A stretch of DNA of 64,000 nt from the NCBI GenBank assembly GCA_944391515.1, contig CALXTW010000001.1, positions 1,378 to 65,377 on the forward strand, in the 5' to 3' direction. Shown piece by piece: positions 1 to 64,000 of the stretch; position 1 is the first letter of the stretch, and every line of letters begins with the position of its first letter. The stretch is from an uncultured Alphaproteobacteria bacterium. Lineage in GTDB: Bacteria > Pseudomonadota > Alphaproteobacteria > RF32 > CAG-239. The notes under the pieces are model-generated. The model was not told the DNA's origin. It worked only from the letters and a program-made list of their open reading frames with translations, and searched no databases. The translations under genes were made by a program, and so were the position numbers.

Positions 1-455
1 TACCGCAAAAAGTTGCTGAATTTTTGGCTCAAAAAATTACTTCAAATATTCGTGAATTGGAAGGAGCTTTACGCAGAGTTATCGCTCACTCTCAACTCTT
101 GTCTGACAAAGAAATTACTTTAGATATGACACAAGATGTTTTGAAAGATATGCTTCGCTCTTTTGATAAACGCACAACAATTGATGAAATTCAAAAGAAA
201 GTCGCTGAGCACTTCAATATCTCAGTTAAAGAAATGCAATCTTCTCGCAGAGCTCGTACGGTTGCTCGTCCAAGACAAATTGCAATGTATTTGGCTAAGC
301 AATTAACTTCTCGCTCTTTACCTGAAATCGGACGCAAGTTTGACAGAGATCATACAACTGTTATGCATGCCGTTCGCAAGGTTGAGGAGTTGATTTTGGA
401 AGATGCTTCTTTGGCAGAAAATGTTGATGCTTTAAGACGCTCTTTAGAGGCTTAA
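1..455 (+). CDS. dnaA: Chromosomal replication initiator DnaA, C-terminal part (5' end lies outside the window)
   Basis: The frame is open from the window edge. Translation ...KITSNIRELEGALRRVIAHSQLL ... RQIAMYLAKQLTSRSLPEIGRKFDRDHTTVMHAVRKVEEL matches the DnaA domain III/IV DNA-binding signature. Confidence 0.9.
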   Translation, partial: PQKVAEFLAQKITSNIRELEGALRRVIAHSQLLSDKEITLDMTQDVLKDMLRSFDKRTTIDEIQKKVAEHFNISVKEMQSSRRARTVARPRQIAMYLAKQLTSRSLPEIGRKFDRDHTTVMHAVRKVEELILEDASLAENVDALRRSLEA

Positions 456-490
456 TCCTCTTTCTTAAAATAAAAACACAATGAGAAAAC

Positions 491-522
491 CTCGTAATTA
501 AATTACGGGGTTTTCTTTTACC
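491..522 (+). terminator. Rho-independent terminator after dnaA
   Basis: Hairpin gaaaacctcgtaatt/aattacggggttttc followed by a T-run. Confidence 0.5.
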
Positions 523-624
523 GAATCGATTACAAAAAACTGTTGATAAGCAGTGTTTTTTATTATGCTTTTGGTGCAATGTGCTAAAATTGAGCTAATA
601 GAAACTAAAATTTTGGTGATGAAA

Positions 625-1743
625 ATGAAATTTACTATCGAACGCGCAAATTTGCTCAAATCTTTAAGCCACGTCCAAAGTATCGTGGAAAAAAGAAACA
701 CGATTCCCGTTCTTTCTAACGTGCGAATCGAAGCTATGGAAGACGGTATCAGCTTTAAGGCTACCGATATGGATACCGAAATTACGGAAATTGTTGATGC
801 TAAGACATCAGAAGTCGGTGCAACAACCGCTCCGGCACACATGCTCTATGATATCGTCAGAAAATTATCTGATGGTTCTGATGTTGAACTTACCTTCCCT
901 GATGAAAAAGGACAATTAACAATTGCTTCAGGCAAGTCTAAGTTCTCTTTGTCTTGCATCGGGGTTGAAGATTTTCCGGTTATTTCCGGTGATAAATTGC
1001 CAACAAACTTTGTTATGGCAAAAGAAGAATTAAAAGATGTTATCGACCGCACAAAATTTGCCGTTTCAACCGAAGAAACCAGATATTATCTGAACGGTGT
1101 TTATATGCACGCAAAAAACGAAGGCGAAGCGAAGGTTTTGCGCGTGGTTGCAACTGACGGTCACCGCTTGGCTTGCGTTGAATCTCCTTTGCCGAAAGGC
1201 GCTGAAAATATGGTCGGCGTTATTATTCCGAGAAAGACTGTTGGTGAAATTCGTAAATTGTTAGATGATACAAGCGCTGAAGAAATTGCGATTGCTTTGT
1301 CTGAAAACAAAATTCGTTTCACTATGGAAGATATTACCTTAACATCAAAACTCATTGACGGAACTTATCCTGATTATGAACGCGTTATTCCGACTGATAA
1401 TGACAAAGTTTTGGAATTGGGTGTTAAAGATTTGGCCGCTGCCGTTGACCGTGTATCTGTTGTGGCAGAAAGAACACGCGCCATCAAAATGTTGACAGCT
1501 AAAAACCACGTCACAATCACAACTTCAAGTCCTGATCTTGGCAGCGCTCAAGAAGAAATCGAAGCTAAATATGACAGTGAAGCTCTGGAAATCGGCTATA
1601 ACTTCCGCTATTTGTTGGATATTTTGGCTGAAGTTAAAGGCGAGAGTGTTCGTATCAGTTTTGCGGACGGCTCTTCTCCGTCTGTTATCCATGACACTTC
1701 AGATTCAAGCGCAATCTATGTTTTGATGCCGATGAGAGTGTAA
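625..1743 (+). CDS. dnaN: DNA polymerase III beta sliding clamp
   Basis: MKFTIERANLLKSL...IPVLSNVRIEA is a typical DnaN N-terminus. The length from the ATG at 625 is 372 aa. Position directly after dnaA. The ORF track extends upstream to 553, but the internal ATG fits homologs. Confidence 0.9.
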   Translation: MKFTIERANLLKSLSHVQSIVEKRNTIPVLSNVRIEAMEDGISFKATDMDTEITEIVDAKTSEVGATTAPAHMLYDIVRKLSDGSDVELTFPDEKGQLTIASGKSKFSLSCIGVEDFPVISGDKLPTNFVMAKEELKDVIDRTKFAVSTEETRYYLNGVYMHAKNEGEAKVLRVVATDGHRLACVESPLPKGAENMVGVIIPRKTVGEIRKLLDDTSAEEIAIALSENKIRFTMEDITLTSKLIDGTYPDYERVIPTDNDKVLELGVKDLAAAVDRVSVVAERTRAIKMLTAKNHVTITTSSPDLGSAQEEIEAKYDSEALEIGYNFRYLLDILAEVKGESVRISFADGSSPSVIHDTSDSSAIYVLMPMRV

Positions 1744-1744
1744 G

Positions 1745-2965
1745 TTGGACAATACTGCCGAAATATTAAGTTTTGCTAATCAGATAAAGTCAGGTGTTAC
1801 CCGCCTGACTTTAACTGATTTCAGAAACTATGCGCATTTACGCATTAACGCAGACCTAGCACCGATTGTTATTACCGGTGATAACGGTGTCGGCAAAACA
1901 AATATTTTGGAAGCTATCTCTTTTTTAACACCGGGAAGAGGCATGCGGAGTGCAAAACTCTCCGATATTAGACGTATTAGCCCTTGCTTGGTTGATGATG
2001 AATATGCTCCCACCGCTATCAGCAATACCAGCTGGGCCGTATCGGCAACCGTTCGCAATAATGATGATGATATCGAAATCGGGACGGCTGTTGAAAAATC
2101 CATTCGTGACGATGATGACGACACACGGAGCTTTGACCGAAGAATCGTTAAAATAGATGGCATTAAAACAAACTCTCAAGCTGATTTAGGGCGTTATATT
2201 TCTGCTATTTGGCTAACCCCGCAAATGGACAGGCTGTTTCGTGGCGGTTCACAACCCAGAAGAAGTTTTTTGGACCGATTGGTTTATGCTTTTGATGTGG
2301 AACATGCAAAACGCACATCAAACTTTGAGCATTTGTATAAACAGTGGTATCAGCTCCTAAAAAGCGGGCAACACGATAACTTTTGGCTGAGCTCTTTAGA
2401 AGAAGAAATGGCCGGACTAGGTGTGGCAATAGCCGCGGCAAGACGTGAACAAATTGCTAAGCTCAACACTTTTATTGAACATGAGCCAGATGATGTGTTC
2501 CCTAATGTTTTGCTTGAGCTAGACGGCATGGTTGAAAAAATGTTGGATAAAATGCCGGCGCTTGATGCCGAAGAAGCTTATTGCGCCAACCTAAAAGCAC
2601 AAAGGCGAAATGTTCTATATAATGACTTTGTTGACGGCGTTAATCGAACAGATTTTAAGGTTTATTTCAAGAAGAAAAGAATGCCGGCCGAACTTTGCTC
2701 AACCGGAGAGCAAAAGTCTTTGCTTATCAGCATTATTTTAGCACAAACCAAGTGCCAAACCTTGGACAAAGGATTTGCTCCCGTATTGTTGCTTGATGAG
2801 GTTGTGGCACATCTTGATGACATAAAACGTGAGGCTTTGCTTGAAAAAATTCGTGATTTGAGAGTGCAAGCATGGATTACCTCAACAAATCCTAATTTAT
2901 TTACCTCCCTTAAAGATGAAGCACAGTTTTGGCAAGTCAAAAACAACTCGATTATTGAGATGTAA
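1745..2965 (+). CDS. recF: DNA replication and repair protein RecF (TTG start, with an acidic insertion)
   Basis: Walker A ITGDNGVGKTNILEAI. C-terminal signature region LLLDEVVAHLD. Position after dnaN. About 30 extra acidic residues (NNDDDIEIG...RDDDDDTRSFD). Confidence 0.88.
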   Translation: MDNTAEILSFANQIKSGVTRLTLTDFRNYAHLRINADLAPIVITGDNGVGKTNILEAISFLTPGRGMRSAKLSDIRRISPCLVDDEYAPTAISNTSWAVSATVRNNDDDIEIGTAVEKSIRDDDDDTRSFDRRIVKIDGIKTNSQADLGRYISAIWLTPQMDRLFRGGSQPRRSFLDRLVYAFDVEHAKRTSNFEHLYKQWYQLLKSGQHDNFWLSSLEEEMAGLGVAIAAARREQIAKLNTFIEHEPDDVFPNVLLELDGMVEKMLDKMPALDAEEAYCANLKAQRRNVLYNDFVDGVNRTDFKVYFKKKRMPAELCSTGEQKSLLISIILAQTKCQTLDKGFAPVLLLDEVVAHLDDIKREALLEKIRDLRVQAWITSTNPNLFTSLKDEAQFWQVKNNSIIEM

Positions 2966-2996
2966 ATAATAAAAACTCCCGCTTATTAACTCAAAA

Positions 2997-3025
2997 TTGA
3001 CACATTCGGGTTATTGTAATATTAT
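2997..3025 (+). promoter_or_regulatory. Sigma70-like promoter TTGACA-17-TATTAT upstream of the 3078 ORF/PTS operon
   Basis: Exact -35 TTGACA (2997-3002) and -10 TATTAT (3020-3025) with a 17-nt spacer. Confidence 0.45.
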
Positions 3026-3077
3026 GTTTGCAATGTAGGCTTTAAGATATTAAAGCGCTTTTAATAGGATAAATACC

Positions 3078-3494
3078 ATGGAAAACCAATATTACACTCT
3101 GATTGAAAAACAAGATTTTTATGAAATCATTGAAAACAAATTCGGCGAACTGGCAATTTTTATTGATGCCAGAGAAGGCGCTCCGGTTAATCCGGTTCTC
3201 GAATTTGACGGCAAAAAAACCGCTTTGCTCAAAAGAGATGACCGCTTAGCCGTTAAGCTCGACAATATTGATGAAGAAACCAAAGGTCCTTTGGCTGAAG
3301 CTGAGTTTGTGATGATTGTGGAATTACAGGGTAAAATGGTTGAACGCACATACGGTGTTCCGGTTGAAAATGTTGAAGAAATTACCTTTAAGGGCAAACA
3401 AACCCGTGCTGACGAATTGGTTCGTGCCAAGAGCAGAGAAGATGTTATTAACTCTTTTGGCGCCGTTAAAATTTGGTCTTGCGGTGATAAATAG
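3078..3494 (+). CDS. Hypothetical protein (138 aa) co-oriented with the PTS EIIA/HPr genes
   Basis: Intact ORF with an RBS-like context. No recognisable motif. Confidence 0.5.
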   Translation: MENQYYTLIEKQDFYEIIENKFGELAIFIDAREGAPVNPVLEFDGKKTALLKRDDRLAVKLDNIDEETKGPLAEAEFVMIVELQGKMVERTYGVPVENVEEITFKGKQTRADELVRAKSREDVINSFGAVKIWSCGDK

Positions 3495-3507
3495 TTAAGG
3501 AAAAAAT

Positions 3508-3906
3508 ATGATTGGTTTAGTTTTAGTTACCCATGGAAATCTTGCCTTGGAATTTATTTCGGCCATGCAACATGTGGTCGGAAAGCAAGAACAAGTTGAG
3601 GCTGTTTGTATTGGTCCGGAAGACGATATGGAAATGAGAAGAAATGAAATCCTCTCAAAGGCTGAAAGCGTCAATTCCGGCGACGGAACAATTGTTTTAA
3701 CAGATATGTTTGGCGGAACACCTTCTAACTTGGCAATCTCTATTATGGACAGAGCAAAGGTGGAAATCATTGCCGGTATTAACTTGCCGATGCTGATTAA
3801 ACTTGCTTCTTTGCGCAAAGATAAGTCCTTAAAAGAAGCCGTTGAAGGCGCTCAAGATGCCGGCAAAAAATATATTAATGTAGCCTCTAAATTATTGGGA
3901 ATGTAA
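3508..3906 (+). CDS. PTS EIIA component, mannose/fructose family (ManX-like, nitrogen-PTS type)
   Basis: MIGLVLVTHGNLA...EVEAVCIGPED...IVLTDMFGGTPSN is the classic EIIA-Man fold signature with the catalytic His in VTHG. RBS aagga. Confidence 0.8.
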   Translation: MIGLVLVTHGNLALEFISAMQHVVGKQEQVEAVCIGPEDDMEMRRNEILSKAESVNSGDGTIVLTDMFGGTPSNLAISIMDRAKVEIIAGINLPMLIKLASLRKDKSLKEAVEGAQDAGKKYINVASKLLGM

Positions 3907-3909
3907 GTC

Positions 3910-4188
3910 ATGGCTGATGAAACTTTATCCGCAACCTTAGAAATTCAAAACAAAAAAGGTTTACATGCCAGAGCGGCCGCCGCTTTTGTGAAAGCTATTG
4001 AAGATTTGGATGCTGATGTAACCGTGGAGAGAATCGGCCAAACCGTAAGCGGTTGCTCAATTATGGGATTGATGATGTTGGCTGCGGCCAAAGGCACAAC
4101 CATTAAAGTTAACTGCTCGGGAAATCAGGCAAAAGAAGCTCTGGATGCTTTAACATTATTGGTTAACAGTAAGTTCGGCGAAGAATAA
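3910..4188 (+). CDS. ptsH: Phosphocarrier protein HPr (NPr-like)
   Basis: NKKGLHARAAAAFV (His15 motif) and the GxS region GCSIMGLMML. 92 aa. Confidence 0.85.
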   Translation: MADETLSATLEIQNKKGLHARAAAAFVKAIEDLDADVTVERIGQTVSGCSIMGLMMLAAAKGTTIKVNCSGNQAKEALDALTLLVNSKFGEE

Positions 4189-4192
4189 GTCA

Positions 4193-5113
4193 ATGAAAAC
4201 CAAAGCTCCCCGTAATAAAACTTTGGAGCTCAATAGGGCGCAAACTCAAACTTACGCCGCGCAAGCCGTTAAACTCAAAAGACTAGCTAGCCTTCATGAA
4301 GTCCTAAATCAAATTATTTGGCAAGATGCTTTTAAGGCGATTGATTTGTTGCCTGATAATTCAGTGGATTTGATGATTGTTGACCCGCCATATAATCTGA
4401 CTAAAAACTTTGGGAAATCCGTTTTCAAAGAAATGGGGCTGAATTCTTATAAAGAGTGGTTGGATTCTTGGTTATCTAAGACGGTTCGGCTTCTTAAAGA
4501 TAATGCCTCGATTTATATTTGTGCCGACTGGAAAACCTCTATTGCCATACCGGAAGTTGCAGGAAAATATTTTTTGTTGCAAAACCGAATTTCTTGGGAA
4601 AGAGAAAAAGGCAGAGGAGCCTCCAACAACTGGAAAAATTGCTTGGAAGATATTTGGTTCTTCACCAAAGGAAAAGATTATACGTTTAATTTGGATAATG
4701 TTAAAATCCAACGTAAGGTGATTGCTCCTTATCGGGATAAATCCGGTTTGCCAAAAGATTGGGTGCAGAACGATGATGAAAGATACCGTTTAACGGCTCC
4801 TTCAAATATTTGGACAGATATATCAATTCCCTTCTGGTCAATGCCGGAAAACACCCCTCACCCCACACAAAAGCCTGAAAAGCTGATTGCAAAACTTATT
4901 TTGGCCTCAAGCAATGAGGGTGATGTGGTGTTTGACCCGTTTGTCGGCTCGGGAACCACCGCCGTTACCGCAAAAAAACTCAAACGAAACTTTATTGCTA
5001 TTGAGAGAGAAAAAGAATATGTCGCTCTGGCGCTTAAACGCTTGGAATTAGCCGAAGAATTTCCTGAAATTCAGGGTTATGAAAACGGAATCTTTCGCGC
5101 TCGTAACGGATAA
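4193..5113 (+). CDS. Site-specific DNA methyltransferase, N6-adenine/N4-cytosine beta-class (CcrM/HinfI-like, short form)
   Basis: Motif IV DLMIVDPPYNL. AdoMet motif VVFDPFVGSGTT near the C-terminus, i.e. beta-class order. PHPTQKPEKLI is conserved with CcrM/M.HinfI. 306 aa, lacking the CcrM C-terminal extension. Confidence 0.8.
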   Translation: MKTKAPRNKTLELNRAQTQTYAAQAVKLKRLASLHEVLNQIIWQDAFKAIDLLPDNSVDLMIVDPPYNLTKNFGKSVFKEMGLNSYKEWLDSWLSKTVRLLKDNASIYICADWKTSIAIPEVAGKYFLLQNRISWEREKGRGASNNWKNCLEDIWFFTKGKDYTFNLDNVKIQRKVIAPYRDKSGLPKDWVQNDDERYRLTAPSNIWTDISIPFWSMPENTPHPTQKPEKLIAKLILASSNEGDVVFDPFVGSGTTAVTAKKLKRNFIAIEREKEYVALALKRLELAEEFPEIQGYENGIFRARNG

Positions 5114-5212
5114 ATTTAATAATAAGTCTATAAAACCTGTTTTTTCTCACATAACATATTACATCTTCAGAGACCAATTATGGTTCAATCATAACCTTTA
5201 AGGAGAAAAAAC

Positions 5213-5338
5213 ATGTCTTGTAATTGCAATAATAACAATACCAAAACTACTAAATCTGCTTCAAGCAACTCAAATTCTTCTAGCTCTTCTAACTCCACAA
5301 AATCTGCTTCTACAAAAAAAGAAAGTTGCAATAAATAA
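5213..5338 (+). CDS. Small Ser/Asn/Thr-rich peptide (41 aa), MSCNCNNNNTKTTKSASSNSNSSSSSNSTKSASTKKESCNK
   Basis: Not in the ORF track because it is under 60 aa. Strong SD AAGGAG 7 nt upstream of the ATG. A rho-independent terminator follows immediately. Cys residues at both ends. Confidence 0.4.
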   Translation: MSCNCNNNNTKTTKSASSNSNSSSSSNSTKSASTKKESCNK

Positions 5339-5357
5339 GCCTATTCCTTAAATTGAA

Positions 5358-5395
5358 AAATCTCCTCAACTTTTCAGTCGGGGAGATTTTTTTAT
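5358..5395 (+). terminator. Rho-independent terminator after the micro-ORF
   Basis: aaatctcc ... ggagattt hairpin followed by TTTTTTT. Confidence 0.5.
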
Positions 5396-5459
5396 TAGAC
5401 TATTTCTGATTATTGATTATATTAATTGATGTTTGTGTTTTAGAATAAGGAACGGCAAA

Positions 5460-6083
5460 ATGAAAATATCAATTTGGGCGGCTTGTTGCGCTGTTTTGCT
5501 CTTGAGTGCTCATCCGGTGTTGGCGCAAAAACAAGAAAACTTAAAACAAATTGAAAACTATCTTAATAACATCAAAACCATGCAGGCCTCCTTTGTACAA
5601 ACTGCCAGCAATGGTAATACCGCAGAGGGAAAATTATATATTCAAAAACCAAACAAAATCCGTATGGAGTATAATCCACCGGTTGATGTGAATATCATTG
5701 GTGACGGGGATTATATCGTCTATCATGATAAAGAATTAGACCAAGTTACCAATATTGATTATGATGATATTCCGGCGAGTTTGATTTTGGCAAATGATGT
5801 GAAACTCGACGGAAAAGCTTTCAAAGTAATTGACTATTATCAAGATGCCGGAATTACAAAAATAAAAGTGCAATATCAGGAAAAAGAAGATATCGGTCCG
5901 ATTTCTCTGACTTTTAACAACAATCCGTTTGAGCTCAAACAATGGAGTATTGTTGACCCGCAAAGCGTGGAGGTAACGGTATCTCTTTATAACGCGCAAA
6001 AAGACGTGGATTTAGACAGCTCTTTGTTCAAGTTCAAAAAAGAAAATAAAGGTCCCAAAAGCTATAAAAAAGGACGCCGTTAA
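5460..6083 (+). CDS. lolA: Outer-membrane lipoprotein carrier protein LolA
   Basis: Signal peptide MKISIWAACCAVLLLSAHPVLA. LolA-like length and pattern (TMQASFVQ ... YIQKPNKIRMEY). Start moved to the ATG with an RBS (aaggaa). Confidence 0.7.
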   Translation: MKISIWAACCAVLLLSAHPVLAQKQENLKQIENYLNNIKTMQASFVQTASNGNTAEGKLYIQKPNKIRMEYNPPVDVNIIGDGDYIVYHDKELDQVTNIDYDDIPASLILANDVKLDGKAFKVIDYYQDAGITKIKVQYQEKEDIGPISLTFNNNPFELKQWSIVDPQSVEVTVSLYNAQKDVDLDSSLFKFKKENKGPKSYKKGRR

Positions 6084-6085
6084 TT

Positions 6086-6901
6086 ATGGCTTCGGAAAAG
6101 ACTTTCAAGCTCGCAACCTGGAACGTAAATTCCATTCGCATTCGTTTGGAATTGTTAAAGGTTTTGGTTGAAAAAGAAAATCCCGATATTATTTGCATTC
6201 AAGAAGTTAAGGCCAAAAGAGAAGATTTTCCGTTTGAGGAAATTGAGGCTTTGGGGTATAAAAATATTGCTCTGTACAGTATGCCCGGCTACAACGGCGT
6301 GGCTATTTTATCCAAGACACATTTGGAAGGAATCGAGCAAAAAGATTGGGTAGGCAAAAGCGATGCCAGACATATTATTGCCCGCGTGTTTGATGATTTG
6401 GAAATTAACAATATCTATATTCCCGCCGGTGGCGACATTCCCGACCCGATTGAAAATATTTCTTTTGCACACAAACTGACCTTTATGGACGATGTGGCTG
6501 AATATTGGGAAACACACAAAGACGATTATGCTAAAAGAAAAATGATTGTTTGCGGCGATTTTAACGTGGCTCCTTTAGAAAACGATGTTTGGAATCATAA
6601 GCAAATGCTCAAAATCGTTTCGCATACACCGGTAGAAGTCTCTCGCTTAAACCGCTTGCAAAATTCTTTAGATTTTGTAGATACCGTACGTTTTTTTCAT
6701 CCCGAACCTGAAAAAATATTTACTTGGTGGAGTTATCGAAACCCTAATTGGCAGACAAACAATAAAGGGCGTAGGCTTGACCATATTTGGGTTTCACCTT
6801 GCTTAAAGGATAGAATCGTCTCGGTTAAAATTTGCAAATTTATGAGAGAGCAAGAAAGACCATCTGACCACGTTCCGGTGATTGTGGAAATAAAAAAATA
6901 A
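6086..6901 (+). CDS. xthA: Exodeoxyribonuclease III / AP endonuclease
   Basis: KLATWNVNSIR, ICIQEVK, GDFNVAP, DHVPV motifs of the EEP-family ExoIII. Confidence 0.85.
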   Translation: MASEKTFKLATWNVNSIRIRLELLKVLVEKENPDIICIQEVKAKREDFPFEEIEALGYKNIALYSMPGYNGVAILSKTHLEGIEQKDWVGKSDARHIIARVFDDLEINNIYIPAGGDIPDPIENISFAHKLTFMDDVAEYWETHKDDYAKRKMIVCGDFNVAPLENDVWNHKQMLKIVSHTPVEVSRLNRLQNSLDFVDTVRFFHPEPEKIFTWWSYRNPNWQTNNKGRRLDHIWVSPCLKDRIVSVKICKFMREQERPSDHVPVIVEIKK

Positions 6902-6978
6902 CTTCCTTTTATAATTGTGATTGACCTAAGAAAAAACTCTCTTTACACTCTTGATAAACATAAAAAAGGTCAGAGTTG

Positions 6979-8109
6979 ATGAAATTTAAGTTTTCAATAT
7001 TTTGTTTTGCCATGCTTGCCTTGAATGCCTCTCAAGCAAAAGCTGAAGAATCACAATTTATTTATGAGGGAAGAATCGATGCCTTGTATGGCTATATTAT
7101 GCCCTCAAACCGCTACAAGCATAATTCGCCCAGAGACAAAACCATTTACAACCTTAGCCTTAATCTGGGCTGGGAAAAAGAGTTTAATGACGTGCGCAAA
7201 CTCGGGCTTTATGCCGACCTTAATGCCGGAATTAACCGCGATATGTATAATTATAACAACGGCAACTGGGGGCAAGAGTTATACGCAATTTATGATGATG
7301 TGTTCGGGCGGATTATGTTGGGTGAAACCTATAACGCGGCCTATCAATTTCAAGTGGGAGCTCCGCGCGTGGGTGCCATGGGGGTTAATGATTCCGATAT
7401 TGTTAACTTTATGACGAATCCAAACTGGATTAGAGATAAGCACACGACAAGTTTTCAGACGCTCAATTCTACCTCTATTAACACGGATGGTGTTGCTCCG
7501 AAAATCACTTACATCACTCCTGAAATTTACAACACGATGTTTGGTTTTTCGTATGCGCCGGATAGTTATGACCGCCGCGGATTGGTCAATAAATTTGCCA
7601 GATATGAAGATGATTCCGCCTATGTCTTTTCTTTATATACCGAACAAGACCTCGGGTTTGCGGATATGTCGGCCGCGTTGGGTTATGGTATTTTTCACCA
7701 AGATGATAAAGAGTTTTCAGCCGGTTTGAGTTTTTATAAAGGCGGTTGGACACTTGGGGCTAGTTATCGTAAATCTTATGTGGACGGCGGAGACTATTCG
7801 ATTACGGAAGTCTCAAATAACCCGAGACTGCCCGATTTGTTTGATAACTACCGTGAGGGACAGGCATGGGATATTGGAATCGGATATGAAATCGGGCCTT
7901 ACAGCGTGGCTTTATCATATTTGCACAGCGAGGCTGAAAATACCGATAACCAAGATGATATTTTTATGCTGTCGCAACAATACCAATTCAACAAATATGT
8001 TGATTTGTACTTAATCGGGGCGCAAGTCAACTTTAGAGGCGCAAATAAAGATATTGAAAATAACAACAAAGGTTACAGCGTTGTGGCCGGTGTCGGTTTG
8101 CACTTTTAA
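6979..8109 (+). CDS. Outer-membrane beta-barrel protein, putative porin
   Basis: Signal peptide MKFKFSIFCFAMLALNASQA. Alternating amphipathic Tyr/Gly-rich strands. C-terminal ...GVGLHF ending in Phe, typical of an OMP. Confidence 0.5.
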   Translation: MKFKFSIFCFAMLALNASQAKAEESQFIYEGRIDALYGYIMPSNRYKHNSPRDKTIYNLSLNLGWEKEFNDVRKLGLYADLNAGINRDMYNYNNGNWGQELYAIYDDVFGRIMLGETYNAAYQFQVGAPRVGAMGVNDSDIVNFMTNPNWIRDKHTTSFQTLNSTSINTDGVAPKITYITPEIYNTMFGFSYAPDSYDRRGLVNKFARYEDDSAYVFSLYTEQDLGFADMSAALGYGIFHQDDKEFSAGLSFYKGGWTLGASYRKSYVDGGDYSITEVSNNPRLPDLFDNYREGQAWDIGIGYEIGPYSVALSYLHSEAENTDNQDDIFMLSQQYQFNKYVDLYLIGAQVNFRGANKDIENNNKGYSVVAGVGLHF

Positions 8110-8123
8110 GCAGGAGAGATGTA

Positions 8124-8750
8124 ATGCCTAGTATCTTGTTTTTATCTGACAATGAAGGATTTGCCGAAGATTTATGCGGGCAGATTCACCTCTATGCTCC
8201 CGAATTTTCTATTGAAAGAGAAGATGATGATGCGTCCTATGATATTTATATCTTAGATGAAAAGAGAGAGCTTTTGCCTCGTTTGCGAGAAAAACATGTA
8301 AAATCACCAATCGTGTTGCTGGAAAAAAATGTTGACGGTTTAACCGAAAGTGGTGATTTGGTGTTTTTGGTTGAAAAACCTTTCCGTCTCAATGAGTTTT
8401 TGAACAATTTACGCTCTTGTATTAACAAGTTTGAAAACAGCAGTGATGCTTATTTGACATTTAATAACTATGAGCTTCATCCTTTAGCTAAAGAGATTTT
8501 GAACCTGCGCAATAATGAGCTCATCAAACTCACCGAAAAAGAAGTGGCGGTGATTAAATATCTTTACAAAGCAAAAGATAAAATCGTCAGCAAAACCGAT
8601 TTGTTACAAGATGTGTGGGATTATAATGCCGAAGTTTCAACCCATACAATTGAAACGCATATTTACCGCCTCAGACAAAAGGTGGAGCATGATGATGTAG
8701 ATGCTCAACTCATCATTACCGAAAACGGCGGTTATAAGCTCAAATTCTAG
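8124..8750 (+). CDS. OmpR-family winged-helix regulator with an atypical receiver domain (orphan response regulator)
   Basis: C-terminal Trans_reg_C pattern LTEKEVAVIKYL...SKTDLLQDVWDYN...THTIETHIYRLRQKV...GGYKL. N-terminal receiver-like region with YILDEK and KPF, but SDNE replaces the acidic DD pair. No kinase adjacent. Confidence 0.65.
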   Translation: MPSILFLSDNEGFAEDLCGQIHLYAPEFSIEREDDDASYDIYILDEKRELLPRLREKHVKSPIVLLEKNVDGLTESGDLVFLVEKPFRLNEFLNNLRSCINKFENSSDAYLTFNNYELHPLAKEILNLRNNELIKLTEKEVAVIKYLYKAKDKIVSKTDLLQDVWDYNAEVSTHTIETHIYRLRQKVEHDDVDAQLIITENGGYKLKF

Positions 8751-10042
8751 CTTCTGCCTCTTCCTCGAGGCAAGTTATTTGGGCGTGTTTGACGACCTCT
8801 GGGATTGGTCGGACGGTTGTTTCCTTGATTAGAATTTTGTGGGCCAAGAGCTCTTTGTAAACGCGTTTTGGTTTTGGCGTCTAAGTTTTGCAAAAATTCT
8901 TTAGAAATATGCGGAGCTCCCTTGGTTTTGACCCGCGGAGAAGATTCCAAACAAGCAATCAGTAAACGAGCTTTGAACTCATCATCTTCTATATTGGCAA
9001 ATTCTATCTGACAATTATCCTTAACAGCTTTGGCGACAATATTACTAAAGTCCTTAATTGACGGAATATCATCTTCACCGTTGGCATTTTGCGCACCTAG
9101 AGAGAGGTTATATTCGTTATTGGCCTCAATATTGAGTTTTGAACCATCGGCATGAGTAATGTCGGCAACAAAGTTCTTGTTATCAAGGTCTTCATTATAG
9201 GTTGCATTCTCTCTAGCAGCCACGGCTTTAAGGTGCTGACGCCAACCGTCCTTCCAATTATCGTTATTATGCGGCAAAACAGGCAGGTTGTTTTGGTGTG
9301 AAATGGTAACCGCTTTGACCAAGCCCGGCATATTTTCCAAAGTTTCACGCATGGAGGCAATACATTCATCACAAAAAGGTGGCTGCCCCCTTTGCTTGCG
9401 GTCTAATCGCTCCTGAGTTAGTCCGATAAAGCCGCTTTCTCCCATGATACATTTGTTATTGGTGCAGTGGACACCTAAATCAGGATCTTCTTTAATATGC
9501 GAACGAGTGGCGTGAGTAGCGTTCAGAATGTGTCCGAATTCGTGAATAAAAATGGTGATAAACAATTCTTTATCGGTGCAATTTTCAAGCGAGAGGACAG
9601 AATTGAGTTTTTCTATGCCATAGCCGTAAAATTTCGGTTCTATGGTTTGGTTAAGCAAAGTTACAACCAAATCCTGCGAATTTTCACGCACCATCTTTTC
9701 GGCCTTGAGGCGGGCATAGTGCTCCATATCCACCGCGTTAATTCCTTTGGCTTTATTTTGCTCTGAAGCCACAGCCAAAAACCAAGCCTCTGAGGCATAA
9801 GGAACCAAATATCTGCCATTGGGAAGTTTAAAATATTTTGATTTTAATTCATCATTAGGCAGCGCCGTATATTCAGCAACCGAAATTTCACTCTTGTTTT
9901 TGGGGTGACAATCATCAAACTCAATTTGGAAAGACGATTTATATTCCGGAAACATAGATAACATCTCTTGGGCGGCTTCTTTTGCCCAAATTTTATAATG
10001 TGGCGGAGTTCCTGCCGGTGTTTCCAAAATCAGCTTTTTCAT
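8747..10042 (-). CDS. Archaemetzincin-like zinc metalloprotease (HExxH + CX4CXM + CXXC) with a C-terminal Arg/Gly/Asn-rich disordered tail
   Basis: FIHEFGHILN...LGVHCTNNKCIMG...FCDECIAS reproduces the AMZ HExxH...HCx4CxM...CxxC zinc-site architecture. The tail is GPQNSNQGNNRPTNPRGRQTRPNNLPRGRGRS. The start is adjacent to the stop of the upstream 634-aa ORF. Confidence 0.6.
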   Translation of the reverse strand: MKKLILETPAGTPPHYKIWAKEAAQEMLSMFPEYKSSFQIEFDDCHPKNKSEISVAEYTALPNDELKSKYFKLPNGRYLVPYASEAWFLAVASEQNKAKGINAVDMEHYARLKAEKMVRENSQDLVVTLLNQTIEPKFYGYGIEKLNSVLSLENCTDKELFITIFIHEFGHILNATHATRSHIKEDPDLGVHCTNNKCIMGESGFIGLTQERLDRKQRGQPPFCDECIASMRETLENMPGLVKAVTISHQNNLPVLPHNNDNWKDGWRQHLKAVAARENATYNEDLDNKNFVADITHADGSKLNIEANNEYNLSLGAQNANGEDDIPSIKDFSNIVAKAVKDNCQIEFANIEDDEFKARLLIACLESSPRVKTKGAPHISKEFLQNLDAKTKTRLQRALGPQNSNQGNNRPTNPRGRQTRPNNLPRGRGRS

Positions 10043-10044
10043 GA

Positions 10045-11949
10045 TTATTTCCCCTTTCCTCCGGCTTTGAAGAGTTTGAGTAAGGTTTTCTCTATCGGAC
10101 GCTCTACCGTATAAAGATGTTTTAGATCTTCGGCATGTCTTTCACCCATACGGGTTGATGGCTTTTTGAAATCATTTAGCTTAAACATTTCACTTATTAA
10201 ATTACCTGAAACCATTCGACGGCGACGTTGGTCATACATATTAGCTAAGCGTTCTTCGGCAAGAGCTTGCTCTTCGGAAGACAAATTTTTATTTTTTTTG
10301 CGCAAAATAGATGTGGCTCTTTGTTGCTCCTCTTTTGAGTGAGCAAAGAGTTTGAAAATATTGTTTCTTTGGCGTTTGAGCAAAATATTGTGCGCGTCAA
10401 AAAAGTATGATTGCTCGGGAATATGACTGAAATAGGCCTCAAAACCTTTTAGGTTAAACTTTTCTTCCGTTGAATTGGTGAGCTCGGCAAATAAAGCTAC
10501 TTGCTTAAACCAATCGGATTTGTAGTCGCCACATTGATATTCAAAATCACGATTTTTGAGAATATTGGCATTTTTTTGGTCGCACCAATGCAATAAATCA
10601 ACCATTTGCGGAGAAATACCAACTTTCTGAGATTCTATATTTTGAATGATTTTATGATTTAGCAATCTTAAAAAGACGCCATATTGCTTGGTATTGGTAT
10701 AGCCTTCCAGCATAAAATCTTGAGAAAGTGTATCTAAGCTCAAATCGCCGGTGAGGGGCGGACGCGTATTTTCTTTTTCCATATTCGCGGCAATAATTTC
10801 TAAGGTTTGTGCCGCGGTTTGATTAGTGCCTTGATCAACAATTTGTTCATAACGGCTTATGTCTAAGTAAGATGGCAAAAATTCATCATTACCAAAGTTT
10901 TTCAAGTCAGTTTTGATGTGTTCGGCTGCTTGAGTTTTGGCTTTTTCATCCGAAGAAAGATGGGAATGGTAGTAATCCAACATATGGTTTACAAGTTCCT
11001 CGGTTCCGATGTTTTCACTATGAATAAAATCTCGTAAACCGCTAAAATCAGCATTTTCTAGAGCAATCGCTTGAGTTCTGATGGTTTCTCTTTTTTGCAT
11101 ATCCGGAGTGGGAACTTCTTTTAATACGCCTAAAGCTTTGTTTAAGGCTAAAGGCGTCCAACGGCTGGTTTGCAGAAGGATATTATATCCCATCAGACCA
11201 TATTCGCCAAATTCACAATCATGCTCCCCAACTAAGGTTTGGAAGTTTTCATTCTTATTGGCAAAAGGCACGACATTTTTAACAAAACCTTGCGCCATTA
11301 CATCATCTATTTTGCCCTCATTTTGATAGGCATTGTCTATCTCTTCGCCAAATTTTACAATATCTCGTGGATTTTTTAATTTCGGTAGGGCTTGGGTGAG
11401 AATTTTGAGTTTGTTAAAATAACTCTTGGAATCTCCTTCATAAAGCGAGCTAAAAGCCGACATAGATAACGGAAACTTATCGCGAACACTTAAACCATTA
11501 TCAGGATTAGTAATGGTTTCTGCTGCTTTTAACATTACATTTTGAAGTTTTTTGTCATTAATCTTATCGGGTGTATAGGTCAGCATGGCTTTGGCTGACT
11601 GAGCAAAAATGTTACGATACAGTGCCTCTTCACTCTCACTTGAGGCTGAGGGCATAATTTTATCGGCAAATCGTTCAGAATAAATTTTCAGGCTTTGTAA
11701 TACATCCAACGGAAGCTCATTTAAGTGTCTGAAACCTTGGTTCCAGTTTTTGCTTACGGCGCCTTCTTGTTTTTCTGGATTAAAATACCCCATATCTCCT
11801 AAATTGTATGCCATTTCAGCCATAATTTTGGCTGATTGCGCCGCATCTTTGGCGCTAATCTCTGGGTGGAGCTGTTTGATTTCGGCAATTGCATTTTTGG
11901 CAGGTGCCGTGCGGATAAAAGCGCTGTATAATTCGTCAAAATCGCTCAT
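10045..11949 (-). CDS. Large hypothetical protein (634 aa), first gene of an operon with the AMZ-like protease
   Basis: Long uninterrupted ORF with a Lys-rich C-terminus. No recognisable catalytic motif. The stop at 10045 is 2 nt before the start of the next gene. Confidence 0.55.
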   Translation of the reverse strand: MSDFDELYSAFIRTAPAKNAIAEIKQLHPEISAKDAAQSAKIMAEMAYNLGDMGYFNPEKQEGAVSKNWNQGFRHLNELPLDVLQSLKIYSERFADKIMPSASSESEEALYRNIFAQSAKAMLTYTPDKINDKKLQNVMLKAAETITNPDNGLSVRDKFPLSMSAFSSLYEGDSKSYFNKLKILTQALPKLKNPRDIVKFGEEIDNAYQNEGKIDDVMAQGFVKNVVPFANKNENFQTLVGEHDCEFGEYGLMGYNILLQTSRWTPLALNKALGVLKEVPTPDMQKRETIRTQAIALENADFSGLRDFIHSENIGTEELVNHMLDYYHSHLSSDEKAKTQAAEHIKTDLKNFGNDEFLPSYLDISRYEQIVDQGTNQTAAQTLEIIAANMEKENTRPPLTGDLSLDTLSQDFMLEGYTNTKQYGVFLRLLNHKIIQNIESQKVGISPQMVDLLHWCDQKNANILKNRDFEYQCGDYKSDWFKQVALFAELTNSTEEKFNLKGFEAYFSHIPEQSYFFDAHNILLKRQRNNIFKLFAHSKEEQQRATSILRKKNKNLSSEEQALAEERLANMYDQRRRRMVSGNLISEMFKLNDFKKPSTRMGERHAEDLKHLYTVERPIEKTLLKLFKAGGKGK

Positions 11950-12110
11950 GGGTTCTTCCTTAAAACTTACTAGCTTGAGTGTAGCATAAGTGGAAAATTT
12001 TGTCTAGAACCAAAATGGTTAAAAAATCGTTGCAAAAGATGCAAAAAAATCCTTTGAACCGTTGATATCTTTAATTTATCGCTTGGTAAAATTTTGGGTT
12101 TGGTGTATAG

Positions 12111-14591
<2,481 letters not shown>

Positions 14592-14610
14592 TCCGCTTAA
14601 AAAGCACAAA

Positions 14611-14639
14611 AAAGCCGCTCTTCGTGAGCGGTTTTTTTG
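14611..14639 (+). terminator. Rho-independent terminator after gyrB
   Basis: aaagccgctc ttcgtg agcggttt followed by a T-run. Confidence 0.55.
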
Positions 14640-14789
14640 TGATGGATTTAAGGCTTATTTTGTATTGCAAATTTCAGGATATTCCCAGTTTCCCGACAAG
14701 AGGAAACATTCTTGAGGAGAAAAATCAAATTTGCACTCATTTGCGTTAATGTTCCAAACCTTTTGATTTAAATCATCTATTTTTTATGG

Positions 14790-14818
14790 TTGCAAATTTT
14801 TTTATCTCAATTTATGAT
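14790..14818 (+). promoter_or_regulatory. Sigma70-like promoter TTGCAA-17-TATGAT driving the structured RNA
   Basis: -35 TTGCAA 14790-14795, 17-nt spacer, -10 TATGAT 14813-14818. Confidence 0.45.
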
Positions 14819-14825
14819 GTTTTTT

Positions 14826-15020
14826 GCAAACGGGGTGGTAACCGTTTGTGGAGACTCAAAACTCCAGATAGTAAACCAGCCCTCCTTCGGGGAGGAATAC
14901 CACTCTCTCTTTTGAGGGGTGGATGTAATAAGCTTTCTCTTCGGAGGAGGTCGAATAAGTCCGACACTACTATCTGTGTTTTGAGCCCCTCACCTTTAAT
15001 TTTTTAGAGGTGATTTTTTT
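14826..15020 (+). ncRNA. Candidate structured RNA (sRNA or regulatory leader) with alternative pairings and an intrinsic terminator
   Basis: Local hairpins caaacgg/ccgtttg and ccctcc-UUCG-ggagg. Three mutually complementary segments: ctcaaaac (14853), ttttgagggg (14909) and gttttgagcccctcacc (14979). The last overlaps the terminator stem tcacct...aggtga+T7 (about 14989-15020). Confidence 0.4.
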
Positions 15021-15129
15021 ACCTAAATATTTGGTTCTTTGATACGGAAAATTTGTCTTGTTTCATTGAGCCTTAAGCGGCGGTGTTGGACTGAGACCGG
15101 CACTGCCCACAAATAGGGAGTGTAAAATT

Positions 15130-15576
15130 ATGTCTGCAAACAGAGGAAGATTGCCTGACGGCTCTGCAAACCCCATTGACAAGCATATCGGAGCGCAAAT
15201 CAAAAGACGGCGTTTGATGTTGGGGCTTTCTCAACAAGAATTGGCCGACCAGCTTGGATTAACCTTTCAACAAGTGCAAAAATATGAGCAGGGTGCTAAC
15301 CGTGTTAATGGTAGCCGGATGTGGGATATTTGCCAAGTATTGCAAATTGAGCCCAATTTTTTGTTTGAGGGGTTGGATAAAGACTCTCTTGATAACAGCC
15401 CCAGAATGTTAAAATGCTCAATCGAAATAGCATATGGCAGAGATGATATTGTTTTGCAAGACCCGCTTTCTCGCCCCGAAACCTTAGAGTTGGTTACGGC
15501 TTACTACAAAATTGACCCGATTTTAAGAGTGCTCTTTTTGCAAGTCATTAAGTGTTGTGCCACCAGAGCGCATTAA
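15130..15576 (+). CDS. XRE-family helix-turn-helix transcriptional regulator (alphaproteobacterial type)
   Basis: LGLSQQELADQLGLTFQQVQKYEQGANRV is an HTH_XRE signature. RBS agggag. Paralog of 58319..58774. Confidence 0.75.
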   Translation: MSANRGRLPDGSANPIDKHIGAQIKRRRLMLGLSQQELADQLGLTFQQVQKYEQGANRVNGSRMWDICQVLQIEPNFLFEGLDKDSLDNSPRMLKCSIEIAYGRDDIVLQDPLSRPETLELVTAYYKIDPILRVLFLQVIKCCATRAH

Positions 15577-18338
15577 TGCGCTTGGGCCCAGTTGTCGCCG
15601 ATACCGACTTCGGCAATAAAGGGAACATCATAATTCACCACGTTTTGCATGGTTTCTTTTATCATTTCTGAGACGGCGGTAACCTCTTCTTCGGGTGCTT
15701 CAAACACCAATTCATCATGCACTTGTAAGAGCATTTTGGTTTTGAAATTTCCTTGTTGCAATTTTTTAAATACAGCGTTCATTGCCATTTTGATAATATC
15801 GGCCGCACCGCCTTGTATCGGTGCATTTATGGCCGCACGTTCAGCGTTCATGGAAACACGCTTATTCTTATCGTTTATGCCATTTACTGTGCATTTGCGC
15901 CCAAATGGCGTTAGGACATAGCCGTTTTTGTGAGCAAAGGCTTTGGTGTCTTCCATAAACTGTTTTATCTCAGGCATTTCACGAAAATAAGCATCAATAT
16001 AAGCCTTGGCCTCTTCGGTGGAGACATCAATCTGCTTGGCCAAGCCATACTGCGAAATGCCGTAAATAATACCAAAATTTATGGCCTTGGCATGGCGGCG
16101 TTGATTGGGTGTGACCTCACTCAAAGGCACGCCAAAAACTCTTGAAGCGGTTGAAGCATGAATATCTTTGTTTTCGGCAAAGGCTTGTTTGAGCCCGTGG
16201 ACATTGGCCACCACCGCCATGAGCCGAAGTTCAACCTGAGAATAGTCTGCCGCCACAATCTTACAGCCCTTGGAAGCAACAAAACTTTCGCGAATTTTTT
16301 TGCCCTCTTCACTGCGAATAGGAATATTTTGCAAATTCGGGTTATTGGACGCCAGACGTCCGGTTGAGGTGGTGATTTGATTATAGGTGGTGTGGACGCG
16401 ATCTGCCTTATCCATTTGCTCGGTTAGGGCATCGGTATAAGTGGATTTGAGTTTGCTCAAGGCGCGCCAATCCAAAATGCGGGCGGCGAGTTCATTGCCC
16501 TCGGCGGCTAAGTCCTCAAGCACCTCGGCTCCGGTTTGCCATGCGCCGGTCGCCGTTTTTTTGCCCTTGGCACCTAATTTACCAAACAAAATATCGCCGA
16601 TTTGCTTGGGCGAGGCGATGTTAAACTCCTCTCCGGCAAGGTGATAAATTTGTTGCTCGTAGTCTTGCATTTTGGTAGCAAAATCAGCACTCAAGCGGCG
16701 TAAATTCTCACGATTGACTTTTATGCCCGCACTTTCCATAGTTTGCAAAATACGAACCAAGGGGCGGTCAAGGTCTTCATAAACACTCATTTGGTGCTCG
16801 GAAAACAGGCGTGGTTTTAAGACTTGGTGCAAACGCAAGGTAAAGTCTGCGTCCTCGGCGGCATAAGCCAAGGCTTTGTCTAATTCAACCTTATCAAAAG
16901 TGATTTTGTTTTTGCCTGAGCCGCAAACCTCCTCATAAGCTATCATTTGGTGGTCAAAATAGGTTTTGGCTAATTCATCGAGCCCATGGCCGTGTTCGGT
17001 ACCATCTAAGACATAAGAAATAACTGCCGTATCGTCATAAGGCGCAATTAGGCAATCAGCGCCTAAAACTTGTTGCATAAAGTGCATGTCAAATTTGATG
17101 TTATGGCCGATTTTGAGTATCGACTTGCCCTCAAACAAGGGTTTGAGATATTTGGCGATAATCTCATAGCTTAATTGTTGCGGGGCATTTGTTTGATTAG
17201 AACCAAAAAGGTCTAAATTTGACTTTTCATCACTCTTGAAATGGTTGAGCGGAACATAGCAAGCCTCTCCGGCAGAAGTCGCCATAGAAAAGCCCACAAT
17301 CTTATCAAACTGCGGATTGAGCCCATTGGTTTCGGTATCAAAGGCAAAATAGCCGGTTTGCTTGATTTTTTCTGCCCAGAGCTTTAAGGTCTTTTCATCT
17401 TGGACAAGCTGATAATTGGCTTTTATCTCTTGAGGCTGCGCTTTAAATACAGTGTTCTCACCTTCTTCGGAACAGCGTTCAGAAACCCATTTTTCAACCC
17501 TAGGACGAATGGAATTAAACCCATAGCGCGAGACAAAATCCATGATGGTACCAAGGTCTGGTTTTTGGCAAGGAAAATCCTCAATCGGCTGGGTGGTGGG
17601 AACATCGGCTTTAAGGGTTACCAATTGGAGTGAGATTTCTGCTTGGTCCTTATTTGCTATCAAGGTTTCGCGGCGTTTGTTTTGTTTGATTTCTTCAGCG
17701 CGAGCCAAAACCTCACCTAGGGAGCCAAATTGATTAATGAGTTCGGCAGCTGTTTTGAGCCCAATGCCCGGAACGCCTGGAATATTATCGGTGCTGTCAC
17801 CGGCAAGCGCCTGAACATCAACCACGCGATTGGGATATACACCAAACTTTTCACGCACGTCTTCAGGGGTGAAGTATTTGTCTTTCATCGGGTCAAAAAA
17901 CTCAACACCGGGGCGTATTAACTGCATCAAATCTTTATCGGCCGAAACAATCGTGACCTCATAGCCTTTTTGCAGGGATTGGGCAGCATAGGTAGCGATT
18001 AGGTCGTCAGCCTCATAGCCTTCCATATCCAAAAAGTGCAAATTAAGCGCTTTTACCGCTTGGTGAATAATCTCAAACTGAGGGATTAAATCCTCGGGAA
18101 TTTCTTTTCTGGTGCCTTTGTAATCAGGAAAAATATCGTTGCGGAAATTTTGCCTTTTGGCATCAAACAACACCAGCCAATAGTCGCTTTTGATTTTTTG
18201 CGTCAGGCGCATAAACATATTGGTAAAGCCATAAACCGCGTTTACAGGTGTTCCCTCTGGACTGGTCAAAGGTGGAAGGGCGTAAAATGCTCGGAAAATG
18301 TATCCAGAGCCATCAATTAGGCATACTTTTTTGGTCAT
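15573..18338 (-). CDS. polA: DNA polymerase I
   Basis: 5'-3' exo N-terminus (VCLIDGSGYIFRAFYA). 3'-5' exo (FAFDTETNGL). Polymerase motifs RRHAKAINFGIIYG and LLQVHDELVFE. 921 aa. Confidence 0.95.
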   Translation of the reverse strand: MTKKVCLIDGSGYIFRAFYALPPLTSPEGTPVNAVYGFTNMFMRLTQKIKSDYWLVLFDAKRQNFRNDIFPDYKGTRKEIPEDLIPQFEIIHQAVKALNLHFLDMEGYEADDLIATYAAQSLQKGYEVTIVSADKDLMQLIRPGVEFFDPMKDKYFTPEDVREKFGVYPNRVVDVQALAGDSTDNIPGVPGIGLKTAAELINQFGSLGEVLARAEEIKQNKRRETLIANKDQAEISLQLVTLKADVPTTQPIEDFPCQKPDLGTIMDFVSRYGFNSIRPRVEKWVSERCSEEGENTVFKAQPQEIKANYQLVQDEKTLKLWAEKIKQTGYFAFDTETNGLNPQFDKIVGFSMATSAGEACYVPLNHFKSDEKSNLDLFGSNQTNAPQQLSYEIIAKYLKPLFEGKSILKIGHNIKFDMHFMQQVLGADCLIAPYDDTAVISYVLDGTEHGHGLDELAKTYFDHQMIAYEEVCGSGKNKITFDKVELDKALAYAAEDADFTLRLHQVLKPRLFSEHQMSVYEDLDRPLVRILQTMESAGIKVNRENLRRLSADFATKMQDYEQQIYHLAGEEFNIASPKQIGDILFGKLGAKGKKTATGAWQTGAEVLEDLAAEGNELAARILDWRALSKLKSTYTDALTEQMDKADRVHTTYNQITTSTGRLASNNPNLQNIPIRSEEGKKIRESFVASKGCKIVAADYSQVELRLMAVVANVHGLKQAFAENKDIHASTASRVFGVPLSEVTPNQRRHAKAINFGIIYGISQYGLAKQIDVSTEEAKAYIDAYFREMPEIKQFMEDTKAFAHKNGYVLTPFGRKCTVNGINDKNKRVSMNAERAAINAPIQGGAADIIKMAMNAVFKKLQQGNFKTKMLLQVHDELVFEAPEEEVTAVSEMIKETMQNVVNYDVPFIAEVGIGDNWAQAH
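17442..17455 (+). repeat. Copy of the 14-bp dispersed motif TTTAAATACAGTGT (inside polA)
   Basis: Exact match. Encodes NTVFKA on the coding (minus) strand. Confidence 0.8.
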
Positions 18339-18423
18339 CTTGTCTCACTTGATTGGGATGATTGATTAAATTATGCGTTCAATATAATGCAGAAATTAAA
18401 AAATACCAAGCCTTGCTTTAGAC

Positions 18424-18618
18424 TTATTCCGCCGCTTGGAAAAAAAACGAACGTTCAGCAAAAGAAACACTGTTCATATCAGAAGAAAATTCATTGTTTT
18501 CAACATATTCCGCAACAGCTTTTTGCAGACTCTCTTCAACAGAGCAGTTGTTATTTTGAGACAGAGTTTGCAATTTCTCATATAATTCGGCAGAAAGTGA
18601 AACAGAAACAGTGTTCAT
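18424..18618 (-). CDS. Small ribbon-helix-helix (CopG/Arc-like) protein, possible solitary DNA-binding protein
   Basis: MNTVSVSLSAELYEKLQTL...SVEESLQKAV fits a beta-strand plus two helices RHH pattern. 64 aa. No toxin partner seen. Confidence 0.3.
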   Translation of the reverse strand: MNTVSVSLSAELYEKLQTLSQNNNCSVEESLQKAVAEYVENNEFSSDMNSVSFAERSFFFQAAE

Positions 18619-18697
18619 AAATTTTCCTTTAACTTATTCGTGGTAGGTTATAAATCTAGTTGTAAAATATTTTGAGAATCGGCGCAAGGACTTATAT

Positions 18698-20515
18698 ATG
18701 GCAAAAACTACGAAAAAGAAAAAAACCACCAAAAAACGGAAAAAAAGAGAGTCAAAACAAAGGGTTGCGAATCGGCTCTTTCTCTTAAAAATTTTTGCCT
18801 ACTTGGTGATAACTTTAGCTTGCTATTTGGCTTATTGCTTTTTGACTTTGCCCGATATTGAACAAGCGGTTACCAGAACCAGACAACCTTCCACCACCAT
18901 TACTGCTGAAAACGGCAACGAAGTGGCGACTTATGGGCAGGTTTATTCTGCTATCGTGATGCCTGATTATTTGCCAAAACACATGGTGGAAGCCATTATT
19001 GCCACCGAAGATAGGCGTTTTTATCAGCATTTCGGATTTGACGTGATTGCTTTTTCGCGGGCGATGGTGGTGAACCTCATCAAAGGACGCTATGCCCAAG
19101 GCGGAAGTACAATTACCCAACAAGTGGCCAAAAACCTCTTTTTAACCCCAAACAAAAATATCAAACGCAAAATTCAAGAATTGCTTTTGGCTTTTTGGCT
19201 CGAATATAAATTCTCCAAAGACCAGATTATGGCCTTGTATTTGAACCGAGTTTATTTGGGTGCCGGAACGTACGGCATTGAAGCCGCCGCCAACAAATAT
19301 TTTCAGAAAACATCGGCTGACCTAAACCTAAAAGAATCCGCCATTTTGGCCGGCATGCTTAAGGCACCTACAAGGTATAATCCTGCCGCCAACCCCGAAA
19401 GAGCCGAAGAAAGAGCTCGGGTTGTGCTGCAAAATATGGTTGATGAGGGATATATATCGGAAGAAGAGCGCCAACAAGCTCTTAAAATGAAAACCGGCGC
19501 ACTTGTCTCGGACAAAGTTGAGGGCGGAAAATATTTTGCAGATTGGGTATATGGCGACGTTAACGCTTACATCGGCGAGAGAGAAAACGATATTTATGTG
19601 TACACCACGCTCAACCAATATATTCAAGAAACAGCTGACAAAGTTTTGGCTCAAACCATTAAAGCCAACAAAAACAAAAACGTGACGCAAGGGGCTATCG
19701 TGGTGTTGGACAAGACAGGCGCAATCAAAGCCATGGTCGGCGGTGTGGATTACCACAAAAGTCAGTTTAACCGCGCCATAAACGCCTTGCGACAACCCGG
19801 GTCTTCGTTTAAGACGTTTGTGTATCTTTGCGCCTTGGAAAACGGCTACAAACCCGAAGATAAAATCGGCGATTTTCCAATTTCTATCGGTGATTGGCAA
19901 CCCGAAAACATTGATAAAAAATATCATGGTGAAGTCACTCTTAAGGAAGCTTTGGCAAAATCATATAACTTGGCAACGATTAATTTGGCGCAATCGCTCT
20001 CTTCTTCCAGCATTATCAAAATTGCTAAAAAAGCCGGTATTACCACCCCTATTCAAAACAGCCCGTCTTTGGCATTGGGTACATCCGAAGTCAAAGTTAT
20101 TGACATGGCCGTGGCCTATTCCGCTATTGCTAACGGCGGTTTTGCAACCTGGCCCTATGCCATTAAAGAAATTTATTCCAGAGACGGTTACCAGCTTTAT
20201 ATGCGTGAGATGACAGAGGCAGATAGAATCTTTGACGAAGACGCTGTGGAAGATATGACTAAAATGTTGGAAGCCGTTGTTAATCAAGGCACAGGACGAA
20301 AAGCCAGACTTCCATTCTTTGCTGCGGGCAAAACCGGAACTTCTCAAGACTACCGTGATGCTTGGTTTGTCGGCTTTACCGACAAATATGTTGCCGCAGT
20401 TTGGCTCGGAAATGATGATAACTCACCTATGAAAAACGTTGGCGGAAGTTCTCTCCCTGCTGAAATTTGGCGAAAAGTCATGTTGGCGGCGCACAGCCCG
20501 CAGGCCGAGGAGTAA
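18698..20515 (+). CDS. Class A penicillin-binding protein (transglycosylase + transpeptidase), short form
   Basis: N-terminal TM anchor. GT51 motifs EDRRFYQHFGFD, GGSTITQQVAKN, RVYLGAG. Transpeptidase SSFK, SYN, KTGT motifs. 605 aa. Confidence 0.85.
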   Translation: MAKTTKKKKTTKKRKKRESKQRVANRLFLLKIFAYLVITLACYLAYCFLTLPDIEQAVTRTRQPSTTITAENGNEVATYGQVYSAIVMPDYLPKHMVEAIIATEDRRFYQHFGFDVIAFSRAMVVNLIKGRYAQGGSTITQQVAKNLFLTPNKNIKRKIQELLLAFWLEYKFSKDQIMALYLNRVYLGAGTYGIEAAANKYFQKTSADLNLKESAILAGMLKAPTRYNPAANPERAEERARVVLQNMVDEGYISEEERQQALKMKTGALVSDKVEGGKYFADWVYGDVNAYIGERENDIYVYTTLNQYIQETADKVLAQTIKANKNKNVTQGAIVVLDKTGAIKAMVGGVDYHKSQFNRAINALRQPGSSFKTFVYLCALENGYKPEDKIGDFPISIGDWQPENIDKKYHGEVTLKEALAKSYNLATINLAQSLSSSSIIKIAKKAGITTPIQNSPSLALGTSEVKVIDMAVAYSAIANGGFATWPYAIKEIYSRDGYQLYMREMTEADRIFDEDAVEDMTKMLEAVVNQGTGRKARLPFFAAGKTGTSQDYRDAWFVGFTDKYVAAVWLGNDDNSPMKNVGGSSLPAEIWRKVMLAAHSPQAEE

Positions 20516-20653
20516 AAAACTTAATAAAATTGTGTTTGAACAATAAAAATAGTGCTTTTTTATTCGTTTTTATTATATATAATACGCTACAGATTTAATT
20601 GATTAAAATCTGCTTTTTGGCAGAAGTTTTTTATTGTTGAAAGTGAGTTATAA

Positions 20654-22189
20654 ATGACACAAAAACCTGTTATGTTACTTATTTTGGACGGTTGGGGTTA
20701 TCGCCGTCCGATTACGCCTGATAATGCCATTGAAAACGGCAATACACCTAATTGGCACCAATATTTGGAAGAATATCCGCATAGCTTAATTGAAACTTAT
20801 GGTCTGGCTGTTGGCCTTCCTGAAGGGCAGATGGGTAACTCTGAAGTCGGACACATGAATTTGGGTGCCGGTCGTGTCGTTATGCAAGATTTGCCGAGAA
20901 TCGACCAAGCCATTAAAGACGGTAGTATTGCTCAAAATCCGGTACTCAATGAATTAATTGATGATTTGCATAAAAATTCTAAAACCTGCCATGTTATGGG
21001 TTTGATGTCTCCGGGTGGTGTTCACTCCTCAATGGATCATATTGTGGCTTTGTGCAAAGTTTTGTCTGAAAAAGGTATTAAGGTTGATGTTCATGCCTTT
21101 TTGGACGGGCGTGATACGCCTCCTGCTTCAGCTAAAGAATATTTGGCTGAATTTGAAAAAGAAATCAGCTCCTTTAAGGGCGTTAAAATTGCTACAATTT
21201 CAGGACGCTTTTATGCTATGGACCGCGATAAACGTTGGGACAGAGTTGAGGCTGCCTACAATGCAATTGCTTTGGCTGAAGGAAAGCATGCTCAAACCAC
21301 TGATGAAGCTATCACAAACTCTTATAACGAAAAAGTTACCGATGAATTTGTTTTGCCTTGCGTTATCGGCGACTACAAAGGATTTGCCGACGGCGATGCC
21401 GTTTTGATGTGCAACTTCAGAGCCGACAGAGCCCGCGAAATTCTTTATGCTTTGGCTGATAAAGAATTTAACGGCTTTGAACGCAAAAAGACTATTCAAC
21501 TTTCTATGGCAGTCGGTATGACCGAATATTCGGTTGACCATAACCGCTTTATGAAAACAATGTTTGGCCCCGAAGCTCTTAAAAATATTTTCGGTGAAGT
21601 TATTTCCGAACATGGATTAACCCAACTGCGTATTGCCGAAACCGAAAAATATGCTCACGTCACCTTCTTCTTTAACGGCGGTGAAGAAAAAGAATTCAAA
21701 GGCGAGAGCAGAATCCTCATTCCTAGCCCAAAAGTCGCAACTTATGACCTCAAACCGGAAATGAGTGTTTATGAAGTTACCGATAATTTAGTTGATGCTA
21801 TCGAAAACAAAAAATTCGACGTCATCATCTGCAACTTTGCTAACGGCGATATGGTCGGACATACCGGCAAAATGGATGCCGTTTTGAAAGCTGTAGCCGC
21901 AGTTGATGAGTGCTTAGGACGCGTGGTTAAAGCCATTAAAGATGTTGATGGTGTTTTGCTTGTTACTGCTGACCATGGCAATGCCGAAAAAATGGTTGAT
22001 GAAGTAACCGGTGAACCTTACACCGCGCATACGGTCGGAAAAGTTCAAGCCATTTTGGTTAACGGACCAAAAGACATTACGGCTATGCGTGATGGTCGTT
22101 TGGCTGATATTGCACCGACTTTACTCGAATTGCTCGGAATTGTAAAACCTGCCGAGATGAACGGAAACTCTTTGTTGATTAAGAAATAA
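20654..22189 (+). CDS. gpmI: 2,3-bisphosphoglycerate-independent phosphoglycerate mutase
   Basis: MLLILDGWGYR, GNSEVGHMNLGAGR, TADHGNAE motifs. 511 aa. Confidence 0.9.
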   Translation: MTQKPVMLLILDGWGYRRPITPDNAIENGNTPNWHQYLEEYPHSLIETYGLAVGLPEGQMGNSEVGHMNLGAGRVVMQDLPRIDQAIKDGSIAQNPVLNELIDDLHKNSKTCHVMGLMSPGGVHSSMDHIVALCKVLSEKGIKVDVHAFLDGRDTPPASAKEYLAEFEKEISSFKGVKIATISGRFYAMDRDKRWDRVEAAYNAIALAEGKHAQTTDEAITNSYNEKVTDEFVLPCVIGDYKGFADGDAVLMCNFRADRAREILYALADKEFNGFERKKTIQLSMAVGMTEYSVDHNRFMKTMFGPEALKNIFGEVISEHGLTQLRIAETEKYAHVTFFFNGGEEKEFKGESRILIPSPKVATYDLKPEMSVYEVTDNLVDAIENKKFDVIICNFANGDMVGHTGKMDAVLKAVAAVDECLGRVVKAIKDVDGVLLVTADHGNAEKMVDEVTGEPYTAHTVGKVQAILVNGPKDITAMRDGRLADIAPTLLELLGIVKPAEMNGNSLLIKK

Positions 22190-22195
22190 AACCTT

Positions 22196-23458
22196 ATGAA
22201 ACTTTGGCGACTGAATAAACTTATTTTAGCAAGCATAGGGGCTTTTGCCCTTATGCTTGAGGTCGCTAATGCGCAAAAAGTTTCCTCTAAAGATTTGGAA
22301 AAAGTCGAAAAACAAGTTAAAGAGCAAAATCTTGAGCATCAACGCCTCAAAGAACAAGCATCGCAAATCAGCAAAGAGCTGAAACAAGTTAATCAGCAAA
22401 TGATTAAGTCTGCCAAAATGATTCAATATCGCGAGGAATCCCTCTCCAAAATGGAGGCCGAACTTGAGGAATTGACGGCTAACTTACAGAAAGCCGAAGA
22501 AACGTTTTTGGCTGAAGATGAAAACTTAATCAAGACCTTGTCGGCATTGCAAAACTTGGCCTTAAAACCTACCGAATCTCTGTTTGTGCAACCACTTAGC
22601 CCGGTGGAGATTATTCGCAGCGCCATGTTGTTGCGCGAAACAGTGCCTTATTTGGAAGAAAATGCCAACAATATCAGAAAAGATTTGGAAAGTTTGCAAG
22701 CCAAAAAGAAACAAATTGAAAAGCAGGTTTCAAGAATTACTAAACAAAAACTAAAGCTTGAAAAAGAACACGAAGAAATGAAAGTTTTGGTGCAGAAAAA
22801 ATCAAAACTTAGAAATGTGGTAGAAGTTAAAAGCGAAAAAGCTAAAAAACGTGTTCAAGCCCTTGCTTCTCAAGCTCAAGACTTGCGCGACTTACTCAAT
22901 AAACTTGAAAAAGAACGTCAGGAAAAACTTCGTCGTCAGGAAGAAGAGCGCAGACGTTTGGCTGCTCTGGAAGAACAAAGAAGAAAAGAAGCTTTGGAAA
23001 ATCAAAAGCGTGAACAGGTGCAAACTGCTGACTTGATTAAATTTAATCCTGAGGTTATAAGTGAAATTGGTGATAATTTTGTGAAAGCTAAAGGCAAACT
23101 TTCGCGTCCGGCAAGAGGAAGTATCGTGACCGCTTACGGACAAGAAACAGCCAAAGGCGTCAGCTCAAAAGGTATTATTATTAAAACCAGACCTAAGGCT
23201 CAGGTTATTGCTCCGTTTGACGGCTCAGTCTTGTTTGCCGGTCCTTTCAGAGGATATGGTAATCTTATTATTATTGAACACGGTAAAGGCTATACTTCGC
23301 TCTTGGCCGGTTTGGATTCAATAGACTGTGACGTCGGACAAATGCTGTTGGCCGGAGAACCTATCGGTTTGATGCCTGAAGAGGATGATGCCAGACTTTA
23401 TATGGAACTCAGAAACAAAAATCACCCGATTAACCCGATATCGTGGTTTGCTAATTAA
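22196..23458 (+). CDS. M23-family peptidase / murein hydrolase activator (EnvC-like) with a long coiled coil
   Basis: Signal peptide. Extended coiled-coil region. C-terminal LytM domain (GIIIKT...APFDGSVLFAG...GNLIIIEHG). Synteny gpmI-envC-ctpA. Confidence 0.8.
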   Translation: MKLWRLNKLILASIGAFALMLEVANAQKVSSKDLEKVEKQVKEQNLEHQRLKEQASQISKELKQVNQQMIKSAKMIQYREESLSKMEAELEELTANLQKAEETFLAEDENLIKTLSALQNLALKPTESLFVQPLSPVEIIRSAMLLRETVPYLEENANNIRKDLESLQAKKKQIEKQVSRITKQKLKLEKEHEEMKVLVQKKSKLRNVVEVKSEKAKKRVQALASQAQDLRDLLNKLEKERQEKLRRQEEERRRLAALEEQRRKEALENQKREQVQTADLIKFNPEVISEIGDNFVKAKGKLSRPARGSIVTAYGQETAKGVSSKGIIIKTRPKAQVIAPFDGSVLFAGPFRGYGNLIIIEHGKGYTSLLAGLDSIDCDVGQMLLAGEPIGLMPEEDDARLYMELRNKNHPINPISWFAN

Positions 23459-23469
23459 AGGATTGTGTT

Positions 23470-24783
23470 ATGCGGAATAAAATTTCTTTTGCTGTTTTGT
23501 TAATGTTAGGGTTTGTTTGGACTGCGCCTATGGCTGATGCCGCTAAAAAGGCTAAAGAACAAACTGACGATGTTGATACATACGAAATGCTCAACTTATT
23601 TGGTGAAGTTATGGAAAGAGCTAAGGTTTCGTATGTAGATGAAGTTTCTGATAAAAAATTAATTGAATCCGCAATTAACGGTATGTTGTCTGCTCTTGAC
23701 CCGCATTCAAGCTTTTTAGATGCCCAAAGCTTTAAGTATATGAGTGAGCAAACCCAAGGAAAATTCGGCGGTCTCGGTATTGAAGTTACCATGGAAGGCG
23801 GATTAGTAAAAGTTGTTTCGCCGATTGATGATACTCCAGCCTCAAAAGCAGGTATTAAACCCGGAGATTACATCACAAATATTGATGATGAAGCCGTTAT
23901 GGGTATGTCTCTTAATGACGCTGTTGATAAAATGCGCGGAAAAGTCGGCACAAAAGTTAAACTCACCATCCGTAGAATTAACGAAAAACCTTTGGAAATT
24001 ACCCTCAAACGTGAAGAAATTAAAATTCAATCGGTTAAAAACGATATAAAGGCTGATGATGTTGTTTATATTCGTATTTCATCATTCAGTGATGATGTTG
24101 ATAAAATGACTGAAAAAGCCGTTAAAGATGCTCAAAAGAAATTAGGCAAAAAACTCAAAGGTATTGTGATTGATGTTAGAAACAACCCCGGTGGTTTGCT
24201 TGACCAAGCGGTTAATGTTTCTGATTTATTCCTTGATAAAGGAGAAATTGTTTCTACCCGTTCCAGAAACGAAGAAGATACCGTTAAATATAGCGCCAAA
24301 AAAGGTGATATTGCTCAAGGTTTGCCAATTGTGGTTTTGATTAATGATGGTTCGGCATCTGCCTCAGAAATCGTTGCCGGCGCTTTACAAGACCATAAAA
24401 GAGCCATTATTTTGGGTGAAAAATCATTCGGTAAAGGTTCAGTACAAACCGTTATTCCGCTCGGCGACTATGGAGCTATGCGTTTGACCACCGCCAGATA
24501 TTACACCCCTTCGGGGCGCTCTATTCAGGCTAAGGGTATTGAACCTGATGTTGAGGTTAAACCAGCTAAAGTCGAAGTTATTGATACAGGAGCGGCTTTC
24601 AGTGAAGCAGAATTCAGTAATGCTTTGAAAAATGAAAATGATACGGCTAAGAGCACAAAAGACGCTGCTAAACAAAAGAAAGAAGCTGAAGAATTGGCTA
24701 AAGATTACCAACTCTCTAGAGCAATTGATTTGGTAAAAGCTTTGAATTTGTATAAAACAGGTTTAGAAGACGAAGGAAAGTAA
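23470..24783 (+). CDS. ctpA: Carboxy-terminal processing protease (S41)
   Basis: Signal peptide. PDZ region (GGLGIEV...GIKPGD). S41 catalytic region GSASASEIVAGALQD...GEKSFGKGSVQ. Confidence 0.85.
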   Translation: MRNKISFAVLLMLGFVWTAPMADAAKKAKEQTDDVDTYEMLNLFGEVMERAKVSYVDEVSDKKLIESAINGMLSALDPHSSFLDAQSFKYMSEQTQGKFGGLGIEVTMEGGLVKVVSPIDDTPASKAGIKPGDYITNIDDEAVMGMSLNDAVDKMRGKVGTKVKLTIRRINEKPLEITLKREEIKIQSVKNDIKADDVVYIRISSFSDDVDKMTEKAVKDAQKKLGKKLKGIVIDVRNNPGGLLDQAVNVSDLFLDKGEIVSTRSRNEEDTVKYSAKKGDIAQGLPIVVLINDGSASASEIVAGALQDHKRAIILGEKSFGKGSVQTVIPLGDYGAMRLTTARYYTPSGRSIQAKGIEPDVEVKPAKVEVIDTGAAFSEAEFSNALKNENDTAKSTKDAAKQKKEAEELAKDYQLSRAIDLVKALNLYKTGLEDEGK

Positions 24784-24784
24784 T

Positions 24785-25957
24785 TTGCTCAAAAAACTTA
24801 ATGCAATAAAAGTTCTGATACTCGTTGGCTTGCTGACAATTGCGGGATTGGTCGCTATCGGTTATTTTTCTGCCAGCAAAAAAAGTGAGCCTAAGTATCG
24901 GTCTAAAATTGAGCAAATTATTTATGATACAAAAAATAAATCTCCTAAATATGTTCTGACTTTGCCGGACAGAAACCCTAAGGCAAAAAAGGAAGAAGTT
25001 GAAAAAGTAGCTATTCAAAACAATGAGGTTACAAAAAAAGAAGAAGAAAAAGTTGACCCTTTGCAAGAGGCTATGAAAAATTTGCCGCATTTAACAGCTT
25101 TGGGTAAGGCTCAAAATAAAAATCCTCTGAAGTTTGTGGAACCTAATCCGGATTTGGTTGAAGAGAAAGGAGAGCTTTATCTTCCCAAAACAGACGGAAA
25201 ACAAAAGCCATGGGAAGTTTATGGCAAAAAAGTCAATATCATGCCGCAATTTTTCAAAGTAGCCGTAGTGGTTAAAAATTATGGCGTTAATCAGGCTAAT
25301 GCAACACTTATTGCCGATGGGCTGCCTGATGAAGTTAGTTTTTCATTTTCGCCTTATGCTTTGAATATTAAAGATCAAGTGAAATATGCCAGAAGCAAAG
25401 GTCATGAAACTTATATGGACTTTTTGCTCCCGTCCAAAGATTATTTGAAGTCAGACAGCGGTCCTTTATCGATGAGTTTGACCGAGAGTTTGGCTGAAAA
25501 TCTCAATCGGTTGTTAAAGACAATCGGCGGAAATTTTGCTATCGGCGGAATGGTTGTTTCCCAAGGAATTGCTGATGACAGTAATGTTGAACAACTCTCA
25601 GCCTTGTTTGAAGAGCTACAAAAAAGAGGCTTACTCATGCTTGATGCCAGCGGAGAAGATTTTATCAGCAATATGAAAATTGATAATCTTGCAAAATTAA
25701 AAGCCGACGTTTTGGTAGATAACGATTTTAGCCGTGCCGGTTTAGAAAAGAAATTAACAGAGGCTGAAAATATCGCCCGTGAGAGGGGAAGAGTGCTTAT
25801 TGTGGTTGAACCCAAGCCTTCGGCTGTTTTAGCTCTCAGCGATTGGATTAAGAGCTTTTCTCCGCAACTTTCTTACGAGCAAATGAAAGAGCAAAATATA
25901 ACCGAAATTGAAAAACCTTTTGCTCTGGTCCCTATTTCTAATTTGGTAGTGGAATAA
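24785..25957 (+). CDS. Divergent polysaccharide deacetylase family protein (YibQ-like), TTG start
   Basis: N-terminal TM helix. VAVVVKNYGVN...SFSPYA...GHETYMDF matches the YibQ/DUF610 pattern. Synteny after envC/ctpA. Confidence 0.65.
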   Translation: MLKKLNAIKVLILVGLLTIAGLVAIGYFSASKKSEPKYRSKIEQIIYDTKNKSPKYVLTLPDRNPKAKKEEVEKVAIQNNEVTKKEEEKVDPLQEAMKNLPHLTALGKAQNKNPLKFVEPNPDLVEEKGELYLPKTDGKQKPWEVYGKKVNIMPQFFKVAVVVKNYGVNQANATLIADGLPDEVSFSFSPYALNIKDQVKYARSKGHETYMDFLLPSKDYLKSDSGPLSMSLTESLAENLNRLLKTIGGNFAIGGMVVSQGIADDSNVEQLSALFEELQKRGLLMLDASGEDFISNMKIDNLAKLKADVLVDNDFSRAGLEKKLTEAENIARERGRVLIVVEPKPSAVLALSDWIKSFSPQLSYEQMKEQNITEIEKPFALVPISNLVVE

Positions 25958-26448
25958 TGGAACAACATTTTAGAAAAAATGCAGGTGTGGTTGTTTTTAA
26001 TGCACAAAAAAAAGTTTTGATGTGTCGTAGAATTGTCCCTCAAACAGATGGTTGGCAATTTCCTCAAGGAGGAATCGAAGCGAGAGAAACACCTCTACAA
26101 GCTGCTCAAAGAGAATTGTTTGAAGAAACTTCTATTGAATCCATCGTGGCGGTTAAAACGCTTGATTATGCCTTACGTTATGAATTTCCGGAAAGCGTTA
26201 AGCAAAAATTTCGCGCAAGAGGAATTGTAAGTGACGGACAAGATCAATATTGGTCATTATTCTATTTTACCGGTAAAGACAGCGAAATTAACCTTCACAC
26301 AGCTGAGCCTGAATTTGATGAATTTGCTTGGAAAGATATTGAAGAAGCGCCCGACTTGGTTTGGGAGGTAAAAAAAGACGTCTATACCAAAATGGTAAAA
26401 GAATTTAAACCGATTATTGATAGTTTTGATGTAAAAAAGCCTCTTTGA
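25957..26448 (+). CDS. rppH: RNA pyrophosphohydrolase (Nudix)
   Basis: Nudix box GGIEARETPLQAAQRELFEETSI. 163 aa. Confidence 0.8.
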   Translation: MEQHFRKNAGVVVFNAQKKVLMCRRIVPQTDGWQFPQGGIEARETPLQAAQRELFEETSIESIVAVKTLDYALRYEFPESVKQKFRARGIVSDGQDQYWSLFYFTGKDSEINLHTAEPEFDEFAWKDIEEAPDLVWEVKKDVYTKMVKEFKPIIDSFDVKKPL

Positions 26449-26463
26449 AAAGAGGCTTTTGTT

Positions 26464-27057
26464 TTAGAGAAGTTTGCGTGAGTTTAGGGCTAATTGGATT
26501 GTTCCTTCGTCCATATAATCCAATTCCGCACCCATCGGAATACCTTGGGCAAGTGTGGTTACTTTGACATTGCTGTCTTTGAGCTTTGAAACCAGATAGT
26601 GTGAGGTGATTTGACCGTCAACCGTTGCCGGAAGTGCTAAAATAACTTCCTTGATATCTTCTTTGCTCAAGCGGTAGAGCAAGCTTTCAATATTCAAATC
26701 CTCAGGGGCAACCCCATCTAAAGCCGATAAAACGCCACCTAAGACATGGTATTTTCCCTTAAAGAAAGATACTCTCTCCATAGCCCATAAATCGGCTACA
26801 TCTTGCACCACGCAAATTTGCTGAGCATCTCTTTTATCTGATGCACAGATTGAGCAAGGGTTTGTGGTATCAAAATTGCCACAAATTTCACAAGTTGTTA
26901 CGCGAGAGGCAACCTCATTTAAGCTCTCTATTAACGGCAGCAACAAGGTTTCCCTCTTTTTTAGAAGGTGCAAGACAATTCGTCTTGATGAACGAGTGCC
27001 AAGAGAAGGAAGTTTGGCTACCTGCTTGATGAGTTTTTCGATTTCTTTTCCGGCCAA
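26464..27057 (-). CDS. recR: Recombination protein RecR
   Basis: LPSLGTRSSRRI HhH. C4 zinc finger CEICGNFDTTNPCSICASDKRD. Toprim ICVVQDVADL. Confidence 0.9.
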   Translation of the reverse strand: MAGKEIEKLIKQVAKLPSLGTRSSRRIVLHLLKKRETLLLPLIESLNEVASRVTTCEICGNFDTTNPCSICASDKRDAQQICVVQDVADLWAMERVSFFKGKYHVLGGVLSALDGVAPEDLNIESLLYRLSKEDIKEVILALPATVDGQITSHYLVSKLKDSNVKVTTLAQGIPMGAELDYMDEGTIQLALNSRKLL

Positions 27058-27069
27058 GGTCGTCGCCTC

Positions 27070-27390
27070 CTAAAAAGGAAGTTTAATTCCGCCCAAATTT
27101 AGCCCGCCAGTTACGTCTTTCATGCCTTCGCTCATCGCTGTATCAACTTTGGCATGAGCATCGTTGTAGGCCGCTAAAATCAGGTCTTCAAGGATATCGA
27201 CTTCTTCAGGTACCAAGAGCGATTTGTCAAGCTCTACCTTTTTGGCCTCAAATTTACCGTTTAGCGTGATTTTTACCAAGCCACCGCCGCTGGTGCCGGT
27301 GATTTCTTGTTGCGCTAATTTGGCTTGAGCTTCTTCCATTTTCTTTTGCATCATTTGCGCTTGTTTCATTATACCTTGAATATTCATCAT
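27070..27390 (-). CDS. ybaB: Nucleoid-associated protein YbaB/EbfC
   Basis: MQKKMEEAQAKLAQQEITGTSGGGLVKITLNG. 106 aa. Between dnaX and recR. Confidence 0.85.
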   Translation of the reverse strand: MMNIQGIMKQAQMMQKKMEEAQAKLAQQEITGTSGGGLVKITLNGKFEAKKVELDKSLLVPEEVDILEDLILAAYNDAHAKVDTAMSEGMKDVTGGLNLGGIKLPF

Positions 27391-29117
27391 TGTTCGTTAT
27401 CCTCGTCATATATTATTTCTGAAGTTTCTCCGCCAAAGAAGCTTGAGCCTTCTTCGTCATCTTCTTCGGCTATTTTGCGGGTCGCGGTTTCGATTTTTGC
27501 GCCCTTAAATTCTGCCATAATCGCTTTAACTAACGGGTATTCCATTATGTTGCGTTTTTCTTCCTCTTCGGCGGCTTTTTCCATATCGGCCAAAGTTACA
27601 CCTAAGGCTCCTCGAGCCATTTCAATCTTCCAAGTCAAACCGGTGGCTTGGGTCAATATCTTGTGCAAGTTCAGGATAAAATCAGGGTGAATTTTATCTG
27701 AGGCCGTCATTTTGATATAGCCACTCTTAAACTCTGATATAGAGACATCATTTTTCAAAGCATATTCGGCCAAAGGCATCTTATGCTCTTCCAAATAATT
27801 TAAGAGGTCTGAAATTTGATTAAAAGTCAGAAAACTGCTATCGGCGGTATTTGGTTCAGGCTCTGCCGCCAAAGCATGATTAAAAACCGGCGGCGGGGTG
27901 GTCTGAGGTTCGGCTTGTGAAACTTGCGGGCGGAAATTGCCTAAATTAGAGTTTTTTTTTACGTCGTTTAATAGCTCATATGGTGTCGGTAATGATGCCG
28001 AATAAGCCACGCGAATTAATATCATTTCAAGGGCGTCTATTTGCACCGGAGCAGCTTGAAGTTCGCTCAAGCCTTTTATCATCATTTGCCAGATTTTGGA
28101 GAGAATCGCTATTGAAACCTTCGAATTTAGTCTTTGGCAAAAGTCTTTTTCGGTTTCGCTTAAGGACGAATCGTTAATAAAACTCGGTATCAATTTGGTT
28201 TTGGCCAACAAGTGGGTAATATTTATCAAATCTTGCAATAAAGAAGTTGGGTTGGCACCATTTTGATACTGGGTTTGAAGTTTGAGCAGGCTCTCTTTGG
28301 TGTCCCCGCTAATCAGACTTTCAAACAATTCAAAAGTTTGATTGCGGTCAGCTAAACCTATCATCTCTTTAACAATATCGGTTTTGATTACCCCTGCTCC
28401 CAAAGAAATGGCTTGGTCAAGCAAAGACAAGCTATCTCGCGCTGAGCCATCAGCTGCTTTGGCTATCATATGCAGAGCCTCATCTTCGGCTTTGAGGTTT
28501 TCGGCGGCAATGATTTTGTTAAAGAGTTTGAGCAAATCCTCAATTGTCAAGCGTTGCAGGTCAAATCTTTGGCAGCGTGACAAAACAGTGACCGGAACTT
28601 TGCGTATCTCGGTCGTGGCAAAGATAAATTTGACATGCGAAGGTGGCTCTTCAAGCGTTTTTAACAGAGCGTTAAATGCATTTTTGGAGAGCATGTGGAC
28701 TTCGTCGATGATATATATTTTGTAACGCGCATTGGTTGGCTTATATCTGACACCATCCAAAATCTCACGAATATCATCAACACCTGTACGAGAGGCCGCA
28801 TCCAATTCCATAACATCAATATGTCTGCCGGCGGCAATGGCTTTGCAGTTTTCACAAACACCACAAGGATGTATGGTTGGGCCACCTTTGCCGTCTAATC
28901 CCGTGCAGTTCAGGGCTTTGGCAATAAGTCTGGCGGTTGTGGTTTTACCAACACCGCGGATTCCGGTTAAAATGTAGGCATGGTGCAGACGATTGTTTTT
29001 AATGGCATTGGTCAGGGTTTGAACCAAAGCATCTTGTCCCAGCAAGTCTTCAAACGTTTGCGGGCGGTACTTACGGGCTAAAACCACATATTGATTTTCG
29101 TTATTTTCTTCTGCCAT
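27387..29117 (-). CDS. dnaX: DNA polymerase III subunits gamma/tau
   Basis: Walker A GIRGVGKTTTARLIAKALNC. Zn module CGVCENC. DEVHMLS box. 576 aa. Confidence 0.9.
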   Translation of the reverse strand: MAEENNENQYVVLARKYRPQTFEDLLGQDALVQTLTNAIKNNRLHHAYILTGIRGVGKTTTARLIAKALNCTGLDGKGGPTIHPCGVCENCKAIAAGRHIDVMELDAASRTGVDDIREILDGVRYKPTNARYKIYIIDEVHMLSKNAFNALLKTLEEPPSHVKFIFATTEIRKVPVTVLSRCQRFDLQRLTIEDLLKLFNKIIAAENLKAEDEALHMIAKAADGSARDSLSLLDQAISLGAGVIKTDIVKEMIGLADRNQTFELFESLISGDTKESLLKLQTQYQNGANPTSLLQDLINITHLLAKTKLIPSFINDSSLSETEKDFCQRLNSKVSIAILSKIWQMMIKGLSELQAAPVQIDALEMILIRVAYSASLPTPYELLNDVKKNSNLGNFRPQVSQAEPQTTPPPVFNHALAAEPEPNTADSSFLTFNQISDLLNYLEEHKMPLAEYALKNDVSISEFKSGYIKMTASDKIHPDFILNLHKILTQATGLTWKIEMARGALGVTLADMEKAAEEEEKRNIMEYPLVKAIMAEFKGAKIETATRKIAEEDDEEGSSFFGGETSEIIYDEDNEQ

Positions 29118-29137
29118 TAAATTATCTTCTTTAATTT

Positions 29138-29236
29138 GAGGTGGAGGACGAATGACCTTAACCTTATTCGTTACGGCTGCTTCCTTCCGGACCTGACCGG
29201 GTTGGCGAAGGGCTAACCCAACGTCCTCCTTTAGAC
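29138..29236 (-). ncRNA. ffs: Signal recognition particle RNA (4.5S/SRP RNA)
   Basis: Minus-strand sequence ACCCGGUCAGGUCCGGAAGGAAGCAGCC matches the universally conserved SRP RNA domain IV motif. It is enclosed by a long closing stem (ggaggacg/cgtcctcc). A local GC island. The classic position immediately upstream of dnaX. Confidence 0.75.
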
Positions 29237-29330
29237 TTTACATTATAGAAAAGTACAAATTTTACTTGGTTTAATATCGTCGATATTCCCCTTTTTTTCA
29301 AGGAAAAAATCATCTATCAACACCGCTTTT

Positions 29331-30803
29331 CTAATCTGAAATTACGATATTTAATTTCTCTAAACCTTGTTTGACGATTTCTTTTTCTTTATCGCTCGGA
29401 ACATAGTCTAAGGGTTGATTTTCAAGACTTAGCGGATAACCATAGATTAAGGTTTGGGCTGTCGAAGTATCTTTACCAAAGATTTTAGGAGCAACGTACC
29501 CCGGCTCTAAGACTATGTTGCCGCTGTTCTCGTTTGAAGAAAGAGAGAATTGTTTCGGAGCTTCGTTAATGATGAAGTTACCATCAGAGCGGACTTCAAC
29601 AATGTCTAAACTATGTTGGTTTTGACCGTTTTCTAGTAAGCGAAAAGCACCATTGATGCCCACATAGCCGTCTTTATCGGTGATAGCGGTATTAAGATCG
29701 GCGGATGGTGTTTGTGAAAGGGCGGAGGCTAAGGCCACTGCATCATAGCCCATGGAGTAAAGGCTACTTGGGCGTTCACCGAAAATTTCGGTATATTTTT
29801 CTATGAAATAACCACTGTGTGAGCGTGACAAAGCCGGAAACCAGCTGCCGCGCATGGTGGATTCTTTATTCAAAATCGTGTTTTCCCATACGCTAGTGCC
29901 GATAAATTTTACTTGCGGGGCATAGACGTCATAATAGCCAAACATTGAGACCGCCGCTTTGAGGCTTGCGCCGCTTTCTGGAATTAAGACAGCATCAAAA
30001 TCGACATCGCCTAAGGTGTCGGTTTTGTTGAGGCGTTCAAGAACTCTGGCGGCTCCGGCGTCACCCTGGCTCATTTTAGTTTTGAGGCTGTTTTTAAGAC
30101 GTTGCAGGCGTGATGTACGGGTATCGTAGTCCGACAATTTACGAGTGATAGAGGCAAAATCGGTTGTGCCCGGCGTATAGAAGCCGATACGGGTGATGGA
30201 AACACCGTTTTTTTGAGCGGATTTTACCGCAGCACGGGCCACCGCTACACCGGTATTATTATCGGGAATAAGCAAGGCAAAACGTGAACGTCCGTTTTGT
30301 GCCGTATAAGTAACTATTCGGTCAACTTGCTCTTCTACCATCAAGCCTAAAGTATAAACCTCAGGCTGCAAAACACTTGATACCGTACTGAAAGCAATGA
30401 CCGGAATGTCATGAGAGCGCGTTTCTTCAGAAATGGCTTGAACAGATGAACTCTTCAACGGGCCAATTATCAGCCGGCTGCTTTGGTTAATAGCATTGGT
30501 AATGGCAACGCGTGCGCCTTCGGGCGTGCCTTTGGTGTCGTAGTACTGCAAGACAAGTTTAGGATTGCGGACATCTTCCAAGGCTATCATGGTGGCATTT
30601 TTAAGTCCTTGTCCTTGTTTGGCAGCCGTGCCACTGAGAGGCAACAAAACCCCTACCCTGAATTTATCATCTCCGCCGAAATTAACTTCACTGATTTCGG
30701 TGTTGGAATCGCTTACTCCGCCTTCCATACTCACATTGGTACTTTGGCAGCCGCTTAAAACTAAAAAGCCCAGCAAAAAACTTATTTTTTTTAACACTTG
30801 CAA
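29331..30803 (-). CDS. Penicillin-binding protein activator LpoA-like lipoprotein (periplasmic-binding-protein fold)
   Basis: Lipobox LVLSGCQ. Type-I PBP-like domain. Divergent from rsmI and next to yraN, i.e. the enterobacterial yraL/yraM(lpoA)/yraN synteny. Confidence 0.55.
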   Translation of the reverse strand: MQVLKKISFLLGFLVLSGCQSTNVSMEGGVSDSNTEISEVNFGGDDKFRVGVLLPLSGTAAKQGQGLKNATMIALEDVRNPKLVLQYYDTKGTPEGARVAITNAINQSSRLIIGPLKSSSVQAISEETRSHDIPVIAFSTVSSVLQPEVYTLGLMVEEQVDRIVTYTAQNGRSRFALLIPDNNTGVAVARAAVKSAQKNGVSITRIGFYTPGTTDFASITRKLSDYDTRTSRLQRLKNSLKTKMSQGDAGAARVLERLNKTDTLGDVDFDAVLIPESGASLKAAVSMFGYYDVYAPQVKFIGTSVWENTILNKESTMRGSWFPALSRSHSGYFIEKYTEIFGERPSSLYSMGYDAVALASALSQTPSADLNTAITDKDGYVGINGAFRLLENGQNQHSLDIVEVRSDGNFIINEAPKQFSLSSNENSGNIVLEPGYVAPKIFGKDTSTAQTLIYGYPLSLENQPLDYVPSDKEKEIVKQGLEKLNIVISD

Positions 30804-30874
30804 TTTATCCTAAAATAGAAAATCATATAGCCTGAAGTTAGCTTAATTTTCTTTGTTTGTAAAGTGATAGAATA

Positions 30875-31711
30875 ATGAATAACGGATTGTATGTGGTTGC
30901 CACGCCGATTGGTAATTTAGATGATATTTCTAAACGCGCTCTGGAGGTTTTGACTCAAGCCGATGTGATTGCTTGCGAAGACACCAGAGTAACCAGAAAA
31001 CTCTTTGCCCTACTCTCGCTTGATGCAAACAAGCCTTTTATCACTTACCAAGACCATAATGAAGAACAACAAGCCCAAAAATTAATTGACCTCATTAATG
31101 AGGGAAAAGCACTGGCGCTCGTGAGTGATGCCGGTTCTCCTTTGATTTCAGATCCGGGATATAAACTGGTTCGGAAATGCCGTGAGCAAGGGGTTAAGGT
31201 GTGGACGGTTCCCGGGTGTTGTGCCGTAATTTCGGCTTTGCAGCTTTCAGGCTTACCGACCAATCGTTTTATGTTTGCCGGATTTATTCCCAACAAAGAA
31301 AAAGCGCGTGAAGATTTGTTTAAGGAGCTTTGCTCACTTAATTCAACCTTGGTATTTTATGAAACCGCACAGAGAATCGAAAAAACTCTTAATGTGGCGC
31401 AAAAATATTTTCAAAACCGCGAAATTGCCGTGGCAAGAGAAATCACCAAACTCTATGAAGAATGTCTTAATGGTACGGCTGAAGAGTTAATTCAACATTT
31501 TGAAAATAATCCGCCAAAAGGAGAAATGGTGTTAATGGTGGCTCCGCCTAATGAGCCTTCAGTATTGGAAATTGACATTGAAGCCCTCCTAAAAGAAAAG
31601 CTCAACAAAATGACATTAAAATCTGCCGTGAAAGAAATTGCCGATACCTATCATTTGAACAAAAATAACGTCTATGAACTGGCTTTGAAAATTAAAAATG
31701 ACCAATTATAG
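30875..31711 (+). CDS. rsmI: 16S rRNA (cytidine1402-2'-O)-methyltransferase
   Basis: LYVVATPIGNLDDIS...VIACEDTR tetrapyrrole-methylase fold signature. 278 aa. Confidence 0.85.
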   Translation: MNNGLYVVATPIGNLDDISKRALEVLTQADVIACEDTRVTRKLFALLSLDANKPFITYQDHNEEQQAQKLIDLINEGKALALVSDAGSPLISDPGYKLVRKCREQGVKVWTVPGCCAVISALQLSGLPTNRFMFAGFIPNKEKAREDLFKELCSLNSTLVFYETAQRIEKTLNVAQKYFQNREIAVAREITKLYEECLNGTAEELIQHFENNPPKGEMVLMVAPPNEPSVLEIDIEALLKEKLNKMTLKSAVKEIADTYHLNKNNVYELALKIKNDQL

Positions 31712-32051
31712 TACCGGAAAATTAGCTGAATTTTTAGCCTGCGGATTGCTCAAAACCAAAGGCTATAAAATCGTTGCCAGAAACTATAAAACCGGAAAAG
31801 GTACGCATGCAGGTGAGATTGATATTATTGCTAAAAAAGATAATCTTCTTGTCTTTGTTGAGGTAAAAAAAAGAAAAACTCTGGAAAATGCCGCTTACGC
31901 CATTTCGGAAGTTCAAAAATCTAGAATAAAAAAAGGGGCTGAGGCCTTTTTGGCGCTCAACCCTCAATTTGAAAATTGTGATATGCGATTTGATGCAATT
32001 TTAATCGCTTTTCCTCTTGATTTTCAGCATATTGAAAATGCTTGGTTCTAA
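31698..32051 (+). CDS. YraN-family (UPF0102) predicted endonuclease
   Basis: GEIDIIAKKDNLLVFVEVKKR pattern of UPF0102. 117 aa. Confidence 0.7.
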   Translation: MTNYSTGKLAEFLACGLLKTKGYKIVARNYKTGKGTHAGEIDIIAKKDNLLVFVEVKKRKTLENAAYAISEVQKSRIKKGAEAFLALNPQFENCDMRFDAILIAFPLDFQHIENAWF

Positions 32052-32809
32052 TCCAAAGAGTTTTCTATCAGGCGGTCTAAATTGGTGCGTTCGTGCACAT
32101 TATAGCCGTCAAAATCTTCTTGCAGAGGTTGGGATTTTTGCTCAGCATTTGCCTTTTTCTTGGATTTGACTTGCGGTTGAGCTAATTTTTCAAACAAATC
32201 ATCACTTGATTTGCTGGTTTTTGCTTCTTTTGGTTCCTCTTTTAGTTCTTCTTTGGTTTCATCTTCCTCTGATTTTTCTTCCTTGCCGCTAATTGTGGCA
32301 GCTTTTTCTTTGATAGAATCCAGCGTTTCTTTCGGAATCAAGTTTTCTATCGGCTCGGCAAATTCTCCGGCTAACTGAAAATATTTTGAATTCTTAAATG
32401 TTTCGGGTTGGCGCTCTTTGGGCATTATCCAACTAATTAAGATATTGAGCAAAATAACCAATAAAAAGGCTCTCATAATGCCAAAAAACAGCCCTAGCAT
32501 TCTATCCAGTGAGCTTAATTTGCTGGAGCGGATTTTATCGACAATATTGCCGGTTAAAAGTATCCAAATTACCATAAACAAAATTAAGATAAAAATAGAA
32601 GTAACAACGCCCGCTATCATCCCGCTGGCGATATATTCTTTAGTGATTGGTGTAAAGACCGGCAAAAAGTAAATGACCGCGGCAGAACCTAAAACCCAGC
32701 CGATAATTGATAAAACTTCTTTCATCAGTCCTCGGCTCAAGGCTATGAGCGCAGAAATTCCCAACATAATTAAAATGACAATATCTAAATTATTTAATGG
32801 TTGTGACAT
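32048..32809 (-). CDS. cvpA: CvpA-family membrane protein (colicin V production protein homolog) with an acidic C-terminal extension
   Basis: N-terminus LDIVILIMLGISALIALSRGLMKEVLSIIGWVLG and four predicted TM segments. Confidence 0.7.
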   Translation of the reverse strand: MSQPLNNLDIVILIMLGISALIALSRGLMKEVLSIIGWVLGSAAVIYFLPVFTPITKEYIASGMIAGVVTSIFILILFMVIWILLTGNIVDKIRSSKLSSLDRMLGLFFGIMRAFLLVILLNILISWIMPKERQPETFKNSKYFQLAGEFAEPIENLIPKETLDSIKEKAATISGKEEKSEEDETKEELKEEPKEAKTSKSSDDLFEKLAQPQVKSKKKANAEQKSQPLQEDFDGYNVHERTNLDRLIENSLD

Positions 32810-32818
32810 CTTTTTATC

Positions 32819-34189
32819 CTAATTAAACCAATTGATTAATCTTTGAACGTTACCGATTTCATAAGTATTGATATCTAAATTGTGTTTCTTTTCTTTGCTG
32901 TGGGTCGGAGGCGTAATGGCACTGTGAAATCCTAGCTTATAAGCCTCTTTTAGGCGCGCATTGGGTTGAGATACGGCGCGGATTTCTCCTGACAAGCCGA
33001 TTTCACCAAAAATGACCGCGTCCGCCGGCAAAGGCTTGTTGGTCAGCGAAGAAATTACAGCCATGGCTACCGCTAAATCTGCGGCCGGTTCCGAAATTTT
33101 TAGGCCGCCGGCAATATTCAAATAAACATCTTGGGAGCTTAAATTCATTCCGCAACGGGCTTCTAACACAGCTAAAACCATTGCCAAACGATTAGAATCC
33201 CATCCGACGACCGCACGTTTGGGGCTGGCATAGCCGGTTGGGCTTACGAGAGCTTGAATCTCTACCAAAACAGGTCTGGAACCTTCAATACCGGCAAAAA
33301 CGCATGAGCCGGAAATGTTTCCCTGACGCTCTGCCAAAAACAGAGCTGACGGATTTTCAACTTCTACCAAGCCTTGGTCTTGCATTTCAAAAACACCGAT
33401 TTCATCCGTGGCGCCGTAACGGTTCTTGACAGCACGCAAAATACGGAAATGGTGTCCTCTTTCGCCTTCAAAATACAAGACAGTATCAACCATGTGTTCC
33501 AATACACGAGGACCGGCAATTGAGCCTTGTTTGGTGACGTGTCCTACCAAAAAGAGGGTAAAACCCTTCTTTTTAGCTAGTTTTATCAGCTCATAAGCAC
33601 AAGCTCTGACTTGCGTGACACTGCCCGGAGTGGATTCAACTTCTTCCAAATACATGGTTTGTATTGAATCGATTATCACCACAGCGGCTTGAGATGCCTC
33701 TAAGGTGGTGATGATATCTTTGACATTGGTGGCTGAGGTCAATTTGACCGGAGATTTTTCAAGCTGCAAACGCTTGGCGCGAATCCGAACCTGATCAATC
33801 GCTTCCTCTCCGGAAATATAATAACACTCATGGTCTCCTGTTTGATTAGCTATGCTGGCGCAAGTTTGCAATAACAATGTTGATTTACCAATACCTGGGT
33901 CGCCACCTACCAAAATTGCTGAACCGGGGACTAAGCCCCCGCCGCAAACTCGGTCTAATTCTTTAATACCGGTAACAAGGCGGGTGAGAGCTTCTTGCGA
34001 ACCGCTTAAGGGCACAAATTCCAAAATGCGCCCTTTTTTCTTAGGTGCAAGGTTGGAAAAACCTTCACCTCCGACTTGCTCTTCAACAATCGAGTTCCAC
34101 TCGCCGCAAGAATCACATTTGCCCTGCCACTTGGGATAAACCGCTCCGCAATTTTGACAAACAAACTCGCTGCCACCCTTTTTTGCCAT
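32819..34189 (-). CDS. radA: DNA repair protein RadA/Sms
   Basis: N-terminal C4 zinc finger CQNCGA...CDSCGEWN. Walker A GGDPGIGKSTLLLQ. KNRYG motif. Lon-like C-terminus. Confidence 0.9.
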   Translation of the reverse strand: MAKKGGSEFVCQNCGAVYPKWQGKCDSCGEWNSIVEEQVGGEGFSNLAPKKKGRILEFVPLSGSQEALTRLVTGIKELDRVCGGGLVPGSAILVGGDPGIGKSTLLLQTCASIANQTGDHECYYISGEEAIDQVRIRAKRLQLEKSPVKLTSATNVKDIITTLEASQAAVVIIDSIQTMYLEEVESTPGSVTQVRACAYELIKLAKKKGFTLFLVGHVTKQGSIAGPRVLEHMVDTVLYFEGERGHHFRILRAVKNRYGATDEIGVFEMQDQGLVEVENPSALFLAERQGNISGSCVFAGIEGSRPVLVEIQALVSPTGYASPKRAVVGWDSNRLAMVLAVLEARCGMNLSSQDVYLNIAGGLKISEPAADLAVAMAVISSLTNKPLPADAVIFGEIGLSGEIRAVSQPNARLKEAYKLGFHSAITPPTHSKEKKHNLDINTYEIGNVQRLINWFN

Positions 34190-34192
34190 GGC

Positions 34193-34957
34193 TTAAACCT
34201 CTACTTTTATCGGACCTTGTGAACAACCGTTTATAAACTGGCGAACATACGGGTTATCGGTTTTATCCATCTCTTTTACCGTACCTTGCCAGATGATTTT
34301 GCCTTTATAGAGCATGGCAATTTTATCGGCTATTTTACGAGCAGAGGCCATATCATGTGTAATAGTCAAAGCCGTTGCGCCTAAGCCTTTAACGGATTCA
34401 ATAATCAAATCATTAATTACGTCTGACATAATCGGATCCAAACCCGTGGTCGGTTCATCAAAAAAGATGATTTCCGGACGGGTGGCAATAGCTCTGGCCA
34501 AACCAACACGCTTTTGCATACCTCCCGAAAGCTCTGACGGCGAAAGGTCGGCAACATCGGGGGCAAGCCCTACTTGGCGCAAAACCCGAATAGCCTCGCT
34601 TTTGGCTTGTTTTTTTGGCATATCTTGATTTTCAATCAAACCAAAAGCAACGTTTTCCCATACGCTTAAACTATCAAACAATGCACCACCTTGGAACAAC
34701 ATTCCCATCTTGGCGTGCATTGCCTCTACTTGTTTGCGCGGGGCGCCGACAACTTCTTCTTCATCTACTTTGATAGACCCGCTATCAGCATTAAGCAGGC
34801 CTTGGATACATTTGATTAAAACCGATTTTCCGGTACCAGAACCTCCGATAACAACCAGAGATTCTCCTCTTTTTATATCCAAATCTATTCCGTCTAATAC
34901 AACCTTTTTACCAAAAGCCTTGGAGAGATTGCGAATTTCAATTTTATTTTCGTTCAT
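34193..34957 (-). CDS. ABC transporter ATP-binding protein, MlaF-like
   Basis: Walker A GGSGTGKSV. ABC signature LSGGMQKRVGLARA. Walker B IIFFDEPT. Adjacent to the MlaE permease. Confidence 0.75.
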   Translation of the reverse strand: MNENKIEIRNLSKAFGKKVVLDGIDLDIKRGESLVVIGGSGTGKSVLIKCIQGLLNADSGSIKVDEEEVVGAPRKQVEAMHAKMGMLFQGGALFDSLSVWENVAFGLIENQDMPKKQAKSEAIRVLRQVGLAPDVADLSPSELSGGMQKRVGLARAIATRPEIIFFDEPTTGLDPIMSDVINDLIIESVKGLGATALTITHDMASARKIADKIAMLYKGKIIWQGTVKEMDKTDNPYVRQFINGCSQGPIKVEV

Positions 34958-34975
34958 AGCCTTTTCTCCTTGCTC

Positions 34976-35767
34976 TTATTTGGTAAAGAACATACCGGTG
35001 ATGATGTAGTTGAAGATTAAAATCAAAATTGAAGAGGCAACAACTGCGTTGGTGGTTGCATCACCGACGCCTTGGGCTCCGCCTTTTGATTTGTAACCAT
35101 TATAGCAGCCCATTAAAGAAATGATAAAGCCAAAGACTGCACCTTTGGTAATACCAATCATGATATCGATTGATTGCAGCTCATTGATGGTGGAGTTGAT
35201 GTAGTTGGCTGGGTTGAAACCTAATTGATAGATAGCAACAACGTAACCTCCGAAAATACCGATAATATCACCGATTAAAACCAATAAAGGCAAAACAATA
35301 ACACCAGCTAAAAGTCTTGGGGCAACCAAGTACTTGAACGGGTTGGTGGACAAGGTAACTAAGGCATCAATTTGTTCAGTAACACGCATGGTTCCGATTT
35401 CGGCAGCCATGGCGGCACCAATTCGACCGGCAACCATCAGACCACAGAATACCGGTGCCAACTCACGCGTTACGGCAATCAACACAACCTGCGCAACCGC
35501 ACTTTCGGCACCATAGCTTGAAAAACCGGAATAGGTTTGCAGTGCAATTACCATACCTGCAAAAATTGTGGTTAAAGCCACAACCGGTAAAGAATAAAAG
35601 CCGATATCCATTAATTGGCGACCTACCAGACGCAGATAAAACGGCGGTGTTACGGTGTGATACAGAGATTGTGCAATAAATTGCGATAGTTGCCCTAGTC
35701 TAAAGATAAAGGAAACCAACGGTTTTCCCAGTTTACGTAAAGAATTTTCGATGATTTTTCCCAGCAT
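34976..35767 (-). CDS. ABC transporter permease, MlaE-like
   Basis: Polytopic membrane protein with the MlaE family pattern (ALQTYSGFSSYGAE...). 263 aa. Confidence 0.75.
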   Translation of the reverse strand: MLGKIIENSLRKLGKPLVSFIFRLGQLSQFIAQSLYHTVTPPFYLRLVGRQLMDIGFYSLPVVALTTIFAGMVIALQTYSGFSSYGAESAVAQVVLIAVTRELAPVFCGLMVAGRIGAAMAAEIGTMRVTEQIDALVTLSTNPFKYLVAPRLLAGVIVLPLLVLIGDIIGIFGGYVVAIYQLGFNPANYINSTINELQSIDIMIGITKGAVFGFIISLMGCYNGYKSKGGAQGVGDATTNAVVASSILILIFNYIITGMFFTK

Positions 35768-35837
35768 TATCTTTCTTTCATTAAAAAAGTTAGAATTTTA
35801 GGTATATTAGAGCCTATGCGCTGAAAAATCAACCAAC

Positions 35838-36263
35838 TTATGAATTTTCATCACAAGCCAACGCAACTTTATGAACTGCCGATAATTCAAACGGATAGAG
35901 GCGAATTTTTTTTATTTTTGTGCCTAAGAGGGTGATTTTTTCATCTTGAGGCAGGCGTTCTATTTCTTCTAAATTGTTTGTTAATTCAATAACTAAGGAT
36001 ATTTTGGTTTGTTCTTTATGGGGCATTTTAACAATACCTATCCCCCTCACCTCAAGCAAGCCTTGAATTGTTTGAGGGCAAGTGGCGACAACTTCCCCAG
36101 AAATAAGCTCTACATCTGTTCGGTCATCCGCAATTAATTTGGCTTGCTTTTCTTTAATTAAGCGTAGAGCTAGGTCAGATTTTCCGCTTCCTGAAGGACC
36201 TATGAGGAGTATTCCTTTATGGTTTAGCTCAAGACAGGTTGCGTATATATTTTCCATCATCAA
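35838..36263 (-). CDS. hprK: HPr kinase/phosphorylase, short alphaproteobacterial form (C-terminal domain only)
   Basis: P-loop GILLIGPSGSGKSDLAL. LEVRGIGIV signature. 141 aa. Confidence 0.8.
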   Translation of the reverse strand: MMMENIYATCLELNHKGILLIGPSGSGKSDLALRLIKEKQAKLIADDRTDVELISGEVVATCPQTIQGLLEVRGIGIVKMPHKEQTKISLVIELTNNLEEIERLPQDEKITLLGTKIKKIRLYPFELSAVHKVALACDENS

Positions 36264-36266
36264 ACC

Positions 36267-36713
36267 TTATAAAGAGCTAAAGCGCGCAAGGCGTTGCTCA
36301 TCTTTGCTCTCGAGCGTAATTTTCCGGCCGTTACCGCAAGGCGTGATATTTATTTTTATGCAATTCCTCGGTAAATATCCACCCATTTTTTCCGGCCACT
36401 CAATCAAACAGACACCGCAAGCCATTGCCTCCTCCATATTCAACTCAAATATCTCTTCGGCTGATTTGAGGCGGTATAAGTCATAGTGGTATATCTCAAA
36501 GTCCGGCGCATCATAAGTTTGCAATAAAGTAAAGGTTGGGCTAGGGACTTCTTCGGCTGCTGTTAAACTTTGGATGAATGCACGAGCAAAAACCGATTTC
36601 CCCATACCCAAAGTTCCAAATAAAGCAAAGACATCACCTGGTTTGGCAAGAGCGGCAAATTTTTGTGCCAATTTCTCGGTTGCTTCAATATTCGGGCAGA
36701 TAAAGTCTGTCAT
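36267..36713 (-). CDS. tsaE: tRNA threonylcarbamoyladenosine biosynthesis ATPase TsaE
   Basis: GDVFALFGTLGMGKSVFARAFI P-loop. HYDLYRL motif. 148 aa. Confidence 0.8.
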   Translation of the reverse strand: MTDFICPNIEATEKLAQKFAALAKPGDVFALFGTLGMGKSVFARAFIQSLTAAEEVPSPTFTLLQTYDAPDFEIYHYDLYRLKSAEEIFELNMEEAMACGVCLIEWPEKMGGYLPRNCIKINITPCGNGRKITLESKDEQRLARFSSL

Positions 36714-36716
36714 TTT

Positions 36717-37715
36717 TTATATTCCAAATATGTTATCGCGACGTTTTTTAGGTTTGATTACTTTGATTTTTGGTTTTTGTGCTTGAAGTGCACGCCAGTC
36801 TTCGGGCATATAGAATTTTCCTTGCCAGAGACCATGGCCGTTTCTTTGAGCTTGTTGCTGATATGGCATATAAATATCCGTATATTTGGTGTAAGCAACC
36901 GCCCATCCGGCATTAACCAATGCGGCACCCAAGTCATATTGCCCTAAAGAACAAGTTCCGACCATATTGCCCTTTTCGTCTTGTTGCATAATGTGACAAG
37001 TTAAAGGATTATCTCCTATCCAGCCTTTAAGCCATAAAGCTGCCTGACGACCGCAATTATATGAACGACCGCTCTTATCGGCACAGGTTTGGCTGATTTC
37101 AGGTGCATCAATACCATATAATTTGAAGTAACGACCTTGGATTTGCAAGGTATCACCGTTCATAACTTTGGCCGAACTTCTAAATGTCGGCAAGGCATTC
37201 ATATCAATCCCTTGATTTTGCGGAGCAGATTGAGCCCCTCCACCAATGGCATTCATAAACTGTTGGAAAGAGCTAACTTGAGGTTCTTGCGCCGGAGCAG
37301 GTTGATTATTAGCCGGTTGAGAATTGAAATTTTCTCCTAAAGGCGGCAATTCCCCATCTAAAAGCTGAACTTGAGCATTTGCTTGAGGGGCTTGTCCTTG
37401 ACCTGACATAGCAAAATTTTGAGAACGTCCTAAAAAGCTTTGTAAATTTTTACCAATGCCGTTAAATCCGTCCTTAAATGCGCCAATAGCATAAAGAATA
37501 AAAGCTATAACACCAATTACGGCAATAAAAGAAGGAATACATCCCATGGCGCGCCAGGCCATTTTGGTAAAGATATACAAGGCTATCAAACCAATGATTA
37601 AACCTATAAAACCGCCGCCTTGTAACACCAGATTACTGCTTTGTGTGCCACTGCCTCCAACAAGTATTAATATCAGTGCACCCATTCCCCATAAAAACTT
37701 TTTCAGAAACAGCAT
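36717..37715 (-). CDS. Membrane-anchored thermonuclease (SNase-like) domain protein with a Q/P/A-rich linker
   Basis: N-terminal TM helices. Low-complexity linker (QGQAPQANAQ...NNQPAPAQEPQ). C-terminal GDTLQIQGRYFKLYGIDAPE...CSLGQYDLGAALVNAGWA matches the staphylococcal nuclease fold. Confidence 0.6.
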   Translation of the reverse strand: MLFLKKFLWGMGALILILVGGSGTQSSNLVLQGGGFIGLIIGLIALYIFTKMAWRAMGCIPSFIAVIGVIAFILYAIGAFKDGFNGIGKNLQSFLGRSQNFAMSGQGQAPQANAQVQLLDGELPPLGENFNSQPANNQPAPAQEPQVSSFQQFMNAIGGGAQSAPQNQGIDMNALPTFRSSAKVMNGDTLQIQGRYFKLYGIDAPEISQTCADKSGRSYNCGRQAALWLKGWIGDNPLTCHIMQQDEKGNMVGTCSLGQYDLGAALVNAGWAVAYTKYTDIYMPYQQQAQRNGHGLWQGKFYMPEDWRALQAQKPKIKVIKPKKRRDNIFGI

Positions 37716-37941
37716 CTTTGTCTTCCCTCAAGTTAAATTTGTTTTATTAGAACATATCTCTTATTAAAAATCTATTATATTTTTATCATCCTTTCGTAAA
37801 GATATCGTTAGTTTTTACCTTTTTCATTGATTTTAATTTTACGCCTGATTTTTTGCCCTTACAGGGGATTTACTCCTTTTTATGTATACTTTATTAAAAA
37901 AATTTAAATCACACCCTCATTGCTCATTTTTCAAAGGCACA

Positions 37942-37972
37942 AAAAAGCGGGAGATTTGCTCCCGCTTTTTTA
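37942..37972 (-). terminator. Bidirectional rho-independent terminator after parB
   Basis: aaagcgggag atttg ctcccgcttt flanked by A/T runs on both sides. Confidence 0.45.
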
Positions 37973-37992
37973 TTAAATTTCAATTAGTTAGA

Positions 37993-39027
37993 CTAATCTA
38001 TAACCTTAATTGAAAATTTTTCATTGGAAACTGTTGTCGGGGTGACAGGTTCTGATGGCTGAAAGCCCAGACTGTGACGCTCATTCGACTTCTTTTGTTC
38101 CAAAATATCTATAATCATATCCAATTCGGCCGGAGAGGCATATTGTAATACAACCTTACCGCCGCCTTGTTTGCTTGGTGATATTTTAATTCTTAAACCA
38201 AGATTTTTGTTTAAGTCTTTTTCTATGTCCACCAAGTCATTATCTTTGGGTGTTTTTGCTTGAGGCTCTTTTTTGCCTTCTTTTTGTTTGGCAACCAACT
38301 CCTCAACCTGTCGAACACTCAAATCTTTTGATATTATTTGGTTTGCCAAGGCTTCGGCATTTTCTAATCCAACCAAAGCTCTGGCATGACCAGCGCTCAA
38401 TTTGCCTTCTTTTACCAGATGCTGTACTTTTTCAGGAAGATTAAGCAAACGAAGCGTATTTGCAATATGGCTTCTGGATTTACCAATGATTTGCGACAAA
38501 GCCTCTTGCGTGTGCGCAAACTCGTCGATTAATCTTTGTAATCCTTCCGCCTCTTCTATTGCCGACAGATTTTCTCTTAACAAGTTTTCAACTAAAGCCA
38601 CCTCTAAGACTTCTTTATCAGATAAGTCTTTTTCTATGACCGGAACTTTGTCAAGTCCTGCCAATTTTGATGCACGCCAACGGCGTTCACCGGCAATGAT
38701 TTCATACCCTATTCCCGTACGACGAACCAATAATGGTTGCAAGACGCCTTTTTCTTTAATGGAATCGGCAAGAGATTGCAGCGCCTCTTCATCAAACTCC
38801 GTACGCGGTTGAAATTTTCCGGGTTGGAGTAAATCTATATCTACTAAATTTGAACCCGATAAATTCGGTGCCAGTGATGATAAATCTTCATTTTCATTCA
38901 TATCCAAATCGTCATCACCCAAAAGAGCTCCTAAACCTCTACCTAAGCTCTTACGCTTATGAGAATGATTATCCGACGTTTCAATATTATTCAGCATTTT
39001 ATCTATTTCTTTTTCTTCTTCTAGCAT
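37993..39027 (-). CDS. parB: Chromosome partitioning protein ParB
   Basis: ParB box GERRWRASKLAGL and an HTH region. 344 aa. Confidence 0.9.
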   Translation of the reverse strand: MLEEEKEIDKMLNNIETSDNHSHKRKSLGRGLGALLGDDDLDMNENEDLSSLAPNLSGSNLVDIDLLQPGKFQPRTEFDEEALQSLADSIKEKGVLQPLLVRRTGIGYEIIAGERRWRASKLAGLDKVPVIEKDLSDKEVLEVALVENLLRENLSAIEEAEGLQRLIDEFAHTQEALSQIIGKSRSHIANTLRLLNLPEKVQHLVKEGKLSAGHARALVGLENAEALANQIISKDLSVRQVEELVAKQKEGKKEPQAKTPKDNDLVDIEKDLNKNLGLRIKISPSKQGGGKVVLQYASPAELDMIIDILEQKKSNERHSLGFQPSEPVTPTTVSNEKFSIKVID

Positions 39028-39800
39028 GCCATTAATTCCTTCTCTCTTTTCAATACTTCGCCGGTTAAACTAATATATGCTTGGGAGCCGGGGCATTTGA
39101 AATCATAAATCAAAACCGGTTTGCCGTGCGATGGTGCTTCGGAAATTCTGACATTCCGCGGAATAACGGTTTGATAAACCTTTTTACCAAAGAAACTTCT
39201 AACATCATCTTCTACCATTTGAGTCAAATTATTGCGTTTGTCATACATGGTGAGAACGACACCTTGTAATTCAAGTTTCGGATTAAATTTCTTTTTGATT
39301 TGGTTGATGTTGCGAATTAAATCGGTGATACCTTCAAGCGCTAAAAACTCGCATTGCAAAGGCACGATAACGGCATCAGCAGCAACAAGCGCATTTATCG
39401 TAACCAAACTCAATGAAGGAGGGCAATCTATTAATATATAGTCATAATTAACAGCGTCTCTTTGCAGAGCTTTTTTTAGTGCAAATTCACGATTGTCAAT
39501 TTCTACCAATTCAACCTCGGCACCTGCCAAATCAGGCGAAGATGGCACGAGAGAAAAATTAGGAATCTCTGTCCAGACAACAGCCTCAGAAATTCTTTTT
39601 TCGCCAAGCAAAACTTCATAAGAAGAAGCCATACGTCCACTCTTATTAATGCCCATTGAGGTGGTGGCGTTTCCTTGCGGATCCAAATCAACTACCAGTA
39701 CTTTCTTTCCGGCGGCAGCCATAGCTGTTGCAACATTTACCGTCGTGGTCGTTTTACCAACTCCGCCTTTACGGTTGGCAATGGCAATAATTCTTGGCAT
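39021..39800 (-). CDS. parA: Chromosome partitioning ATPase ParA
   Basis: Deviant Walker A IANRKGGVGKTTT. 259 aa. Upstream of parB. Confidence 0.9.
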   Translation of the reverse strand: MPRIIAIANRKGGVGKTTTTVNVATAMAAAGKKVLVVDLDPQGNATTSMGINKSGRMASSYEVLLGEKRISEAVVWTEIPNFSLVPSSPDLAGAEVELVEIDNREFALKKALQRDAVNYDYILIDCPPSLSLVTINALVAADAVIVPLQCEFLALEGITDLIRNINQIKKKFNPKLELQGVVLTMYDKRNNLTQMVEDDVRSFFGKKVYQTVIPRNVRISEAPSHGKPVLIYDFKCPGSQAYISLTGEVLKREKELMAC

Positions 39801-40426
39801 TATTTAACTCCTTTAAGTTTTGCTAATTTGGTTATGACTAAAATGACACCCTCTGACGAAGTTTCGCTCGGGTGAATTTGACACTCAAAACGCCAATGTT
39901 TTTTGGCTTCATCAATTTCTTCTTGATACTTTTTACCTTTGGGAAAAATACATATCGTATCTTTTTTACAAAATGGATATGTATATTCCAACAAATCTTT
40001 CAAAGATGTCATCGCTCGTGAAGTAACAACATCAACTTTGTTTTTGGGAAGCGATTCGATTCTTTGATTGAGAATTTCAACATTTACAGAACAAATTTCC
40101 GACACATGTTTTAAATACAGTGTTTTTTTATTAATACTTTCAATCAAGCTTACTTTTAAATACGGTGTTTTTTCTGCAGCCATAATTGCCAACACCATTC
40201 CGGGGAAACCAGCGCCAGACCCAAAGTCATAAAGGTTTTGCGCTGATTGAGGAATATATTTAAAAAGCTGCATCGAGTCGATAAAGTGACGATTCCACGC
40301 ATCTTCTAAAGAGGATTTACTTACCAAGTTAAACTTATTTTGCCACTCTTGGAGAGAGGTTTCATAAGCTCTTAACTTGAGCATTGTTTCACGTGAAACA
40401 TCATATTTTTGCATTTCGTTTTCCAT
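39800..40426 (-). CDS. rsmG: 16S rRNA (guanine527-N7)-methyltransferase
   Basis: DFGSGAGFPGMVLAI SAM motif. GidB family. Synteny with parAB. Confidence 0.85.
   Translation of the reverse strand: MENEMQKYDVSRETMLKLRAYETSLQEWQNKFNLVSKSSLEDAWNRHFIDSMQLFKYIPQSAQNLYDFGSGAGFPGMVLAIMAAEKTPYLKVSLIESINKKTLYLKHVSEICSVNVEILNQRIESLPKNKVDVVTSRAMTSLKDLLEYTYPFCKKDTICIFPKGKKYQEEIDEAKKHWRFECQIHPSETSSEGVILVITKLAKLKGVK
40110..40123 (+). repeat. Copy of the 14-bp motif TTTAAATACAGTGT (inside rsmG)
   Basis: Exact match. Encodes TLYLK in rsmG. Confidence 0.8.
40155..40168 (+). repeat. Copy of the 14-bp motif, G variant TTTAAATACGGTGT (inside rsmG)
   Basis: One substitution. Encodes TPYLK. Lies 32 nt from the previous copy. 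Confidence 0.8.
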
Positions 40427-40568
40427 ACAAAAATTTATATATTTTTTATAAAAAATTTAAAAGATTTTTATATGAGTTATAAACACATTATTTAAGCAAT
40501 TTTAAAATTATTTTAAATTCAATTAGATAATCATCTATATTGAATCTGTACCTTAATATTTTAAGATT

Positions 40569-40582
40569 TTTAAATACAGTGT
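40569..40582 (+). repeat. Copy of the 14-bp motif TTTAAATACAGTGT (intergenic, rsmG promoter region)
   Basis: Exact match in a non-coding AT-rich spacer. Confidence 0.8.
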
Positions 40583-40586
40583 TTTG

Positions 40587-41387
40587 TTATAAAGACCAGC
40601 GTTTTGCGGTGTTTAATTGCACTAATAAATCCTCCGCCTCGCCAAAATATTGCCCAAGCTGTGAAACAGAATGTGCATCATCGCTTATCAGCAACGGAAT
40701 ATCATTTTTTACCAAATCTTCCATAATCCAGCGGGCAGGGTAGAATGAGCCGATAGAGTTTTTTCCTTTGGTGTTAATTTCGGTCGGCATTTTTTGTACT
40801 TTTAATGCGGTTACGATTCCTTTAATCTCATCAACAAAATCATATTCACCAATAACACCACTCCAGCGGGCGAAATCAATATGAGCTAAAAAGGTAAATT
40901 CACCACTTTCAACAGCTTCACAAATATTATTAAAATGATTACGAAAAAGCTCTTTTATTTTTGTTTCAGACAATCCATATCTCTGAAAATGATAAATCTC
41001 ATAAACCTCTGTTCCGTCTTTATTGGTTACCTGGTGGTTACCGTTTATGAGATAATCAACATCTATCTTTTGCTTAAACTCTCTAAACTCATCCAGCCAA
41101 CCTGGAATTGGAAAATAATCAACCTCAAAACCGGCATAAACTTTAATTTCGGGATTTTCTTCACCAACTTGTCTTATGGCGGCAATATGCTTTTTTACCG
41201 GCTCTAGAGCCTCTTTAAATGATGAAAAATAGGTATATCCTTTGCTCAAAGTTGGATGTATGCTCAAGTGATCGCTAATTCCAATAGCTCTCCAACCCAA
41301 CTTTTTGGCTTGGGCAACCATTTCCGAAATGCTGTTTTTACCATCAGAAAAGGTTGTATGCGTGTGAAGAGAAAAATTTTGTATCAT
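40587..41387 (-). CDS. PHP-domain phosphoesterase (histidinol-phosphatase-like family)
   Basis: LHTHTTFSDG...IGISDH... N-terminal PHP motifs and downstream His/Asp ligands. Translationally coupled to the upstream HD genes. Confidence 0.7.
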   Translation of the reverse strand: MIQNFSLHTHTTFSDGKNSISEMVAQAKKLGWRAIGISDHLSIHPTLSKGYTYFSSFKEALEPVKKHIAAIRQVGEENPEIKVYAGFEVDYFPIPGWLDEFREFKQKIDVDYLINGNHQVTNKDGTEVYEIYHFQRYGLSETKIKELFRNHFNNICEAVESGEFTFLAHIDFARWSGVIGEYDFVDEIKGIVTALKVQKMPTEINTKGKNSIGSFYPARWIMEDLVKNDIPLLISDDAHSVSQLGQYFGEAEDLLVQLNTAKRWSL

Positions 41388-42001
41388 CTCTTTATTCCTA
41401 AAACCTCGTAACTATCGCAATCACATTTATTATCAATATATGTTTTAAGTTTAAATACACCGTTTTTTAGGGTATTTTGCTGCAATTCATTTAGATTATA
41501 CCTTTGAGTTATTCCTGCTATGCGATTTTCTAATGATGTAATTTCCATTCCTTCAAAAAACATATCAGCATATTGGACTATTCGGTCGTAGTCGTCATAC
41601 GTTATATTTTTCAGCAATGTTCTGCATTCTTCCAACCAATGTGGGGGGTATGAAAAATCTTCATTTGAAAAATTCTTATCTTTAAAAGTATGGGTTAAAC
41701 AGATTTTAGCAACATCGGGATAACCATATTCTAATAAGTCATAGTAACCTATTACACCGTGAAATCTATCGTCTTGCTTTTCATCAATTCTCTTTCCGTA
41801 ATCGTGAAGCAGTCCTAAGGCAAAAGCCTTATCTCCATTTAAGCCCATTTTATTTGCTAATCGCGATGAAAAATCGGCAACACCACGTGAGTGAAAAATA
41901 TATTCTTTATCAATTTGCGGGGTTTTTGTTTGATGTTCTCTAGAATAATTTATACCATCTTGCCAAATTTTTTCTGCTTCCTCTTTTGTTGGATAATTCA
42001 T
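41384..42001 (-). CDS. HD-domain phosphohydrolase, paralog 1 (YqeK/HDIG-like)
   Basis: H...HD metal motif (FHSRGVA...LGLLHDYGK). ICLTHTF motif. Conserved C-terminus KCDCDSYEVLGI. Confidence 0.65.
   Translation of the reverse strand: MNYPTKEEAEKIWQDGINYSREHQTKTPQIDKEYIFHSRGVADFSSRLANKMGLNGDKAFALGLLHDYGKRIDEKQDDRFHGVIGYYDLLEYGYPDVAKICLTHTFKDKNFSNEDFSYPPHWLEECRTLLKNITYDDYDRIVQYADMFFEGMEITSLENRIAGITQRYNLNELQQNTLKNGVFKLKTYIDNKCDCDSYEVLGIKR
41442..41455 (+). repeat. Variant copy TTTAAATACACCGT (inside HD paralog 1)
   Basis: The first 9 nt are identical. The second half is the inverted complement of the GGTGT variant. Confidence 0.5.
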
Positions 42002-42621
42002 TATTTTATTCCCAACAATTCATAAATGTTGCAATTACATTTTGCATTAAAATACAACAGTCGATTTTTGATGATATTTGAAAATTGTCTTATCTGATCT
42101 TGACTTATTGGATAACGGTTCGCCAAAGATGAAAAGCGATATTCTATTGTACAATCTGTTCCCATGTCGTTTAGAATGTCTGTTAGTTGAATTAAATAAT
42201 CATAATCATTATATTCAATTTGAGATAAAAACTTCAAACATGAGGAAATATCATCATTACAAACATTATCGCTTTTTACTTCAAAACCTTTTTCATAAAA
42301 ATTATGAGTGATACAAATTCGAGCTATATCGCTCCAACCTTTTGAGCTCATTAACTGATAACCAATCCAGCTATGATGACGATTTTCGGCTTTTTCATCT
42401 CTGATACGTCCACAGTCGTGCAGCAATCCCATTACAAAACAAAGCTCAGGATTCATATCAGATGTGCGAGAGGCTATTTTTTGAGCGTTTTTTGCAACTT
42501 TATTACAGTGCTCTCTAAATGTTTTTTCCCATTCTGGCAAAAAAGGGTAGGGGCTTGAATTGCGCTCTTTGATGACATATTCAAAAAAATCTTCTGCTTC
42601 ATTGATATTTGGATAAGACAT
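42001..42621 (-). CDS. HD-domain phosphohydrolase, paralog 2
   Basis: MGLLHDCGRIRDE, ICITHNF, C-terminus KCNCNIYELLGIK. Start set at MSYPNINEAE by alignment to paralog 1. The ORF track extends to 42672. Confidence 0.6.
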   Translation of the reverse strand: MSYPNINEAEDFFEYVIKERNSSPYPFLPEWEKTFREHCNKVAKNAQKIASRTSDMNPELCFVMGLLHDCGRIRDEKAENRHHSWIGYQLMSSKGWSDIARICITHNFYEKGFEVKSDNVCNDDISSCLKFLSQIEYNDYDYLIQLTDILNDMGTDCTIEYRFSSLANRYPISQDQIRQFSNIIKNRLLYFNAKCNCNIYELLGIK

Positions 42622-42622
42622 T

Positions 42623-43246
42623 TTAATTAACTCCGAGAAGTTTATAAATATCGCAGCCGCATTTGGCATCAAAATAGCTTTTCAACTTAAGAGCTTCGCG
42701 ATATTTTTTCTTTAATTGCACTGTCGGAATTTTATAGGCGTTTTGCAGATATTTCATCCGCTCTTTGAGATTATAGTTTACGCCGATTGATAGTCTGTCA
42801 CAAAGTTGAATCAGGCGGTCGTAATCATCAAAAGGAACTTCTTGTATTAGTTTACGACATTTTCTCATTTCTGAGGGATTGTATGAAGCATATTCTTTTA
42901 TATTGAGCTCTTGCTCATAAAAAGTATGCGTCAAACAGATACGAGCAAGTTCATCATAACCAAGTTTGTTTAGTGCTTTATATCCCTCTAAGCCATGAAA
43001 TTTATCTGAGCGTTCATAATCATAGGTGAGTTTGCCGTAGTCATGAAATAATCCCATAATATAGGCTTTTTGACCATCAATTTCAGGCAAGCGTGAGGCT
43101 ATCATTTCGGCACAAACAGCCACCATCGCAGAGTGGATTCTGAAGTTTTTGGCAATACCAAACTCAAAACGTGAAGATTGCTCACAGCGTTGTTTTAAGG
43201 TTTGTTCAAAAAGTTTCAGAGCTTCTTGCATGGTTGGCATCGTCAT
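42623..43246 (-). CDS. HD-domain phosphohydrolase, paralog 3
   Basis: MGLFHDYGKLT, ICLTHTF, C-terminus KCGCDIYKLLGVN. The start is 4 nt after the mnmG stop. Confidence 0.65.
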   Translation of the reverse strand: MTMPTMQEALKLFEQTLKQRCEQSSRFEFGIAKNFRIHSAMVAVCAEMIASRLPEIDGQKAYIMGLFHDYGKLTYDYERSDKFHGLEGYKALNKLGYDELARICLTHTFYEQELNIKEYASYNPSEMRKCRKLIQEVPFDDYDRLIQLCDRLSIGVNYNLKERMKYLQNAYKIPTVQLKKKYREALKLKSYFDAKCGCDIYKLLGVN

Positions 43247-43249
43247 AGC

Positions 43250-45106
43250 TCACCTCTTTACATAGCCCAAAATTGCAGTTATAGCCGCAGGAGTTACTCC
43301 CGGAATGCGAGATGCTTCTCCTATGGTTGCAGGACGAACTCGAGATAGTTTTTGCACCATTTCACGAGATAAGCCACCGATTTTGGCATAATCAATATCT
43401 TCTCTGATTTTGAGTTTTTCGTCTTTTTGGAAGACTTCAATATCGGCTTGTTGTCTTTTTAGGTATCCTGAATATTTGGCTTCAATCTCAATTTCTTCAT
43501 AAACATCATTGGGAATATTTTGCAACTGCGGCCAGAGAAGGTTGATTGTTTCACGTGAAACACCGTCATAAGACATTACATTGAACGCCGTTCTCTTGGT
43601 GCCGTCACGTTTGGTTTTTATGCCATATTCTTCTAGCTTGTTCGGGTTGATTGTCAAGCTCTCACAAAGCTCACGATATTTATTAATTGCATCGGATTTG
43701 GCTTTAAATACAGTGTATCTTTTTTCACTGACACAGCCAACATTATGGCCAAGTTCGGTTAAACGCAAGTCAGCATTATCTGCTCGCAGCAATAAACGAT
43801 ATTCTGAGCGAGAGGTAAACATACGATAAGGTTCATCAACACCTTGGGTAATTAAGTCATCTACCATAACACCGATATAGGCTTGGCTGCGGTTAATGGT
43901 GAATTTACGTCCTTTGCCCTCGGCATAAAGCGCGGCATTTACACCGGCAAGAAGTCCTTGTGCTGCGGCTTCCTCATAACCGGTCGTACCATTGATTTGT
44001 CCGGCTAAAAACAAGCCTGATACTTTTTTGGTTTCTAGCGTGTTGGTTAGTTCTTGCGGGTCAACATAGTCATATTCAATCGCATAAGCATAACGCAAGA
44101 TTTCAACATCTTCCAAACCCTCAATGGTATGAATAAATTGTTCTTGAACATCGGCCGGCAAGGAGGTTGATATTCCGTTTGGATAAACAACGTCCGTGTT
44201 CAAACCTTCCGGTTCCAAAAAGATTTGATGGCTGGTTCGGTCAGCAAATTTTACCAATTTATCTTCAATACTTGGGCAATATCTTGGACCAACACCTTTG
44301 ATTAACCCTGAAAACAAAGCGCATTTCGAGAAGTTATCTCGGATGATTTTGTGTGTTTTCTCATTTGTATGGGTTATATAACACTGTATTTGCGGATTGG
44401 TGATTTCTTTGGTTAGATAAGAAAAGGGTTGCGGAGGATAATCACCATCTTGGGTATCCAATTTTTCCCAATGTATGGTTTTGCCATTCAAACGGGCAGG
44501 GGTTCCGGTTTTGAGACGACCGACTTTTAGGCCTTTTTGCTTTAAATACGGTGTTATACCTGTGCAGCTTACATCGCCAATTCGGCCACCAATAGAGGTT
44601 TCGTGTCCAACAAACATTACACCGTTTAAGAATGTGCCTGAAGTCAGAACGACGGCTTGGGCTGAGATTTCGCTTCCGTCAGCTAAGATTACACCGGTGA
44701 CTTTATCGCCCTCAAAAAGCAATCCTTCAACAGCGGCTTCAAGAATAGTCAGATTGCTTTGCGCTTGCAAAGCTTCTAACATATATTTTTTATATAATTC
44801 TCGGTCGGCTTGCGCACGCGGGCCTCTAACAGCCGGTCCTTTAGATTGGTTTAGCATACGGAATTGAATACCGCCTTTATCAATCACTCTGCCCATTAAG
44901 CCATCTAAAGCATCAATCTCTCTGACCAAGTGACCTTTGCCAAGTCCCCCAATTGCCGGATTGCATGACATGGCGCCAATGGTGTCAATTTTGTGTGTGA
45001 TGAGCAAAGTGTTTGCTCCGGTTCTGGCCGCTGCGGCGCAGGCTTCACATCCGGCATGTCCGCCGCCAACGACAATTACATCATATTTTTTATTATTGTT
45101 CTTCAT
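43250..45106 (-). CDS. mnmG: tRNA uridine 5-carboxymethylaminomethyl modification enzyme MnmG (GidA)
   Basis: FAD motif [15 protein letters not shown] and conserved GidA core throughout. 618 aa. Confidence 0.95.
43703..43716 (+). repeat. Copy of the 14-bp motif TTTAAATACAGTGT (inside mnmG)
   Basis: Exact match. Encodes YTVFKA. Confidence 0.8.
44541..44554 (+). repeat. Copy of the 14-bp motif, G variant TTTAAATACGGTGT (inside mnmG)
   Basis: Encodes TPYLKQ in a different reading frame from the copy at 43703. Confidence 0.8.
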
Positions 45107-45245
45107 TTATTCGTCCTTTTCTGCCTGTATGACAGATTTTATTTGCGGCTATTTTAACACAAAAAATATTATCAAGCCGTTAACTACCCTCTCATTTAAA
45201 AGCAAAAAACCGCTCTTTTGAGCGGTTTTAGGATAAATATTTGCG

Positions 45246-45623
45246 TTAGAAAACGTGATTTTCAACACAATATTGCCAGTAGTCATAAACTTTTTCTCGC
45301 GGTAATACAGCCGGGCAAAGGATAACAACCGAAAAAATATAACGCCAGCAAAGATAGCGATTGTAAGCACAAAAATCTTTGTTGTTCATCAGATAAGTTG
45401 CTCTATCTTGTAACCAATATCTAAGGTTTGAAATTTCTTCCTTATACATTACTGGGTATGAAGAAAATGCAAAACCTGATTCTTTACTTCTTTGGCAGAG
45501 TTTCTGAAATGCTTCCCGGATTTTTTGAGTGAGCCCTTCTTCATTTTTCAAAAGTTCTTCTTCGGAAAAAACACTAATTCGATTGGTGATGAGTTTTTCC
45601 AATCCGTCTGAATAATTTTCCAT
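45246..45623 (-). CDS. Hypothetical protein (125 aa) inserted between mnmE and mnmG
   Basis: Intact ORF followed by the hairpin aaccgctc-tttt-gagcggtt at 45205-45228, with a T-run in the minus-strand sense. No known motif. Confidence 0.4.
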   Translation of the reverse strand: MENYSDGLEKLITNRISVFSEEELLKNEEGLTQKIREAFQKLCQRSKESGFAFSSYPVMYKEEISNLRYWLQDRATYLMNNKDFCAYNRYLCWRYIFSVVILCPAVLPREKVYDYWQYCVENHVF

Positions 45624-45715
45624 ACAAACAAATTTTTTAAGTTAAACAATAATAAAATATGTGCTTTGGTTAGAGCACATATTTTATTTAAAATCAAGTA
45701 TTTCTTAGCCTTAAA

Positions 45716-47131
45716 TTACTTGCCGATACAAAATGAACCAAAGATTTTATCCAAGATATCATCCACTTCGATACGGCCGGTGATTTTTCCTAATCCACGG
45801 GCGGCCATACGGATGTCTTCGGCGGCAAGCTCAATCTCTTTTTGCAGATTAAAAGCCTGCAGAGCCTCTAATGTTTCATTTAGTGCTTCTCTGTAACGAG
45901 CACGCGTTATCAGCAAATTAGAATTTGATGTAAAGCGGCTTTCAATTTGAGTAGTGATTGCGTTTAAGAGTTTTTCCAAACCTTCTTTGGGTTTGGCGGC
46001 AATAACTATGCAGCCGCTGTTTACTAATTCTTGTCTTGTATCTTCGGAAATGCAATCAGCCTTATTGGCAACAAAAAGCATTTTATCAGAAATTGTTTTT
46101 TTAAGATTATCAAAGATGTGAACACTGTCTTGTGAGGCATCAAATAAACATAATACCAAGTCGGCTTCTTTGATTTTATCATAAGCAATTTCTATTCCGC
46201 GTTTTTCAATAGCGTCTTCAACTTCTCTTAAACCGGCCGTGTCGGTAAACATTACCGGATAGCCTTTTAGGTCTAAATGAACATCAACAGCATCACGCGT
46301 GGTGCCGGCTATATTTGAAACTATCGCCGCCTCGCGATTGACAATCGCATTTAATAAGCTCGACTTTCCGGCATTGGGAGGGCCAACAATTACAACCCTA
46401 AAACCTTCTCTTAGGCGCTCACCAATATTATCTCCTTTTAGGTGTTCGGAGATTTTATGTGCAAGTTTAAATACAGTGTCCTCAAGTTTAAATACAGTGT
46501 CTTGAGGAATATCTTCATCAGGAAAATCAATATAAGCCTCCAGATAAGCCATAACCTGCAAGAGTTCTTCACGCCAACCTTCATAAAGATTTTTTAATCC
46601 GCCTTCCATTTGGCGCATGGCATATTTTTGCTGTTCAGAGGTTTCGGCATCTATCAAGTCTGCCAATCCTTCTGCCTGAGTTAAATCCATTTTGCCGTTA
46701 TAAAAAGCGCGTTTGGAATATTCACCCGGTTCGGCCAGACGATAACCTTCTATCTGACTTAATGAGGCAAGGACTCCGGAAATTACGGCCTTGGAGCCGT
46801 GAATCTGTAATTCGACGATATCTTCTCCCGTGAAAGAATATGGTGCCTTAAAATACAAAACCAGGCTTTTATCAAGTAATCTTTTTTCAGGCAAAGAATA
46901 AATATTGGTAAAATAGGCATAACGGGCTTTGATTGTATCAACTTTAATGTCCGTCATCTGTTCTATGACCTTGAGAGCTTTGTCTCCGGAAATTCGAATA
47001 ACCGCTACTCCTGATTTTCCAAATACGGTCGATAGAGCATAAATTGTTTTGTTATCCATTTTTTTATCCTGTTTGATTTTGATTTGGGCTGAATATAACA
47101 CAAAATTCTTAAAAAAACAGCAAATTCTCAT
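45716..47131 (-). CDS. mnmE: tRNA modification GTPase MnmE (TrmE)
   Basis: G1 GPPNAGKSSLLN. G3 DTAGLR. C-terminal FCIGK. Contains an in-frame tandem DTVFKLE/DTVFKLA repeat encoded by the 21-bp duplication. Confidence 0.9.
   Translation of the reverse strand: MRICCFFKNFVLYSAQIKIKQDKKMDNKTIYALSTVFGKSGVAVIRISGDKALKVIEQMTDIKVDTIKARYAYFTNIYSLPEKRLLDKSLVLYFKAPYSFTGEDIVELQIHGSKAVISGVLASLSQIEGYRLAEPGEYSKRAFYNGKMDLTQAEGLADLIDAETSEQQKYAMRQMEGGLKNLYEGWREELLQVMAYLEAYIDFPDEDIPQDTVFKLEDTVFKLAHKISEHLKGDNIGERLREGFRVVIVGPPNAGKSSLLNAIVNREAAIVSNIAGTTRDAVDVHLDLKGYPVMFTDTAGLREVEDAIEKRGIEIAYDKIKEADLVLCLFDASQDSVHIFDNLKKTISDKMLFVANKADCISEDTRQELVNSGCIVIAAKPKEGLEKLLNAITTQIESRFTSNSNLLITRARYREALNETLEALQAFNLQKEIELAAEDIRMAARGLGKITGRIEVDDILDKIFGSFCIGK
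46462..46503 (+). repeat. 21-bp direct tandem duplication (caagtttaaatacagtgtcyt x2), each unit carrying the 14-bp motif, inside mnmE
   Basis: Units at 46462-46482 and 46483-46503. Motif copies at 46466-46479 and 46487-46500. Encodes the in-frame DTVFKLE/DTVFKLA repeat. Confidence 0.85.
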
Positions 47132-47248
47132 AAAAGGCGTTTTTTTGACTTTGGAGCGATTTTTTACTTTTGTTTAAGTGTTTCTTTATAAAATAGTTGA
47201 AATTCTTTTCTGTGAGCTTTATACGGACTCACTTTTTTCTAATGAAAG

Positions 47249-47932
47249 TTGCAAATGAATACATGTTCTAAAAAATTAATTATTTGGGATTTTGACGGTG
47301 TTTTGGCTGATACTGAAAAATTATGGATTGAAAATCGCCGGTTAATGGTCAACAAAGTTTTCGGACTAAATTGGGATTTTGAAACAACAAATCATTATCT
47401 TGGGGGAATGAGCGATAAAACCAAACGCATGAATTTGGATAAAATCGGTTTGAAGACAGATGATAAATTTTGGGAAGATAGCTTAGCCATGGATATGAAA
47501 ATTATGGCTGAAGGGTTTTCTCCTGTCGAAGGGGTGGAAGAAATTTTGCAATGCAAAGATTTTTTACACTGTGTGGCCACGGGCGGAATCTTGTCAAAAA
47601 GTATTGAAAAACTCAAAACAATCGGCTTTTGGAATAAATATATCTCACAAAAAAATCTCTTTACCGCCGATATGGTTGAACATGGAAAACCAGAGCCGGA
47701 GTTATTTCTTTTGGCTGCTCAAAACATAGGGGTTGAGCCGAAAGACTGCGTGGTAATTGAGGATTCACTTGCTGGTATGACTGCCGGATTAAGGGCAGGG
47801 ATGTGTGTGGTGGCTTTTGTGGGCTGTGAAATGAACAAATCTCCGCAGTATATTGAAAAAATCAAACAACTCGGCGTGAAACATATTTTCGAAAATATGC
47901 AACAATTTAAAGAATTTTTGGGGTTAATTTAA
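47249..47932 (+). CDS. HAD-superfamily hydrolase, subfamily IA (beta-phosphoglucomutase-like)
   Basis: Motif I LIIWDFDGVLADTE. Later GKPEPE and VIEDSLAG motifs. Confidence 0.75.
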   Translation: MQMNTCSKKLIIWDFDGVLADTEKLWIENRRLMVNKVFGLNWDFETTNHYLGGMSDKTKRMNLDKIGLKTDDKFWEDSLAMDMKIMAEGFSPVEGVEEILQCKDFLHCVATGGILSKSIEKLKTIGFWNKYISQKNLFTADMVEHGKPEPELFLLAAQNIGVEPKDCVVIEDSLAGMTAGLRAGMCVVAFVGCEMNKSPQYIEKIKQLGVKHIFENMQQFKEFLGLI

Positions 47933-48004
47933 TATTTGACAAAATACACAAAAAGTGGCATAACTCTCGGAAAATATTAATTATTAACGCTAAATTATTT
48001 AATT

Positions 48005-48430
48005 ATGAAACCTGAAGAAATTTTAAGATGGATTGTAAACCTTTGTGCTACTTTATTGCTTGTATGGGGGTTAAAAACCGAATTTGCGCGAGTTTATATG
48101 TTTTGCGCCATGATTTTGGCTGTTAGTTATATTTGTTTATATAACAGGTCTTCTCAAAATCCAAAGAATATTCCGTGGTTTAATACTACTATTTCATACC
48201 TGGCTTTTTGCTGTTTTATGGCTTTGCCTGGGTTAATGAACTTAGCTCAAAATATTACAAGTTCTATTGTGATATTTTTGGTCATTGCCGGTTTATTGTG
48301 CTTGTTAGATGCATATGTGCCGGTAATTGTTTATCAATTAGGGTATCGCTCAACCAACAAGCCGCGATATCCGGCAACAATGTTGGTTTTTATCGTAGCT
48401 GCCTTTTTGGCTGTGGTGATGATTAGTTAA
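48005..48430 (+). CDS. Hypothetical small integral membrane protein (141 aa)
   Basis: Four hydrophobic segments. No known motif. Confidence 0.45.
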   Translation: MKPEEILRWIVNLCATLLLVWGLKTEFARVYMFCAMILAVSYICLYNRSSQNPKNIPWFNTTISYLAFCCFMALPGLMNLAQNITSSIVIFLVIAGLLCLLDAYVPVIVYQLGYRSTNKPRYPATMLVFIVAAFLAVVMIS

Positions 48431-48431
48431 A

Positions 48432-48459
48432 AAAGCCTCCCAATCGAGAGGCTTTTTAA
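48432..48459 (+). terminator. Bidirectional terminator between the membrane protein gene and rho
   Basis: aaagcctc ccaatcga gaggcttt followed by a T-run. Confidence 0.5.
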
Positions 48460-48462
48460 TTT

Positions 48463-49716
48463 TTAAGAATTCATTGTATTGAAGAAATCTTGATTGTCTT
48501 TGCTTTGTTTTAATTTATCAAGTAAGAATTCCATACCGTCGGTCATGCCCATTTGCATTAATACACGGCGCAAAACCCACATTTTAGATAAGGTGGCTTT
48601 ATCAACCAAAAGCTCTTCTTTTCTGGTTCCCGAACGAGTGATATCAATCGTTGGGAATAACCGTTTATCGGTTAATTTTCTATCCAAAATGATTTCTGAG
48701 TTACCGGTTCCTTTAAACTCTTCAAAAATGACTTCATCCATTCTTGAACCGGTATCAATCAATGCTGTGGCAATAATGGTTAAAGAACCGCCTTCTTCAA
48801 CATTGCGCGCTGCACCCAAAATACGTTTCGGACGTTGCAGAGCATTGGCGTCAACACCACCGGTCAAGACCTTACCTGATGATGGAATTACCGTATTATA
48901 GGCTCGGCCTAAACGGGTGATGGAATCGAGCAAAATGACAACATCTTTTTTGTTTTCAACCAAACGTTTGGCTTTTTCAATTACCATTTCAGCAACTTGA
49001 ACATGGCGAGAAGCCGGCTCATCAAAGGTTGAAGAAATAACTTCACCCTTAACTGAACGGGTCATATCGGTTACTTCTTCCGGACGTTCATCAATCAGTA
49101 AAACCATCAAATAAGCCTCAGGATGATTTTGTGCAATAGCGTGAGCAATGTTTTGCAACATAACGGTTTTACCGGTTCTTGGCGGAGCAACAATAAGTCC
49201 TCGTTGACCTTTACCTTGCGGCGCAATCAAGTCAATCACACGACAAGTGTAGTCTTTGTCTCCGCAAATAATGTCAAAATTTAACTTTTCGGTCGGATAT
49301 AATGGGGTCAAGTTATCAAAATTGACGCGTAATTTTGATTTTTCAGGATCATCAAAGTTAATGGTGTTAATTTTGGTTAAGGCAAAATAACGCTCGTTAT
49401 CTTTTGGACCTCTGATTTCTCCTTCAACCGTATCGCCGGTACGAAGACCGAATTTTTTAACTTGCGAAGGAGAAACGTAAATATCATCAGGACCTGCAAG
49501 ATAATTGGATTCAGCAGATCTTAAAAAACCAAAACCATCAGGCATAACTTCTATTGTACCTTCGCCTGATATGATAATATCATCATCTGCTAATTTTTTG
49601 AGAATGGCAAACATCAAATCTTGTTTGCGCATGGAAGAGGCATCTTCTATTCCTAAATCTTCCGCTTGAGTTAATAACTCCGTTGGAGACTTTTGCTTGA
49701 GTTCTTTTAAATTCAT
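48463..49716 (-). CDS. rho: Transcription termination factor Rho
   Basis: N-terminal RNA-binding domain. Walker [16 protein letters not shown]. RecA-like core. 417 aa. Confidence 0.95.
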
Positions 49717-50236
49717 GGAAACCTTAAATATGATTGGAATTAATATTAAAGAAATATAAATAAGTAGGAACTATATTAAATAGTATAAGTTTATATATGC
49801 TTAAAATTTAAAACTGTCAAATAAAGTTTGGAGTTTTTTTAGGGCAGTTTTATGCACATCCTTCCTTGCCAATATAAATTTAAAAAAAATATGTAGTTAT
49901 TAGTATATTCCTGTGAGTTTTGTGGATAAGTTTTTATCTTCAGAGTTATGCAGAAGTTAATGCTTTGTTAATAATTGTGTTAACTAAAATTAAACAATGG
50001 TTAAGGAATCGTTAAAATATTTTTAGGTTAAAAATGTAAATACAAATTTTGGTTCGTTGTATATAACTTTTTTATCCCCAGAAAGTGAATCAATTCAAGG
50101 CTTGTGCGTAACTTGGATGATTAGATTTTACATTATGGTGATTAATTTGTATAAAGACTGAAGAAGGGCTAGTTATGCACAGTTTTGGGTGCTTTTGTGC
50201 ATAAGTGAGTCAAGCCTTTGTTTTTGGAGATTTTTT

Positions 50237-50818
50237 ATGAAACTGATTGCTGTTACAGGTTCTATCGGATGTGGAAAAACTACATTATCAAACCTTATTC
50301 GCAAAATGGGGTTTTGTGTGTTTGATGCTGATGGTTGGGTCAGACGTCTTTATTATCAAAAAGATTTTATAAAAGTTATTGCTCAACATTTTCCATCAGT
50401 GATGGAGCAGGGAAAAGTTAACAAAAGAGCTTTGCGCAATATTGTTTTTAGTGATGCTCAGCAACGCAAATTGTTAGAGAGTCTTATTCATCCTTTTTTA
50501 AAGCACACCTTAAAAAATTTAAAAAGAAAAAATGCTTTTTTTGATGATTTATTTTTCTTGGATGTCGCCTTATTATTCGAAATGGGGTGGGAAAAATATT
50601 GCGACTTGGTGATTGTGGCCGATGTGGATTATGAAACACAAAAAAAACGTGTGATGAAAAGAGATAATATTTCGGCTGAGGATTTTGATAAAATTAATAA
50701 TGTGCAACTTAATAATGAACACAAAAAAGCGTTAGCTGATGTGGTGATTAATACAAATCAACCACTAAATGTGCTTAAAACCAAATTGATTTGTTTGTTA
50801 AGTGAAATTGAGGATTAG
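50237..50818 (+). CDS. coaE: Dephospho-CoA kinase
   Basis: MKLIAVTGSIGCGKTT P-loop at the N-terminus. Start set at the ATG with an upstream ggaga. The ORF track extends upstream. Confidence 0.8.
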   Translation: MKLIAVTGSIGCGKTTLSNLIRKMGFCVFDADGWVRRLYYQKDFIKVIAQHFPSVMEQGKVNKRALRNIVFSDAQQRKLLESLIHPFLKHTLKNLKRKNAFFDDLFFLDVALLFEMGWEKYCDLVIVADVDYETQKKRVMKRDNISAEDFDKINNVQLNNEHKKALADVVINTNQPLNVLKTKLICLLSEIED

Positions 50819-51524
50819 TATGGTTAGAGAAGTTGTTTTTGATACGGAAACTACCGGTTTTAATGTTGATGAAGGAGACCGTTTGGTGGAAATCGGTGCC
50901 GTGGAACTGATTAACCATATGCCCACCGGTGTAACTTATCACCAATATATTAACCCTGAAAGAGAAGTGCCGGAAGAGGCTTTTAAGGTTCACGGCTTAA
51001 ATTATGAATTTTTAAAAGATTTTCCGACATTTGATAAGGTAGCCGATGAATGGTTGGAGTTTGTCGGTGACGCTGTTTTGGTGGCGCACAATGCTTCGTT
51101 TGATATCGGGTTTTTGAACGGACAATTAAAAGAACTAGGCAAACCTTTGTTTACCTGGGACAGAGTAGTGGATACTTTGGAAATTGCTCGAACTTTATTC
51201 CCAGGGGCAAGGGTTAACTTGGATGCTTTGTGTCGGCGTTACGGAATCGATAATAGTGAACGTACTTTGCACGGCGCTTTGCTCGATGCCGATTTGCTTG
51301 CTAAAGTTTATTTGGAACTTTTGGGCGGGCAAGAGCCAAGCATGTTAAAAGAAGAGAAAAAAGTTTCTCATGCAACGGTGTTTATGGATAGTTCACAACA
51401 AAAAAGAGAATTCAGACCGGCCAGAAATTTTGATTTGAGTGCGGAAGAAATTCAGGCTCATAATGATTTTTTGGCGGCAAATATTAAAGATGCCGTGTGG
51501 TTGAAAGAGCCAAGCAGTGAATAA
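50802..51524 (+). CDS. dnaQ: DNA polymerase III epsilon subunit (3'-5' exonuclease)
   Basis: Exo I VVFDTETTG. Exo II LVAHNASFD. Exo III HGALLDADLLAKVY. Confidence 0.85.
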   Translation: MKLRISMVREVVFDTETTGFNVDEGDRLVEIGAVELINHMPTGVTYHQYINPEREVPEEAFKVHGLNYEFLKDFPTFDKVADEWLEFVGDAVLVAHNASFDIGFLNGQLKELGKPLFTWDRVVDTLEIARTLFPGARVNLDALCRRYGIDNSERTLHGALLDADLLAKVYLELLGGQEPSMLKEEKKVSHATVFMDSSQQKREFRPARNFDLSAEEIQAHNDFLAANIKDAVWLKEPSSE

Positions 51525-51583
51525 CTTGACTTTTGGTATGCTTTCATTTATGTTGCTTTTCATATTTTTATTATTTAATTTAT

Positions 51584-52261
51584 ATGATTATGAAAAAGAA
51601 AATTTTAACAATCGGAAGGCATGGCGCTTATGATTTTACAAGCTCGATGCCGTTGCTTGACTATAGTATGGTTGAGGCTTTTTACCACGGAAAACAATTG
51701 AAAAGTTTGTCTGGTGGTATAAATAAAATTTATTCTTCTCCAATGGCGAGGGCAAACGTTACGGCTTGTTTGAATGCAATCGGTGCCGGTGGTGATGAAA
51801 ATCAAGTTACTGTTCTGAAGCAGCTTACCGAAAGTGCTTCGCAAAATACTCTTCGAATTGTGTGGGAAGATTTGAAAAATCAATGTGAAAGTTCAGATTT
51901 AAATCATCTGCATTTGGTAACTCATTTGCCGGTGATTGATACTTTGTCTTATCTTTTTTTCAAGTTTTCGTATTTTGTTGCCCCCGGTGAATGTTTGGTG
52001 TTGGAAAGTGATTCTTGGGAAAATTTATTTGCCGGTAAAGTTCAGGTTTCTAAATTACCAGCTTTTGAGCCAAATATCCTAAGTATTTATCAAAGCAGGC
52101 TTTTCGGTACCAAAAGAAAAGATATTAATAAAGTCTTTGACGGTGTTAAGAATATTAACCCCGAAGAGGTGTTTGACTATCTGGAAGAAATAGGCAAGCT
52201 AAATGAGCAATTTGATTGGCAAAAAGTCTGTACTATTTTCAAAAGTAAAACCCTGAAGTAA
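51584..52261 (+). CDS. Histidine phosphatase superfamily protein (SixA/PGM-like)
   Basis: N-terminal TIGRHGAYD (RHG motif). YSSPMARA. Downstream His in VTHLPVI. Confidence 0.5.
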   Translation: MIMKKKILTIGRHGAYDFTSSMPLLDYSMVEAFYHGKQLKSLSGGINKIYSSPMARANVTACLNAIGAGGDENQVTVLKQLTESASQNTLRIVWEDLKNQCESSDLNHLHLVTHLPVIDTLSYLFFKFSYFVAPGECLVLESDSWENLFAGKVQVSKLPAFEPNILSIYQSRLFGTKRKDINKVFDGVKNINPEEVFDYLEEIGKLNEQFDWQKVCTIFKSKTLK

Positions 52262-52275
52262 TTTTCAGGGTTTTT
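52250..52275 (+). terminator. Bidirectional terminator between 51584..52261 and nth
   Basis: ccctgaa gtaat tttcaggg followed by a T-run. Confidence 0.45.
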
Positions 52276-52280
52276 GCTTT

Positions 52281-52973
52281 TTAAATCAATTTATCATCAG
52301 AGTGACAGAATTTTTGTATGGGACAGTTGGCACAATCCGGTTTTTGAGCTTTGCAGATATAGCGGCCAAACAGTACTAACCAATGATTGGCATTTTTTAC
52401 ATAGTTTTGCGGCAAAACTTTGAGTAAATCTTCTTCTACTTTAAGCGGGGTTTTTCCATCACTCAAATTAAGGCGGTGTGAAATACGCATGACATGAGTA
52501 TCAACCGCTAAAGTGGGTTGATTAAACCAAACATTGAGCACAACATTGGCGGTTTTTCGCCCAACACCGGGGAGGGTTTCTAAGATATTTCTATCTTCGG
52601 GAACAACTCCTTGATGATTTTTTACAAGTTCTTCCGACAATGCAATGATGTTTTTGGCTTTGTTATTATACAAACCAATTGTTTTGATGTAAGTTTTGAG
52701 TTTTTCTAATCCAAGAGATAGCATTTTTTGCGGGGTATCTGCTATCTTGAACAATTCTTCAGTGGCTTTGTTTACTCCTTTATCGGTGCTTTGAGCCGAC
52801 AAAACAACCGCAACCAACAAAGTATAAGCATTGGTGTAATTGAGTTCGCATTTGGGATTTGGATCTCTTTGGTTGAAGATATCCATAATCTCTAAAATTT
52901 CAGAAGTGGGGCGAATCATGCTTTGACACCTCCGGCACCGGCTGCTTTGGGAGCATTGGTGTCTAAAGGCCAA
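52281..52973 (-). CDS. nth: Endonuclease III
   Basis: HhH-GPD LPGVGRKTANVVL. C-terminal 4Fe-4S cluster CKAQKPDCANCPIQKFC. Confidence 0.9.
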   Translation of the reverse strand: MAFRHQCSQSSRCRRCQSMIRPTSEILEIMDIFNQRDPNPKCELNYTNAYTLLVAVVLSAQSTDKGVNKATEELFKIADTPQKMLSLGLEKLKTYIKTIGLYNNKAKNIIALSEELVKNHQGVVPEDRNILETLPGVGRKTANVVLNVWFNQPTLAVDTHVMRISHRLNLSDGKTPLKVEEDLLKVLPQNYVKNANHWLVLFGRYICKAQKPDCANCPIQKFCHSDDKLI

Positions 52974-53992
52974 CGTGGGCGCGGTTTGAAGTCTAGAGTA
53001 TTGGTTAGGCCTTTTTGAAATCTTTCAAGTCCGGCCCAAGCAATCATAACACCATTATCAGTGCAATATTTAATCGGTGGCGCTGAAAATTGAAGGTTGT
53101 GTTTATCAGCCAAATTTTTAAGACTGTCTCTTAAAAAGGTATTGGCGGCAACACCTCCGGAAACAACCAAGTCTTTTCCTTCGGGGTAGTTTTCTTTGAA
53201 ATATGAAATGGCTTTTTCTAATTTGTGGGTTAGACAATCCGTGGCGGCGGTTTGAAAAGCGGCGCAGATGTCGGCGGCATCGCGTTTGCGCATAATAGCG
53301 TGTTCGATTTTTCCGTCAGGAGAATAAGATTCAATAATCTTACGGACTGCTGTTTTTAAGCCTGAAAAAGATAAATTGCAATCGCCTGAATTTTGCAGTG
53401 GGCGAGGCAGTGGAAATCTGTCCGGATTACCGACAGAGGCCATCTTTTCTATCATCGGACCTCCGGGGTAGCCAAGATTGAGCATTTTGGCAACTTTATC
53501 AAAAGCTTCTCCTGCGGCATCATCAATAGTTGTACCTAATCTTTCAAAATCACCAACGCCTTTGACAATCAAAATTTGGCAATGTCCGCCCGAAACTAAG
53601 AGCAATAAATAAGGATAAGTAACGTCTTCGGTCAGGCGAGCACAAAGGGCGTGTCCTTCCAAGTGATTGACAGCAATGAAAGGTTTGTTTAAGGCCAGAG
53701 CCAGGGCTTTGGCTGCCATAACACCAACAACAACTCCGCCGATTAAACCCGGGCCAGATGAGGCGGCAATGGCGTCCAAGTCTTCTAACTTGATGCCGGC
53801 TTTGTTAACGCAATGTTCAATAATTTCATCTATATGGTCTAAGTGAGAACGAGCCGCAATTTCTGGTACAACGCCACCAAAAACTTTGTGCTCTTCTTGC
53901 GAAAGGAGGCTTTGTCCTAAAATTTCTCTCTTCTCATTGACTATGGCAGCCGCGGTTTCGTCGCAACTGCTTTCTATACCAAGTACTAACAT
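52916..53992 (-). CDS. tsaD: tRNA N6-adenosine threonylcarbamoyltransferase TsaD
   Basis: MLVLGIESSCDETAAAIV N-terminus. HLEGHA metal motif. Start set at the conserved N-terminus, whereas the ORF track begins 33 codons earlier. The 3' end overlaps nth. Confidence 0.85.
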   Translation of the reverse strand: MLVLGIESSCDETAAAIVNEKREILGQSLLSQEEHKVFGGVVPEIAARSHLDHIDEIIEHCVNKAGIKLEDLDAIAASSGPGLIGGVVVGVMAAKALALALNKPFIAVNHLEGHALCARLTEDVTYPYLLLLVSGGHCQILIVKGVGDFERLGTTIDDAAGEAFDKVAKMLNLGYPGGPMIEKMASVGNPDRFPLPRPLQNSGDCNLSFSGLKTAVRKIIESYSPDGKIEHAIMRKRDAADICAAFQTAATDCLTHKLEKAISYFKENYPEGKDLVVSGGVAANTFLRDSLKNLADKHNLQFSAPPIKYCTDNGVMIAWAGLERFQKGLTNTLDFKPRPRWPLDTNAPKAAGAGGVKA

Positions 53993-54083
53993 GTTGTTTA
54001 TCCGTTTTTGTATTGCAGTTTTTTTTAAATTATATACACTATAAAAAAATTGTTGCCAAGAATTATCACATAAGGATTTTAAG

Positions 54084-55103
54084 ATGGTCAAAAATACTGA
54101 AAAAAAACAAGAAATTGATGTTGCACAACCTAATCAAACAAAATCTCGGCATATTATGTTTAAGACTTTTTCTTTAATTGTTGTTTGTATGGTTGGTTAT
54201 GGCGTATGGCAAAATCCGGCTTTGGTGCAAAAAATGACGAATTGGGTTAAGACCAGTTCTGTTCAAGACGAAAATGCTTACCAAAGAGAAAATATGCTCT
54301 ATCAGCAGATTTCTTTATTGCAAAACCAAATAGCTCAGTTGCAAATGCAGGTTAATTCTTTGCCGCAACAATCAAATGCTGAGTTGGATTTGTCTCAAGT
54401 TGAAGATAAAATTTCTGCCATCGAACAACAAAATTTAAACGTGATTAATTCTAAAGCAGATGTGGCTACCGTGTTGGGTATTGTTACCCGTTTGGATAAA
54501 ATTGAAGAAAAATTAGATACTTTAGCAAAAATCAGTGACGATGGTGCTTTGGTTTTAACTGCTACCATGATGGTGCGTGAATGTGCCGATAATGGGGTTA
54601 ATTTTGTTTATGAGGCCGAAATCTTAAATCAATTAGCTAAAGATGATAAAGATATTCAAAATGATGTCGCAACTATTTTGCGTTATGCAAATGAAGGTGT
54701 GATGTCTCAAAATGAATTAAAAACCCAATTCCAAAAAATTTATAAAAACTTGGTAAAGGTTAGTGAAAAACAAAGTTTGGAAGGCAAAAGCTGGAAAGAA
54801 AAACTTAATATTAAACTCAGCGAAGTCGTGAAGGTTAAAAGAGTTAATGATTTGGCTGTTCCACAAAGTGAACAACAAGATAAAAATATGTTCAAAAAAG
54901 TGAAAAATTTGGTTGATGCAGGTAATTTGCGTCAGGCTTTGGATGAATTACACCAGATGAATAATCCGGTTGTTACCGATAACGAAATTTTAAAAGTTTG
55001 GATGGATAAAGCTCAGGCTAAGGTTAATTTTAATCAAGCTATTGCCAATATTTCAGCTCATTCGTTGGCTTTGATGAAGGTTAACAGCTTAAAAAATAAT
55101 TAG
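54084..55103 (+). CDS. Hypothetical membrane-anchored coiled-coil protein
   Basis: Single N-terminal TM helix (FKTFSLIVVCMVGYGVW) followed by Q/L-rich coiled-coil heptads. Confidence 0.45.
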   Translation: MVKNTEKKQEIDVAQPNQTKSRHIMFKTFSLIVVCMVGYGVWQNPALVQKMTNWVKTSSVQDENAYQRENMLYQQISLLQNQIAQLQMQVNSLPQQSNAELDLSQVEDKISAIEQQNLNVINSKADVATVLGIVTRLDKIEEKLDTLAKISDDGALVLTATMMVRECADNGVNFVYEAEILNQLAKDDKDIQNDVATILRYANEGVMSQNELKTQFQKIYKNLVKVSEKQSLEGKSWKEKLNIKLSEVVKVKRVNDLAVPQSEQQDKNMFKKVKNLVDAGNLRQALDELHQMNNPVVTDNEILKVWMDKAQAKVNFNQAIANISAHSLALMKVNSLKNN

Positions 55104-55120
55104 TTTAGAGGATTGAGAAA

Positions 55121-56518
55121 ATGGATAAATCTGGTTTAAAAAAAGTTTGGGCTGATAAATTTAGTCATGTTCCTCAGGTTTTGGAAAATGTGAAAAAAGT
55201 TAGTTCGGCGGCAACGGCTTTTAATGCAAATATTGATGCCGTTCTTAAAATTAAAGGTTCTAAAATTGCTGAGTTGGCACAAGCCTCCGGTTTGAATTTG
55301 AAAAAACTTTCCGAAACGGGAAATAATAAACTTTTATTCGGAAGCGATGTGATTAAAGGTATTTTTAAGTGCTTTACCAGAGGTATTGCCGAAGAGTGGT
55401 TGACCGAAGATAAAATTGTTTTTGATTGGATGGTTCAACATTTGGGATATGACCGCTTGCAAATGGGTGGACAAGGTGGAATCGTTGCCAATGTTTTGGC
55501 CGTGGTCGGTGTGAATAAAGTTTTTGCTCATGCGAACTCTTTACCAAAACTCCAAGCTGAACAATTTTTGAAGTTGGATAATTTGGTATCTTTTGATGAT
55601 GAAGGAAAAGAAAAACCTGCTTACCTGATTGATAGAAATGGAGATATTCCTTTGATTCACTGGATTATTGAATTTGATAAAGGGGATAGCTTTACTTTTG
55701 AGGGGGAAACTTTTGTTTGCCCAAAATCTAACCGATTTATTGCAACTTATGACCCGTTGAATTTGCATTTGGTGATGGATAAAAGCTTTGTTGAAGCAAC
55801 CACTATCCAAAAAATGGATTATGTGATTTTGTCGGGTTTTCATGCCTTAACCAAGCAAAATGACGGGGTTAACCTTATTAAGAAATCTTTGCCGATTATT
55901 GAAAATTGGAAAGAAAATGGTGATATTGTCCATTTGGAAATTGCTTCTACTCAAGATATAGCCGTGCGTAAAGCTATTGTTGATGAAGTTGCTTCAAAAG
56001 TTGATTCTGTCGGAATTAATGAGCGCGAAGCTATTGATGTTTTGGAAGTTATCGGTTGTGAAGATTTGGCTCAAAAGTGTAATGAAGATACACATAGCAA
56101 AAATTTGTTTGAGGCGCTATTGGCGATTAAAAGCAAACTTAAAACGCCTCGAATCCAACTTCATATGTTTGGTTTGTATATGACCTTGCAAGATAAAGGT
56201 TTCAAAATTACACCTGAGGCTAATTTAAGGGGTATGATGTTGGCTGCAACCATTGCTGCCAGCAAGGCCGGAACTGGAAATATTCATAATAAAGAAAACC
56301 TTTTATGGGCTCATGGGCAAAAAGTTGCCGATGTGGGATTAGATGAGTTAGCTGATTTGGCAGAATTGCTTAAGTCTCCGACTTTGCTTGAAACAGGTAT
56401 AACTGAAGTTGAGGGTTATGATTTGATTGCTTTGCCGACAATCTTGGTTGAAAAACCTTTAACCTTGGTGGGTATGGGAGATACTATCTCTTCTTTATCG
56501 CTCATTGGGGCTAGATAA
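55121..56518 (+). CDS. ADP-dependent sugar kinase family protein (ADP-glucokinase/phosphofructokinase-like, ribokinase superfamily)
   Basis: QMGGQGGIVANVLA (GG..A.AN motif). VHLEIAST (HxE[F/I]AS motif). GINEREAID (NExE motif). C-terminal GMGDTISS (GxGD anion hole). Confidence 0.6.
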   Translation: MDKSGLKKVWADKFSHVPQVLENVKKVSSAATAFNANIDAVLKIKGSKIAELAQASGLNLKKLSETGNNKLLFGSDVIKGIFKCFTRGIAEEWLTEDKIVFDWMVQHLGYDRLQMGGQGGIVANVLAVVGVNKVFAHANSLPKLQAEQFLKLDNLVSFDDEGKEKPAYLIDRNGDIPLIHWIIEFDKGDSFTFEGETFVCPKSNRFIATYDPLNLHLVMDKSFVEATTIQKMDYVILSGFHALTKQNDGVNLIKKSLPIIENWKENGDIVHLEIASTQDIAVRKAIVDEVASKVDSVGINEREAIDVLEVIGCEDLAQKCNEDTHSKNLFEALLAIKSKLKTPRIQLHMFGLYMTLQDKGFKITPEANLRGMMLAATIAASKAGTGNIHNKENLLWAHGQKVADVGLDELADLAELLKSPTLLETGITEVEGYDLIALPTILVEKPLTLVGMGDTISSLSLIGAR

Positions 56519-56531
56519 AACTAAAAAAGAA

Positions 56532-56556
56532 AAGGCTGCAATTTGCAGCCTTTTTT
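56532..56556 (+). terminator. Bidirectional terminator between the kinase gene and aroK
   Basis: aaaggctgcaa tttgcagcctttt followed by a T-run. Confidence 0.5.
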
Positions 56557-57091
56557 ATTTGCTTAGGAATTTGTTGATGGCATCAATAACGCGTTGAACA
56601 GTATTATCTACTTGTTCTTCTTTGGTTTCGACCACTATATCGGCCTCGGAATAATAAGGATATTCTTCGGAGATATATTTTTCTAATTTGTTTTTAAGAT
56701 GCGAATCGTCGCCTTCCAAAAATGGGCGATGTTTGCGGCCGGCGGTGCGATTGTATAAAACATCAATATCGGCTTTGAGCCAAATTGTGATAGCATGAAG
56801 TTTGGCTAAAGCGCGGGTTTGATCGGCTACAAAGGAGCCGCCGCCTGAGGCCAAAACGCAAGGACTGCCTTGAAGAAGGCGTTTCATTACTCTTTTTTCT
56901 CCGGCGCGATATTCTTCTTCGCCAAAACATTTTAGAACATCTACCAAAGATAATCCTGCGGCCTTTTCTATTTCTTGGTCGCCGTCAACAAAGGGCAAAT
57001 TTAATTTTTTAGCCAATCTTTTGCCAACGCTGGTTTTGCCGCTGCCCATTAATCCTACAAGCAATATTATTTTATCTATTTTTTTGGTCAT
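56555..57091 (-). CDS. aroK: Shikimate kinase
   Basis: IILLVGLMGSGKTSVGKRLAKKLNLPFVDGD. 178 aa. Confidence 0.85.
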   Translation of the reverse strand: MTKKIDKIILLVGLMGSGKTSVGKRLAKKLNLPFVDGDQEIEKAAGLSLVDVLKCFGEEEYRAGEKRVMKRLLQGSPCVLASGGGSFVADQTRALAKLHAITIWLKADIDVLYNRTAGRKHRPFLEGDDSHLKNKLEKYISEEYPYYSEADIVVETKEEQVDNTVQRVIDAINKFLSK

Positions 57092-57183
57092 GGTTTATTT
57101 TTTTAATTCTTCTTTCAAGTTTATTATGCTAGATAATATAAAGACTTGTTTTTTTATCAACATTTTTTTTAAGGTTATAGCTT

Positions 57184-57327
57184 ATGAGACAGAAAAAATC
57201 AAATTTTATCTACTATGTTATTGGAATTGCTTTGATTGCTGCCGTTTTGTTTGTGGCCAGCCAAGAAGTTCCTTTAAAAGTTGAACAAGTAGAACAACCG
57301 TTGGAAAATTCTTTTTTGAATAAGTAA
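57184..57327 (+). CDS. Small membrane protein (47 aa) translationally coupled to xerD
   Basis: MRQKKSNFIYYVIGIALIAAVLFVASQ... has a single TM helix. Its stop codon immediately precedes the xerD ATG. Confidence 0.3.
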   Translation: MRQKKSNFIYYVIGIALIAAVLFVASQEVPLKVEQVEQPLENSFLNK

Positions 57328-58236
57328 ATGGCGGAATCTGTTGTTAACCGTTTTTTGGAGATGATGTCGGCCGAAAGAGGGGCGGCTCAAAATACTCTTG
57401 AGGCATATGGACGTGATGTGTCTCAATTTTTGGAGTATTGCGGAAAAGTGTCTTTGAAAAATATTTCCGCTGATGATATTGCTGATTTTGTGCAATATTT
57501 GAGCAAAAAAGAACAACTCTCTTCAAAGACGGTGGCAAGGAAGATTTCTGCCGTAAGAGAATTTTTTAAATTTCTTTATACCGATAAAATTATTAAAGAA
57601 AATCCGGCGGCAGATGTGCAAACGCCCAAACAGCAAAAACCTTTGCCAAAGTTTTTGACCAGAGAGGAAATAAAACAACTTATTCAAGCGGCAAAAGAAG
57701 AAAATTCACCGGCAGGGCGTCGAATGTGCGTGATGTTGGAATTGATGTATGCTTGTGGGTTGCGGGTTTCGGAATTGGTTTCTTTGCCTGAAAATTGTAT
57801 TAATTTTGATAAAAGGCAAATTTTAATCCGAGGTAAGGGGAGTAAAGAAAGAATTGTTCCTGTGGCTCCTCAGGCGGTTGAGGCGGTGTTGGATTATGTG
57901 TCTTATCGGGATTATTTTATTAAAGGCGGAAGAAAATCTATTTGGTTGTTTCCATCAAAGTCTTCGACCTCAGGACATATCACCAGAGACACTTTTTTTA
58001 AGCACCTGAAAGAAATTGCTATTCATGCCGGTATTTCCCCTCAAAAAGTTACACCGCACGTTCTACGCCATTCTTTTGCCACGCATTTGCTTAATAATGA
58101 TGTTGATTTGCGGTCTGTGCAAAAAATGTTGGGTCATGAAAGTATTAATACTACTGAAATTTATACGCATATTATCTCTGATAAACTTATAAAAACCGTC
58201 CAAAAATTGCATCCTTTGGCACAAAAACATTCTTAG
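57328..58236 (+). CDS. xerD: Tyrosine recombinase XerD
   Basis: Core-binding plus catalytic domain. HVLRHSFATHLL and the catalytic Tyr in TEIYTH. Next to aroK as in alphaproteobacteria. Confidence 0.9.
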   Translation: MAESVVNRFLEMMSAERGAAQNTLEAYGRDVSQFLEYCGKVSLKNISADDIADFVQYLSKKEQLSSKTVARKISAVREFFKFLYTDKIIKENPAADVQTPKQQKPLPKFLTREEIKQLIQAAKEENSPAGRRMCVMLELMYACGLRVSELVSLPENCINFDKRQILIRGKGSKERIVPVAPQAVEAVLDYVSYRDYFIKGGRKSIWLFPSKSSTSGHITRDTFFKHLKEIAIHAGISPQKVTPHVLRHSFATHLLNNDVDLRSVQKMLGHESINTTEIYTHIISDKLIKTVQKLHPLAQKHS

Positions 58237-58318
58237 GTTGATTTGTCTTGTATTTTGTTTTATAGTTCAACCATAAGTAAATGTTTTGGGCACTATATGC
58301 CCGTTAGAAGGAGTATTT

Positions 58319-58774
58319 ATGGTGAAGAAAAATAAAAGAGGTCGGTTGGATGACGGTAGCCCGAATCCGGTTGATGTGGCGGTTGGTAAAAAGATTTGTG
58401 AAAGAAGAAATGAATTAGGTTGGTCTATGGAGAAATTGTCTTCGGCTCTTGGTTTAACCTTTCAACAAATTCAAAAATATGAAAAAGGGGCTAACCGTGT
58501 AAGTGCTAGTAGATTATATGATATAAGCAAAGTTTTGGGGGTTGGTATAGATTATTTTTTTGCAGATATTGACGATGAGGCTGCCAAAAAAAGTCCAAGA
58601 CAAGTATTATCAAGTGAGATATTGGAGAAATTTGATGATCCGATGACTTGGGAAGAAAGTAAAACTTTGGCACAAGCCTATTATCAGATTAAAGATAGAG
58701 AGTTGGCGCGGACTATGCTGGAGTTGATGATGAGTATTTCTTCTTCAAGCGATAAGGAAAACGAGTTATTTTAG
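58319..58774 (+). CDS. XRE-family HTH transcriptional regulator, paralog of 15130..15576
   Basis: LGWSMEKLSSALGLTFQQIQKYEKGANRV. RBS agaaggag. Start set at MVKKNKRG. Confidence 0.7.
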   Translation: MVKKNKRGRLDDGSPNPVDVAVGKKICERRNELGWSMEKLSSALGLTFQQIQKYEKGANRVSASRLYDISKVLGVGIDYFFADIDDEAAKKSPRQVLSSEILEKFDDPMTWEESKTLAQAYYQIKDRELARTMLELMMSISSSSDKENELF

Positions 58775-58833
58775 ACAACAAAAAAGGGCGGTTTGAAAAA
58801 ACCGTCCTTTTTGTTTTGTAGTTTGGAAAAGGT

Positions 58834-59784
58834 TTATTCTTTTCCTGTTTTCAGCCTTGTTTCTTTGGCACAGACAAAAGCGTCAATTACATCTTTTGCC
58901 TTTGTTTTTTTCGTAATCCAATCGAATTTTCCTGGTAATTGTAGCCCAAGCTGGTCTTCTGTCCACCAGATAGGCAAATCCCAATCGCGTTCTCCGGAAA
59001 AGTCCGGATTTTTGCAGTCGAATACCGGCTTTTCTTCGAAGAGCTTGATTTCCTCATCTTTGAGCTCAAGCCCGCAGTTGAGGGCATAAGCCTTGGCTAC
59101 TTCTCCGCGGAACATTGCTAAATATGCCTTGATGTATTCCGGAGCCGCTTTGAAGATACGACACCTGATATCGTTGATTTTCTTTGATCCAACGGTAAAG
59201 TAATCAATAACATCTCCAAAGGTTGTTTCTTCTCCTAAATACTGCATTGGAGTTCGAGACTCTGATGCCAAAATCTGACGACCGGTGATGTCTTCGCAGA
59301 ACTCACACATACGGATGGCCAATACACGAGTGATGACTTGTCCGTCAATGGAGGCAGAAAGCAGTTTTTCCGGAGAGGCTTGAGTTTCTCTTACCCAGAA
59401 TGCAATACATTGTTCTTTGGTCATGGCAATGGTATAATCTTCATCACCAGAGAAATGTTCTACCAAATTAGCGAAAGTTGCCAATTCCGGTGTTTTGGTG
59501 AATAGAGAAGTTCTTTTTTGTTTGCCTGTGAGTGTTTTTAACTCACTGCACAGCTGTTTTACGGCTGTACGAGAAAGCGTTGATACTTTCTTTTCCAGAA
59601 TTTCTTTTGTTTTTTCATCTCTTTGTTCAACAGAGAGGTCTTCCAAAGATGCTTTACCTGTGTGGTTGTTTACAAATTCTACCACAAATGATTTTACTAC
59701 CGGCTGAAAAATTTTAGTTTCCATAAGAATAATGATTAAAATTGTTTGACATAAAAGTAACTGTAATGCTTTTGGATTTAGCAC
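58834..59784 (-). CDS. Hypothetical protein (start uncertain: GTG at 59784 or ATG at 59724)
   Basis: Long intact ORF between xerD/XRE and ksgA. No recognisable motif. Hydrophobic N-terminal stretch. Confidence 0.45.
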   Translation of the reverse strand: MLNPKALQLLLCQTILIIILMETKIFQPVVKSFVVEFVNNHTGKASLEDLSVEQRDEKTKEILEKKVSTLSRTAVKQLCSELKTLTGKQKRTSLFTKTPELATFANLVEHFSGDEDYTIAMTKEQCIAFWVRETQASPEKLLSASIDGQVITRVLAIRMCEFCEDITGRQILASESRTPMQYLGEETTFGDVIDYFTVGSKKINDIRCRIFKAAPEYIKAYLAMFRGEVAKAYALNCGLELKDEEIKLFEEKPVFDCKNPDFSGERDWDLPIWWTEDQLGLQLPGKFDWITKKTKAKDVIDAFVCAKETRLKTGKE

Positions 59785-59834
59785 AGCTTTTTATAAAAGA
59801 CAAGAAAAATTTTGAGAAATTTTGACAAAAATAG

Positions 59835-60683
59835 CTATTTGATGTTTGCCAGAGCTAAAAATTGTTCCGGTGTTAGCTCTTCAGCACGTGCAGTGAGCGG
59901 AATATTTAGTTGTTGGCATTTATCTTCAAGATTAGAAATGCTTTTTAGGCTTTGACGAATCATCTTGCGGCGTTGTCCGAATGCCAGAGTTGTCAGGTTT
60001 TCGATTTTGGTTATTTGTTCTGAGGTTAATGTATTTTCTTTGGGGCGGAAAAGTAAAACCGATGACCAAATTTTGGGAGCCGGTGTAAAGCAATTCGGGC
60101 TTAAATCCATTAAATGTTCAATATGACATTGAAGCTGACTTAATACCGAAATGCGCCCATAGTCTTTGCTTTTTATCGGCGCCATAATACGTTCGGCGAC
60201 TTCCTTTTGAAACATTAAGGTCAGAGAACTGTAATTATTAATCTCTTTGAGCCATTTGATGAGCAAAGGAACAGAAATGTTGTAGGGAAGATTACTGATA
60301 ATATGGCGTGGGGCGGGCGATAATTCTTTTATGTCTGTTTTAAGTGCGTCACCGTTGATGATTTTTAAGGTGTTACCTGTTTTTTCTTGGATTTCTTCCA
60401 TGATGGAAATGCAGCGCTCGTCCATCTCAATTACAGTTAATTCTTGAGGATTGGCTGAGAGAATCGCACGGGTTAATCCTCCTGGGCCTGGGCCGATTTC
60501 AAAAGTAAAACTTTGAGAAAAATCTTTGAGATTTTGATGTTGTAAACTTAGGCGGATAATTTTATCGGTAATGTTTTGGTCAAGCAGAAAGTTTTGGCCT
60601 AAGGTTTTTTTTGCCATTAAGCCGTGGGCATCAACAGTGGTTCTGAGTGAGGGGAGAGATGCTATTTTTTCTGCCAGATTCAT
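59835..60683 (-). CDS. rsmA: 16S rRNA (adenine1518/1519-N6)-dimethyltransferase
   Basis: LGQNFLLD N-terminus. SAM motif EIGPGPGGLT. NLPYNIS motif. 282 aa. Confidence 0.9.
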   Translation of the reverse strand: MNLAEKIASLPSLRTTVDAHGLMAKKTLGQNFLLDQNITDKIIRLSLQHQNLKDFSQSFTFEIGPGPGGLTRAILSANPQELTVIEMDERCISIMEEIQEKTGNTLKIINGDALKTDIKELSPAPRHIISNLPYNISVPLLIKWLKEINNYSSLTLMFQKEVAERIMAPIKSKDYGRISVLSQLQCHIEHLMDLSPNCFTPAPKIWSSVLLFRPKENTLTSEQITKIENLTTLAFGQRRKMIRQSLKSISNLEDKCQQLNIPLTARAEELTPEQFLALANIK

Positions 60684-60687
60684 TATG

Positions 60688-61740
60688 TTAATTCCTTAGT
60701 TCGATAACCGCTTTTTGTCTGATATTGTGCAATAACTTTGCAGAAACTTCTTCTAAACGTTTGTTTTCCATAAAACGACGCATTTCTTCTTTTGTCGGTA
60801 GGTTGGGCTTGTCTATCTCTGGATGATAGGTTTGAACTAATTTTAAGATATAAAAATCATTGCCAATTTGGATAGGATCAGAGACTTCTCCATCTTTCAT
60901 GGCTAAAACCTTGCTGTTAAGCGGTTCGATGAGTTGACCGGCGTTTAACCAACCTAAATTTCCTCCATTGGAGGCACTTGGGCTTTCTGAAAATTGGGCG
61001 GCATAGAGCTCAAATCTGGGATCGCGACGCAGATTGGCAACTAAGTCCTCTAAGTTTTTGGCATTGGGTTTTTTGATGACAATTTCTGAGACCATATATT
61101 TTGGGGTGGACATATCTCTGGCGGATTCATTTATGCCTTCTTCTATCTCTTTGTCGGTTAATTCTCCGTCTATGGCCATTTGTCTTCTGACAACGCGAAT
61201 CCAAGCTAAGTCAGATTTTATTTGTTCTCTGAAAACTTTCATGCTAACCCCATTTTGTGCGAGCAATTCTTTTAACTTTCCTTCGGGAATTTTGTTGCTG
61301 GCTTCAAAACTTTTTACTGATAGGTCGATGTCTTTTTCGGTGATATCTATTCCTTGTTTGAGGGCTTCTTGGACTTTGAGTTTTTCATCTATGGCTGATT
61401 GTATAACCTTGGCTATTATCATCCTTTTAGTCTCAACATTAAAAGGAATTTTGGTGTTCATCACAAAGGCTTTGGCCCTTTGCTCAATATCTGTTGAAGA
61501 TATCATTTCGCCATTAACGATGGCTATAATTCTCATATCTCCGGTTTCATAAAGTTGAATAGGGATTTCTTCTAGTTTTTGAGGCTCTTTTTTGGGGGTT
61601 GGTGCGACGGCTTGAGGAGAATTTTGCTTAAATACAACCGAACTCTTTTCTTCTGTCTGTGGTGCTTGATTGATAAATTGCGCCTTTGCTTCTTGTATGA
61701 TTAATGTAAAACTTATTGCTAAAATCAGTCTCGTAATCAT
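60688..61740 (-). CDS. surA: Periplasmic chaperone/peptidyl-prolyl isomerase SurA-like (single parvulin domain)
   Basis: Signal peptide. SurA N-terminal region. Parvulin domain (GGNLGWLNAGQL...IQIGNDFYILKL). lptD-surA-ksgA synteny. Confidence 0.8.
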   Translation of the reverse strand: MITRLILAISFTLIIQEAKAQFINQAPQTEEKSSVVFKQNSPQAVAPTPKKEPQKLEEIPIQLYETGDMRIIAIVNGEMISSTDIEQRAKAFVMNTKIPFNVETKRMIIAKVIQSAIDEKLKVQEALKQGIDITEKDIDLSVKSFEASNKIPEGKLKELLAQNGVSMKVFREQIKSDLAWIRVVRRQMAIDGELTDKEIEEGINESARDMSTPKYMVSEIVIKKPNAKNLEDLVANLRRDPRFELYAAQFSESPSASNGGNLGWLNAGQLIEPLNSKVLAMKDGEVSDPIQIGNDFYILKLVQTYHPEIDKPNLPTKEEMRRFMENKRLEEVSAKLLHNIRQKAVIELRN

Positions 61741-61758
61741 AAAGTTTCTCCATAATTG

Positions 61759-63960
61759 TTATTTTGAGCCAACGCCGCCTAAGGTCTTGAGGTATAATGA
61801 TACAGTAAATTCAAAGTCGTTTTCATCTTCTGGATCATAAGAATCGTAACGGTGTAAATCGCCAATGATTTTGATACATTCGTCTTCATAGGTCAATGTT
61901 CCACCATGTTCTAGTGAATTTCCCCCATTGGTTAAGTCTTGGCGGTTATAAATACTTATTGACCAATCTCTGGTTAATTTGGCGCCGATGGCTGTATAGA
62001 GCTCTTTTCTTTCTCCGATGTTTTCGGCTATTGTCGCTTCACTTTCTTGTAAGTAAATATATGAGAAATATGCATGAAGAATATCTGGTCCAACGCGTGC
62101 GGCTAATTCACTATACTTCATTTCTAAGTCGTCTTTATCAAAACGGAAACGATAGTTCATGTCTAAGTATTTATTGGGGTTGGCGTAAATTCTTCCTACG
62201 TAATCACTAAAATGTGAATCTTCGTCGTCATTTGCTCCAAATTCATCATGGTCATTGCTGAAATTATAACTTTGCGCAATAAAAGCTTGTGTGCGTCCCA
62301 TAATGGTACCATATGAACTCCAGTTTAATCCGTAGCTAATTCTGCTTCCTGTATCATTTCGGTCATAGCCGGCATAACGATCTATATCTAATACGTTGGT
62401 ATCATCAAGGTCTGAATTTTGGCTATCTTCATTGGGGATCTTATCTGTTTTATTTCCGCCATTGGGCGCTGCAACAGCAACAACAACCGGTTCGATAATA
62501 TGACGAGAAGTGTCGGTTGCTTTAACAAACGGCATTTTCCATTCTAAACCTAATTGTGGAAAAATGCGACCTGTTTCACCGGTGAATTTTTCATTATCGG
62601 GGTTGGTGTAATTATCTATATAGTAGGCGTCGGATTTTACTGATGCTACCAAACGATATTTTTCACCATATGGACTGGTATAAGGTAAATTCCATGAATT
62701 TATCATGGTCATTCTTTGCGAACTGACATCTTCTTCTCTCATAACTGAGGCAAAGTCAAATGTGTTTTTGAAATAAGCTCCATATTGTCCTGGTTCACTA
62801 ACGTTTTCGTAAGTAATGAGCGGAAGAGCGTAAGGTTTATCATATTTACGACGTCTAAATTCTTGAGCATTCAGTACTTGTAAGTCGTAGCTAATTAACT
62901 TGTAATAATATGCTTCTATGGAAGCATAGTTACGATTGTCAAATCCTTGTAATTTGGCACTGGAGGTTAACCAGGCGTCTTCTTTTTTAGGTAATGACAA
63001 GTCTTTTAAATAAAGGGAATCGGAGACGTAATTTAAATCAATGTCTGATACCCAATAATCATTTAGTTCATATCGTGCTTGTAATGATAAGTTGCCTCTG
63101 GTTTCATCATCATCGTCATCTTTCATGACGGAACCTTGCGTTGTTAAATAACCTTTTTCAAAATATCCGCTATATTCGGCATCTAAAATCAATCCGTGAT
63201 TGGTGCTCAAAATCGGTGAAAATGTTAAATTGTCATGCGGAGACAAGTCCCAGAAATAGCGAGGTTGTAAAAAGCCATCAAGATAACTGCTTGAACCAAA
63301 ACTAGGAATTAAAAAGCCTGAACGGCGTTTTACAGTTGGATCTGGATGTGATAAAAAGGGTGTGTAAAATACCGGAACACCTTTTATTTCAAGTATGGCG
63401 TCTTTGTAGTAAACATTTTGACTTTCGGCGTCTTGTTTGATTTTTCTGGCTTTTAGTTGCCATAAAGGATTTGGATTTAGAGTGCAAACATCGCAAGGAG
63501 AATAAACTGCGTTGTGCATTATTTTATTGTTATTAGGATAGGTTCTGACACGACGGGCTGCTATGCGGCTTTCATCTTTCATGATGATTTTGATGTTTTC
63601 CATCTCGCCTTGTGACATTTGATTGGTTAATATGACATAGTCCGAAAAAACAACATTGTTGTCGGCATCAATCATACGAACATTACCAACCGCTGTTACA
63701 ACGTCATCTCTTTGATTATAAATAACTTTATCTGCATTTAAGGTTAGTCCGTTGCGGATAATGTTAACATCACCTATGGCCGTAATTGTTTCTAAATTTT
63801 GGTTGTTTTCTATTTCATTGGCACTGAAATAAACTTCTTTAGTTTGTCTTTCTATAGGAACAGGGGTCATAAAGTTGGTTATATTGCTGTTTTGTTCCAA
63901 ACTGCCAAATGGTTTGGGGCTGACCTTGCTCATTTTGGTTCCGGGAACAGGTTCTTTCAT
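61759..63960 (-). CDS. lptD: LPS-assembly outer-membrane protein LptD
   Basis: N-terminal OstA-like domain (ANEIE...ITAIGDVNI...). Large C-terminal beta-barrel. 733 aa. Upstream of surA. Confidence 0.9.
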   Translation of the reverse strand: MKEPVPGTKMSKVSPKPFGSLEQNSNITNFMTPVPIERQTKEVYFSANEIENNQNLETITAIGDVNIIRNGLTLNADKVIYNQRDDVVTAVGNVRMIDADNNVVFSDYVILTNQMSQGEMENIKIIMKDESRIAARRVRTYPNNNKIMHNAVYSPCDVCTLNPNPLWQLKARKIKQDAESQNVYYKDAILEIKGVPVFYTPFLSHPDPTVKRRSGFLIPSFGSSSYLDGFLQPRYFWDLSPHDNLTFSPILSTNHGLILDAEYSGYFEKGYLTTQGSVMKDDDDDETRGNLSLQARYELNDYWVSDIDLNYVSDSLYLKDLSLPKKEDAWLTSSAKLQGFDNRNYASIEAYYYKLISYDLQVLNAQEFRRRKYDKPYALPLITYENVSEPGQYGAYFKNTFDFASVMREEDVSSQRMTMINSWNLPYTSPYGEKYRLVASVKSDAYYIDNYTNPDNEKFTGETGRIFPQLGLEWKMPFVKATDTSRHIIEPVVVAVAAPNGGNKTDKIPNEDSQNSDLDDTNVLDIDRYAGYDRNDTGSRISYGLNWSSYGTIMGRTQAFIAQSYNFSNDHDEFGANDDEDSHFSDYVGRIYANPNKYLDMNYRFRFDKDDLEMKYSELAARVGPDILHAYFSYIYLQESEATIAENIGERKELYTAIGAKLTRDWSISIYNRQDLTNGGNSLEHGGTLTYEDECIKIIGDLHRYDSYDPEDENDFEFTVSLYLKTLGGVGSK

Positions 63961-63961
63961 T

Positions 63962-64000
63962 TCAACAGCTAAGGCCGTTCCTAAATGGAGCGCTAAAATG
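63962..64000 (-). CDS. 3' end of an upstream minus-strand gene (possibly lptG-like), truncated by the window edge
   Basis: The frame is open to the window edge and stops at 63962-63964, just upstream of the lptD start. Too short to identify. Confidence 0.2.
   Translation of the reverse strand, partial: HFSAPFRNGLSC

Follow-up and report, generated by a model that had tools for sequence, protein, structure and literature searches.

A conserved structured RNA with an sRNA-Xcc1-like core and a proposed role as leader of an XRE-family regulator gene in gut alphaproteobacteria

Introduction

What kind of RNA is encoded between the promoter and the intrinsic terminator that lie upstream of an XRE-family regulator gene in a gut alphaproteobacterium, and does this RNA act on the gene that follows it? 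The locus is part of a 64-kb stretch of DNA that was analysed as a whole and that we call the window. A preliminary description of this DNA pointed to competing pairings of the kind seen in riboswitches and attenuators and also raised the possibility of a 6S-like RNA. We refer to the RNA as E1 and, on balance, we propose it as the leader RNA of the downstream XRE gene.

The sites of c4 RNA are named a1/b1 and a2/b2, and in the heteroimmunity of phages P1 and P7 the specificity of c4 changes by coordinated change of a loop and its site. The c4-icd-ant arrangement of phage P1 places a structured RNA in the leader of the operon that it controls (PMC8198154), an arrangement for which that article cites Citron and Schuster (1990). 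The c4-a1b1 motif was described by Weinberg et al. in 2010 (PMC2864571), and c4 is Rfam family RF01695. The sRNA-Xcc1 family has been in Rfam since 2012 and has been annotated repeatedly in integrons, genomic islands and Stx and APSE phages; in the literature consulted, its function is a matter of conjecture (virulence, Hfq-dependent targets).

A discrete RNA with its own promoter and terminator

The region upstream of the XRE gene encodes a real structured RNA with its own promoter and terminator, as the preliminary description had proposed, and this RNA is conserved; its features are collected in Table 1. A promoter scan recovers the near-consensus promoter claimed there and places the predicted transcription start at about 14825-14826, approximately 7 nt past the TATGAT box. 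This layout is kept in homologues: TTGCAA/TTGACA-N17-TATAAT-like boxes stand at an equal distance from the 5' hairpin H1 in L007, L010, L102, L106, L112 and L051. The predicted RNA runs from 14826 to 15020 (~195 nt), and its GC content of 0.451, compared with 0.348 for the upstream intergenic flank and 0.397 for the whole window, bears out the GC-enriched region of this length that had been described. The whole unit folds at -85.1 kcal/mol, compared with -52.8 ± 4.7 kcal/mol for shuffled sequences (z = -6.9; none of 200 shuffles folds as well). The canonical intrinsic terminator followed by T7 is likewise recovered by a scan. At the DNA level it reads TCACCTTTAA-TTTT-TTAGAGGTGA and then T7, with the stem at 14990-15013; as an isolated hairpin it folds at -11.9 kcal/mol (z = -6.0), and its stem occurs in seven complementary versions.

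Table 1. Positions of the features of E1 and of the downstream gene in the window
Feature	Position	Strand	Sequence or pairing	Basis
Sigma-70-type promoter	14790..14818	+	TTGCAA 14790-14795, 17-nt spacer, TATGAT 14813-14818	Promoter scan
H1, 5' hairpin	14826..14849	+	GCAAACGG/CCGUUUGU, loop GGUGGUAA; 14826-14833 with 14842-14849	
SLs hairpin	14850..14865	+	GGAG(ACUCAAAA)CUCC; S1 CUCAAAAC (14855-14862) displayed in loop	
M5', single-stranded segment	14866..14873	+	AGAUAGUA; complementary to entire P3 loop 14968-14975	
H2 hairpin	14881..14895	+	CCUCC-UUCGG-GGAGG; pentaloop	Sequence and fold
H3 (anti-P1)	14900..14922	+	CCACUC 14900-14905 with GGGUGG 14917-14922	Predicted in local fold
Xcc1-like three-way-junction core	14913..14992	+		MFE of isolated segment, covariance model, covariation
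P1 (S2:S3 half)	14913-14919, 14986-14992	+	UGAGGGG with CCCCUCA	
P2	14921-14924, 14959-14962	+	GGAU with GUCC	
Core internal loops			GUAAUAAG and UCGAAUAA	
H4	14933-14950	+	CUUUCUC-UUCG-GAGGAGG	
P3	14963-14967, 14976-14980	+	GACAC with GUGUU	
P3 loop	14968-14975	+	UACUAUCU	
J3/1 (S3a)	14978-14985 (S3a)	+	UUGAG (motif UUUUGAG); S3a = GUUUUGAG	
Intrinsic terminator	14990..15020	+	UCACCUUUAA-UUUU-UUAGAGGUGA and U7	Scan and isolated fold
Spacer, terminator to XRE start codon	15021..15129	+	~110 nt; modestly structured	Fold z = -1.9
XRE-family (Cro/C1-type HTH_3) regulator gene	15130..15576	+	148 aa	Pfam HTH_3, E = 1.3e-12

A 73-aa open reading frame at 14786-15007 overlaps the RNA and is spurious, as had been suspected: it begins upstream of the -35 box and is interrupted by stop codons in L003 (the same species), L007 and L010. 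Since neither this reading frame nor any other in the region is conserved, attenuation by a leader peptide is excluded.

An Rfam scan, which the preliminary description had called for, assigns E1 to no family at the gathering score, whether 6S RNA, tRNA, tmRNA or any other curated family. The sRNA-Xcc1 model (RF02221) has no match in the window at its gathering score of 53 bits and none at E <= 10 on 14550-15200, and the c4 model (RF01695) has no match in any Rfam scan of the window or its relatives. The only Rfam match at threshold in the window is an SRP RNA elsewhere.

In its length of ~195 nt and in the long-range closing helix of its minimum free energy (MFE) fold, E1 resembles 6S RNA, a rod-shaped open-promoter mimic that ties up RNA polymerase. 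However, E1 has no RF00013 match at E <= 10 on 651 nt, its covariation supports a three-way junction and a 5' arm rather than a central bubble, its 5' end is a hairpin of its own and its 3' end a terminator, and it varies between strains of one species while being linked to an XRE gene in all lineages. We regard a 6S-like function as close to impossible, and this part of the preliminary description falls away.

The RNA precedes XRE genes in gut and rumen alphaproteobacteria

Ten further sequence versions of E1 were found in gut and rumen alphaproteobacterial MAGs and in metagenomes. Wherever a locus is long enough to show it, the RNA is followed by an XRE-type gene, a result obtained both by synteny and by a synteny-free DNA pattern; the pattern scan of metagenomes gave eight true homologues, with an XRE-type gene next wherever the contig extends. 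The RNA precedes XRE orthologues or paralogues in L007/L008, L010, L011, L112, L102/104/109/116, L106/111/115, L054, L057 and L051. The gene upstream of the RNA varies, being gyrB in the window and recX in L007/L008. The XRE protein itself has 286 homologues, mostly alphaproteobacterial, and E1 is not carried with the homologues P0014, P0015 and P0016 (L096, L012 and L009) or at most of the 80 genome loci. Copies consisting of the core without the 5' arm also exist. A phage origin of E1 itself was rejected, the DNA pattern giving no matches in viral contigs. An ACC-like tail follows P1 in many members and is missing in L051, L054 and L057, which makes mimicry of an RNase P substrate by way of this tail unlikely.

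A three-way-junction core maintained by compensatory changes

The core occupies the 3' two-thirds of the RNA. When it is folded in isolation, its MFE structure is exactly the three-way junction (-31 kcal/mol, z = -3.65). With R1, a covariance model built from E1 cores only, the window core (14913-15020) reaches 54.3 bits (E = 4e-11), the E-values of this model being rough because its calibration was shortened.

Covariation in relatives, a check that the preliminary description had proposed, shows helices conserved with compensatory changes. In a 22-row core alignment that includes two phage Xcc1 elements, 96.2% of the cells of P1, P2, H4, P3 and the terminator stem T are paired and 21 of 26 pairs are changed on both sides, counts that are inflated in that this alignment (A7) is fitted to the model's own structure. 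None of 500 shuffles reaches the observed value for the same helices, and slid controls are 44-60% paired. For H1, P1 and the long-range pairing of S1 with J3/1, a MAFFT alignment not fitted to structure gives 96.7% paired cells and a covariation score of 0.262, compared with 0.109, and again none of 500 shuffles is as high. Two of the MAFFT alignments, A4 and A5, do not keep H2, P2, H4, P3 and T in register, so the structure-wide counts were taken from the covariance model on a well-aligned subset (A6, R1) and from a base-by-base table; A9, the sole set that is trivially alignable, misaligns H2. Checked base by base, each helix occurs in 5-10 distinct complementary versions, and P3 is 100% paired with four of its five pairs covarying. 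The sample comprises 11 distinct full-length versions, mostly from related gut alphaproteobacteria.

The core is distantly related to sRNA-Xcc1

Below threshold, RF02221 scores the cores of L010 and L011 at 27.6 and 27.7 bits, and these two cores, aligned to the Rfam consensus, fall on the same motif columns. No RF02221 matches were found in L106, L111, L112, L054 or L057. In the reverse direction, within 0.5 Mb, model R1 finds the Xcc1 elements of phage Aaphi23 (L118 2499-2598; 32.4 bits, E = 2e-5) and of Stx phage P13374 (L119 2488-2588; 28.4 bits, E = 2e-4). The window carries the Xcc1-type motifs GUAAUAAG, UCGAAUAAG, UUUUGAG and CCCCUC-ACCUUU. The spacer between E1 and the XRE gene is filled in some other strains and lineages by E2, a further Xcc1-like element, scoring 46.3 bits in L001 and 34.4 bits in L011 with RF02221, both below the 53-bit gathering score; E2 is missing in the window, compared with L001, L007 and L010. 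The equivalent element in L122 was annotated 'sRNA-Xcc1' by its depositor.

In both RNAs a GC-rich stem, P1, closes a three-way junction that also has a P3 hairpin and a P2 with an inner hairpin and two A-rich internal loops (AAUACAAUA/GAAUAA in Xcc1; GUAAUAAG or GAAUAUAAG/CGAAUAA in E1). Further common features are the J3/1 motif UUUUGAG, a tail that begins with ACC and forms the 5' arm of the next hairpin, and a segment farther upstream that can pair with the P3 loop and with J3/1. Both stand before a gene for a DNA-binding regulator, and tandem copies of both occur. Unlike Xcc1, E1 has H1, SLs, H2 and H3 fused directly to the core, and the hairpin that its tail forms is a complete intrinsic terminator, U-tract included. 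The distance to the start codon is 110 nt for E1 in the window (21-350 nt elsewhere), compared with about 40 nt for Xcc1, and E1 is found in gut alphaproteobacterial chromosomes whereas Xcc1 is found in phages, integrons and islands of gammaproteobacteria. E1 is, through its core, a distant, more elaborate relative of sRNA-Xcc1 (RF02221). Because of this distant relationship, E1 is a variant of a known, functionally uncharacterised kind of RNA rather than a wholly new class.

A 5' arm that matches the core

The preliminary description had listed two local hairpins. Hairpins do exist, and there are more than two of them: H1, SLs, H2, H3, H4 and P3. Similarly, the UUCG tetraloop described for the sequence ccctcc-uucg-gggagg is the pentaloop of H2, and a C(UUCG)G tetraloop is present in H4 instead. 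H1 folds alone as an isolated segment and occurs in nine distinct complementary versions in 11 sequences; on the MAFFT alignment 98.4% of its cells are paired and two pairs are changed on both sides. SLs forms when the 5' part is folded in isolation, and its stem is found in six complementary versions (for example GGUG/CACU and GGAA/UUCC), being missing in L007. H2-like hairpins are present in homologues in a variable register. The H3 pairing would lock away some of the 5' strand of P1. A C-rich arm that lies upstream and could pair with that strand is present in 10 of 10 versions, and the 3' arm of H3 overlaps P1a by 1-6 nt in the nine versions that could be scored by script.

Two segments of the 5' arm are complementary to the core: S1 to S3a, and M5' to the whole P3 loop, often together with the closing pairs of P3. 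Both pairings are present and covary in all 11 versions, S1:J3/1 being weak (3 bp) in L007. The M5':P3-loop helix (the M helix) occurs in 10 distinct complementary versions in the 11 sequences, at least seven of them mutually non-cognate. Taken alone, cognate M duplexes have energies of -5.4 to -11.9 kcal/mol, compared with about -3 kcal/mol for non-cognate ones; for the duplexes of the 5' arm with the core, the means are -18.6 kcal/mol (cognate) and -10.1 kcal/mol (non-cognate). Even within one species this helix can be completely replaced, AGAUAGUA/UACUAUCU of the window being CGUGAAC/GUUCACG in L003 although the flanks are nearly identical. Given that L008 is a natural variant without S1 and M5', the 5' arm is dispensable at least there.

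Competing pairings that reach the terminator

Since the P3 loop matches M5' and J3/1 matches S1, the RNA can adopt two states, and it contains three competitions. The long-range pairings S1:J3/1 and M5':P3-loop compete with the hairpins SLs and P3; H3 competes with P1; and P1 competes with the base of the terminator. P3 and SLs covary, as does the M5' pairing, and therefore both alternatives are under selection. The preliminary description had proposed that three segments, S1, S2 and S3, pair alternatively and that S3 overlaps the 5' arm of the terminator. The segments and their pairings are real; S1 and S2, however, are not strictly exclusive because they pair with adjacent, not identical, halves of S3. 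The overlap is confirmed: the first three nucleotides of the terminator (UCA) are the last three of the P1 3' strand. An overlap of 2-4 nt between P1b and the terminator 5' arm is found in 10 of 10 versions. The full terminator stem has an energy of -12.1 kcal/mol, compared with -6.2 kcal/mol if P1 retains UCA, and in L007, L010 and L112 the terminator would keep just 4-5 bp if P1 forms. An overlap this short could merely reflect abutting, coaxially stacked helices.

Models of the window RNA give -85.2 kcal/mol for the MFE, -64.4 kcal/mol for a rod in which the 5' arm is zipped onto the core and -58.5 kcal/mol for the junction. The modelled rod with a complete terminator is thus clearly the most stable of the two states, which could mean that termination is constitutive. 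E1 might then be a static structured 5' UTR or transcript stabiliser with a leaky terminator and no switching, its alternative pairings being by-products of the many CCUCC/GGAGG repeats, which allow many pairings; the MFE fold even joins H2 with H4. That H2/H4 exchange, however, is not conserved in the divergent members L051, L054 and L057, and we discount it. The mutually exclusive sets, P3 and SLs versus M5':P3-loop and S1:J3/1, are each kept by compensatory changes across lineages, and conservation extends to the overlaps that involve the terminator and P1a. A static element is accordingly, in our estimate, very improbable.

If the junction were an aptamer, a bound metabolite or protein would stabilise P1 and keep the terminator from forming, so that E1 would be an ON riboswitch or a protein-dependent antiterminator. 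Variable, covarying stems around the invariant unpaired segments GAUAUAAG/GUAAUAAG, CGAAUAA and J3/1 UUUUGAG fit such a junction, as do the presence of P1/terminator overlap in all versions and the existence of an anti-P1 helix, H3. Against it, base pairing accounts for J3/1 and the P3 loop, the partner being the 5' arm and, in phages, also the antirepressor gene (ant) at its start region, and a hypervariable P3 loop is unlike a ligand pocket. The associated genes offer no hint of a ligand because they encode regulators on mobile elements (XRE proteins, antirepressors, symE and an ORF6N-domain gene) rather than metabolic functions. We judge an aptamer to be improbable. Of the riboswitch or attenuator logic put forward in the preliminary description, the competing terminator pairings hold in all versions checked, and nothing shows a small-molecule riboswitch.

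Probable read-through into the XRE gene

A scan of the ~110-nt spacer that follows the terminator found no sigma-70-like promoter on the + strand, and no + strand promoter was found between terminator and XRE gene in L001 or L051. The distance from the U-tract to the XRE ATG is 21 nt in L054, 27 nt in L051 and 36 nt in L057; because of these short distances, XRE transcription in these three lineages must proceed by read-through. XRE homologues that lack the RNA have a promoter directly upstream instead. In L007, a lineage with a long spacer containing E2, there is a promoter-like site between E1 and the XRE gene (2731-2759), and in such long-spacer lineages E1 may be an independent transcription unit.

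Repression of XRE translation in the manner of c4 was considered and rejected. Neither the P3 loop nor J3/1 finds a significant complement around the XRE start: a fraction of at least 0.18 of shuffled targets pairs as well as the real one or better at all loci, the one exception being the P3 loop of L051 with an energy of -9.5 kcal/mol and a shuffled fraction of 0.045. The spacers contain no consistent complement site for the E1 loops, and the window does not differ from L003 in spacer or XRE start region despite their different M helices.

E1 could also act chiefly in trans, as an independent antisense sRNA like c4 and Xcc1 whose P3 loop and J3/1 pair with mRNAs elsewhere. The functional product would then be the terminated ~195-nt RNA; the 5' arm would be a self-inhibitory or maturation element, and the proximity to the XRE gene would reflect co-regulation, for example by the XRE protein controlling the sRNA promoter. 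The strong promoter and strong terminator do define a discrete RNA, and the core is related to Xcc1, whose phage loops match the translation start of the downstream gene. Core-only copies, a promoter-like site between E1 and the XRE gene in L007-type loci and an M helix that is hypervariable between strains, as expected of a specificity determinant acting in trans, are also in keeping with this reading. It lacks a convincing target, however, and the XRE start region offers no significant site. In the 64-kb window, the sense-strand segment that pairs best with the P3 loop plus J3/1 is the cis 5' arm (-21.5 kcal/mol); the best non-self site, at 7472 (-19.0 kcal/mol), lies within an open reading frame and presumably in the range of chance, and was rejected as a target. 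In the ground state predicted for E1, moreover, cis pairing already occupies the candidate seeds. Furthermore, L051, L054 and L057 have no room for a separate XRE promoter, and the RNA is therefore necessarily the XRE leader in those lineages. A mainly trans-acting sRNA is rather unlikely in our view, though by no means negligible.

A proposed attenuation mechanism

Given that the competing pairings that touch the terminator are conserved and that read-through is needed in the short-spacer lineages, we read E1 as a leader with an attenuator. On the sequence comparisons, we favour, by a modest degree of confidence, a c4/Xcc1-style leader that attenuates XRE transcription through the balance of its conformers, so that the RNA probably decides whether transcription reads through into the XRE gene. 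We infer an effect of the conformers on termination, its direction and its trigger as follows. Most transcripts would end at the terminator (15013-15020), giving the ~195-nt RNA, and XRE mRNA would arise only from polymerases that read through. In the open state, SLs and P3 would be present as hairpins and the junction would be closed by P1, which would take 2-4 nt of the terminator base and weaken the terminator. In the rod state, the 5' arm would be zipped onto the core, H3 could hold the P1 5' strand and the terminator would be complete. The balance of open and rod states would then set the amount of XRE product. By analogy with phage c4 RNA and with the phage Xcc1 elements described below, the input is most likely RNA-RNA pairing, either co-transcriptional or with a second RNA that carries the same loops or arm, rather than a metabolite.

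The proposed leader has parallels among known systems. Like transcription attenuators, E1 combines a promoter, a structured leader, an intrinsic terminator and a gene with no promoter between, and its P1 competes for the terminator base and its H3 for P1. Unlike generic attenuators, it has no leader peptide, its terminator overlap is short (2-4 nt), and its hypervariable loop-to-arm pairing is typical of antisense systems. E1 resembles c4 of P1 and P7 in being a structured RNA placed within the leader of the operon under control, in having two exposed segments that can pair with two sites lying 5' of them in one transcript, and in a specificity altered by coordinated changes of loop and site. 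It differs from c4 in that neither its sequence nor covariance models show similarity to RF01695, and in that sites resembling a2/b2 at a ribosome-binding site are missing and an intrinsic terminator stands in their place.

Phage elements and a possible wider class

It is possible, though we advance the idea tentatively, that E1 and the sRNA-Xcc1 family form one widespread class of programmable c4-like RNA switches with two address segments, the XRE loci being a domesticated phage immunity module. In such a class, an anti-antisense arm lying upstream might be one partner of the P3 loop and J3/1, and the translation start of a regulator gene, or the terminator before it, the alternative one. 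The M5':P3-loop pairing could conceivably represent an immunity-like specificity code under diversifying selection, and, equally speculatively, the module might be triggered in trans by cognate RNAs that prophages or duplicated core-only copies supply. If the mechanisms suggested by the comparison hold, the orphan sRNA-Xcc1 family would become a class of c4-like riboregulators, a multi-state attenuator with a swappable specificity helix would be added to the known types, and the control of lysogeny and of regulators in gut bacteria would be informed, with the RNA offering a designable part. The comparative picture gives testable mechanisms for both settings: in phages, loops against the antirepressor start; in the chromosomal variant, loops against the fused 5' arm, with the junction abutting the terminator before the XRE gene.

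The window element departs from the phage arrangement in that its core ends 138 nt before the XRE ATG, with the terminator between, and in that, unlike phage Xcc1, E1 finds no significant complement where translation of the gene after it begins; the comparison uses start-codon position and P3-loop complementarity as a criterion derived here from five phages and not curated. In these five phages the Xcc1 element is followed after 39-50 nt by an antirepressor gene, an arrangement that matches c4-icd-ant of phage P1. The phage P3 loop has two complementary sites, one upstream and one in the SD/start region of the antirepressor gene, J3/1 is complementary to both of these sites in most of the five phages, and the complementarity covaries between phages.

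Context and structure of the RNA

The RNA E1, a promoter-to-terminator unit of ~195 nt, is located in the 539-nt gap between gyrB and the 148-aa XRE gene. Promoter and terminator scans found both signals that the preliminary description had reported, TTGCAA-17-TATGAT and TCACCTTTAA-TTTT-TTAGAGGTGA followed by T7, and the GC enrichment that it noted is also present (GC of 0.451 for the RNA, against 0.348 for its upstream flank and 0.397 for the window). That the RNA is structured is borne out by the folding energy of positions 14826-15021, which is -85.1 kcal/mol compared with -52.8 ± 4.7 kcal/mol for shuffled sequences (z = -6.9). All of the elements listed in that description are there, with two details to correct: the hairpin quoted as ccctcc-uucg-gggagg is actually CCUCC-UUCGG-GGAGG, and CUUUCUC-UUCG-GAGGAGG (H4) is the one with a true UUCG tetraloop. 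A 73-aa ORF (14786-15007) had been called spurious, and its start indeed precedes the -35 box; since the reading frame is broken in L003, L007 and L010, a leader peptide is absent.

At threshold, no Rfam family matches E1, and the sole gathering-level match in the window is a small bacterial SRP (4.5S) RNA (29137-29232, - strand, 58.9 bits). A permissive Rfam scan of 14550-15200 yielded no credible 6S, riboswitch or sRNA match, so the suggested 6S-like identity was rejected. ARAGORN found nothing either. Weak leader and RNAI look-alike matches in the permissive scan are due to a bidirectional terminator-like hairpin, AAAAAAGCCGCTCTTCGTGAGCGGTTTTTTT, at 14603-14640, directly after the gyrB stop. 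At the other end of the locus, the XRE stop codon overlaps the last bases of polA, whose ORF runs towards XRE (15573-15576).

Positions of the features (window coordinates unless a locus is named; phage rows give the region of the element and its complementary sites)
Feature	Position	Strand	Remark
gyrB	12150-14591	+	gene 5' of gap
Promoter	14790-14818
E1	14826-15020
H1	14826-14849
SLs	14850-14865		GGAG(ACUCAAAA)CUCC, S1 in loop
M5'	14866-14873
H2	14881-14895
H3	14900-14905 with 14917-14922		C-rich arm first
Three-way-junction core	14913-14992
P1	14913-14919 with 14986-14992
P2	14921-14924 with 14959-14962
H4	14933-14950
P3	14963-14967 with 14976-14980		loop 14968-14975
S3a	14978-14985		GUUUUGAG; J3/1 is UUGAG
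Terminator	14990-15020
XRE/Cro-C1-type HTH gene	15130-15576	+	148 aa, Pfam HTH_3
polA ORF	15573..18338	-	convergent, beyond XRE
140-aa ORF	L001 1984-2406; L003 2174-2596	-
Extra E1 core/E2 copies	L102 ~6776-7050	-
Extra E1 core/E2 copies	L104 1134-1400	-
Extra E1 core/E2 copies	L106 3900-4192
Extra E1 core/E2 copies	L111 2842-3100	-
Phage Xcc1	L118 2330-2640
Phage Xcc1	L119 2340-2630
Phage Xcc1	L120 1000-1330
Phage Xcc1	L121 1000-1330
Phage Xcc1	L122 1000-1350

Homologues and covariation

The sequence of the E1 locus recurs in several metagenome assemblies and in MAG GCA_949300435.1, and homologues were sought by three routes. Looking up XRE homologues in public assemblies and inspecting the DNA upstream of them revealed E1 in L007 and L008, where the XRE is 59% identical to that of the window and the upstream neighbor is recX, and in L010 and L011 (XRE ~58-62% identical). 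Most of the XRE homologues that carry names come from Alphaproteobacteria, among them Rhodospirillales and MAGs from gut and rumen. An XRE profile run against genome representatives picked up 80 loci; the majority lack an E1-type RNA and have a promoter directly 5' of XRE instead. Divergent copies were found in L054, L057 and L051, from rumen and gut MAGs. Scanning metagenome contigs with a DNA pattern independent of synteny returned 18 stretches, eight of them true homologues (L102, L104, L106, L109, L111, L112, L115 and L116), with an XRE-type gene downstream wherever the contig reaches; the same pattern had 0 matches in viral contigs. This brings the number of distinct full-length versions to 11. 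L008 2465-2676 is a natural deletion of the L007-type RNA, without most of H1, S1 and M5', that retains H2, the core and the terminator. Incidental neighbors are a tmRNA 3' fragment at the L011 contig end (1403-1456, - strand) and an rpsB leader in L106 (1085-1185, - strand, 47.2 bits).

The preliminary description had proposed a covariation analysis of relatives, and this analysis found covarying helices in the related loci. R1, a covariance model built from six well-aligned cores (A6), recovers all cores, that of the window with 54.3 bits (E = 4e-11). The 22-row core alignment obtained with R1 has standard pairs in 96.2% of its cells and changes on both sides in 21 of 26 pairs, counts that lean towards the model because the alignment was fitted to R1; none of 500 shuffles reaches the observed values, and sliding the partners lowers pairing to 44-60%. 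Eight full-length RNAs aligned with MAFFT, without fitting to the structure, gave 96.7% pairing for H1, S1:J3/1 and P1, with a covariation score of 0.262 versus 0.109 (0/500 shuffles). A base-by-base table of 10-11 versions shows each listed helix to be fully complementary in all of them, except that L007 lacks SLs. The numbers of distinct versions are nine for H1, six for SLs, eight for S1:J3/1, ten for M5':P3-loop, nine for H3, five for P1, six each for P2, H4 and P3, and seven for the terminator. E1 is almost certainly a real, conserved and covarying promoter-to-terminator RNA that is tied to XRE genes.

Within the species, contigs differ in three respects. L003 and L004 are 88% identical to the window across the RNA, and the differences are almost confined to two patches ~100 nt apart, where AGAUAGUA/UACUAUCU in the window is replaced by CGUGAAC/GUUCACG, a wholesale compensatory swap. 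L001 and L005 have ~300 nt extra between the terminator and XRE. In L001 and L003-L005, a strain-variable 140-aa ORF, hydrophobic and without a Pfam match, separates gyrB from the RNA promoter; the window is without it.

Competing pairings

Folded alone, the 5' part forms H1 and SLs, and the core forms exactly the three-way junction (-31 kcal/mol, z = -3.65). A junction that binds a ligand or protein is one rival account of the core. However, S1 is complementary to J3/1 and M5' to the P3 loop, and cognate arm/core duplexes average -18.6 kcal/mol compared with -10.1 kcal/mol for non-cognate ones (M helix alone, -5.4 to -11.9 versus about -3 kcal/mol), a gap that implies at least seven non-interchangeable versions. 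Comparative analysis thus shows that the 5' arm pairs with J3/1 and the P3 loop and so competes with hairpins that are conserved themselves, and we infer that the input to the switch would be RNA pairing.

M5' covers the entire P3 loop (mostly 6-8 nt, 13 nt in L003) and often the P3 closing pairs too, so the M5' helix and P3 are mutually exclusive. P3 is nevertheless paired in 100% of cells of the 22-row alignment, with four of its five pairs covarying, and the SLs stem likewise covaries in the base-by-base table. As both covary despite the competing arm pairing, both conformational states appear to be under selection, whereas a static leader, a further rival explanation, would have a single state.

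The same comparative approach shows that P1 and H3 overlap the terminator and each other. H3 is able to sequester 1-6 nt of the P1 5' strand (scored in 9/10 versions), and the P1 3' strand shares 2-4 nt with the terminator 5' arm in 10/10. In the window the terminator has -12.1 kcal/mol when complete and -6.2 kcal/mol when P1 keeps UCA; the rod with full terminator has -64.4 kcal/mol compared with -58.5 kcal/mol for the junction with truncated terminator. The predicted ground state is the rod, with the terminator left intact. The overall minimum (MFE), -85.2 kcal/mol, uses a non-conserved H2/H4 swap as well.

Leader or separate transcript

Three points argue that E1 is a leader of XRE. In the window as in L001 and L051, the + strand is free of promoter-like sites from the terminator to XRE. 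The U-tract lies 21 nt from the ATG in L054, 27 nt in L051 and 36 nt in L057, spacers too short for a promoter plus 5' UTR, so that XRE mRNA there must come from terminator read-through. Finally, where XRE homologues lack the RNA, a promoter occupies the equivalent position. A caveat comes from long-spacer lineages, which have a promoter-like site in the spacer (L007 2731-2759); an independent trans-acting sRNA is another rival reading. If E1 is a leader, its conformers would decide between termination and read-through into XRE. An S3a-like motif occurs again 3' of the terminator (GTTTCATTGAGCC, window 15063-15075; CAGTTTTGAGCTCTG, L001 2699-2713) and could be an alternative S1 partner in read-through transcripts.

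Probable kinship with sRNA-Xcc1

In permissive scans that also covered the related loci, the Rfam sRNA-Xcc1 model (RF02221; gathering score 53) gave sub-threshold matches to the E1 cores of L010 and L011 (27.6-27.7 bits) and no match in the window, L106, L111, L112, L054 or L057. In the reverse test, R1 detected bona fide Xcc1 of phages Aaphi23 (32.4 bits, E = 2e-5) and P13374 (28.4 bits, E = 2e-4). The E1 core likely belongs, or is related, to the Xcc1 lineage as a divergent form. Also below the gathering score, RF02221 matches E2, a second Xcc1-like element just upstream of the XRE start (46.3 bits in L001, 34.4 bits in L011). E2 occurs in a same-species strain and several lineages (L001 2695-3000, core 2865-2956; L007 2840-2960; L010; L011 289-380; L097; L102), and its place is taken in the window by an unrelated spacer of 110 nt. 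The E2 P3 loop, AUCCUUGUGG, includes an anti-SD-like UCCUU and is complementary to an upstream segment, CCACAAGG.

Using blastn with the Rfam consensus, we located Xcc1 in Aaphi23, Stx phages P13374 and F004, Pasteurella Pmp3 and Moraxella Mcat16; depositors had annotated one of the five as 'sRNA-Xcc1'. In all five, it lies 39-50 nt 5' of an antirepressor-type gene (one annotated only as hypothetical), and the P3 loop has a perfect 6-8-nt complement at two places, 60-116 nt upstream of the core and at -8 to -18 of the antirepressor ATG (SD/start region). The loops vary yet stay complementary (CAAACAG, AAGUAG, CUUCAAAG, CCAAAAA and CAGAAAA). J3/1 has two-site complementarity in most of the five, the upstream site being missing in L122; taken together, the upstream sites of the loop and J3/1 lie 60-130 nt away. 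This two-site complementarity is the logic of phage P1 c4 RNA, whose sites are named a1/b1 and a2/b2. PMC8198154, citing Citron & Schuster 1990, describes c4 RNA as encoded in the c4-icd-ant leader and blocking the operon by antisense pairing, and PMC2864571 lists c4 and c4-a1b1 motifs. The part of the Xcc1-mentioning literature that was covered contained no description of c4-like logic for Xcc1.

Compared with c4 and phage Xcc1, E1 keeps the upstream-arm half and lacks the downstream half: no significant complement of the P3 loop or J3/1 was found at the XRE start, and two strains whose loops differ share one and the same spacer. In place of the downstream sites, an intrinsic terminator abuts the junction.

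In the literature, Xcc1 is found upstream of symE in Xanthomonas integron cassettes and of an ORF6N-domain gene in APSE phages, and a further copy adjoins c4 and isrK; what these papers say about its function is guesswork. In loci from gut metagenomes, the E1 promoter is directly preceded by an additional core-only E1 and an additional E2 copy. The resulting tandem arrays resemble a Xylella genomic island, from which five Xcc1 copies in tandem have been reported.

Follow-up and report, generated by a model that had tools for sequence, protein, structure and literature searches.

A strictly co-oriented DNA motif conserved around the parS sites of uncultured gut alphaproteobacteria

Results

Motif M and the genes that carry it

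The window (the whole 64-kb stretch of alphaproteobacterial DNA analysed here) contains the genes mnmE, mnmG, rsmG, parA and parB, HD- and PHP-domain genes, polA, and a predicted replication origin between rho and coaE. A short motif, M, recurs in this region together with two parS sites. The features, with M given on the gene strand, are as follows.

49717–50188, unstranded: predicted oriC, between rho and coaE, without M
46487–46500, minus strand: M in mnmE, codons D187–K191 of the 447-aa protein, frame xTVFK; counterpart at this position in a subset of relatives
46466–46479, minus strand: M in mnmE, codons D194–K198; conserved more widely than any other site in the clade
44541–44554, minus strand: M in mnmG, ITPYLK at about aa 184–189, in the other reading frame
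43703–43716, minus strand: M in mnmG, RYTVFK at about aa 463–468
43547–43562, unstranded: second perfect parS, in mnmG, likewise encoding VSRET
41450–41463, minus strand: M variant TTTAAATACACCGT in the third HD-domain gene, NGVFK; fits the clade consensus
40569–40582, minus strand: intergenic M, 4 nt 3' of the PHP-domain gene stop codon, upstream of rsmG
40385–40400, unstranded: perfect canonical parS (TGTTTCACGTGAAACA) in rsmG, encoding VSRET; conserved in relatives
40155–40168, minus strand: M in rsmG, KTPYLK at about ORF aa 86–91
40110–40123, minus strand: M in rsmG, KKTLYLK at about ORF aa 100–106
17442–17455, minus strand: M in polA, a lineage-specific site
15765–15778, minus strand: M in polA (TTTAAATACAGCGT), fitting the wider consensus

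The predicted oriC holds five to six clustered DnaA boxes (one perfect), two TTAA-N7-TTAA CtrA-type boxes and AT-rich sequence. The canonical DnaA boxes of the window are clustered at 49.85–50.28 kb, apart from M, and the region upstream of dnaA has a single near-box. The gene rho adjoins the M region.

Eight exact copies of TTTAAATACRGTGT are present in the window, every one on the plus strand (starts 17442, 40110, 40155, 40569, 43703, 44541, 46466 and 46487), where 100 dinucleotide shuffles yielded none and none was expected. The over-representation of a one-way word in the original prediction is thus real. That prediction listed nine positions, of which the eight exact ones are correct; its variant, placed at 41442, actually occupies 41450–41463, and a tenth copy in polA, at 15765, had been overlooked. 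With these two variants, both of which fit the wider consensus, the window total is ten. All ten match TTTAAATAC on the plus strand and none does so on the minus strand, as had been claimed for their orientation. All copies lie inside genes but for the one at 40569, which is intergenic.

On the strand of the mnmE-mnmG-rsmG-parA-parB genes the consensus of M reads A-W-A-C-R-N-Y-G-T-A-T-T-T-A-A-A. It is an asymmetric DNA word of 15–16 bases without dyad symmetry, and its architecture is bipartite: a 3–4 bp element, a loose 3-bp spacer and an invariant 9-bp element, together spanning about 1.5 helical turns. Copies are spaced 21 bp to 2.3 kb apart, and most lie in coding sequence; short-range pairs also occur, 21, 31–32, 45 and 73–86 bp apart. 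About 79 kb of this genome contain only these ten copies, eight of them within 6.4 kb, in agreement with the predicted clustering in mnmE-rsmG. An inverted 11-mer is found at 44381 in the window and is not conserved in relatives.

Conservation of the nucleotide sequence

We compared 68 species-level loci of the ingroup (L004–L071), whose MnmE identity ranges from 55 to 97% and whose GC content ranges from 28 to 52%. M was found in all 68, with 3–11 copies per genome, and in none of 11 more distant alphaproteobacterial loci (L072, L074–L083). It occupies the same positions in mnmE, mnmG, rsmG and parB of relatives with no indels, and in relatives it also occurs directly at or after stop codons. 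With up to two mismatches allowed, 62 of the 68 loci have an orthologous counterpart of the mnmE site at 46466–46479, and the mnmG site at 44541–44554 (ATAACACCGTATTTAAA) is near-invariant over about 55 species. In contrast, the conservation of both polA sites does not extend beyond polA relatives with 75% identity or more.

The motif is translated in two frames, as TLYLK/TPYLK and as xTVFK/GVFK, and the original prediction had taken this to mean conservation of DNA rather than protein. Three lines of evidence bear this out. First, synonymous codons are frozen: VFK is encoded by GTATTTAAA in 197 of 250 cases (79%) against 12% expected, YLK is encoded by TATTTAAA 119 times out of 145 (22% expected), and in GC-rich genomes M remains AT-rich among GC-rich codons. 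Second, a codon-preserving shuffle of all 58 ORFs gave a mean of 0.59 relaxed copies (maximum four in 500 shuffles) compared with nine observed coding copies. Third, in an unbiased scan of modal-codon conservation, M is the top peak in mnmE (46466–46479), while in mnmG and rsmG parS is the first peak and M the second (44541–44554 and 40110–40123, respectively); M thus behaves like a known embedded DNA site. M is a cis-acting element under purifying selection on the nucleotide sequence itself. Throughout this lineage of uncultured gut alphaproteobacteria it is held letter-for-letter around parS sites.

Location and polarity

Across the ingroup genomes 396 copies of M point one way and none the other. 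There are 370 copies in the 468 kb inside mnmE-parB and 26 in 755 kb of flanking sequence, a drop of more than 20-fold (0.79 versus 0.034 per kb), and for 91% of copies the nearest parS is no more than 3 kb away. Each locus has one to five canonical parS sites, interleaved with the 3–11 copies of M.

The motif is tied to this location and not to a particular gene or transcript. Its hosts include HD and PHP genes, dnaE, a membrane protein gene and a convergent CCA-adding-enzyme gene. The great majority of copies (more than 90%) are sense to co-oriented genes, and terminators of the same orientation adjoin several of the copies between genes. Where M is antisense to the local gene, as in ddl of L008 and three times in the L059 convergent gene, the common orientation is kept, as it is in L013, L016 and L017, where M lies just 3' of a minus-strand gene. 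In the window, intrinsic terminators follow mnmE and orf125, so that the copies span more than one transcription unit.

In this genome the domain of M and parS sites lies 3–10 kb from the predicted oriC. All ten copies are on one side of the origin, with no copy in the 21.7 kb beyond it. In relatives, four independent sites are located 4–7 kb past the DnaA-box cluster, on the other replichore, in the same absolute orientation. In the subclade L053–L071 the 10 kb upstream contain no DnaA-box cluster, yet M and parS are both kept; M therefore tracks parS and the operon rather than oriC.

Discussion

A candidate element of the centromere domain

With the existence, consensus, clade distribution, polarity, parS-region confinement and nucleotide-level selection of M established, its conservation around the parS sites suggests that a sequence-specific factor, as yet undescribed, acts on this region. 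Our preferred reading, which we hold tentatively and at slightly short of an even chance, is that M forms an array of sites for a putative lineage-specific factor on the DNA of a centromere domain beside oriC. Such a factor would read the 3–11 co-oriented sites at the DNA level, and the array and the interleaved parS sites would together mark the centromere domain. Like parS, M is written into whatever sequence is present there, be it variable loops of conserved proteins (in two frames), stop-codon junctions, intergenic DNA or neighbour genes of either orientation. We infer that the reader is a protein that recognises double-stranded DNA, and that M serves in chromosome organisation or segregation; among the roles originally listed, only that of a putative protein-binding site survives. 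The bipartite shape and the absence of dyad symmetry suggest that the reader is monomeric or arranged head-to-tail, and the strict co-orientation suggests a polar higher-order complex or polar function.

One of the closest parallels is the parS/ParB system. Both parS and M are short, form origin-near clusters of several copies per genome, often inside the coding sequence of the same genes, are conserved across species and held at synonymous positions, and have been gained and lost at individual sites between lineages. However, parS is a 16-bp palindrome bound by ParB dimers, whereas M is non-palindromic and strictly co-oriented, shares nothing beyond AAACA with the parS half-site, and coexists with separate perfect parS sites (40385 and 43547). 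An alignment of ParB revealed no feature specific to the M-bearing clade and no ingroup-wide extra domain able to read M.

Asymmetric multi-copy units in one orientation, bipartite over about 1.5 helical turns, are found in parC/ParR, tubC/TubR and Rep iterons, on which monomers or head-to-tail oligomers build a polar nucleoprotein complex. In the form, orientation and number of its units M resembles these direct-repeat plasmid centromeres and iterons, and its reader may be of the same kind. In contrast to M, they form tandem, regular, non-coding arrays by a rep or par gene; copies of M are mostly intragenic, at irregular distances that run from 21 bp to more than 2 kb.

Recognition of double-stranded DNA by a protein is not enough to account for a co-orientation of 396:0. 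To our knowledge, the known families of origin-near chromosomal sites (parS, NBS, ram and DnaA boxes) either are palindromes or are found pointing both ways. It is possible, though on balance doubtful, that a system not described before, particular to this lineage, uses M to recognise one strand, or one polarity, of the centromere domain. This system could be a polar nucleoprotein scaffold working with ParB-parS in segregation or origin-domain organisation, or alternatively a nucleic-acid-guided or single-strand-specific reader. If so, M would define a new class of chromosomal cis-elements that are oriented, occur locally instead of across the whole genome and lie inside essential genes.

Alternative explanations

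The main rival to an array read on DNA is that M acts single-stranded, either in mRNA or in the non-template strand of the transcription bubble, which we consider unlikely. The mRNAs concerned would be those of mnmE, mnmG and rsmG-parAB, with polA or dnaE in some lineages, and M could be bound by an RNA-binding regulator, direct processing or decay, pair with a guide RNA, or recruit an elongation factor in the manner of ops. Strict strand specificity would be expected of such an element, as would the sense orientation of almost every copy in co-oriented genes and a linear motif with a loose internal triplet, whose R and Y degeneracies fit G-U wobble with a guide nucleic acid. Also in keeping with it are the proximity of rho and several intergenic copies found at a stop codon and next to, or within, a terminator hairpin that points the same way (L055, L054-type, L009 and L013). 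However, the orientation of M is kept where the local gene is reversed (ddl in L008 and the three L059 sites), or where there is either a reversed local gene or no co-oriented gene upstream (L016 and L017), and oppositely oriented genes contain no M in the opposite orientation across 1.2 Mb. In addition, the copies belong to three or more transcription units and extend into unrelated neighbour genes, and regulatory RNA sites present in 5–11 copies deep in coding sequence would be unusual.

Nor does M have a conserved structure. Its copies have no hairpin context in common, with a flank complementarity of 3.19 compared with 3.29 in shuffled pairs, and no complementary partner was found in the 64 kb plus the fetched loci. 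In the window, the covariance models of Rfam 15 detected SRP RNA alone, and M matched no RNA family; two sub-threshold matches in 39.8–47.2 kb (45078–45264 and 46097–46148) overlap no copy of M. RfaH ops and boxA are likewise linear and strand-specific; they measure about 12 nt and function in RNA or in the non-template strand. They are located in 5' leaders, always sense, in one or two copies, whereas M is found in 3–11 copies, mostly deep in coding sequence and several of them antisense, and does not match either in sequence.

A further alternative to the array of DNA sites is a Tus-Ter-like polar barrier or pause, or else a site that becomes exposed in the lagging-strand template; either would pass replication and transcription leaving oriC and block or time traffic from the other side. 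Ter sites of Tus and RTP are non-palindromic, may be intragenic, are co-oriented on one arm and function in an orientation-dependent manner. M is similarly asymmetric, and is co-oriented with operon transcription and with replication from the predicted oriC, all window copies lying on one side of it. We nevertheless judge this explanation improbable. Ter sites surround the terminus over hundreds of kilobases in a fork-trap orientation, whereas M is confined to about 10 kb at the centromere or origin; copies across the predicted origin are not mirrored, since the four sites past the DnaA-box cluster keep the same absolute orientation, and L053–L071 retain M without an adjacent origin. We know of no resemblance between M and the Ter consensus.

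A degenerate DnaA box, forming a datA-like cluster that titrates DnaA near the origin, is very improbable. The antisense strand of M (TTAAATACA) agrees with the DnaA-box consensus (TTATNCACA) in six or seven of the nine letters, and M lies near the origin, but the mismatches fall at positions 4 and 6, which are important for DnaA contact. Moreover, the invariant part of M far exceeds a 9-mer, every copy is co-oriented, the canonical boxes cluster apart in an oriC that lacks M, and M is present even where no origin is nearby. The antisense strand also reads TTAA-N7-GTWT and so differs from a CtrA box (TTAA-N7-TTAA); true CtrA-type boxes lie in the predicted oriC.

We give almost no credence to the proposal that M is an uptake, Chi- or KOPS-like signal merely sampled here. 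USS/DUS, Chi and KOPS are, like M, over-represented oriented words found inside genes in several frames. They are, however, genome-wide, at about one per kb to one per 10 kb, and 5–12 nt long (5–8 nt for Chi and KOPS), whereas M is 15–16 nt long and local. Its ten copies in about 79 kb and 0.034 per kb in the flanks of relatives contrast with the high, roughly uniform density of USS/DUS, and some 250 kb around polA in lineage relatives contain no copies beyond polA itself. Chi and KOPS switch orientation at oriC; M has no copy in the 21.7 kb beyond it, and the copies of relatives past the DnaA-box cluster do not switch. The LexA half-site core seen in the original prediction was of the gammaproteobacterial kind in an alphaproteobacterial host. 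LexA boxes are promoter elements, either a dyad (CTGT-N8-ACAG, gamma) or a direct repeat (GTTC-N7-GTTC, alpha); M is intragenic and has no second half-site, and its 'CTG' falls partly in the variable R-N-Y triplet.

The remaining explanation, that M was left by a small mobile repeat or by a segment inserted or duplicated in frame, or follows from a preferred peptide or codon pair, is already contradicted and retains next to no probability. A by-product of codon choice would not appear in two reading frames and in intergenic DNA, exceed the codon-preserving shuffles or stay frozen at synonymous positions over GC contents of 28–52%. A mobile origin is suggested by the mnmE tandem and by L055, in which a 36-nt direct repeat containing M lies on both sides of a 525-bp segment with a small HTH gene. 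However, the sites are orthologous and lack the palindromes, hairpins or terminal inverted repeats of RPE-like elements and MITEs, and there is no insertion polymorphism relative to orthologues: alignments with outgroup genes are free of gaps at the mnmE and mnmG sites and at aa102 of rsmG. The tandem, described originally as a perfect 21-bp duplication that had recently added DTVFKLE-DTVFKLA, is in fact a perfect 19-mer (CAAGTTTAAATACAGTGTC) at period 21, identical at 19 of 21 positions. It adds no residues: of the 120 MnmE relatives listed, 101 share the length of 447 aa (the remainder 413–479 aa), and the double VFKL peptide is common to many genera.

An oriented motif in the genes around parS

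We find that M is a real, deeply conserved and strictly oriented cis-element of 15–16 nucleotides located around the chromosomal centromere. It is written into the centromere-flanking genes of a widespread lineage of uncultured gut Alphaproteobacteria, sampled from human, mouse, chicken, ruminant and rabbit. The exact word TTTAAATACRGTGT occurs eight times in the 64-kb window, on the plus strand only, and dinucleotide shuffles contain none. A mismatch-tolerant search adds copies at 41450 (TTTAAATACACCGT) and 15765 (TTTAAATACAGCGT). The original prediction listed nine copies, of which the eight exact matches and the variant are real; however, the variant lies at 41450 rather than 41442, and in addition to the polA copy at 17442 there is a second one, at 15765, that had been overlooked. 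The copies and the landmarks among which they lie are as follows.

Features of the window (M reads along the minus-strand genes)
49717–50188, predicted oriC between rho and coaE, with DnaA boxes, CtrA-type boxes and AT-rich tracts
46487 and 46466, M in mnmE
44541 and 43703, M in mnmG
43547–43562, perfect canonical parS (TGTTTCACGTGAAACA) in mnmG, translated VSRET
41450, M in an HD-domain gene
40569, M in intergenic DNA
40385–40400, perfect canonical parS (TGTTTCACGTGAAACA) in rsmG, translated VSRET
40155 and 40110, M in rsmG
17442 and 15765, M in polA

The 9-mer TTTAAATAC is present ten times on the plus strand and never on the minus strand of the window, and the genes that carry the motif are on the minus strand without exception. 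It is translated in two frames, giving TLYLK or TPYLK in one and xTVFK or GVFK in the other, so that the predicted single orientation relative to transcription and the use of two frames are both borne out. The intergenic copy at 40569 follows the stop codon of the PHP-domain gene by four nucleotides. When synonymous codons were shuffled within all 58 ORFs, 0.59 relaxed copies were obtained (maximum 4 in 500 shuffles) compared to nine observed in coding sequence. The motif is therefore explained neither by codon usage nor by a favored peptide, an origin that the original prediction had left for such shuffles to decide. An assembly artifact is ruled out because the region is found at 99.99–100% identity in three independent metagenome assemblies.

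Two small genes separate rho from mnmE, after which come orf125, mnmG, three HD-domain genes, a PHP-domain gene, rsmG, parA and parB; dnaA-dnaN-recF and gyrB are at the left end of the window. The predicted oriC holds a cluster of five to six DnaA boxes, one of them perfect (49.85–50.28 kb), and two TTAA-N7-TTAA CtrA-type boxes, one of which contains GAATC. It is approximately 50 kb from dnaA, whose upstream region carries several GANTC sites and a single near-box. GC skew mostly tracks gene orientation and does not discriminate between an origin at rho-coaE and one at dnaA.

Conservation in related genomes

The mnmE neighborhood (±10 kb) was fetched from 80 species-representative genomes. Nearly all of the ingroup loci (L004–L071) contain the exact word ACACYGTATTTAAA on the sense strand, and all 68 the relaxed motif AC-NNN-GTATTTAAA, always on the mnmE strand. 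These loci span MnmE identities of 55–97% and GC contents of 28–52%. In 11 more distant Alphaproteobacteria (L072, L074–L083; MnmE identity at most 51%) M was not found, nor did k-mer counting detect analogous motifs in these outgroups. An alignment of 428 instances anchored on GTATTTAAA yields the consensus A-W-A-C-R-N-Y-G-T-A-T-T-T-A-A-A, with no conservation outside these 16 nucleotides. Sites recur at the following positions.

Recurrent M sites in the ingroup
MnmE codons 194–198, orthologous site (62 of 68 loci, at most two mismatches allowed)
MnmE codons 187–191, orthologous site
MnmG codons ~184–189 and ~463–468, orthologous sites
RsmG codons ~86–91, ~100–106 and ~126, orthologous sites
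ParB, variable linkers
mnmE and mnmG, on or immediately past the stop codons

The closest genomes are metagenome-assembled genomes labeled uncultured Alphaproteobacteria, Azospirillum sp., Azospirillaceae, Rhodospirillaceae or Candidatus Scatocola, from the gut of human, mouse, chicken, deer, sheep and rabbit, which we take to belong to the GTDB order RF32. Six mnmE-parB contigs (L042, L056, L060, L061, L078 and L081) are found in bins named Lactobacillus sp., Eubacteriales, Bacteroidaceae, [Ruminococcus] gnavus, Lactobacillales and Rickettsia typhi; these names are probably binning or labeling errors. The outgroup locus L074 (Candidatus Arcanobacter lacustris, of Rickettsiales type) carries a different 16-mer, approximately CAACCTAGAAACTCAA, five to six times in one orientation on a 9-kb contig around mnmE.

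Selection acts on the nucleotide sequence

Homologous genes do not bear out the suggestion that the motif-bearing segments are insertions. Outgroup sequences of mnmE and mnmG are gapless across the positions of M. For rsmG the outgroup consists of only two sequences, L075 and L083, with gaps of one and six codons in the first site (amino acids 85–89), which is a variable loop. A recent in-frame expansion of mnmE had also been proposed; however, MnmE is 447 amino acids long, as in the query, in 101 of the 120 relatives listed, and the double peptide (D/N)xVFKLE(D/N)TVFKL is common to many genera. The E. coli protein is presumably of equal length in the M-bearing helix. The tandem itself has the predicted period of 21, but its perfect unit is a 19-mer rather than 21 bp; it is a local homogenization of two old sites with no recent gain of residues.

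Conservation at the DNA rather than the protein level, as originally proposed, is evident from frozen synonymous codons. VFK is encoded by GTATTTAAA in 197 of 250 cases, compared to 12% expected from the codon usage of these genes, and YLK by TATTTAAA in 119 of 145 cases (22% predicted). In genomes of approximately 50% GC, M stays AT-rich although its neighboring codons are GC-rich, as in L045 and L046 (GAGAACACCGTATTTAAAGTGAAC). We also scanned modal-codon frequency along the codon alignments, without reference to the motif. In mnmG the highest value belongs to parS (0.96), followed by M at codons 184–188 (0.89); in rsmG parS (0.97) is followed by M at 101–105 (0.82) and 85–89; and in mnmE the top peak is M (0.85). 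M thus behaves like parS, the sole DNA site already known within these genes. The VFK and YLK peptides are found in MnmE, MnmG, RsmG and ParB largely because the DNA must read GTATTTAAA, a clean case of overlapping codes.

M is confined to the neighborhood of parS

In 64 ingroup loci, the 468 kb from mnmE to parB hold 370 copies of M, compared to 26 in 755 kb of flanking sequence, with none on the opposite strand in either. The array begins abruptly at mnmE, and 91% of copies have a parS within 3 kb. Complete loci carry 3–11 copies of M and 1–5 of parS; the parS sites of rsmG and mnmG keep their codon positions throughout the clade, and a third, near the 5' end of mnmE, is found in many relatives. 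Across approximately 79 kb of the present genome (the window with 7 kb of left and 7.7 kb of right flank) there are only ten copies, and none in the 21.7 kb past oriC. Conservation of the two polA copies is limited to polA relatives with 75% identity or more, and approximately 250 kb of polA surroundings in lineage relatives contain no further copy. Viral contigs scanned with AACACYGTATTTAAA showed, among the matches listed, scattered singles, one per contig, as expected of background. Since M is local, the uptake-sequence, Chi-like and KOPS-like roles suggested at first are rejected.

A site acting in DNA or in RNA

Our preferred reading, which we hold tentatively, is that M forms an array of sites at which a putative sequence-specific factor would act on the DNA of the parS domain. 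Copies are found in whatever adjoins parS, including the inserted HD- and PHP-domain genes and intergenic DNA; in the subclade L053–L071 they also occur in dnaE and a membrane-protein gene downstream of parB. In the window, mnmE and orf125 are each followed by a strong terminator, and the copies therefore span several transcription units. The common orientation is kept even against the local gene, as inside ddl in L008, at three sites within the convergent gene for a CCA-adding enzyme that comes after parB in L059, and in L013, L016 and L017, where M abuts the stop codon of a minus-strand gene. The 10 kb upstream of mnmE contain no DnaA-box cluster in the subclade L053–L071, which nevertheless keeps both M and parS, so that M follows the centromere or the operon and not oriC.

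The main rival, which we consider rather unlikely, is that M works at the single-stranded level, as RNA or the non-template strand. Its strict strand specificity, the predominance of sense copies, the position of several intergenic copies next to or within co-oriented terminator hairpins, and the wobble-compatible R and Y degeneracy of the spacer are all consistent with this reading. A few copies are in hairpin loops (mnmE of the window, L055); overall, flank complementarity equals that of the control, and no general hairpin context was found. M has no Rfam match, and no M-complementary partner was detected in the window and fetched loci. A translational sensor built on MnmEG-dependent codons (UUA and AAA within M) was rejected, since copies also occur between genes and in antisense, and AAC-RNY-G, upstream in the motif, is conserved as well.

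The orientation of M is not mirrored around parS, as copies point in the same direction whether they are upstream of the first parS or downstream of the last one. Nor is it mirrored around the predicted origin, past whose DnaA-box cluster four independent sites point the same way at 4–7 kb. The sole rule that covers every one of the 396 copies is that they are co-oriented with each other within the domain. An asymmetric reader on co-oriented sites might build a polar higher-order complex, at which the co-orientation hints; the alternative is a polar function. M implies a putative factor in a core process, whether segregation, organization of the origin domain or control of the mnmE-parB genes, and offers a precise 16-nucleotide bait for finding this reader, with which both the form that is read and the polarity can be addressed.

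Comparison with known elements

M shares its neighborhood with parS and is conserved about equally strongly; in contrast to parS, it is non-palindromic and strictly one-way. To our knowledge, the known centromere and origin-domain families (parS, NBS, ram, DnaA boxes) are either palindromic or found in both orientations. The LexA half-site seen in the original prediction does not hold, as M has no dyad or second repeat, its CTG overlaps the variable triplet in part, and the sites lie inside genes. M matches a DnaA box at only 6–7 of nine positions, and canonical boxes cluster elsewhere. Identity with a CtrA box or a parS half-site was likewise rejected, and we know of no fit of the full consensus or distribution to the NrdR box, Pho box, RNase E site, phage-type promoters or HUH nonanucleotide. 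Searches of a literature library for the M core sequence and for non-palindromic origin-proximal sites returned nothing relevant.

Other features of the region

Three paralogous HD-domain genes (~205 amino acids, each protein ending in C-x-C) and a HisJ-like PHP-domain gene occupy 40587–43246, between mnmG and rsmG. This insert is present in part of the clade and absent from L053–L071. As its products are enzymes and that subclade keeps M without them, we rejected them as a cis-linked M factor. ParB has no ingroup-wide extra domain. Near the origin region are genes for two DNA-binding proteins with no assigned target. One is an orphan winged-helix protein of OmpR type (8124–8750), whose N-terminal 130 amino acids are not recognized as a receiver domain; the other is an XRE-family HTH protein of 151–162 amino acids (58286–58774) adjoining a XerC/D-type recombinase. 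These two and ParB are speculative candidates for the reader of M.

An inverted 11-mer of the motif, AAATACAGTGT, is on the minus strand at 44381–44391, inside mnmG and 150 nucleotides from the copy at 44541; relatives do not conserve it. The window has no tRNA genes, and its sole Rfam match is the bacterial small SRP RNA (29137–29232, minus strand). A Cys-rich small ORF with a CPC...CHC pattern, resembling the catalytic subunit of ferredoxin-thioredoxin reductase, follows parB in more than 35 relatives (e.g. L055, 16372–16614) and was not found in the window.

In L055 (16619–17179), a 36-nucleotide direct repeat carrying M (GAGTCTTTCCAARGGGCGAACGGTGTATTTAAA...) flanks a 525-bp segment with a gene for a 78-amino-acid XRE-type HTH protein, which has no homologue in the other fetched loci. 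The M of the first repeat copy is in the loop of a terminator hairpin, and the segment may represent a small insertion at a terminator that bears M.

What the first reader, a model, noticed from the sequence alone, without database searches (positions are those of the whole stretch)
40587..43246. Translationally coupled cassette of three tandem HD-domain paralogs plus a PHP phosphoesterase, inserted into the conserved mnmG-rsmG junction
In most bacteria mnmG (gidA) is followed directly by rsmG (gidB). Here four genes are inserted between them and are co-transcribed with mnmG. Stop/start spacings are 4, 1, 1-nt overlap and 4-nt overlap.

The three HD proteins are about 205 aa each and are clear paralogs. 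They share H..LHD(Y/C)G(K/R), IC(L/I)THTF and a conserved C-terminal KCxCxxYxxLG(I/V). They are YqeK/HDIG-like small phosphohydrolases.

The fourth gene is a PHP-domain (HTHTxFSDG) phosphoesterase.

A triplicated nucleotide-phosphohydrolase set plus a PHP enzyme welded to the tRNA-modification/ribosome-methylation operon is unusual. It could be a nucleotide-signal, NpnN or cyclic nucleotide degradation module.
Basis: partly seen in the sequence, partly recalled or inferred. Interest (0 to 1): 0.62.

Follow-up and report, generated by a model that had tools for sequence, protein, structure and literature searches.

The report
HD hydrolase trio plus PHP phosphatase
An uncultured gut alphaproteobacterium carries three old, diverged copies of an uncharacterised metal-dependent phosphohydrolase and a histidinol-phosphatase-like enzyme between two normally adjacent housekeeping genes; the cassette is real and conserved in its relatives, but its substrate is unknown and it is only moderately unusual.

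Summary
On the minus strand, mnmG (43250-45106) is followed by three HD-domain genes of 207, 206 and 205 aa, then a 266-aa PHP gene, then a 160-nt spacer and rsmG-parA-parB.

The three HD proteins are ancient paralogs, 32-36% identical. Each has its own orthologs in related genomes. All are under purifying selection and keep an H/HD/H/H/D motif set.

They belong to an uncharacterised HDIG-like subfamily. They fail the YqeK model and have no close solved structure. The PHP protein has a complete nine-residue metal site and folds like HisJ/HisK histidinol-phosphate phosphatases.

The cassette is conserved in a clade of uncultured gut Alphaproteobacteria, but its content varies: PHP alone; one to three HD genes with zero to two PHP genes; HD-HD fusions; or added NUDIX and MurA-like genes. 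Elsewhere, mostly in Clostridia, the HD gene stands alone.

Fusion partners and neighbours (NUDIX, NT5C, DHH, a nucleoside-phosphorylase-like gene) point to nucleotide-derivative hydrolysis. The substrate is unknown. Interest is moderate to low.

The parts
43250..45106 (-). mnmG (gidA), first gene of the transcription unit that carries the cassette
   Evidence: 618-aa ORF. Pfam GIDA, GIDA_C_1st and SAM_GIDA_C on the identical gene in L001. A terminator-like hairpin lies just upstream at 45229-45206.
42623..43246 (-). HD1, a 207-aa HD-domain phosphohydrolase; the slowest-evolving paralog, always in first position
   Evidence: PF01966 E 9e-11. Invariant H38, H68-D69, H84, H107, D141, D143. Positional orthologs in L100, L101, L091, L092, L098 and L011. 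dN/dS 0.02. AF2 model pLDDT 93.
42001..42621 (-). HD2, a 206-aa HD-domain paralog; the most divergent subtype (HDCGR / THNF / NDYD)
   Evidence: PF01966 E 3e-8; HDIG TIGR00277 28.3 bits against cutoff 27.6. Same subtype in L100, L101 and the C-terminal half of the L102 fusion. dN/dS 0.06.
41384..42001 (-). HD3, a 205-aa HD-domain paralog; last-position lineage
   Evidence: PF01966 E 3e-12. 116 homologs at E<=1e-3. Groups with the last-position HD genes of relatives and with the NUDIX-linked HD genes of L095 and L096. dN/dS 0.09.
40587..41387 (-). PHP-domain phosphoesterase of the HisJ/HisK (histidinol-phosphatase) class, 266 aa
   Evidence: PF02811 E 1e-17. TIGR01856 87.8 bits against cutoff 90.2. 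Invariant H8, H10, D15, H40, E88, H118, H169, D237, H239. AF2 pLDDT 95.6. Foldseek TM 0.81-0.83 to T. thermophilus histidinol-phosphate phosphatase 2yxo.
40427..40586 (-). AT-rich spacer between PHP and rsmG; no terminator-like hairpin; possible internal promoter
   Evidence: Sequence. One search lists only weak promoter-like matches here and no terminator. A spacer of similar size is present in relatives.
39800..40426 (-). rsmG (gidB), the downstream flank of the slot
   Evidence: Pfam GidB on the identical gene in L001, where the gene caller uses a start 12 nt downstream.
43547..43562 (.). perfect parS palindrome inside the 3' part of mnmG, upstream bracket of the cassette
   Evidence: Exact TGTTTCACGTGAAACA. 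Conserved in L095, L098, L100, L101, L103 and L104.
40385..40400 (.). perfect parS palindrome at the 5' end of rsmG, downstream bracket of the cassette
   Evidence: Exact TGTTTCACGTGAAACA. Conserved in all relatives that include rsmG.
37941..37971 (.). strong hairpin flanked by A and T runs after parB; likely end of the mnmG-...-parB transcription unit
   Evidence: 13-bp stem with 6 GC pairs and a T run. It is the first terminator-like site downstream of mnmG that lies outside coding sequence.

Best explanation
The cassette encodes cytosolic metal-dependent phosphohydrolases that act on nucleotide-derived compounds. The role is housecleaning or salvage, not signalling.

The three HD proteins are anciently diverged paralogs of one uncharacterised HDIG-like subfamily. 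Their H/HD/H/H/D motif pattern is the one seen in binuclear HD enzymes. I infer that they cleave a phosphoanhydride or phosphodiester bond in one or more nucleotide derivatives. They either have split substrate ranges or work as a hetero-oligomer; natural HD-HD fusions exist in relatives. The HisJ-class PHP enzyme would then remove a remaining phosphomonoester.

The four genes ride on the mnmG promoter through translational coupling, inside the origin-proximal mnmG-rsmG-parAB unit.

Shown here:
- gene structure and family membership at superfamily level;
- conserved ligand motifs and purifying selection;
- clade-wide conservation with variable content;
- nucleotide-related fusion partners and neighbours.

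Inferred:
- the binuclear metal site;
- the bond type cleaved;
- any HD-PHP cooperation or hetero-oligomer;
- co-transcription with mnmG.
For: - All 23 aligned family members, including the three window copies, keep H38, H68-D69, H84, H107, D141 and D143.
- The PHP metal site is complete.
- dN/dS is 0.02-0.11 for all four genes.
- Junctions of 3 nt, 1 nt, -1 nt and -4 nt, with no terminator between mnmG and parB.
- Positional orthologs of each paralog lineage exist in other genomes.
- Two independent HD-HD fusions sit directly downstream of mnmG, or in the same slot (L102, L103).
- Nucleotide-metabolism partners of this HD domain:
  - NUDIX fusions in three proteins, an NT5C fusion and a DHH-DHHA2 fusion;
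  - a NUDIX gene next to HD in L095, L096/L097 and L103;
  - a thymidine/AMP-phosphorylase-like gene translationally coupled to HD in L047.
- HD and PHP genes are interleaved or co-amplified in L103 (HD-PHP-HD~HD-PHP) and L011 (HD-PHP-PHP).
- The closest solved sequence relatives are YqeK-type nucleotide hydrolases (E 8.5e-7).
Against: - No substrate is known for any member. There is no curated family and no close structure: Foldseek best E 0.036, TM <=0.45.
- The most frequent fusion partner is GNAT acetyltransferase, in 7 of 20 proteins. Others (SUKH, peptidase S51, GDSL, tyrosine phosphatase) are not nucleotide enzymes.
- HD and PHP are separable: three HD genes without PHP in L101, PHP alone in L104.
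- In about 70 non-alphaproteobacterial loci the HD gene has no conserved neighbour, and PHP lay nearby only once.
- The PHP protein looks most like genuine histidinol-phosphate phosphatases, which would be unrelated to nucleotides.
- Metal nuclearity is inferred from motif order only.
Confidence: 0.4

Rival explanations
1. There is no joint module. The PHP gene is simply the organism's histidinol-phosphate phosphatase (histidine biosynthesis), which has long occupied the mnmG-rsmG slot in this clade. The HD genes are unrelated accessory hydrolases that later landed in the same permissive, well-expressed slot.
For: - PHP alone, overlapping the mnmG stop codon, fills the slot in L104, the most distant relative sampled (mnmG 73% identical). 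That PHP protein is recorded on 49 contigs.
- Sources name homologs 'histidinol-phosphatase (HisJ family)'.
- The structure model matches T. thermophilus, Listeria and L. lactis histidinol-phosphate phosphatases best, TM 0.74-0.83.
- TIGR01856 scores 87.8 bits, just under the 90.2 cutoff.
- L101 keeps three HD genes without PHP.
- Slot content is very plastic: NUDIX, MurA-like and azoreductase-like genes appear in L095 and L103.
Against: - All HisJ-family curated cutoffs are missed.
- The N-terminal HTHTxFSDG resembles PolX-type PHP domains.
- Two PHP paralogs per slot in L011 and L103, interleaved with HD genes, is odd for a single-step biosynthetic enzyme.
- L101 lacks the gene and in L095 it appears split.
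- No his genes lie within 10 kb on either side.
Confidence: 0.2
2. The HD proteins are signal-nucleotide hydrolases: functional analogs of YqeK (Ap4A/NpnN), or cyclic (di)nucleotide phosphodiesterases like PgpH or HD-GYP. PHP degrades the product.
For: - The best solved sequence match is the YqeK-type Ap4A hydrolase SP1746 (E 8.5e-7).
- The motif pattern H/HD/H/H/D is that of binuclear HD phosphodiesterases and YqeK (general knowledge of the superfamily, e.g. PMC8177086 listed).
- The top Foldseek neighbours include HD-GYP Bd1817, PgpH and YqeK.
- A DHH-DHHA2 fusion exists.
Against: - The YqeK equivalog model scores 14-17 bits against a cutoff of 70, with no hit for HD2.
- Only residues 18-78 align to YqeK.
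- TM is 0.33-0.45 to all of these structures.
- There is no GYP motif, no 7TM domain and no sensor domain.
- There is no nadD/rsfS context.
- The genome already encodes an RppH-type NUDIX that passes its curated cutoff (25957-26448). From general knowledge, that family hydrolyses NpnN in alphaproteobacteria.
- Three paralogs for one alarmone is not parsimonious.
Confidence: 0.15
3. The HD proteins are RNA-end healing enzymes (2',3'-cyclic phosphodiesterase and 3'-phosphatase) serving tRNA or rRNA. This would explain their place between a tRNA-modification gene and an rRNA methyltransferase gene. PHP acts as a further phosphatase or nuclease on RNA ends.
For: - The genes lie within mnmE-mnmG-...-rsmG.
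- One family member fuses the HD domain to a P-loop AAA_33 kinase (P0190). [quoted passage not shown]
- The PHP superfamily includes RNase AM. It appears in the hit list, but weakly.
Against: - Homology of this HD domain to the Runella HD-Pnk HD domain could not be tested; the paper and its sequence are not held.
- The kinase half of P0190 matches no solved polynucleotide kinase.
- Only 1 of 20 fusions has this architecture.
- No ligase, Tpt1 or RtcB gene lies nearby.
- The PHP protein is far closer to HisJ than to RNase AM, TM 0.8 against 0.41.
- Operon adjacency to mnmG and rsmG may be only positional.
Confidence: 0.1

Closest known systems
YqeK, HD-domain symmetrical Ap4A hydrolase of Firmicutes (TIGR00488; PDB 8jja/SP1746, 2o08, 2ogi, 8wmy)
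   Same: It is a small (about 190-215 aa) stand-alone, all-helical HD protein. It has an HDxxK-type HDIG motif and H...HD...H...H...D spacing. It is the best sequence match among solved structures (E 8.5e-7).
   Different: Only the first roughly 60 residues of the domain align. The curated model is missed by more than 50 bits. Structural overlap is poor, TM 0.33-0.41. The C-terminal half differs (DDYDxLIQ and a C-terminal CGxDhY...LG tail). The genomic context differs: no nadD-yqeK-rsfS. Here the gene is present as three ancient paralogs.
HisJ/HisK PHP-family L-histidinol-phosphate phosphatases (TIGR01856; PDB 2yxo, 3dcp, 4gyf)
   Same: The window PHP protein has the same fold (TM 0.74-0.83, rmsd 2.5-3.9 A), the same length, and a complete PHP metal-ligand set. 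Homologs are named histidinol-phosphatase by NCBI and JGI.
   Different: Sequence identity is 18-22%. It lies below every curated HisJ cutoff. Its N-terminal motif is HTHTxFSDG, as in PolX-type PHP domains. It is not in a his context. It is duplicated in some relatives and missing in one.
Binuclear HD phosphodiesterases of the HDIG group (PgpH c-di-AMP phosphodiesterase 4s1b; HD-GYP Bd1817 3tm8; HDOD 3hc1)
   Same: These are among the top structural neighbours (probability 0.91-0.99). HDOD (PF08668) gives secondary Pfam hits.
   Different: TM is only 0.3-0.45. There is no GYP motif, no 7TM or receiver domain, and no close sequence similarity.
HD-Pnk (Runella slithyformis), an HD 2',3'-phosphoesterase fused to a polynucleotide kinase
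   Same: One member of this HD subfamily (P0190) has the same HD plus P-loop kinase architecture. The HD-Pnk description comes from PMC6097658.
   Different: The window proteins have no kinase domain. Homology to the Runella HD domain is untested. No ligase or Tpt1 gene lies nearby.
gidA-gidB-parA-parB (mnmG-rsmG-parAB) origin-proximal operon
   Same: The flanking genes and their order are the canonical ones. A paper found (PMC13438810) describes gidAB-parAB as one DnaA-regulated operon in Pseudomonas aeruginosa. parS sites cluster here.
   Different: In this clade, 0.8-6 kb of hydrolase genes is inserted between mnmG and rsmG and lies between two conserved perfect parS sites.

Membership tests
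HD superfamily (Pfam PF01966) | Score above the Pfam gathering cutoff (22 bits) | tested here: met
   42.5, 34.4 and 47.4 bits for HD1, HD2 and HD3.
HD superfamily (Pfam PF01966) | Conserved H...HD...D metal-ligand motifs | tested here: met
   H38, H68-D69, H84, H107, D141 and D143 are invariant in 23 sequences, including all three window paralogs, and in 25 slot HD domains. Which residues bind metal is inferred from motif order.
HDIG domain (TIGR00277) | Score above the curated cutoff of 27.6 bits | tested here: inconclusive
   25.1, 28.3 and 26.1 bits. Only HD2 passes. The motif reads HD(Y/C)G(K/R).
YqeK Ap4A hydrolase (TIGR00488) | Score above the equivalog cutoff of 70.15 bits | tested here: not met
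   14.0 bits (HD1), no hit (HD2), 17.2 bits (HD3).
YqeK Ap4A hydrolase (TIGR00488) | Full-length structural and sequence correspondence to solved YqeK proteins | tested here: not met
   Only profile positions 18-78 align to 8jja. Foldseek gives E 0.3-0.6 and TM 0.33-0.41 to 2o08, 2ogi, 8jja and 8wmy.
YqeK Ap4A hydrolase (TIGR00488) | Symmetrical hydrolysis of Ap4A to ADP | not testable with these tools
   This needs an enzyme assay.
HD-GYP / PgpH cyclic-dinucleotide phosphodiesterases | GYP motif (HD-GYP), or an N-terminal 7TM receptor module (PgpH) | tested here: not met
   No GYP motif in the alignment. The proteins are 205-207 aa single-domain proteins. TM <=0.45.
PHP superfamily (PF02811) | Score above cutoff, plus the nine-residue trinuclear metal site (HxH, D/H, H, E, H, H, DxH) | tested here: met
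   65.1 bits against cutoff 26.4. H8, H10, D15, H40, E88, H118, H169, D237 and H239 are invariant in 22-26 homologs.
HisJ/HisK histidinol-phosphate phosphatase (TIGR01856, PRK07328, PRK08123) | Score above the curated cutoffs | tested here: inconclusive
   TIGR01856 87.8 against 90.2 bits (narrow miss). PRK07328 98.8 against 202. PRK08123 58.9 against 133.
HisJ/HisK histidinol-phosphate phosphatase (TIGR01856, PRK07328, PRK08123) | Same fold as solved histidinol-phosphate phosphatases | tested here: met
   Foldseek E 1.6e-15, TM 0.81-0.83 to 2yxo. TM 0.74-0.76 to 3dcp, 6nlr and 4gyf.
HisJ/HisK histidinol-phosphate phosphatase (TIGR01856, PRK07328, PRK08123) | Substrate-recognition residues for L-histidinol phosphate, and a role in the his pathway | not tested
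   The defining paper (Ghodge et al. 2013) is not held. No his genes lie within 10 kb on either side. The whole genome is not available.
HD-Pnk end-healing enzymes | HD phosphoesterase fused to a 5'-OH polynucleotide kinase, next to a ligase gene | tested here: not met
   The window proteins have no kinase domain and no ligase gene is nearby. Only one distant member, P0190, has HD plus AAA_33. Its kinase half matches no solved polynucleotide kinase. Homology to the Runella HD domain was not tested.
Known anti-phage defence systems (PADLOC) | A significant match to a defence-system protein model | tested here: not met
   Only weak Cas3-HD matches (E 3e-6 to 1e-2, 12-24 bits) to the generic HD motif. 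None for PHP. No phage homologs.

The most novel reading that the evidence does not exclude
The HD paralogs form a hetero-oligomeric hydrolase. The basis is their fixed gene order, translational coupling and natural HD-HD fusions. With PHP, this hydrolase would act as a metabolite-immunity module in gut bacteria. It would destroy a toxic nucleotide-type compound, such as an aminoacyl- or peptidyl-nucleotide antibiotic, or a phosphorylated or otherwise aberrant nucleotide sugar that poisons MurA.

This reading would explain several features:
- the recurrent fusions of this HD domain to RimL/RimJ-type GNATs, SUKH immunity domains, an S51 peptidase, P-loop kinase and NUDIX domains;
- the MurA-like and NUDIX genes in the same slot in L095 and L103;
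- the elevated divergence of the cassette between close relatives.
Probability: 0.08. Interest if true: 0.7.

Novelty: new variant of a known kind. Interest (0 to 1): 0.35.

Why it matters
If the reading is right, this defines a new, uncharacterised subfamily of HD phosphohydrolases. The subfamily has about 220 clusters (50% identity) at E<=1e-30. It is mostly found in gut Clostridia and in one gut alphaproteobacterial clade.

In that clade the family has expanded into fixed-order paralog arrays and fusions. That makes it a natural system for studying subfunctionalisation or hetero-oligomerisation in the HD fold.

It also shows that the supposedly invariant mnmG-rsmG junction is a permissive slot in one lineage. 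The slot is bracketed by two parS sites and accumulates hydrolase genes.

The practical value is modest: better annotation of 'HD domain-containing protein' and 'histidinol-phosphatase' calls in gut MAGs. It does not open a long-standing question unless the detoxification or hetero-complex reading proves true.

Tried and rejected
- **YqeK membership:** rejected. The curated score is far below cutoff and only the N-terminal motif aligns.
- **Defence system:** rejected. PADLOC gives only weak generic Cas3-HD hits and there are no phage homologs.
- **Mobile element or plasmid origin:** only 7 weak plasmid or chromid hits, all non-mobilizable. No integrase lies adjacent. GC content of 0.32-0.37 is similar to rsmG at 0.345.
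- **Recent tandem duplication:** rejected. The paralogs are 32-36% identical and each has orthologs elsewhere.
- **Pseudogenes or degenerate copies:** rejected by dN/dS of 0.02-0.11 and intact motifs.
- **C-terminal CxC as a metal or redox motif:** rejected as family-defining. It is not conserved outside close relatives.
- **Conserved neighbours of the HD gene outside the clade:** none found among about 70 loci. The apparent three-locus PHP cluster was L040 plus the two L011 genes.
- **Riboswitch or other RNA element:** Rfam finds only SRP RNA, elsewhere in the window.
- **HD-Pnk lead:** could not be tested. The paper is not held and P0190 matches no solved kinase.
- **HisJ specificity residues:** the paper is not held.


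Full report
**1. What is there**

On the minus strand the window reads as follows:

| Feature | Coordinates | Size |
|---|---|---|
| mnmE | 45716-47059 | |
| small unannotated ORF | 45246-45623 | 125 aa |
| mnmG | 43250-45106 | 618 aa |
| HD1 | 42623-43246 | 207 aa |
| HD2 | 42001-42621 | 206 aa |
| HD3 | 41384-42001 | 205 aa |
| PHP-domain gene | 40587-41387 | 266 aa |
| AT-rich spacer | 40427-40586 | 160 nt |
| rsmG | 39800-40426 | |
| parA | 39021-39800 | |
| parB | 37993-39027 | |

The junctions, read directly, are:
- HD1 to HD2: 1 nt;
- HD2/HD3: TAATG, a 1-nt overlap;
- HD3/PHP: ATGA, a 4-nt overlap.

Terminator-like hairpins lie after mnmE (45688-45651) and after the 125-aa ORF (45229-45206). 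The scan lists a few further short hairpins on this strand, but they have 5-bp stems and lie inside coding sequence. The next convincing one is after parB, at 37941-37971. The likely transcription unit is therefore mnmG-HD1-HD2-HD3-PHP(-rsmG-parA-parB). This is inferred from sequence and has not been shown.

The window matches metagenome contigs of up to about 160 kb from animal and human gut samples exactly. Named relatives are uncultured Alphaproteobacteria MAGs.

**2. The HD proteins**

All three match Pfam HD, with E from 3e-8 to 3e-12. They sit at the threshold of the HDIG domain model, scoring 25.1, 28.3 and 26.1 bits against a cutoff of 27.6. No curated NCBIfam family claims them. The YqeK equivalog scores 14-17 bits against a cutoff of 70.

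In an alignment of the three copies with 20 homologs, H38, H68-D69, H84, H107, D141 and D143 (HD1 numbering) are invariant. This H/HD/H/H/D pattern is the one found in binuclear HD enzymes such as YqeK, PgpH and HD-GYP. That comparison rests on general knowledge of the superfamily. The nuclearity here is inferred.

A profile search of PDB sequences finds YqeK-type Ap4A hydrolases first (8jja, E 8.5e-7). Only the N-terminal H..HD segment aligns.

The AlphaFold2 model of HD1 is confident (pLDDT 93, pTM 0.91) but has no close solved neighbour. The best Foldseek E-value is 0.036. TM is 0.30-0.45 to HDOD, HD-GYP Bd1817, PgpH and YqeK.

The family is modest in size. Among 1.84 billion representatives, 219 clusters (50% identity) match at E<=1e-30 and 731 at E<=1e-10.

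**3. The paralogs are old and all functional**

Pairwise identity among HD1, HD2 and HD3 is 32-36%. Each has positional orthologs elsewhere:
- a first-position lineage: HD1 with L100, L101, L091, L092, L098 and L011;
- a last-position lineage: HD3 with the last HD genes of those loci and the NUDIX-linked HD genes of L095 and L096;
- a fast-evolving HD2 subtype (HDCGR, THxF, NDYD), seen in L100, L101 and the C-terminal half of the L102 fusion.

Against the close relative L100, dN/dS is 0.02 for HD1, 0.06 for HD2, 0.09 for HD3 and 0.11 for PHP. None of them is decaying.

**4. The PHP protein**

It matches Pfam PHP at E 1e-17. It narrowly misses the HisJ-family model, at 87.8 bits against a cutoff of 90.2.

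H8, H10, D15, H40, E88, H118, H169, D237 and H239 are invariant in 22-26 homologs. This is the full PHP metal-ligand set.

Its model (pLDDT 95.6) superposes best on histidinol-phosphate phosphatases. TM is 0.81-0.83 to T. thermophilus 2yxo and 0.74-0.76 to the Listeria and L. lactis enzymes. PolX-PHP, YcdX and RNase AM are clearly worse. Sources that name homologs call them histidinol-phosphatase.

**5. Comparative context**

The mnmG-rsmG slot is occupied throughout a clade of gut Alphaproteobacteria whose mnmG is 73-99% identical to the window's. Its content varies:

| Locus | Slot content |
|---|---|
| window, L100, L091 | 3 HD + PHP |
| L101 | 3 HD, no PHP |
| L092, L098 | 2 HD + PHP |
| L011 | 1 HD + 2 PHP |
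| L104 (human gut) | PHP alone, overlapping the mnmG stop |
| L102 | HD~HD fusion directly after mnmG |
| L103 | NUDIX + MurA-like + HD + PHP + HD~HD + PHP + azoreductase-like gene on the opposite strand |
| L095 | NUDIX + MurA-like + a PHP that appears split + 2 HD |

The MurA-like protein scores below the MurA cutoffs, at 255 against 393 bits.

Outside this clade the HD family is found mainly in Lachnospiraceae, Clostridium, Butyrivibrio, Oscillospiraceae and Chloroflexi. There it is a single gene with no conserved neighbour and no link to mnmG or PHP.

**6. Functional leads**

I scanned 20 longer proteins that contain this HD domain. One of them (P0171) carries a second HD stretch and two show no partner domain. 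The partner domains in the rest are:
- GNAT acetyltransferase in 7;
- NUDIX in 3;
- one each of NT5C 5'-nucleotidase, DHH-DHHA2, AAA_33 P-loop kinase, tyrosine phosphatase (Y_phosphatase3), GDSL hydrolase, peptidase S51 and SUKH.

Gene neighbours in alphaproteobacterial MAGs include NUDIX in L095, L096/L097 and L103. In L047 a thymidine/AMP-phosphorylase-like gene is translationally coupled to the HD gene.

The nucleotide-related partners, the nearest solved relatives (YqeK) and the motif pattern together favour hydrolysis of a phosphoanhydride or phosphodiester bond in nucleotide derivatives.

The fixed gene order, the translational coupling and two independent HD-HD fusions make a hetero-oligomer, or split specificities, plausible.

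PHP may finish the job as a monoesterase. However, it is separable from the HD genes (L101, L104), and it looks most like a genuine histidinol phosphatase. I therefore give the joint-module reading only 0.4 and keep 'PHP is simply HisJ' as the main rival at 0.2.

The window also encodes an RppH-type NUDIX above its curated cutoff (25957-26448). That reduces the need for a dedicated Ap4A hydrolase.

There is no sign of a defence system, phage origin, mobile plasmid origin or an RNA element.

**7. Verdict**

- The proteins are HD/HDIG-like but are not YqeK.
- The PHP protein is of the HisJ class.
- The cassette is conserved across a clade but plastic, and has no known function.

This is a new variant within known enzyme superfamilies, not a new kind of system. 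A specialist would find the paralog array, the fusions and the parS-bracketed slot mildly interesting. Nothing here is strongly surprising. Interest 0.35.

Noticed in passing
window 40385-40400 and 43547-43562: Two perfect 16-bp parS palindromes (TGTTTCACGTGAAACA) bracket the cassette. One lies in the 5' end of rsmG and one in the 3' part of mnmG. Both are conserved in relatives whatever the slot content, and lie 1.2 kb apart in L104 and 6.8 kb apart in L103. The inserted genes therefore sit inside the ParB loading zone.
   Followed up: partly
window 40800-43200 against L100: The cassette is a divergence peak between close relatives. Nucleotide identity is 78-87% across it against 90-97% in mnmG, rsmG and parA. 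dS is 0.96-1.46 for the HD genes against 0.32-0.40 for the flanks. Recombination, or different constraints on synonymous sites, could explain this. It is unexplained.
   Followed up: partly
window 45246-45623 (-): A 125-aa ORF lies between mnmE and mnmG and has its own terminator-like hairpin (45229-45206). It has no Pfam or NCBIfam match. ORFs of 108-140 aa occupy the same position in all relatives but are only weakly similar to it.
   Followed up: partly
L103 2446-8706; L095 3468-8776: In more distant relatives the same slot also holds a weak-NUDIX gene and a divergent MurA-like enolpyruvyl transferase of 473-475 aa (in L103, 255 bits against the 393-bit MurA cutoff). An FMN azoreductase-like gene lies on the opposite strand. 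I could not determine whether the MurA-like gene is the genome's only murA.
   Followed up: partly
L102 929-2185; L103 6001-7236: Two independent natural fusions join two HD domains of this family into one protein of 411-418 aa. Both lie in the mnmG-downstream slot.
   Followed up: yes
window 55121-56518 (+): This ORF encodes an ADP-dependent phosphofructokinase/glucokinase family protein (PF04587, E 4e-68). It falls below the NCBIfam equivalog cutoffs. From general knowledge, this family is unusual in an alphaproteobacterium.
   Followed up: no
window 25957-26448 (+): An RppH-type NUDIX RNA pyrophosphohydrolase passes its curated cutoff (NF001938, 136 against 116 bits). It is relevant because, from general knowledge, this family hydrolyses dinucleoside polyphosphates in alphaproteobacteria.
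   Followed up: no
window 35838-37715 (-): Downstream of parB are three genes: a 332-aa protein with an apparently hydrophobic N-terminal part and a C-terminal SNase domain, then TsaE, then an HprK C-terminal-domain-only protein of about 140 aa. This order is conserved in all relatives.
   Followed up: no
window 29137-29232 (-): Bacterial small SRP RNA is the only Rfam match in the window (58.9 bits).
   Followed up: no
L047 6427-9415: In another alphaproteobacterial MAG the HD homolog overlaps both of its neighbours. Upstream is a thymidine/AMP-phosphorylase-like gene and downstream is a GFO_IDH_MocA oxidoreductase. In L012 the HD gene follows a Zn_protease / 7TM_transglut / ATP-grasp trio.
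   Followed up: no
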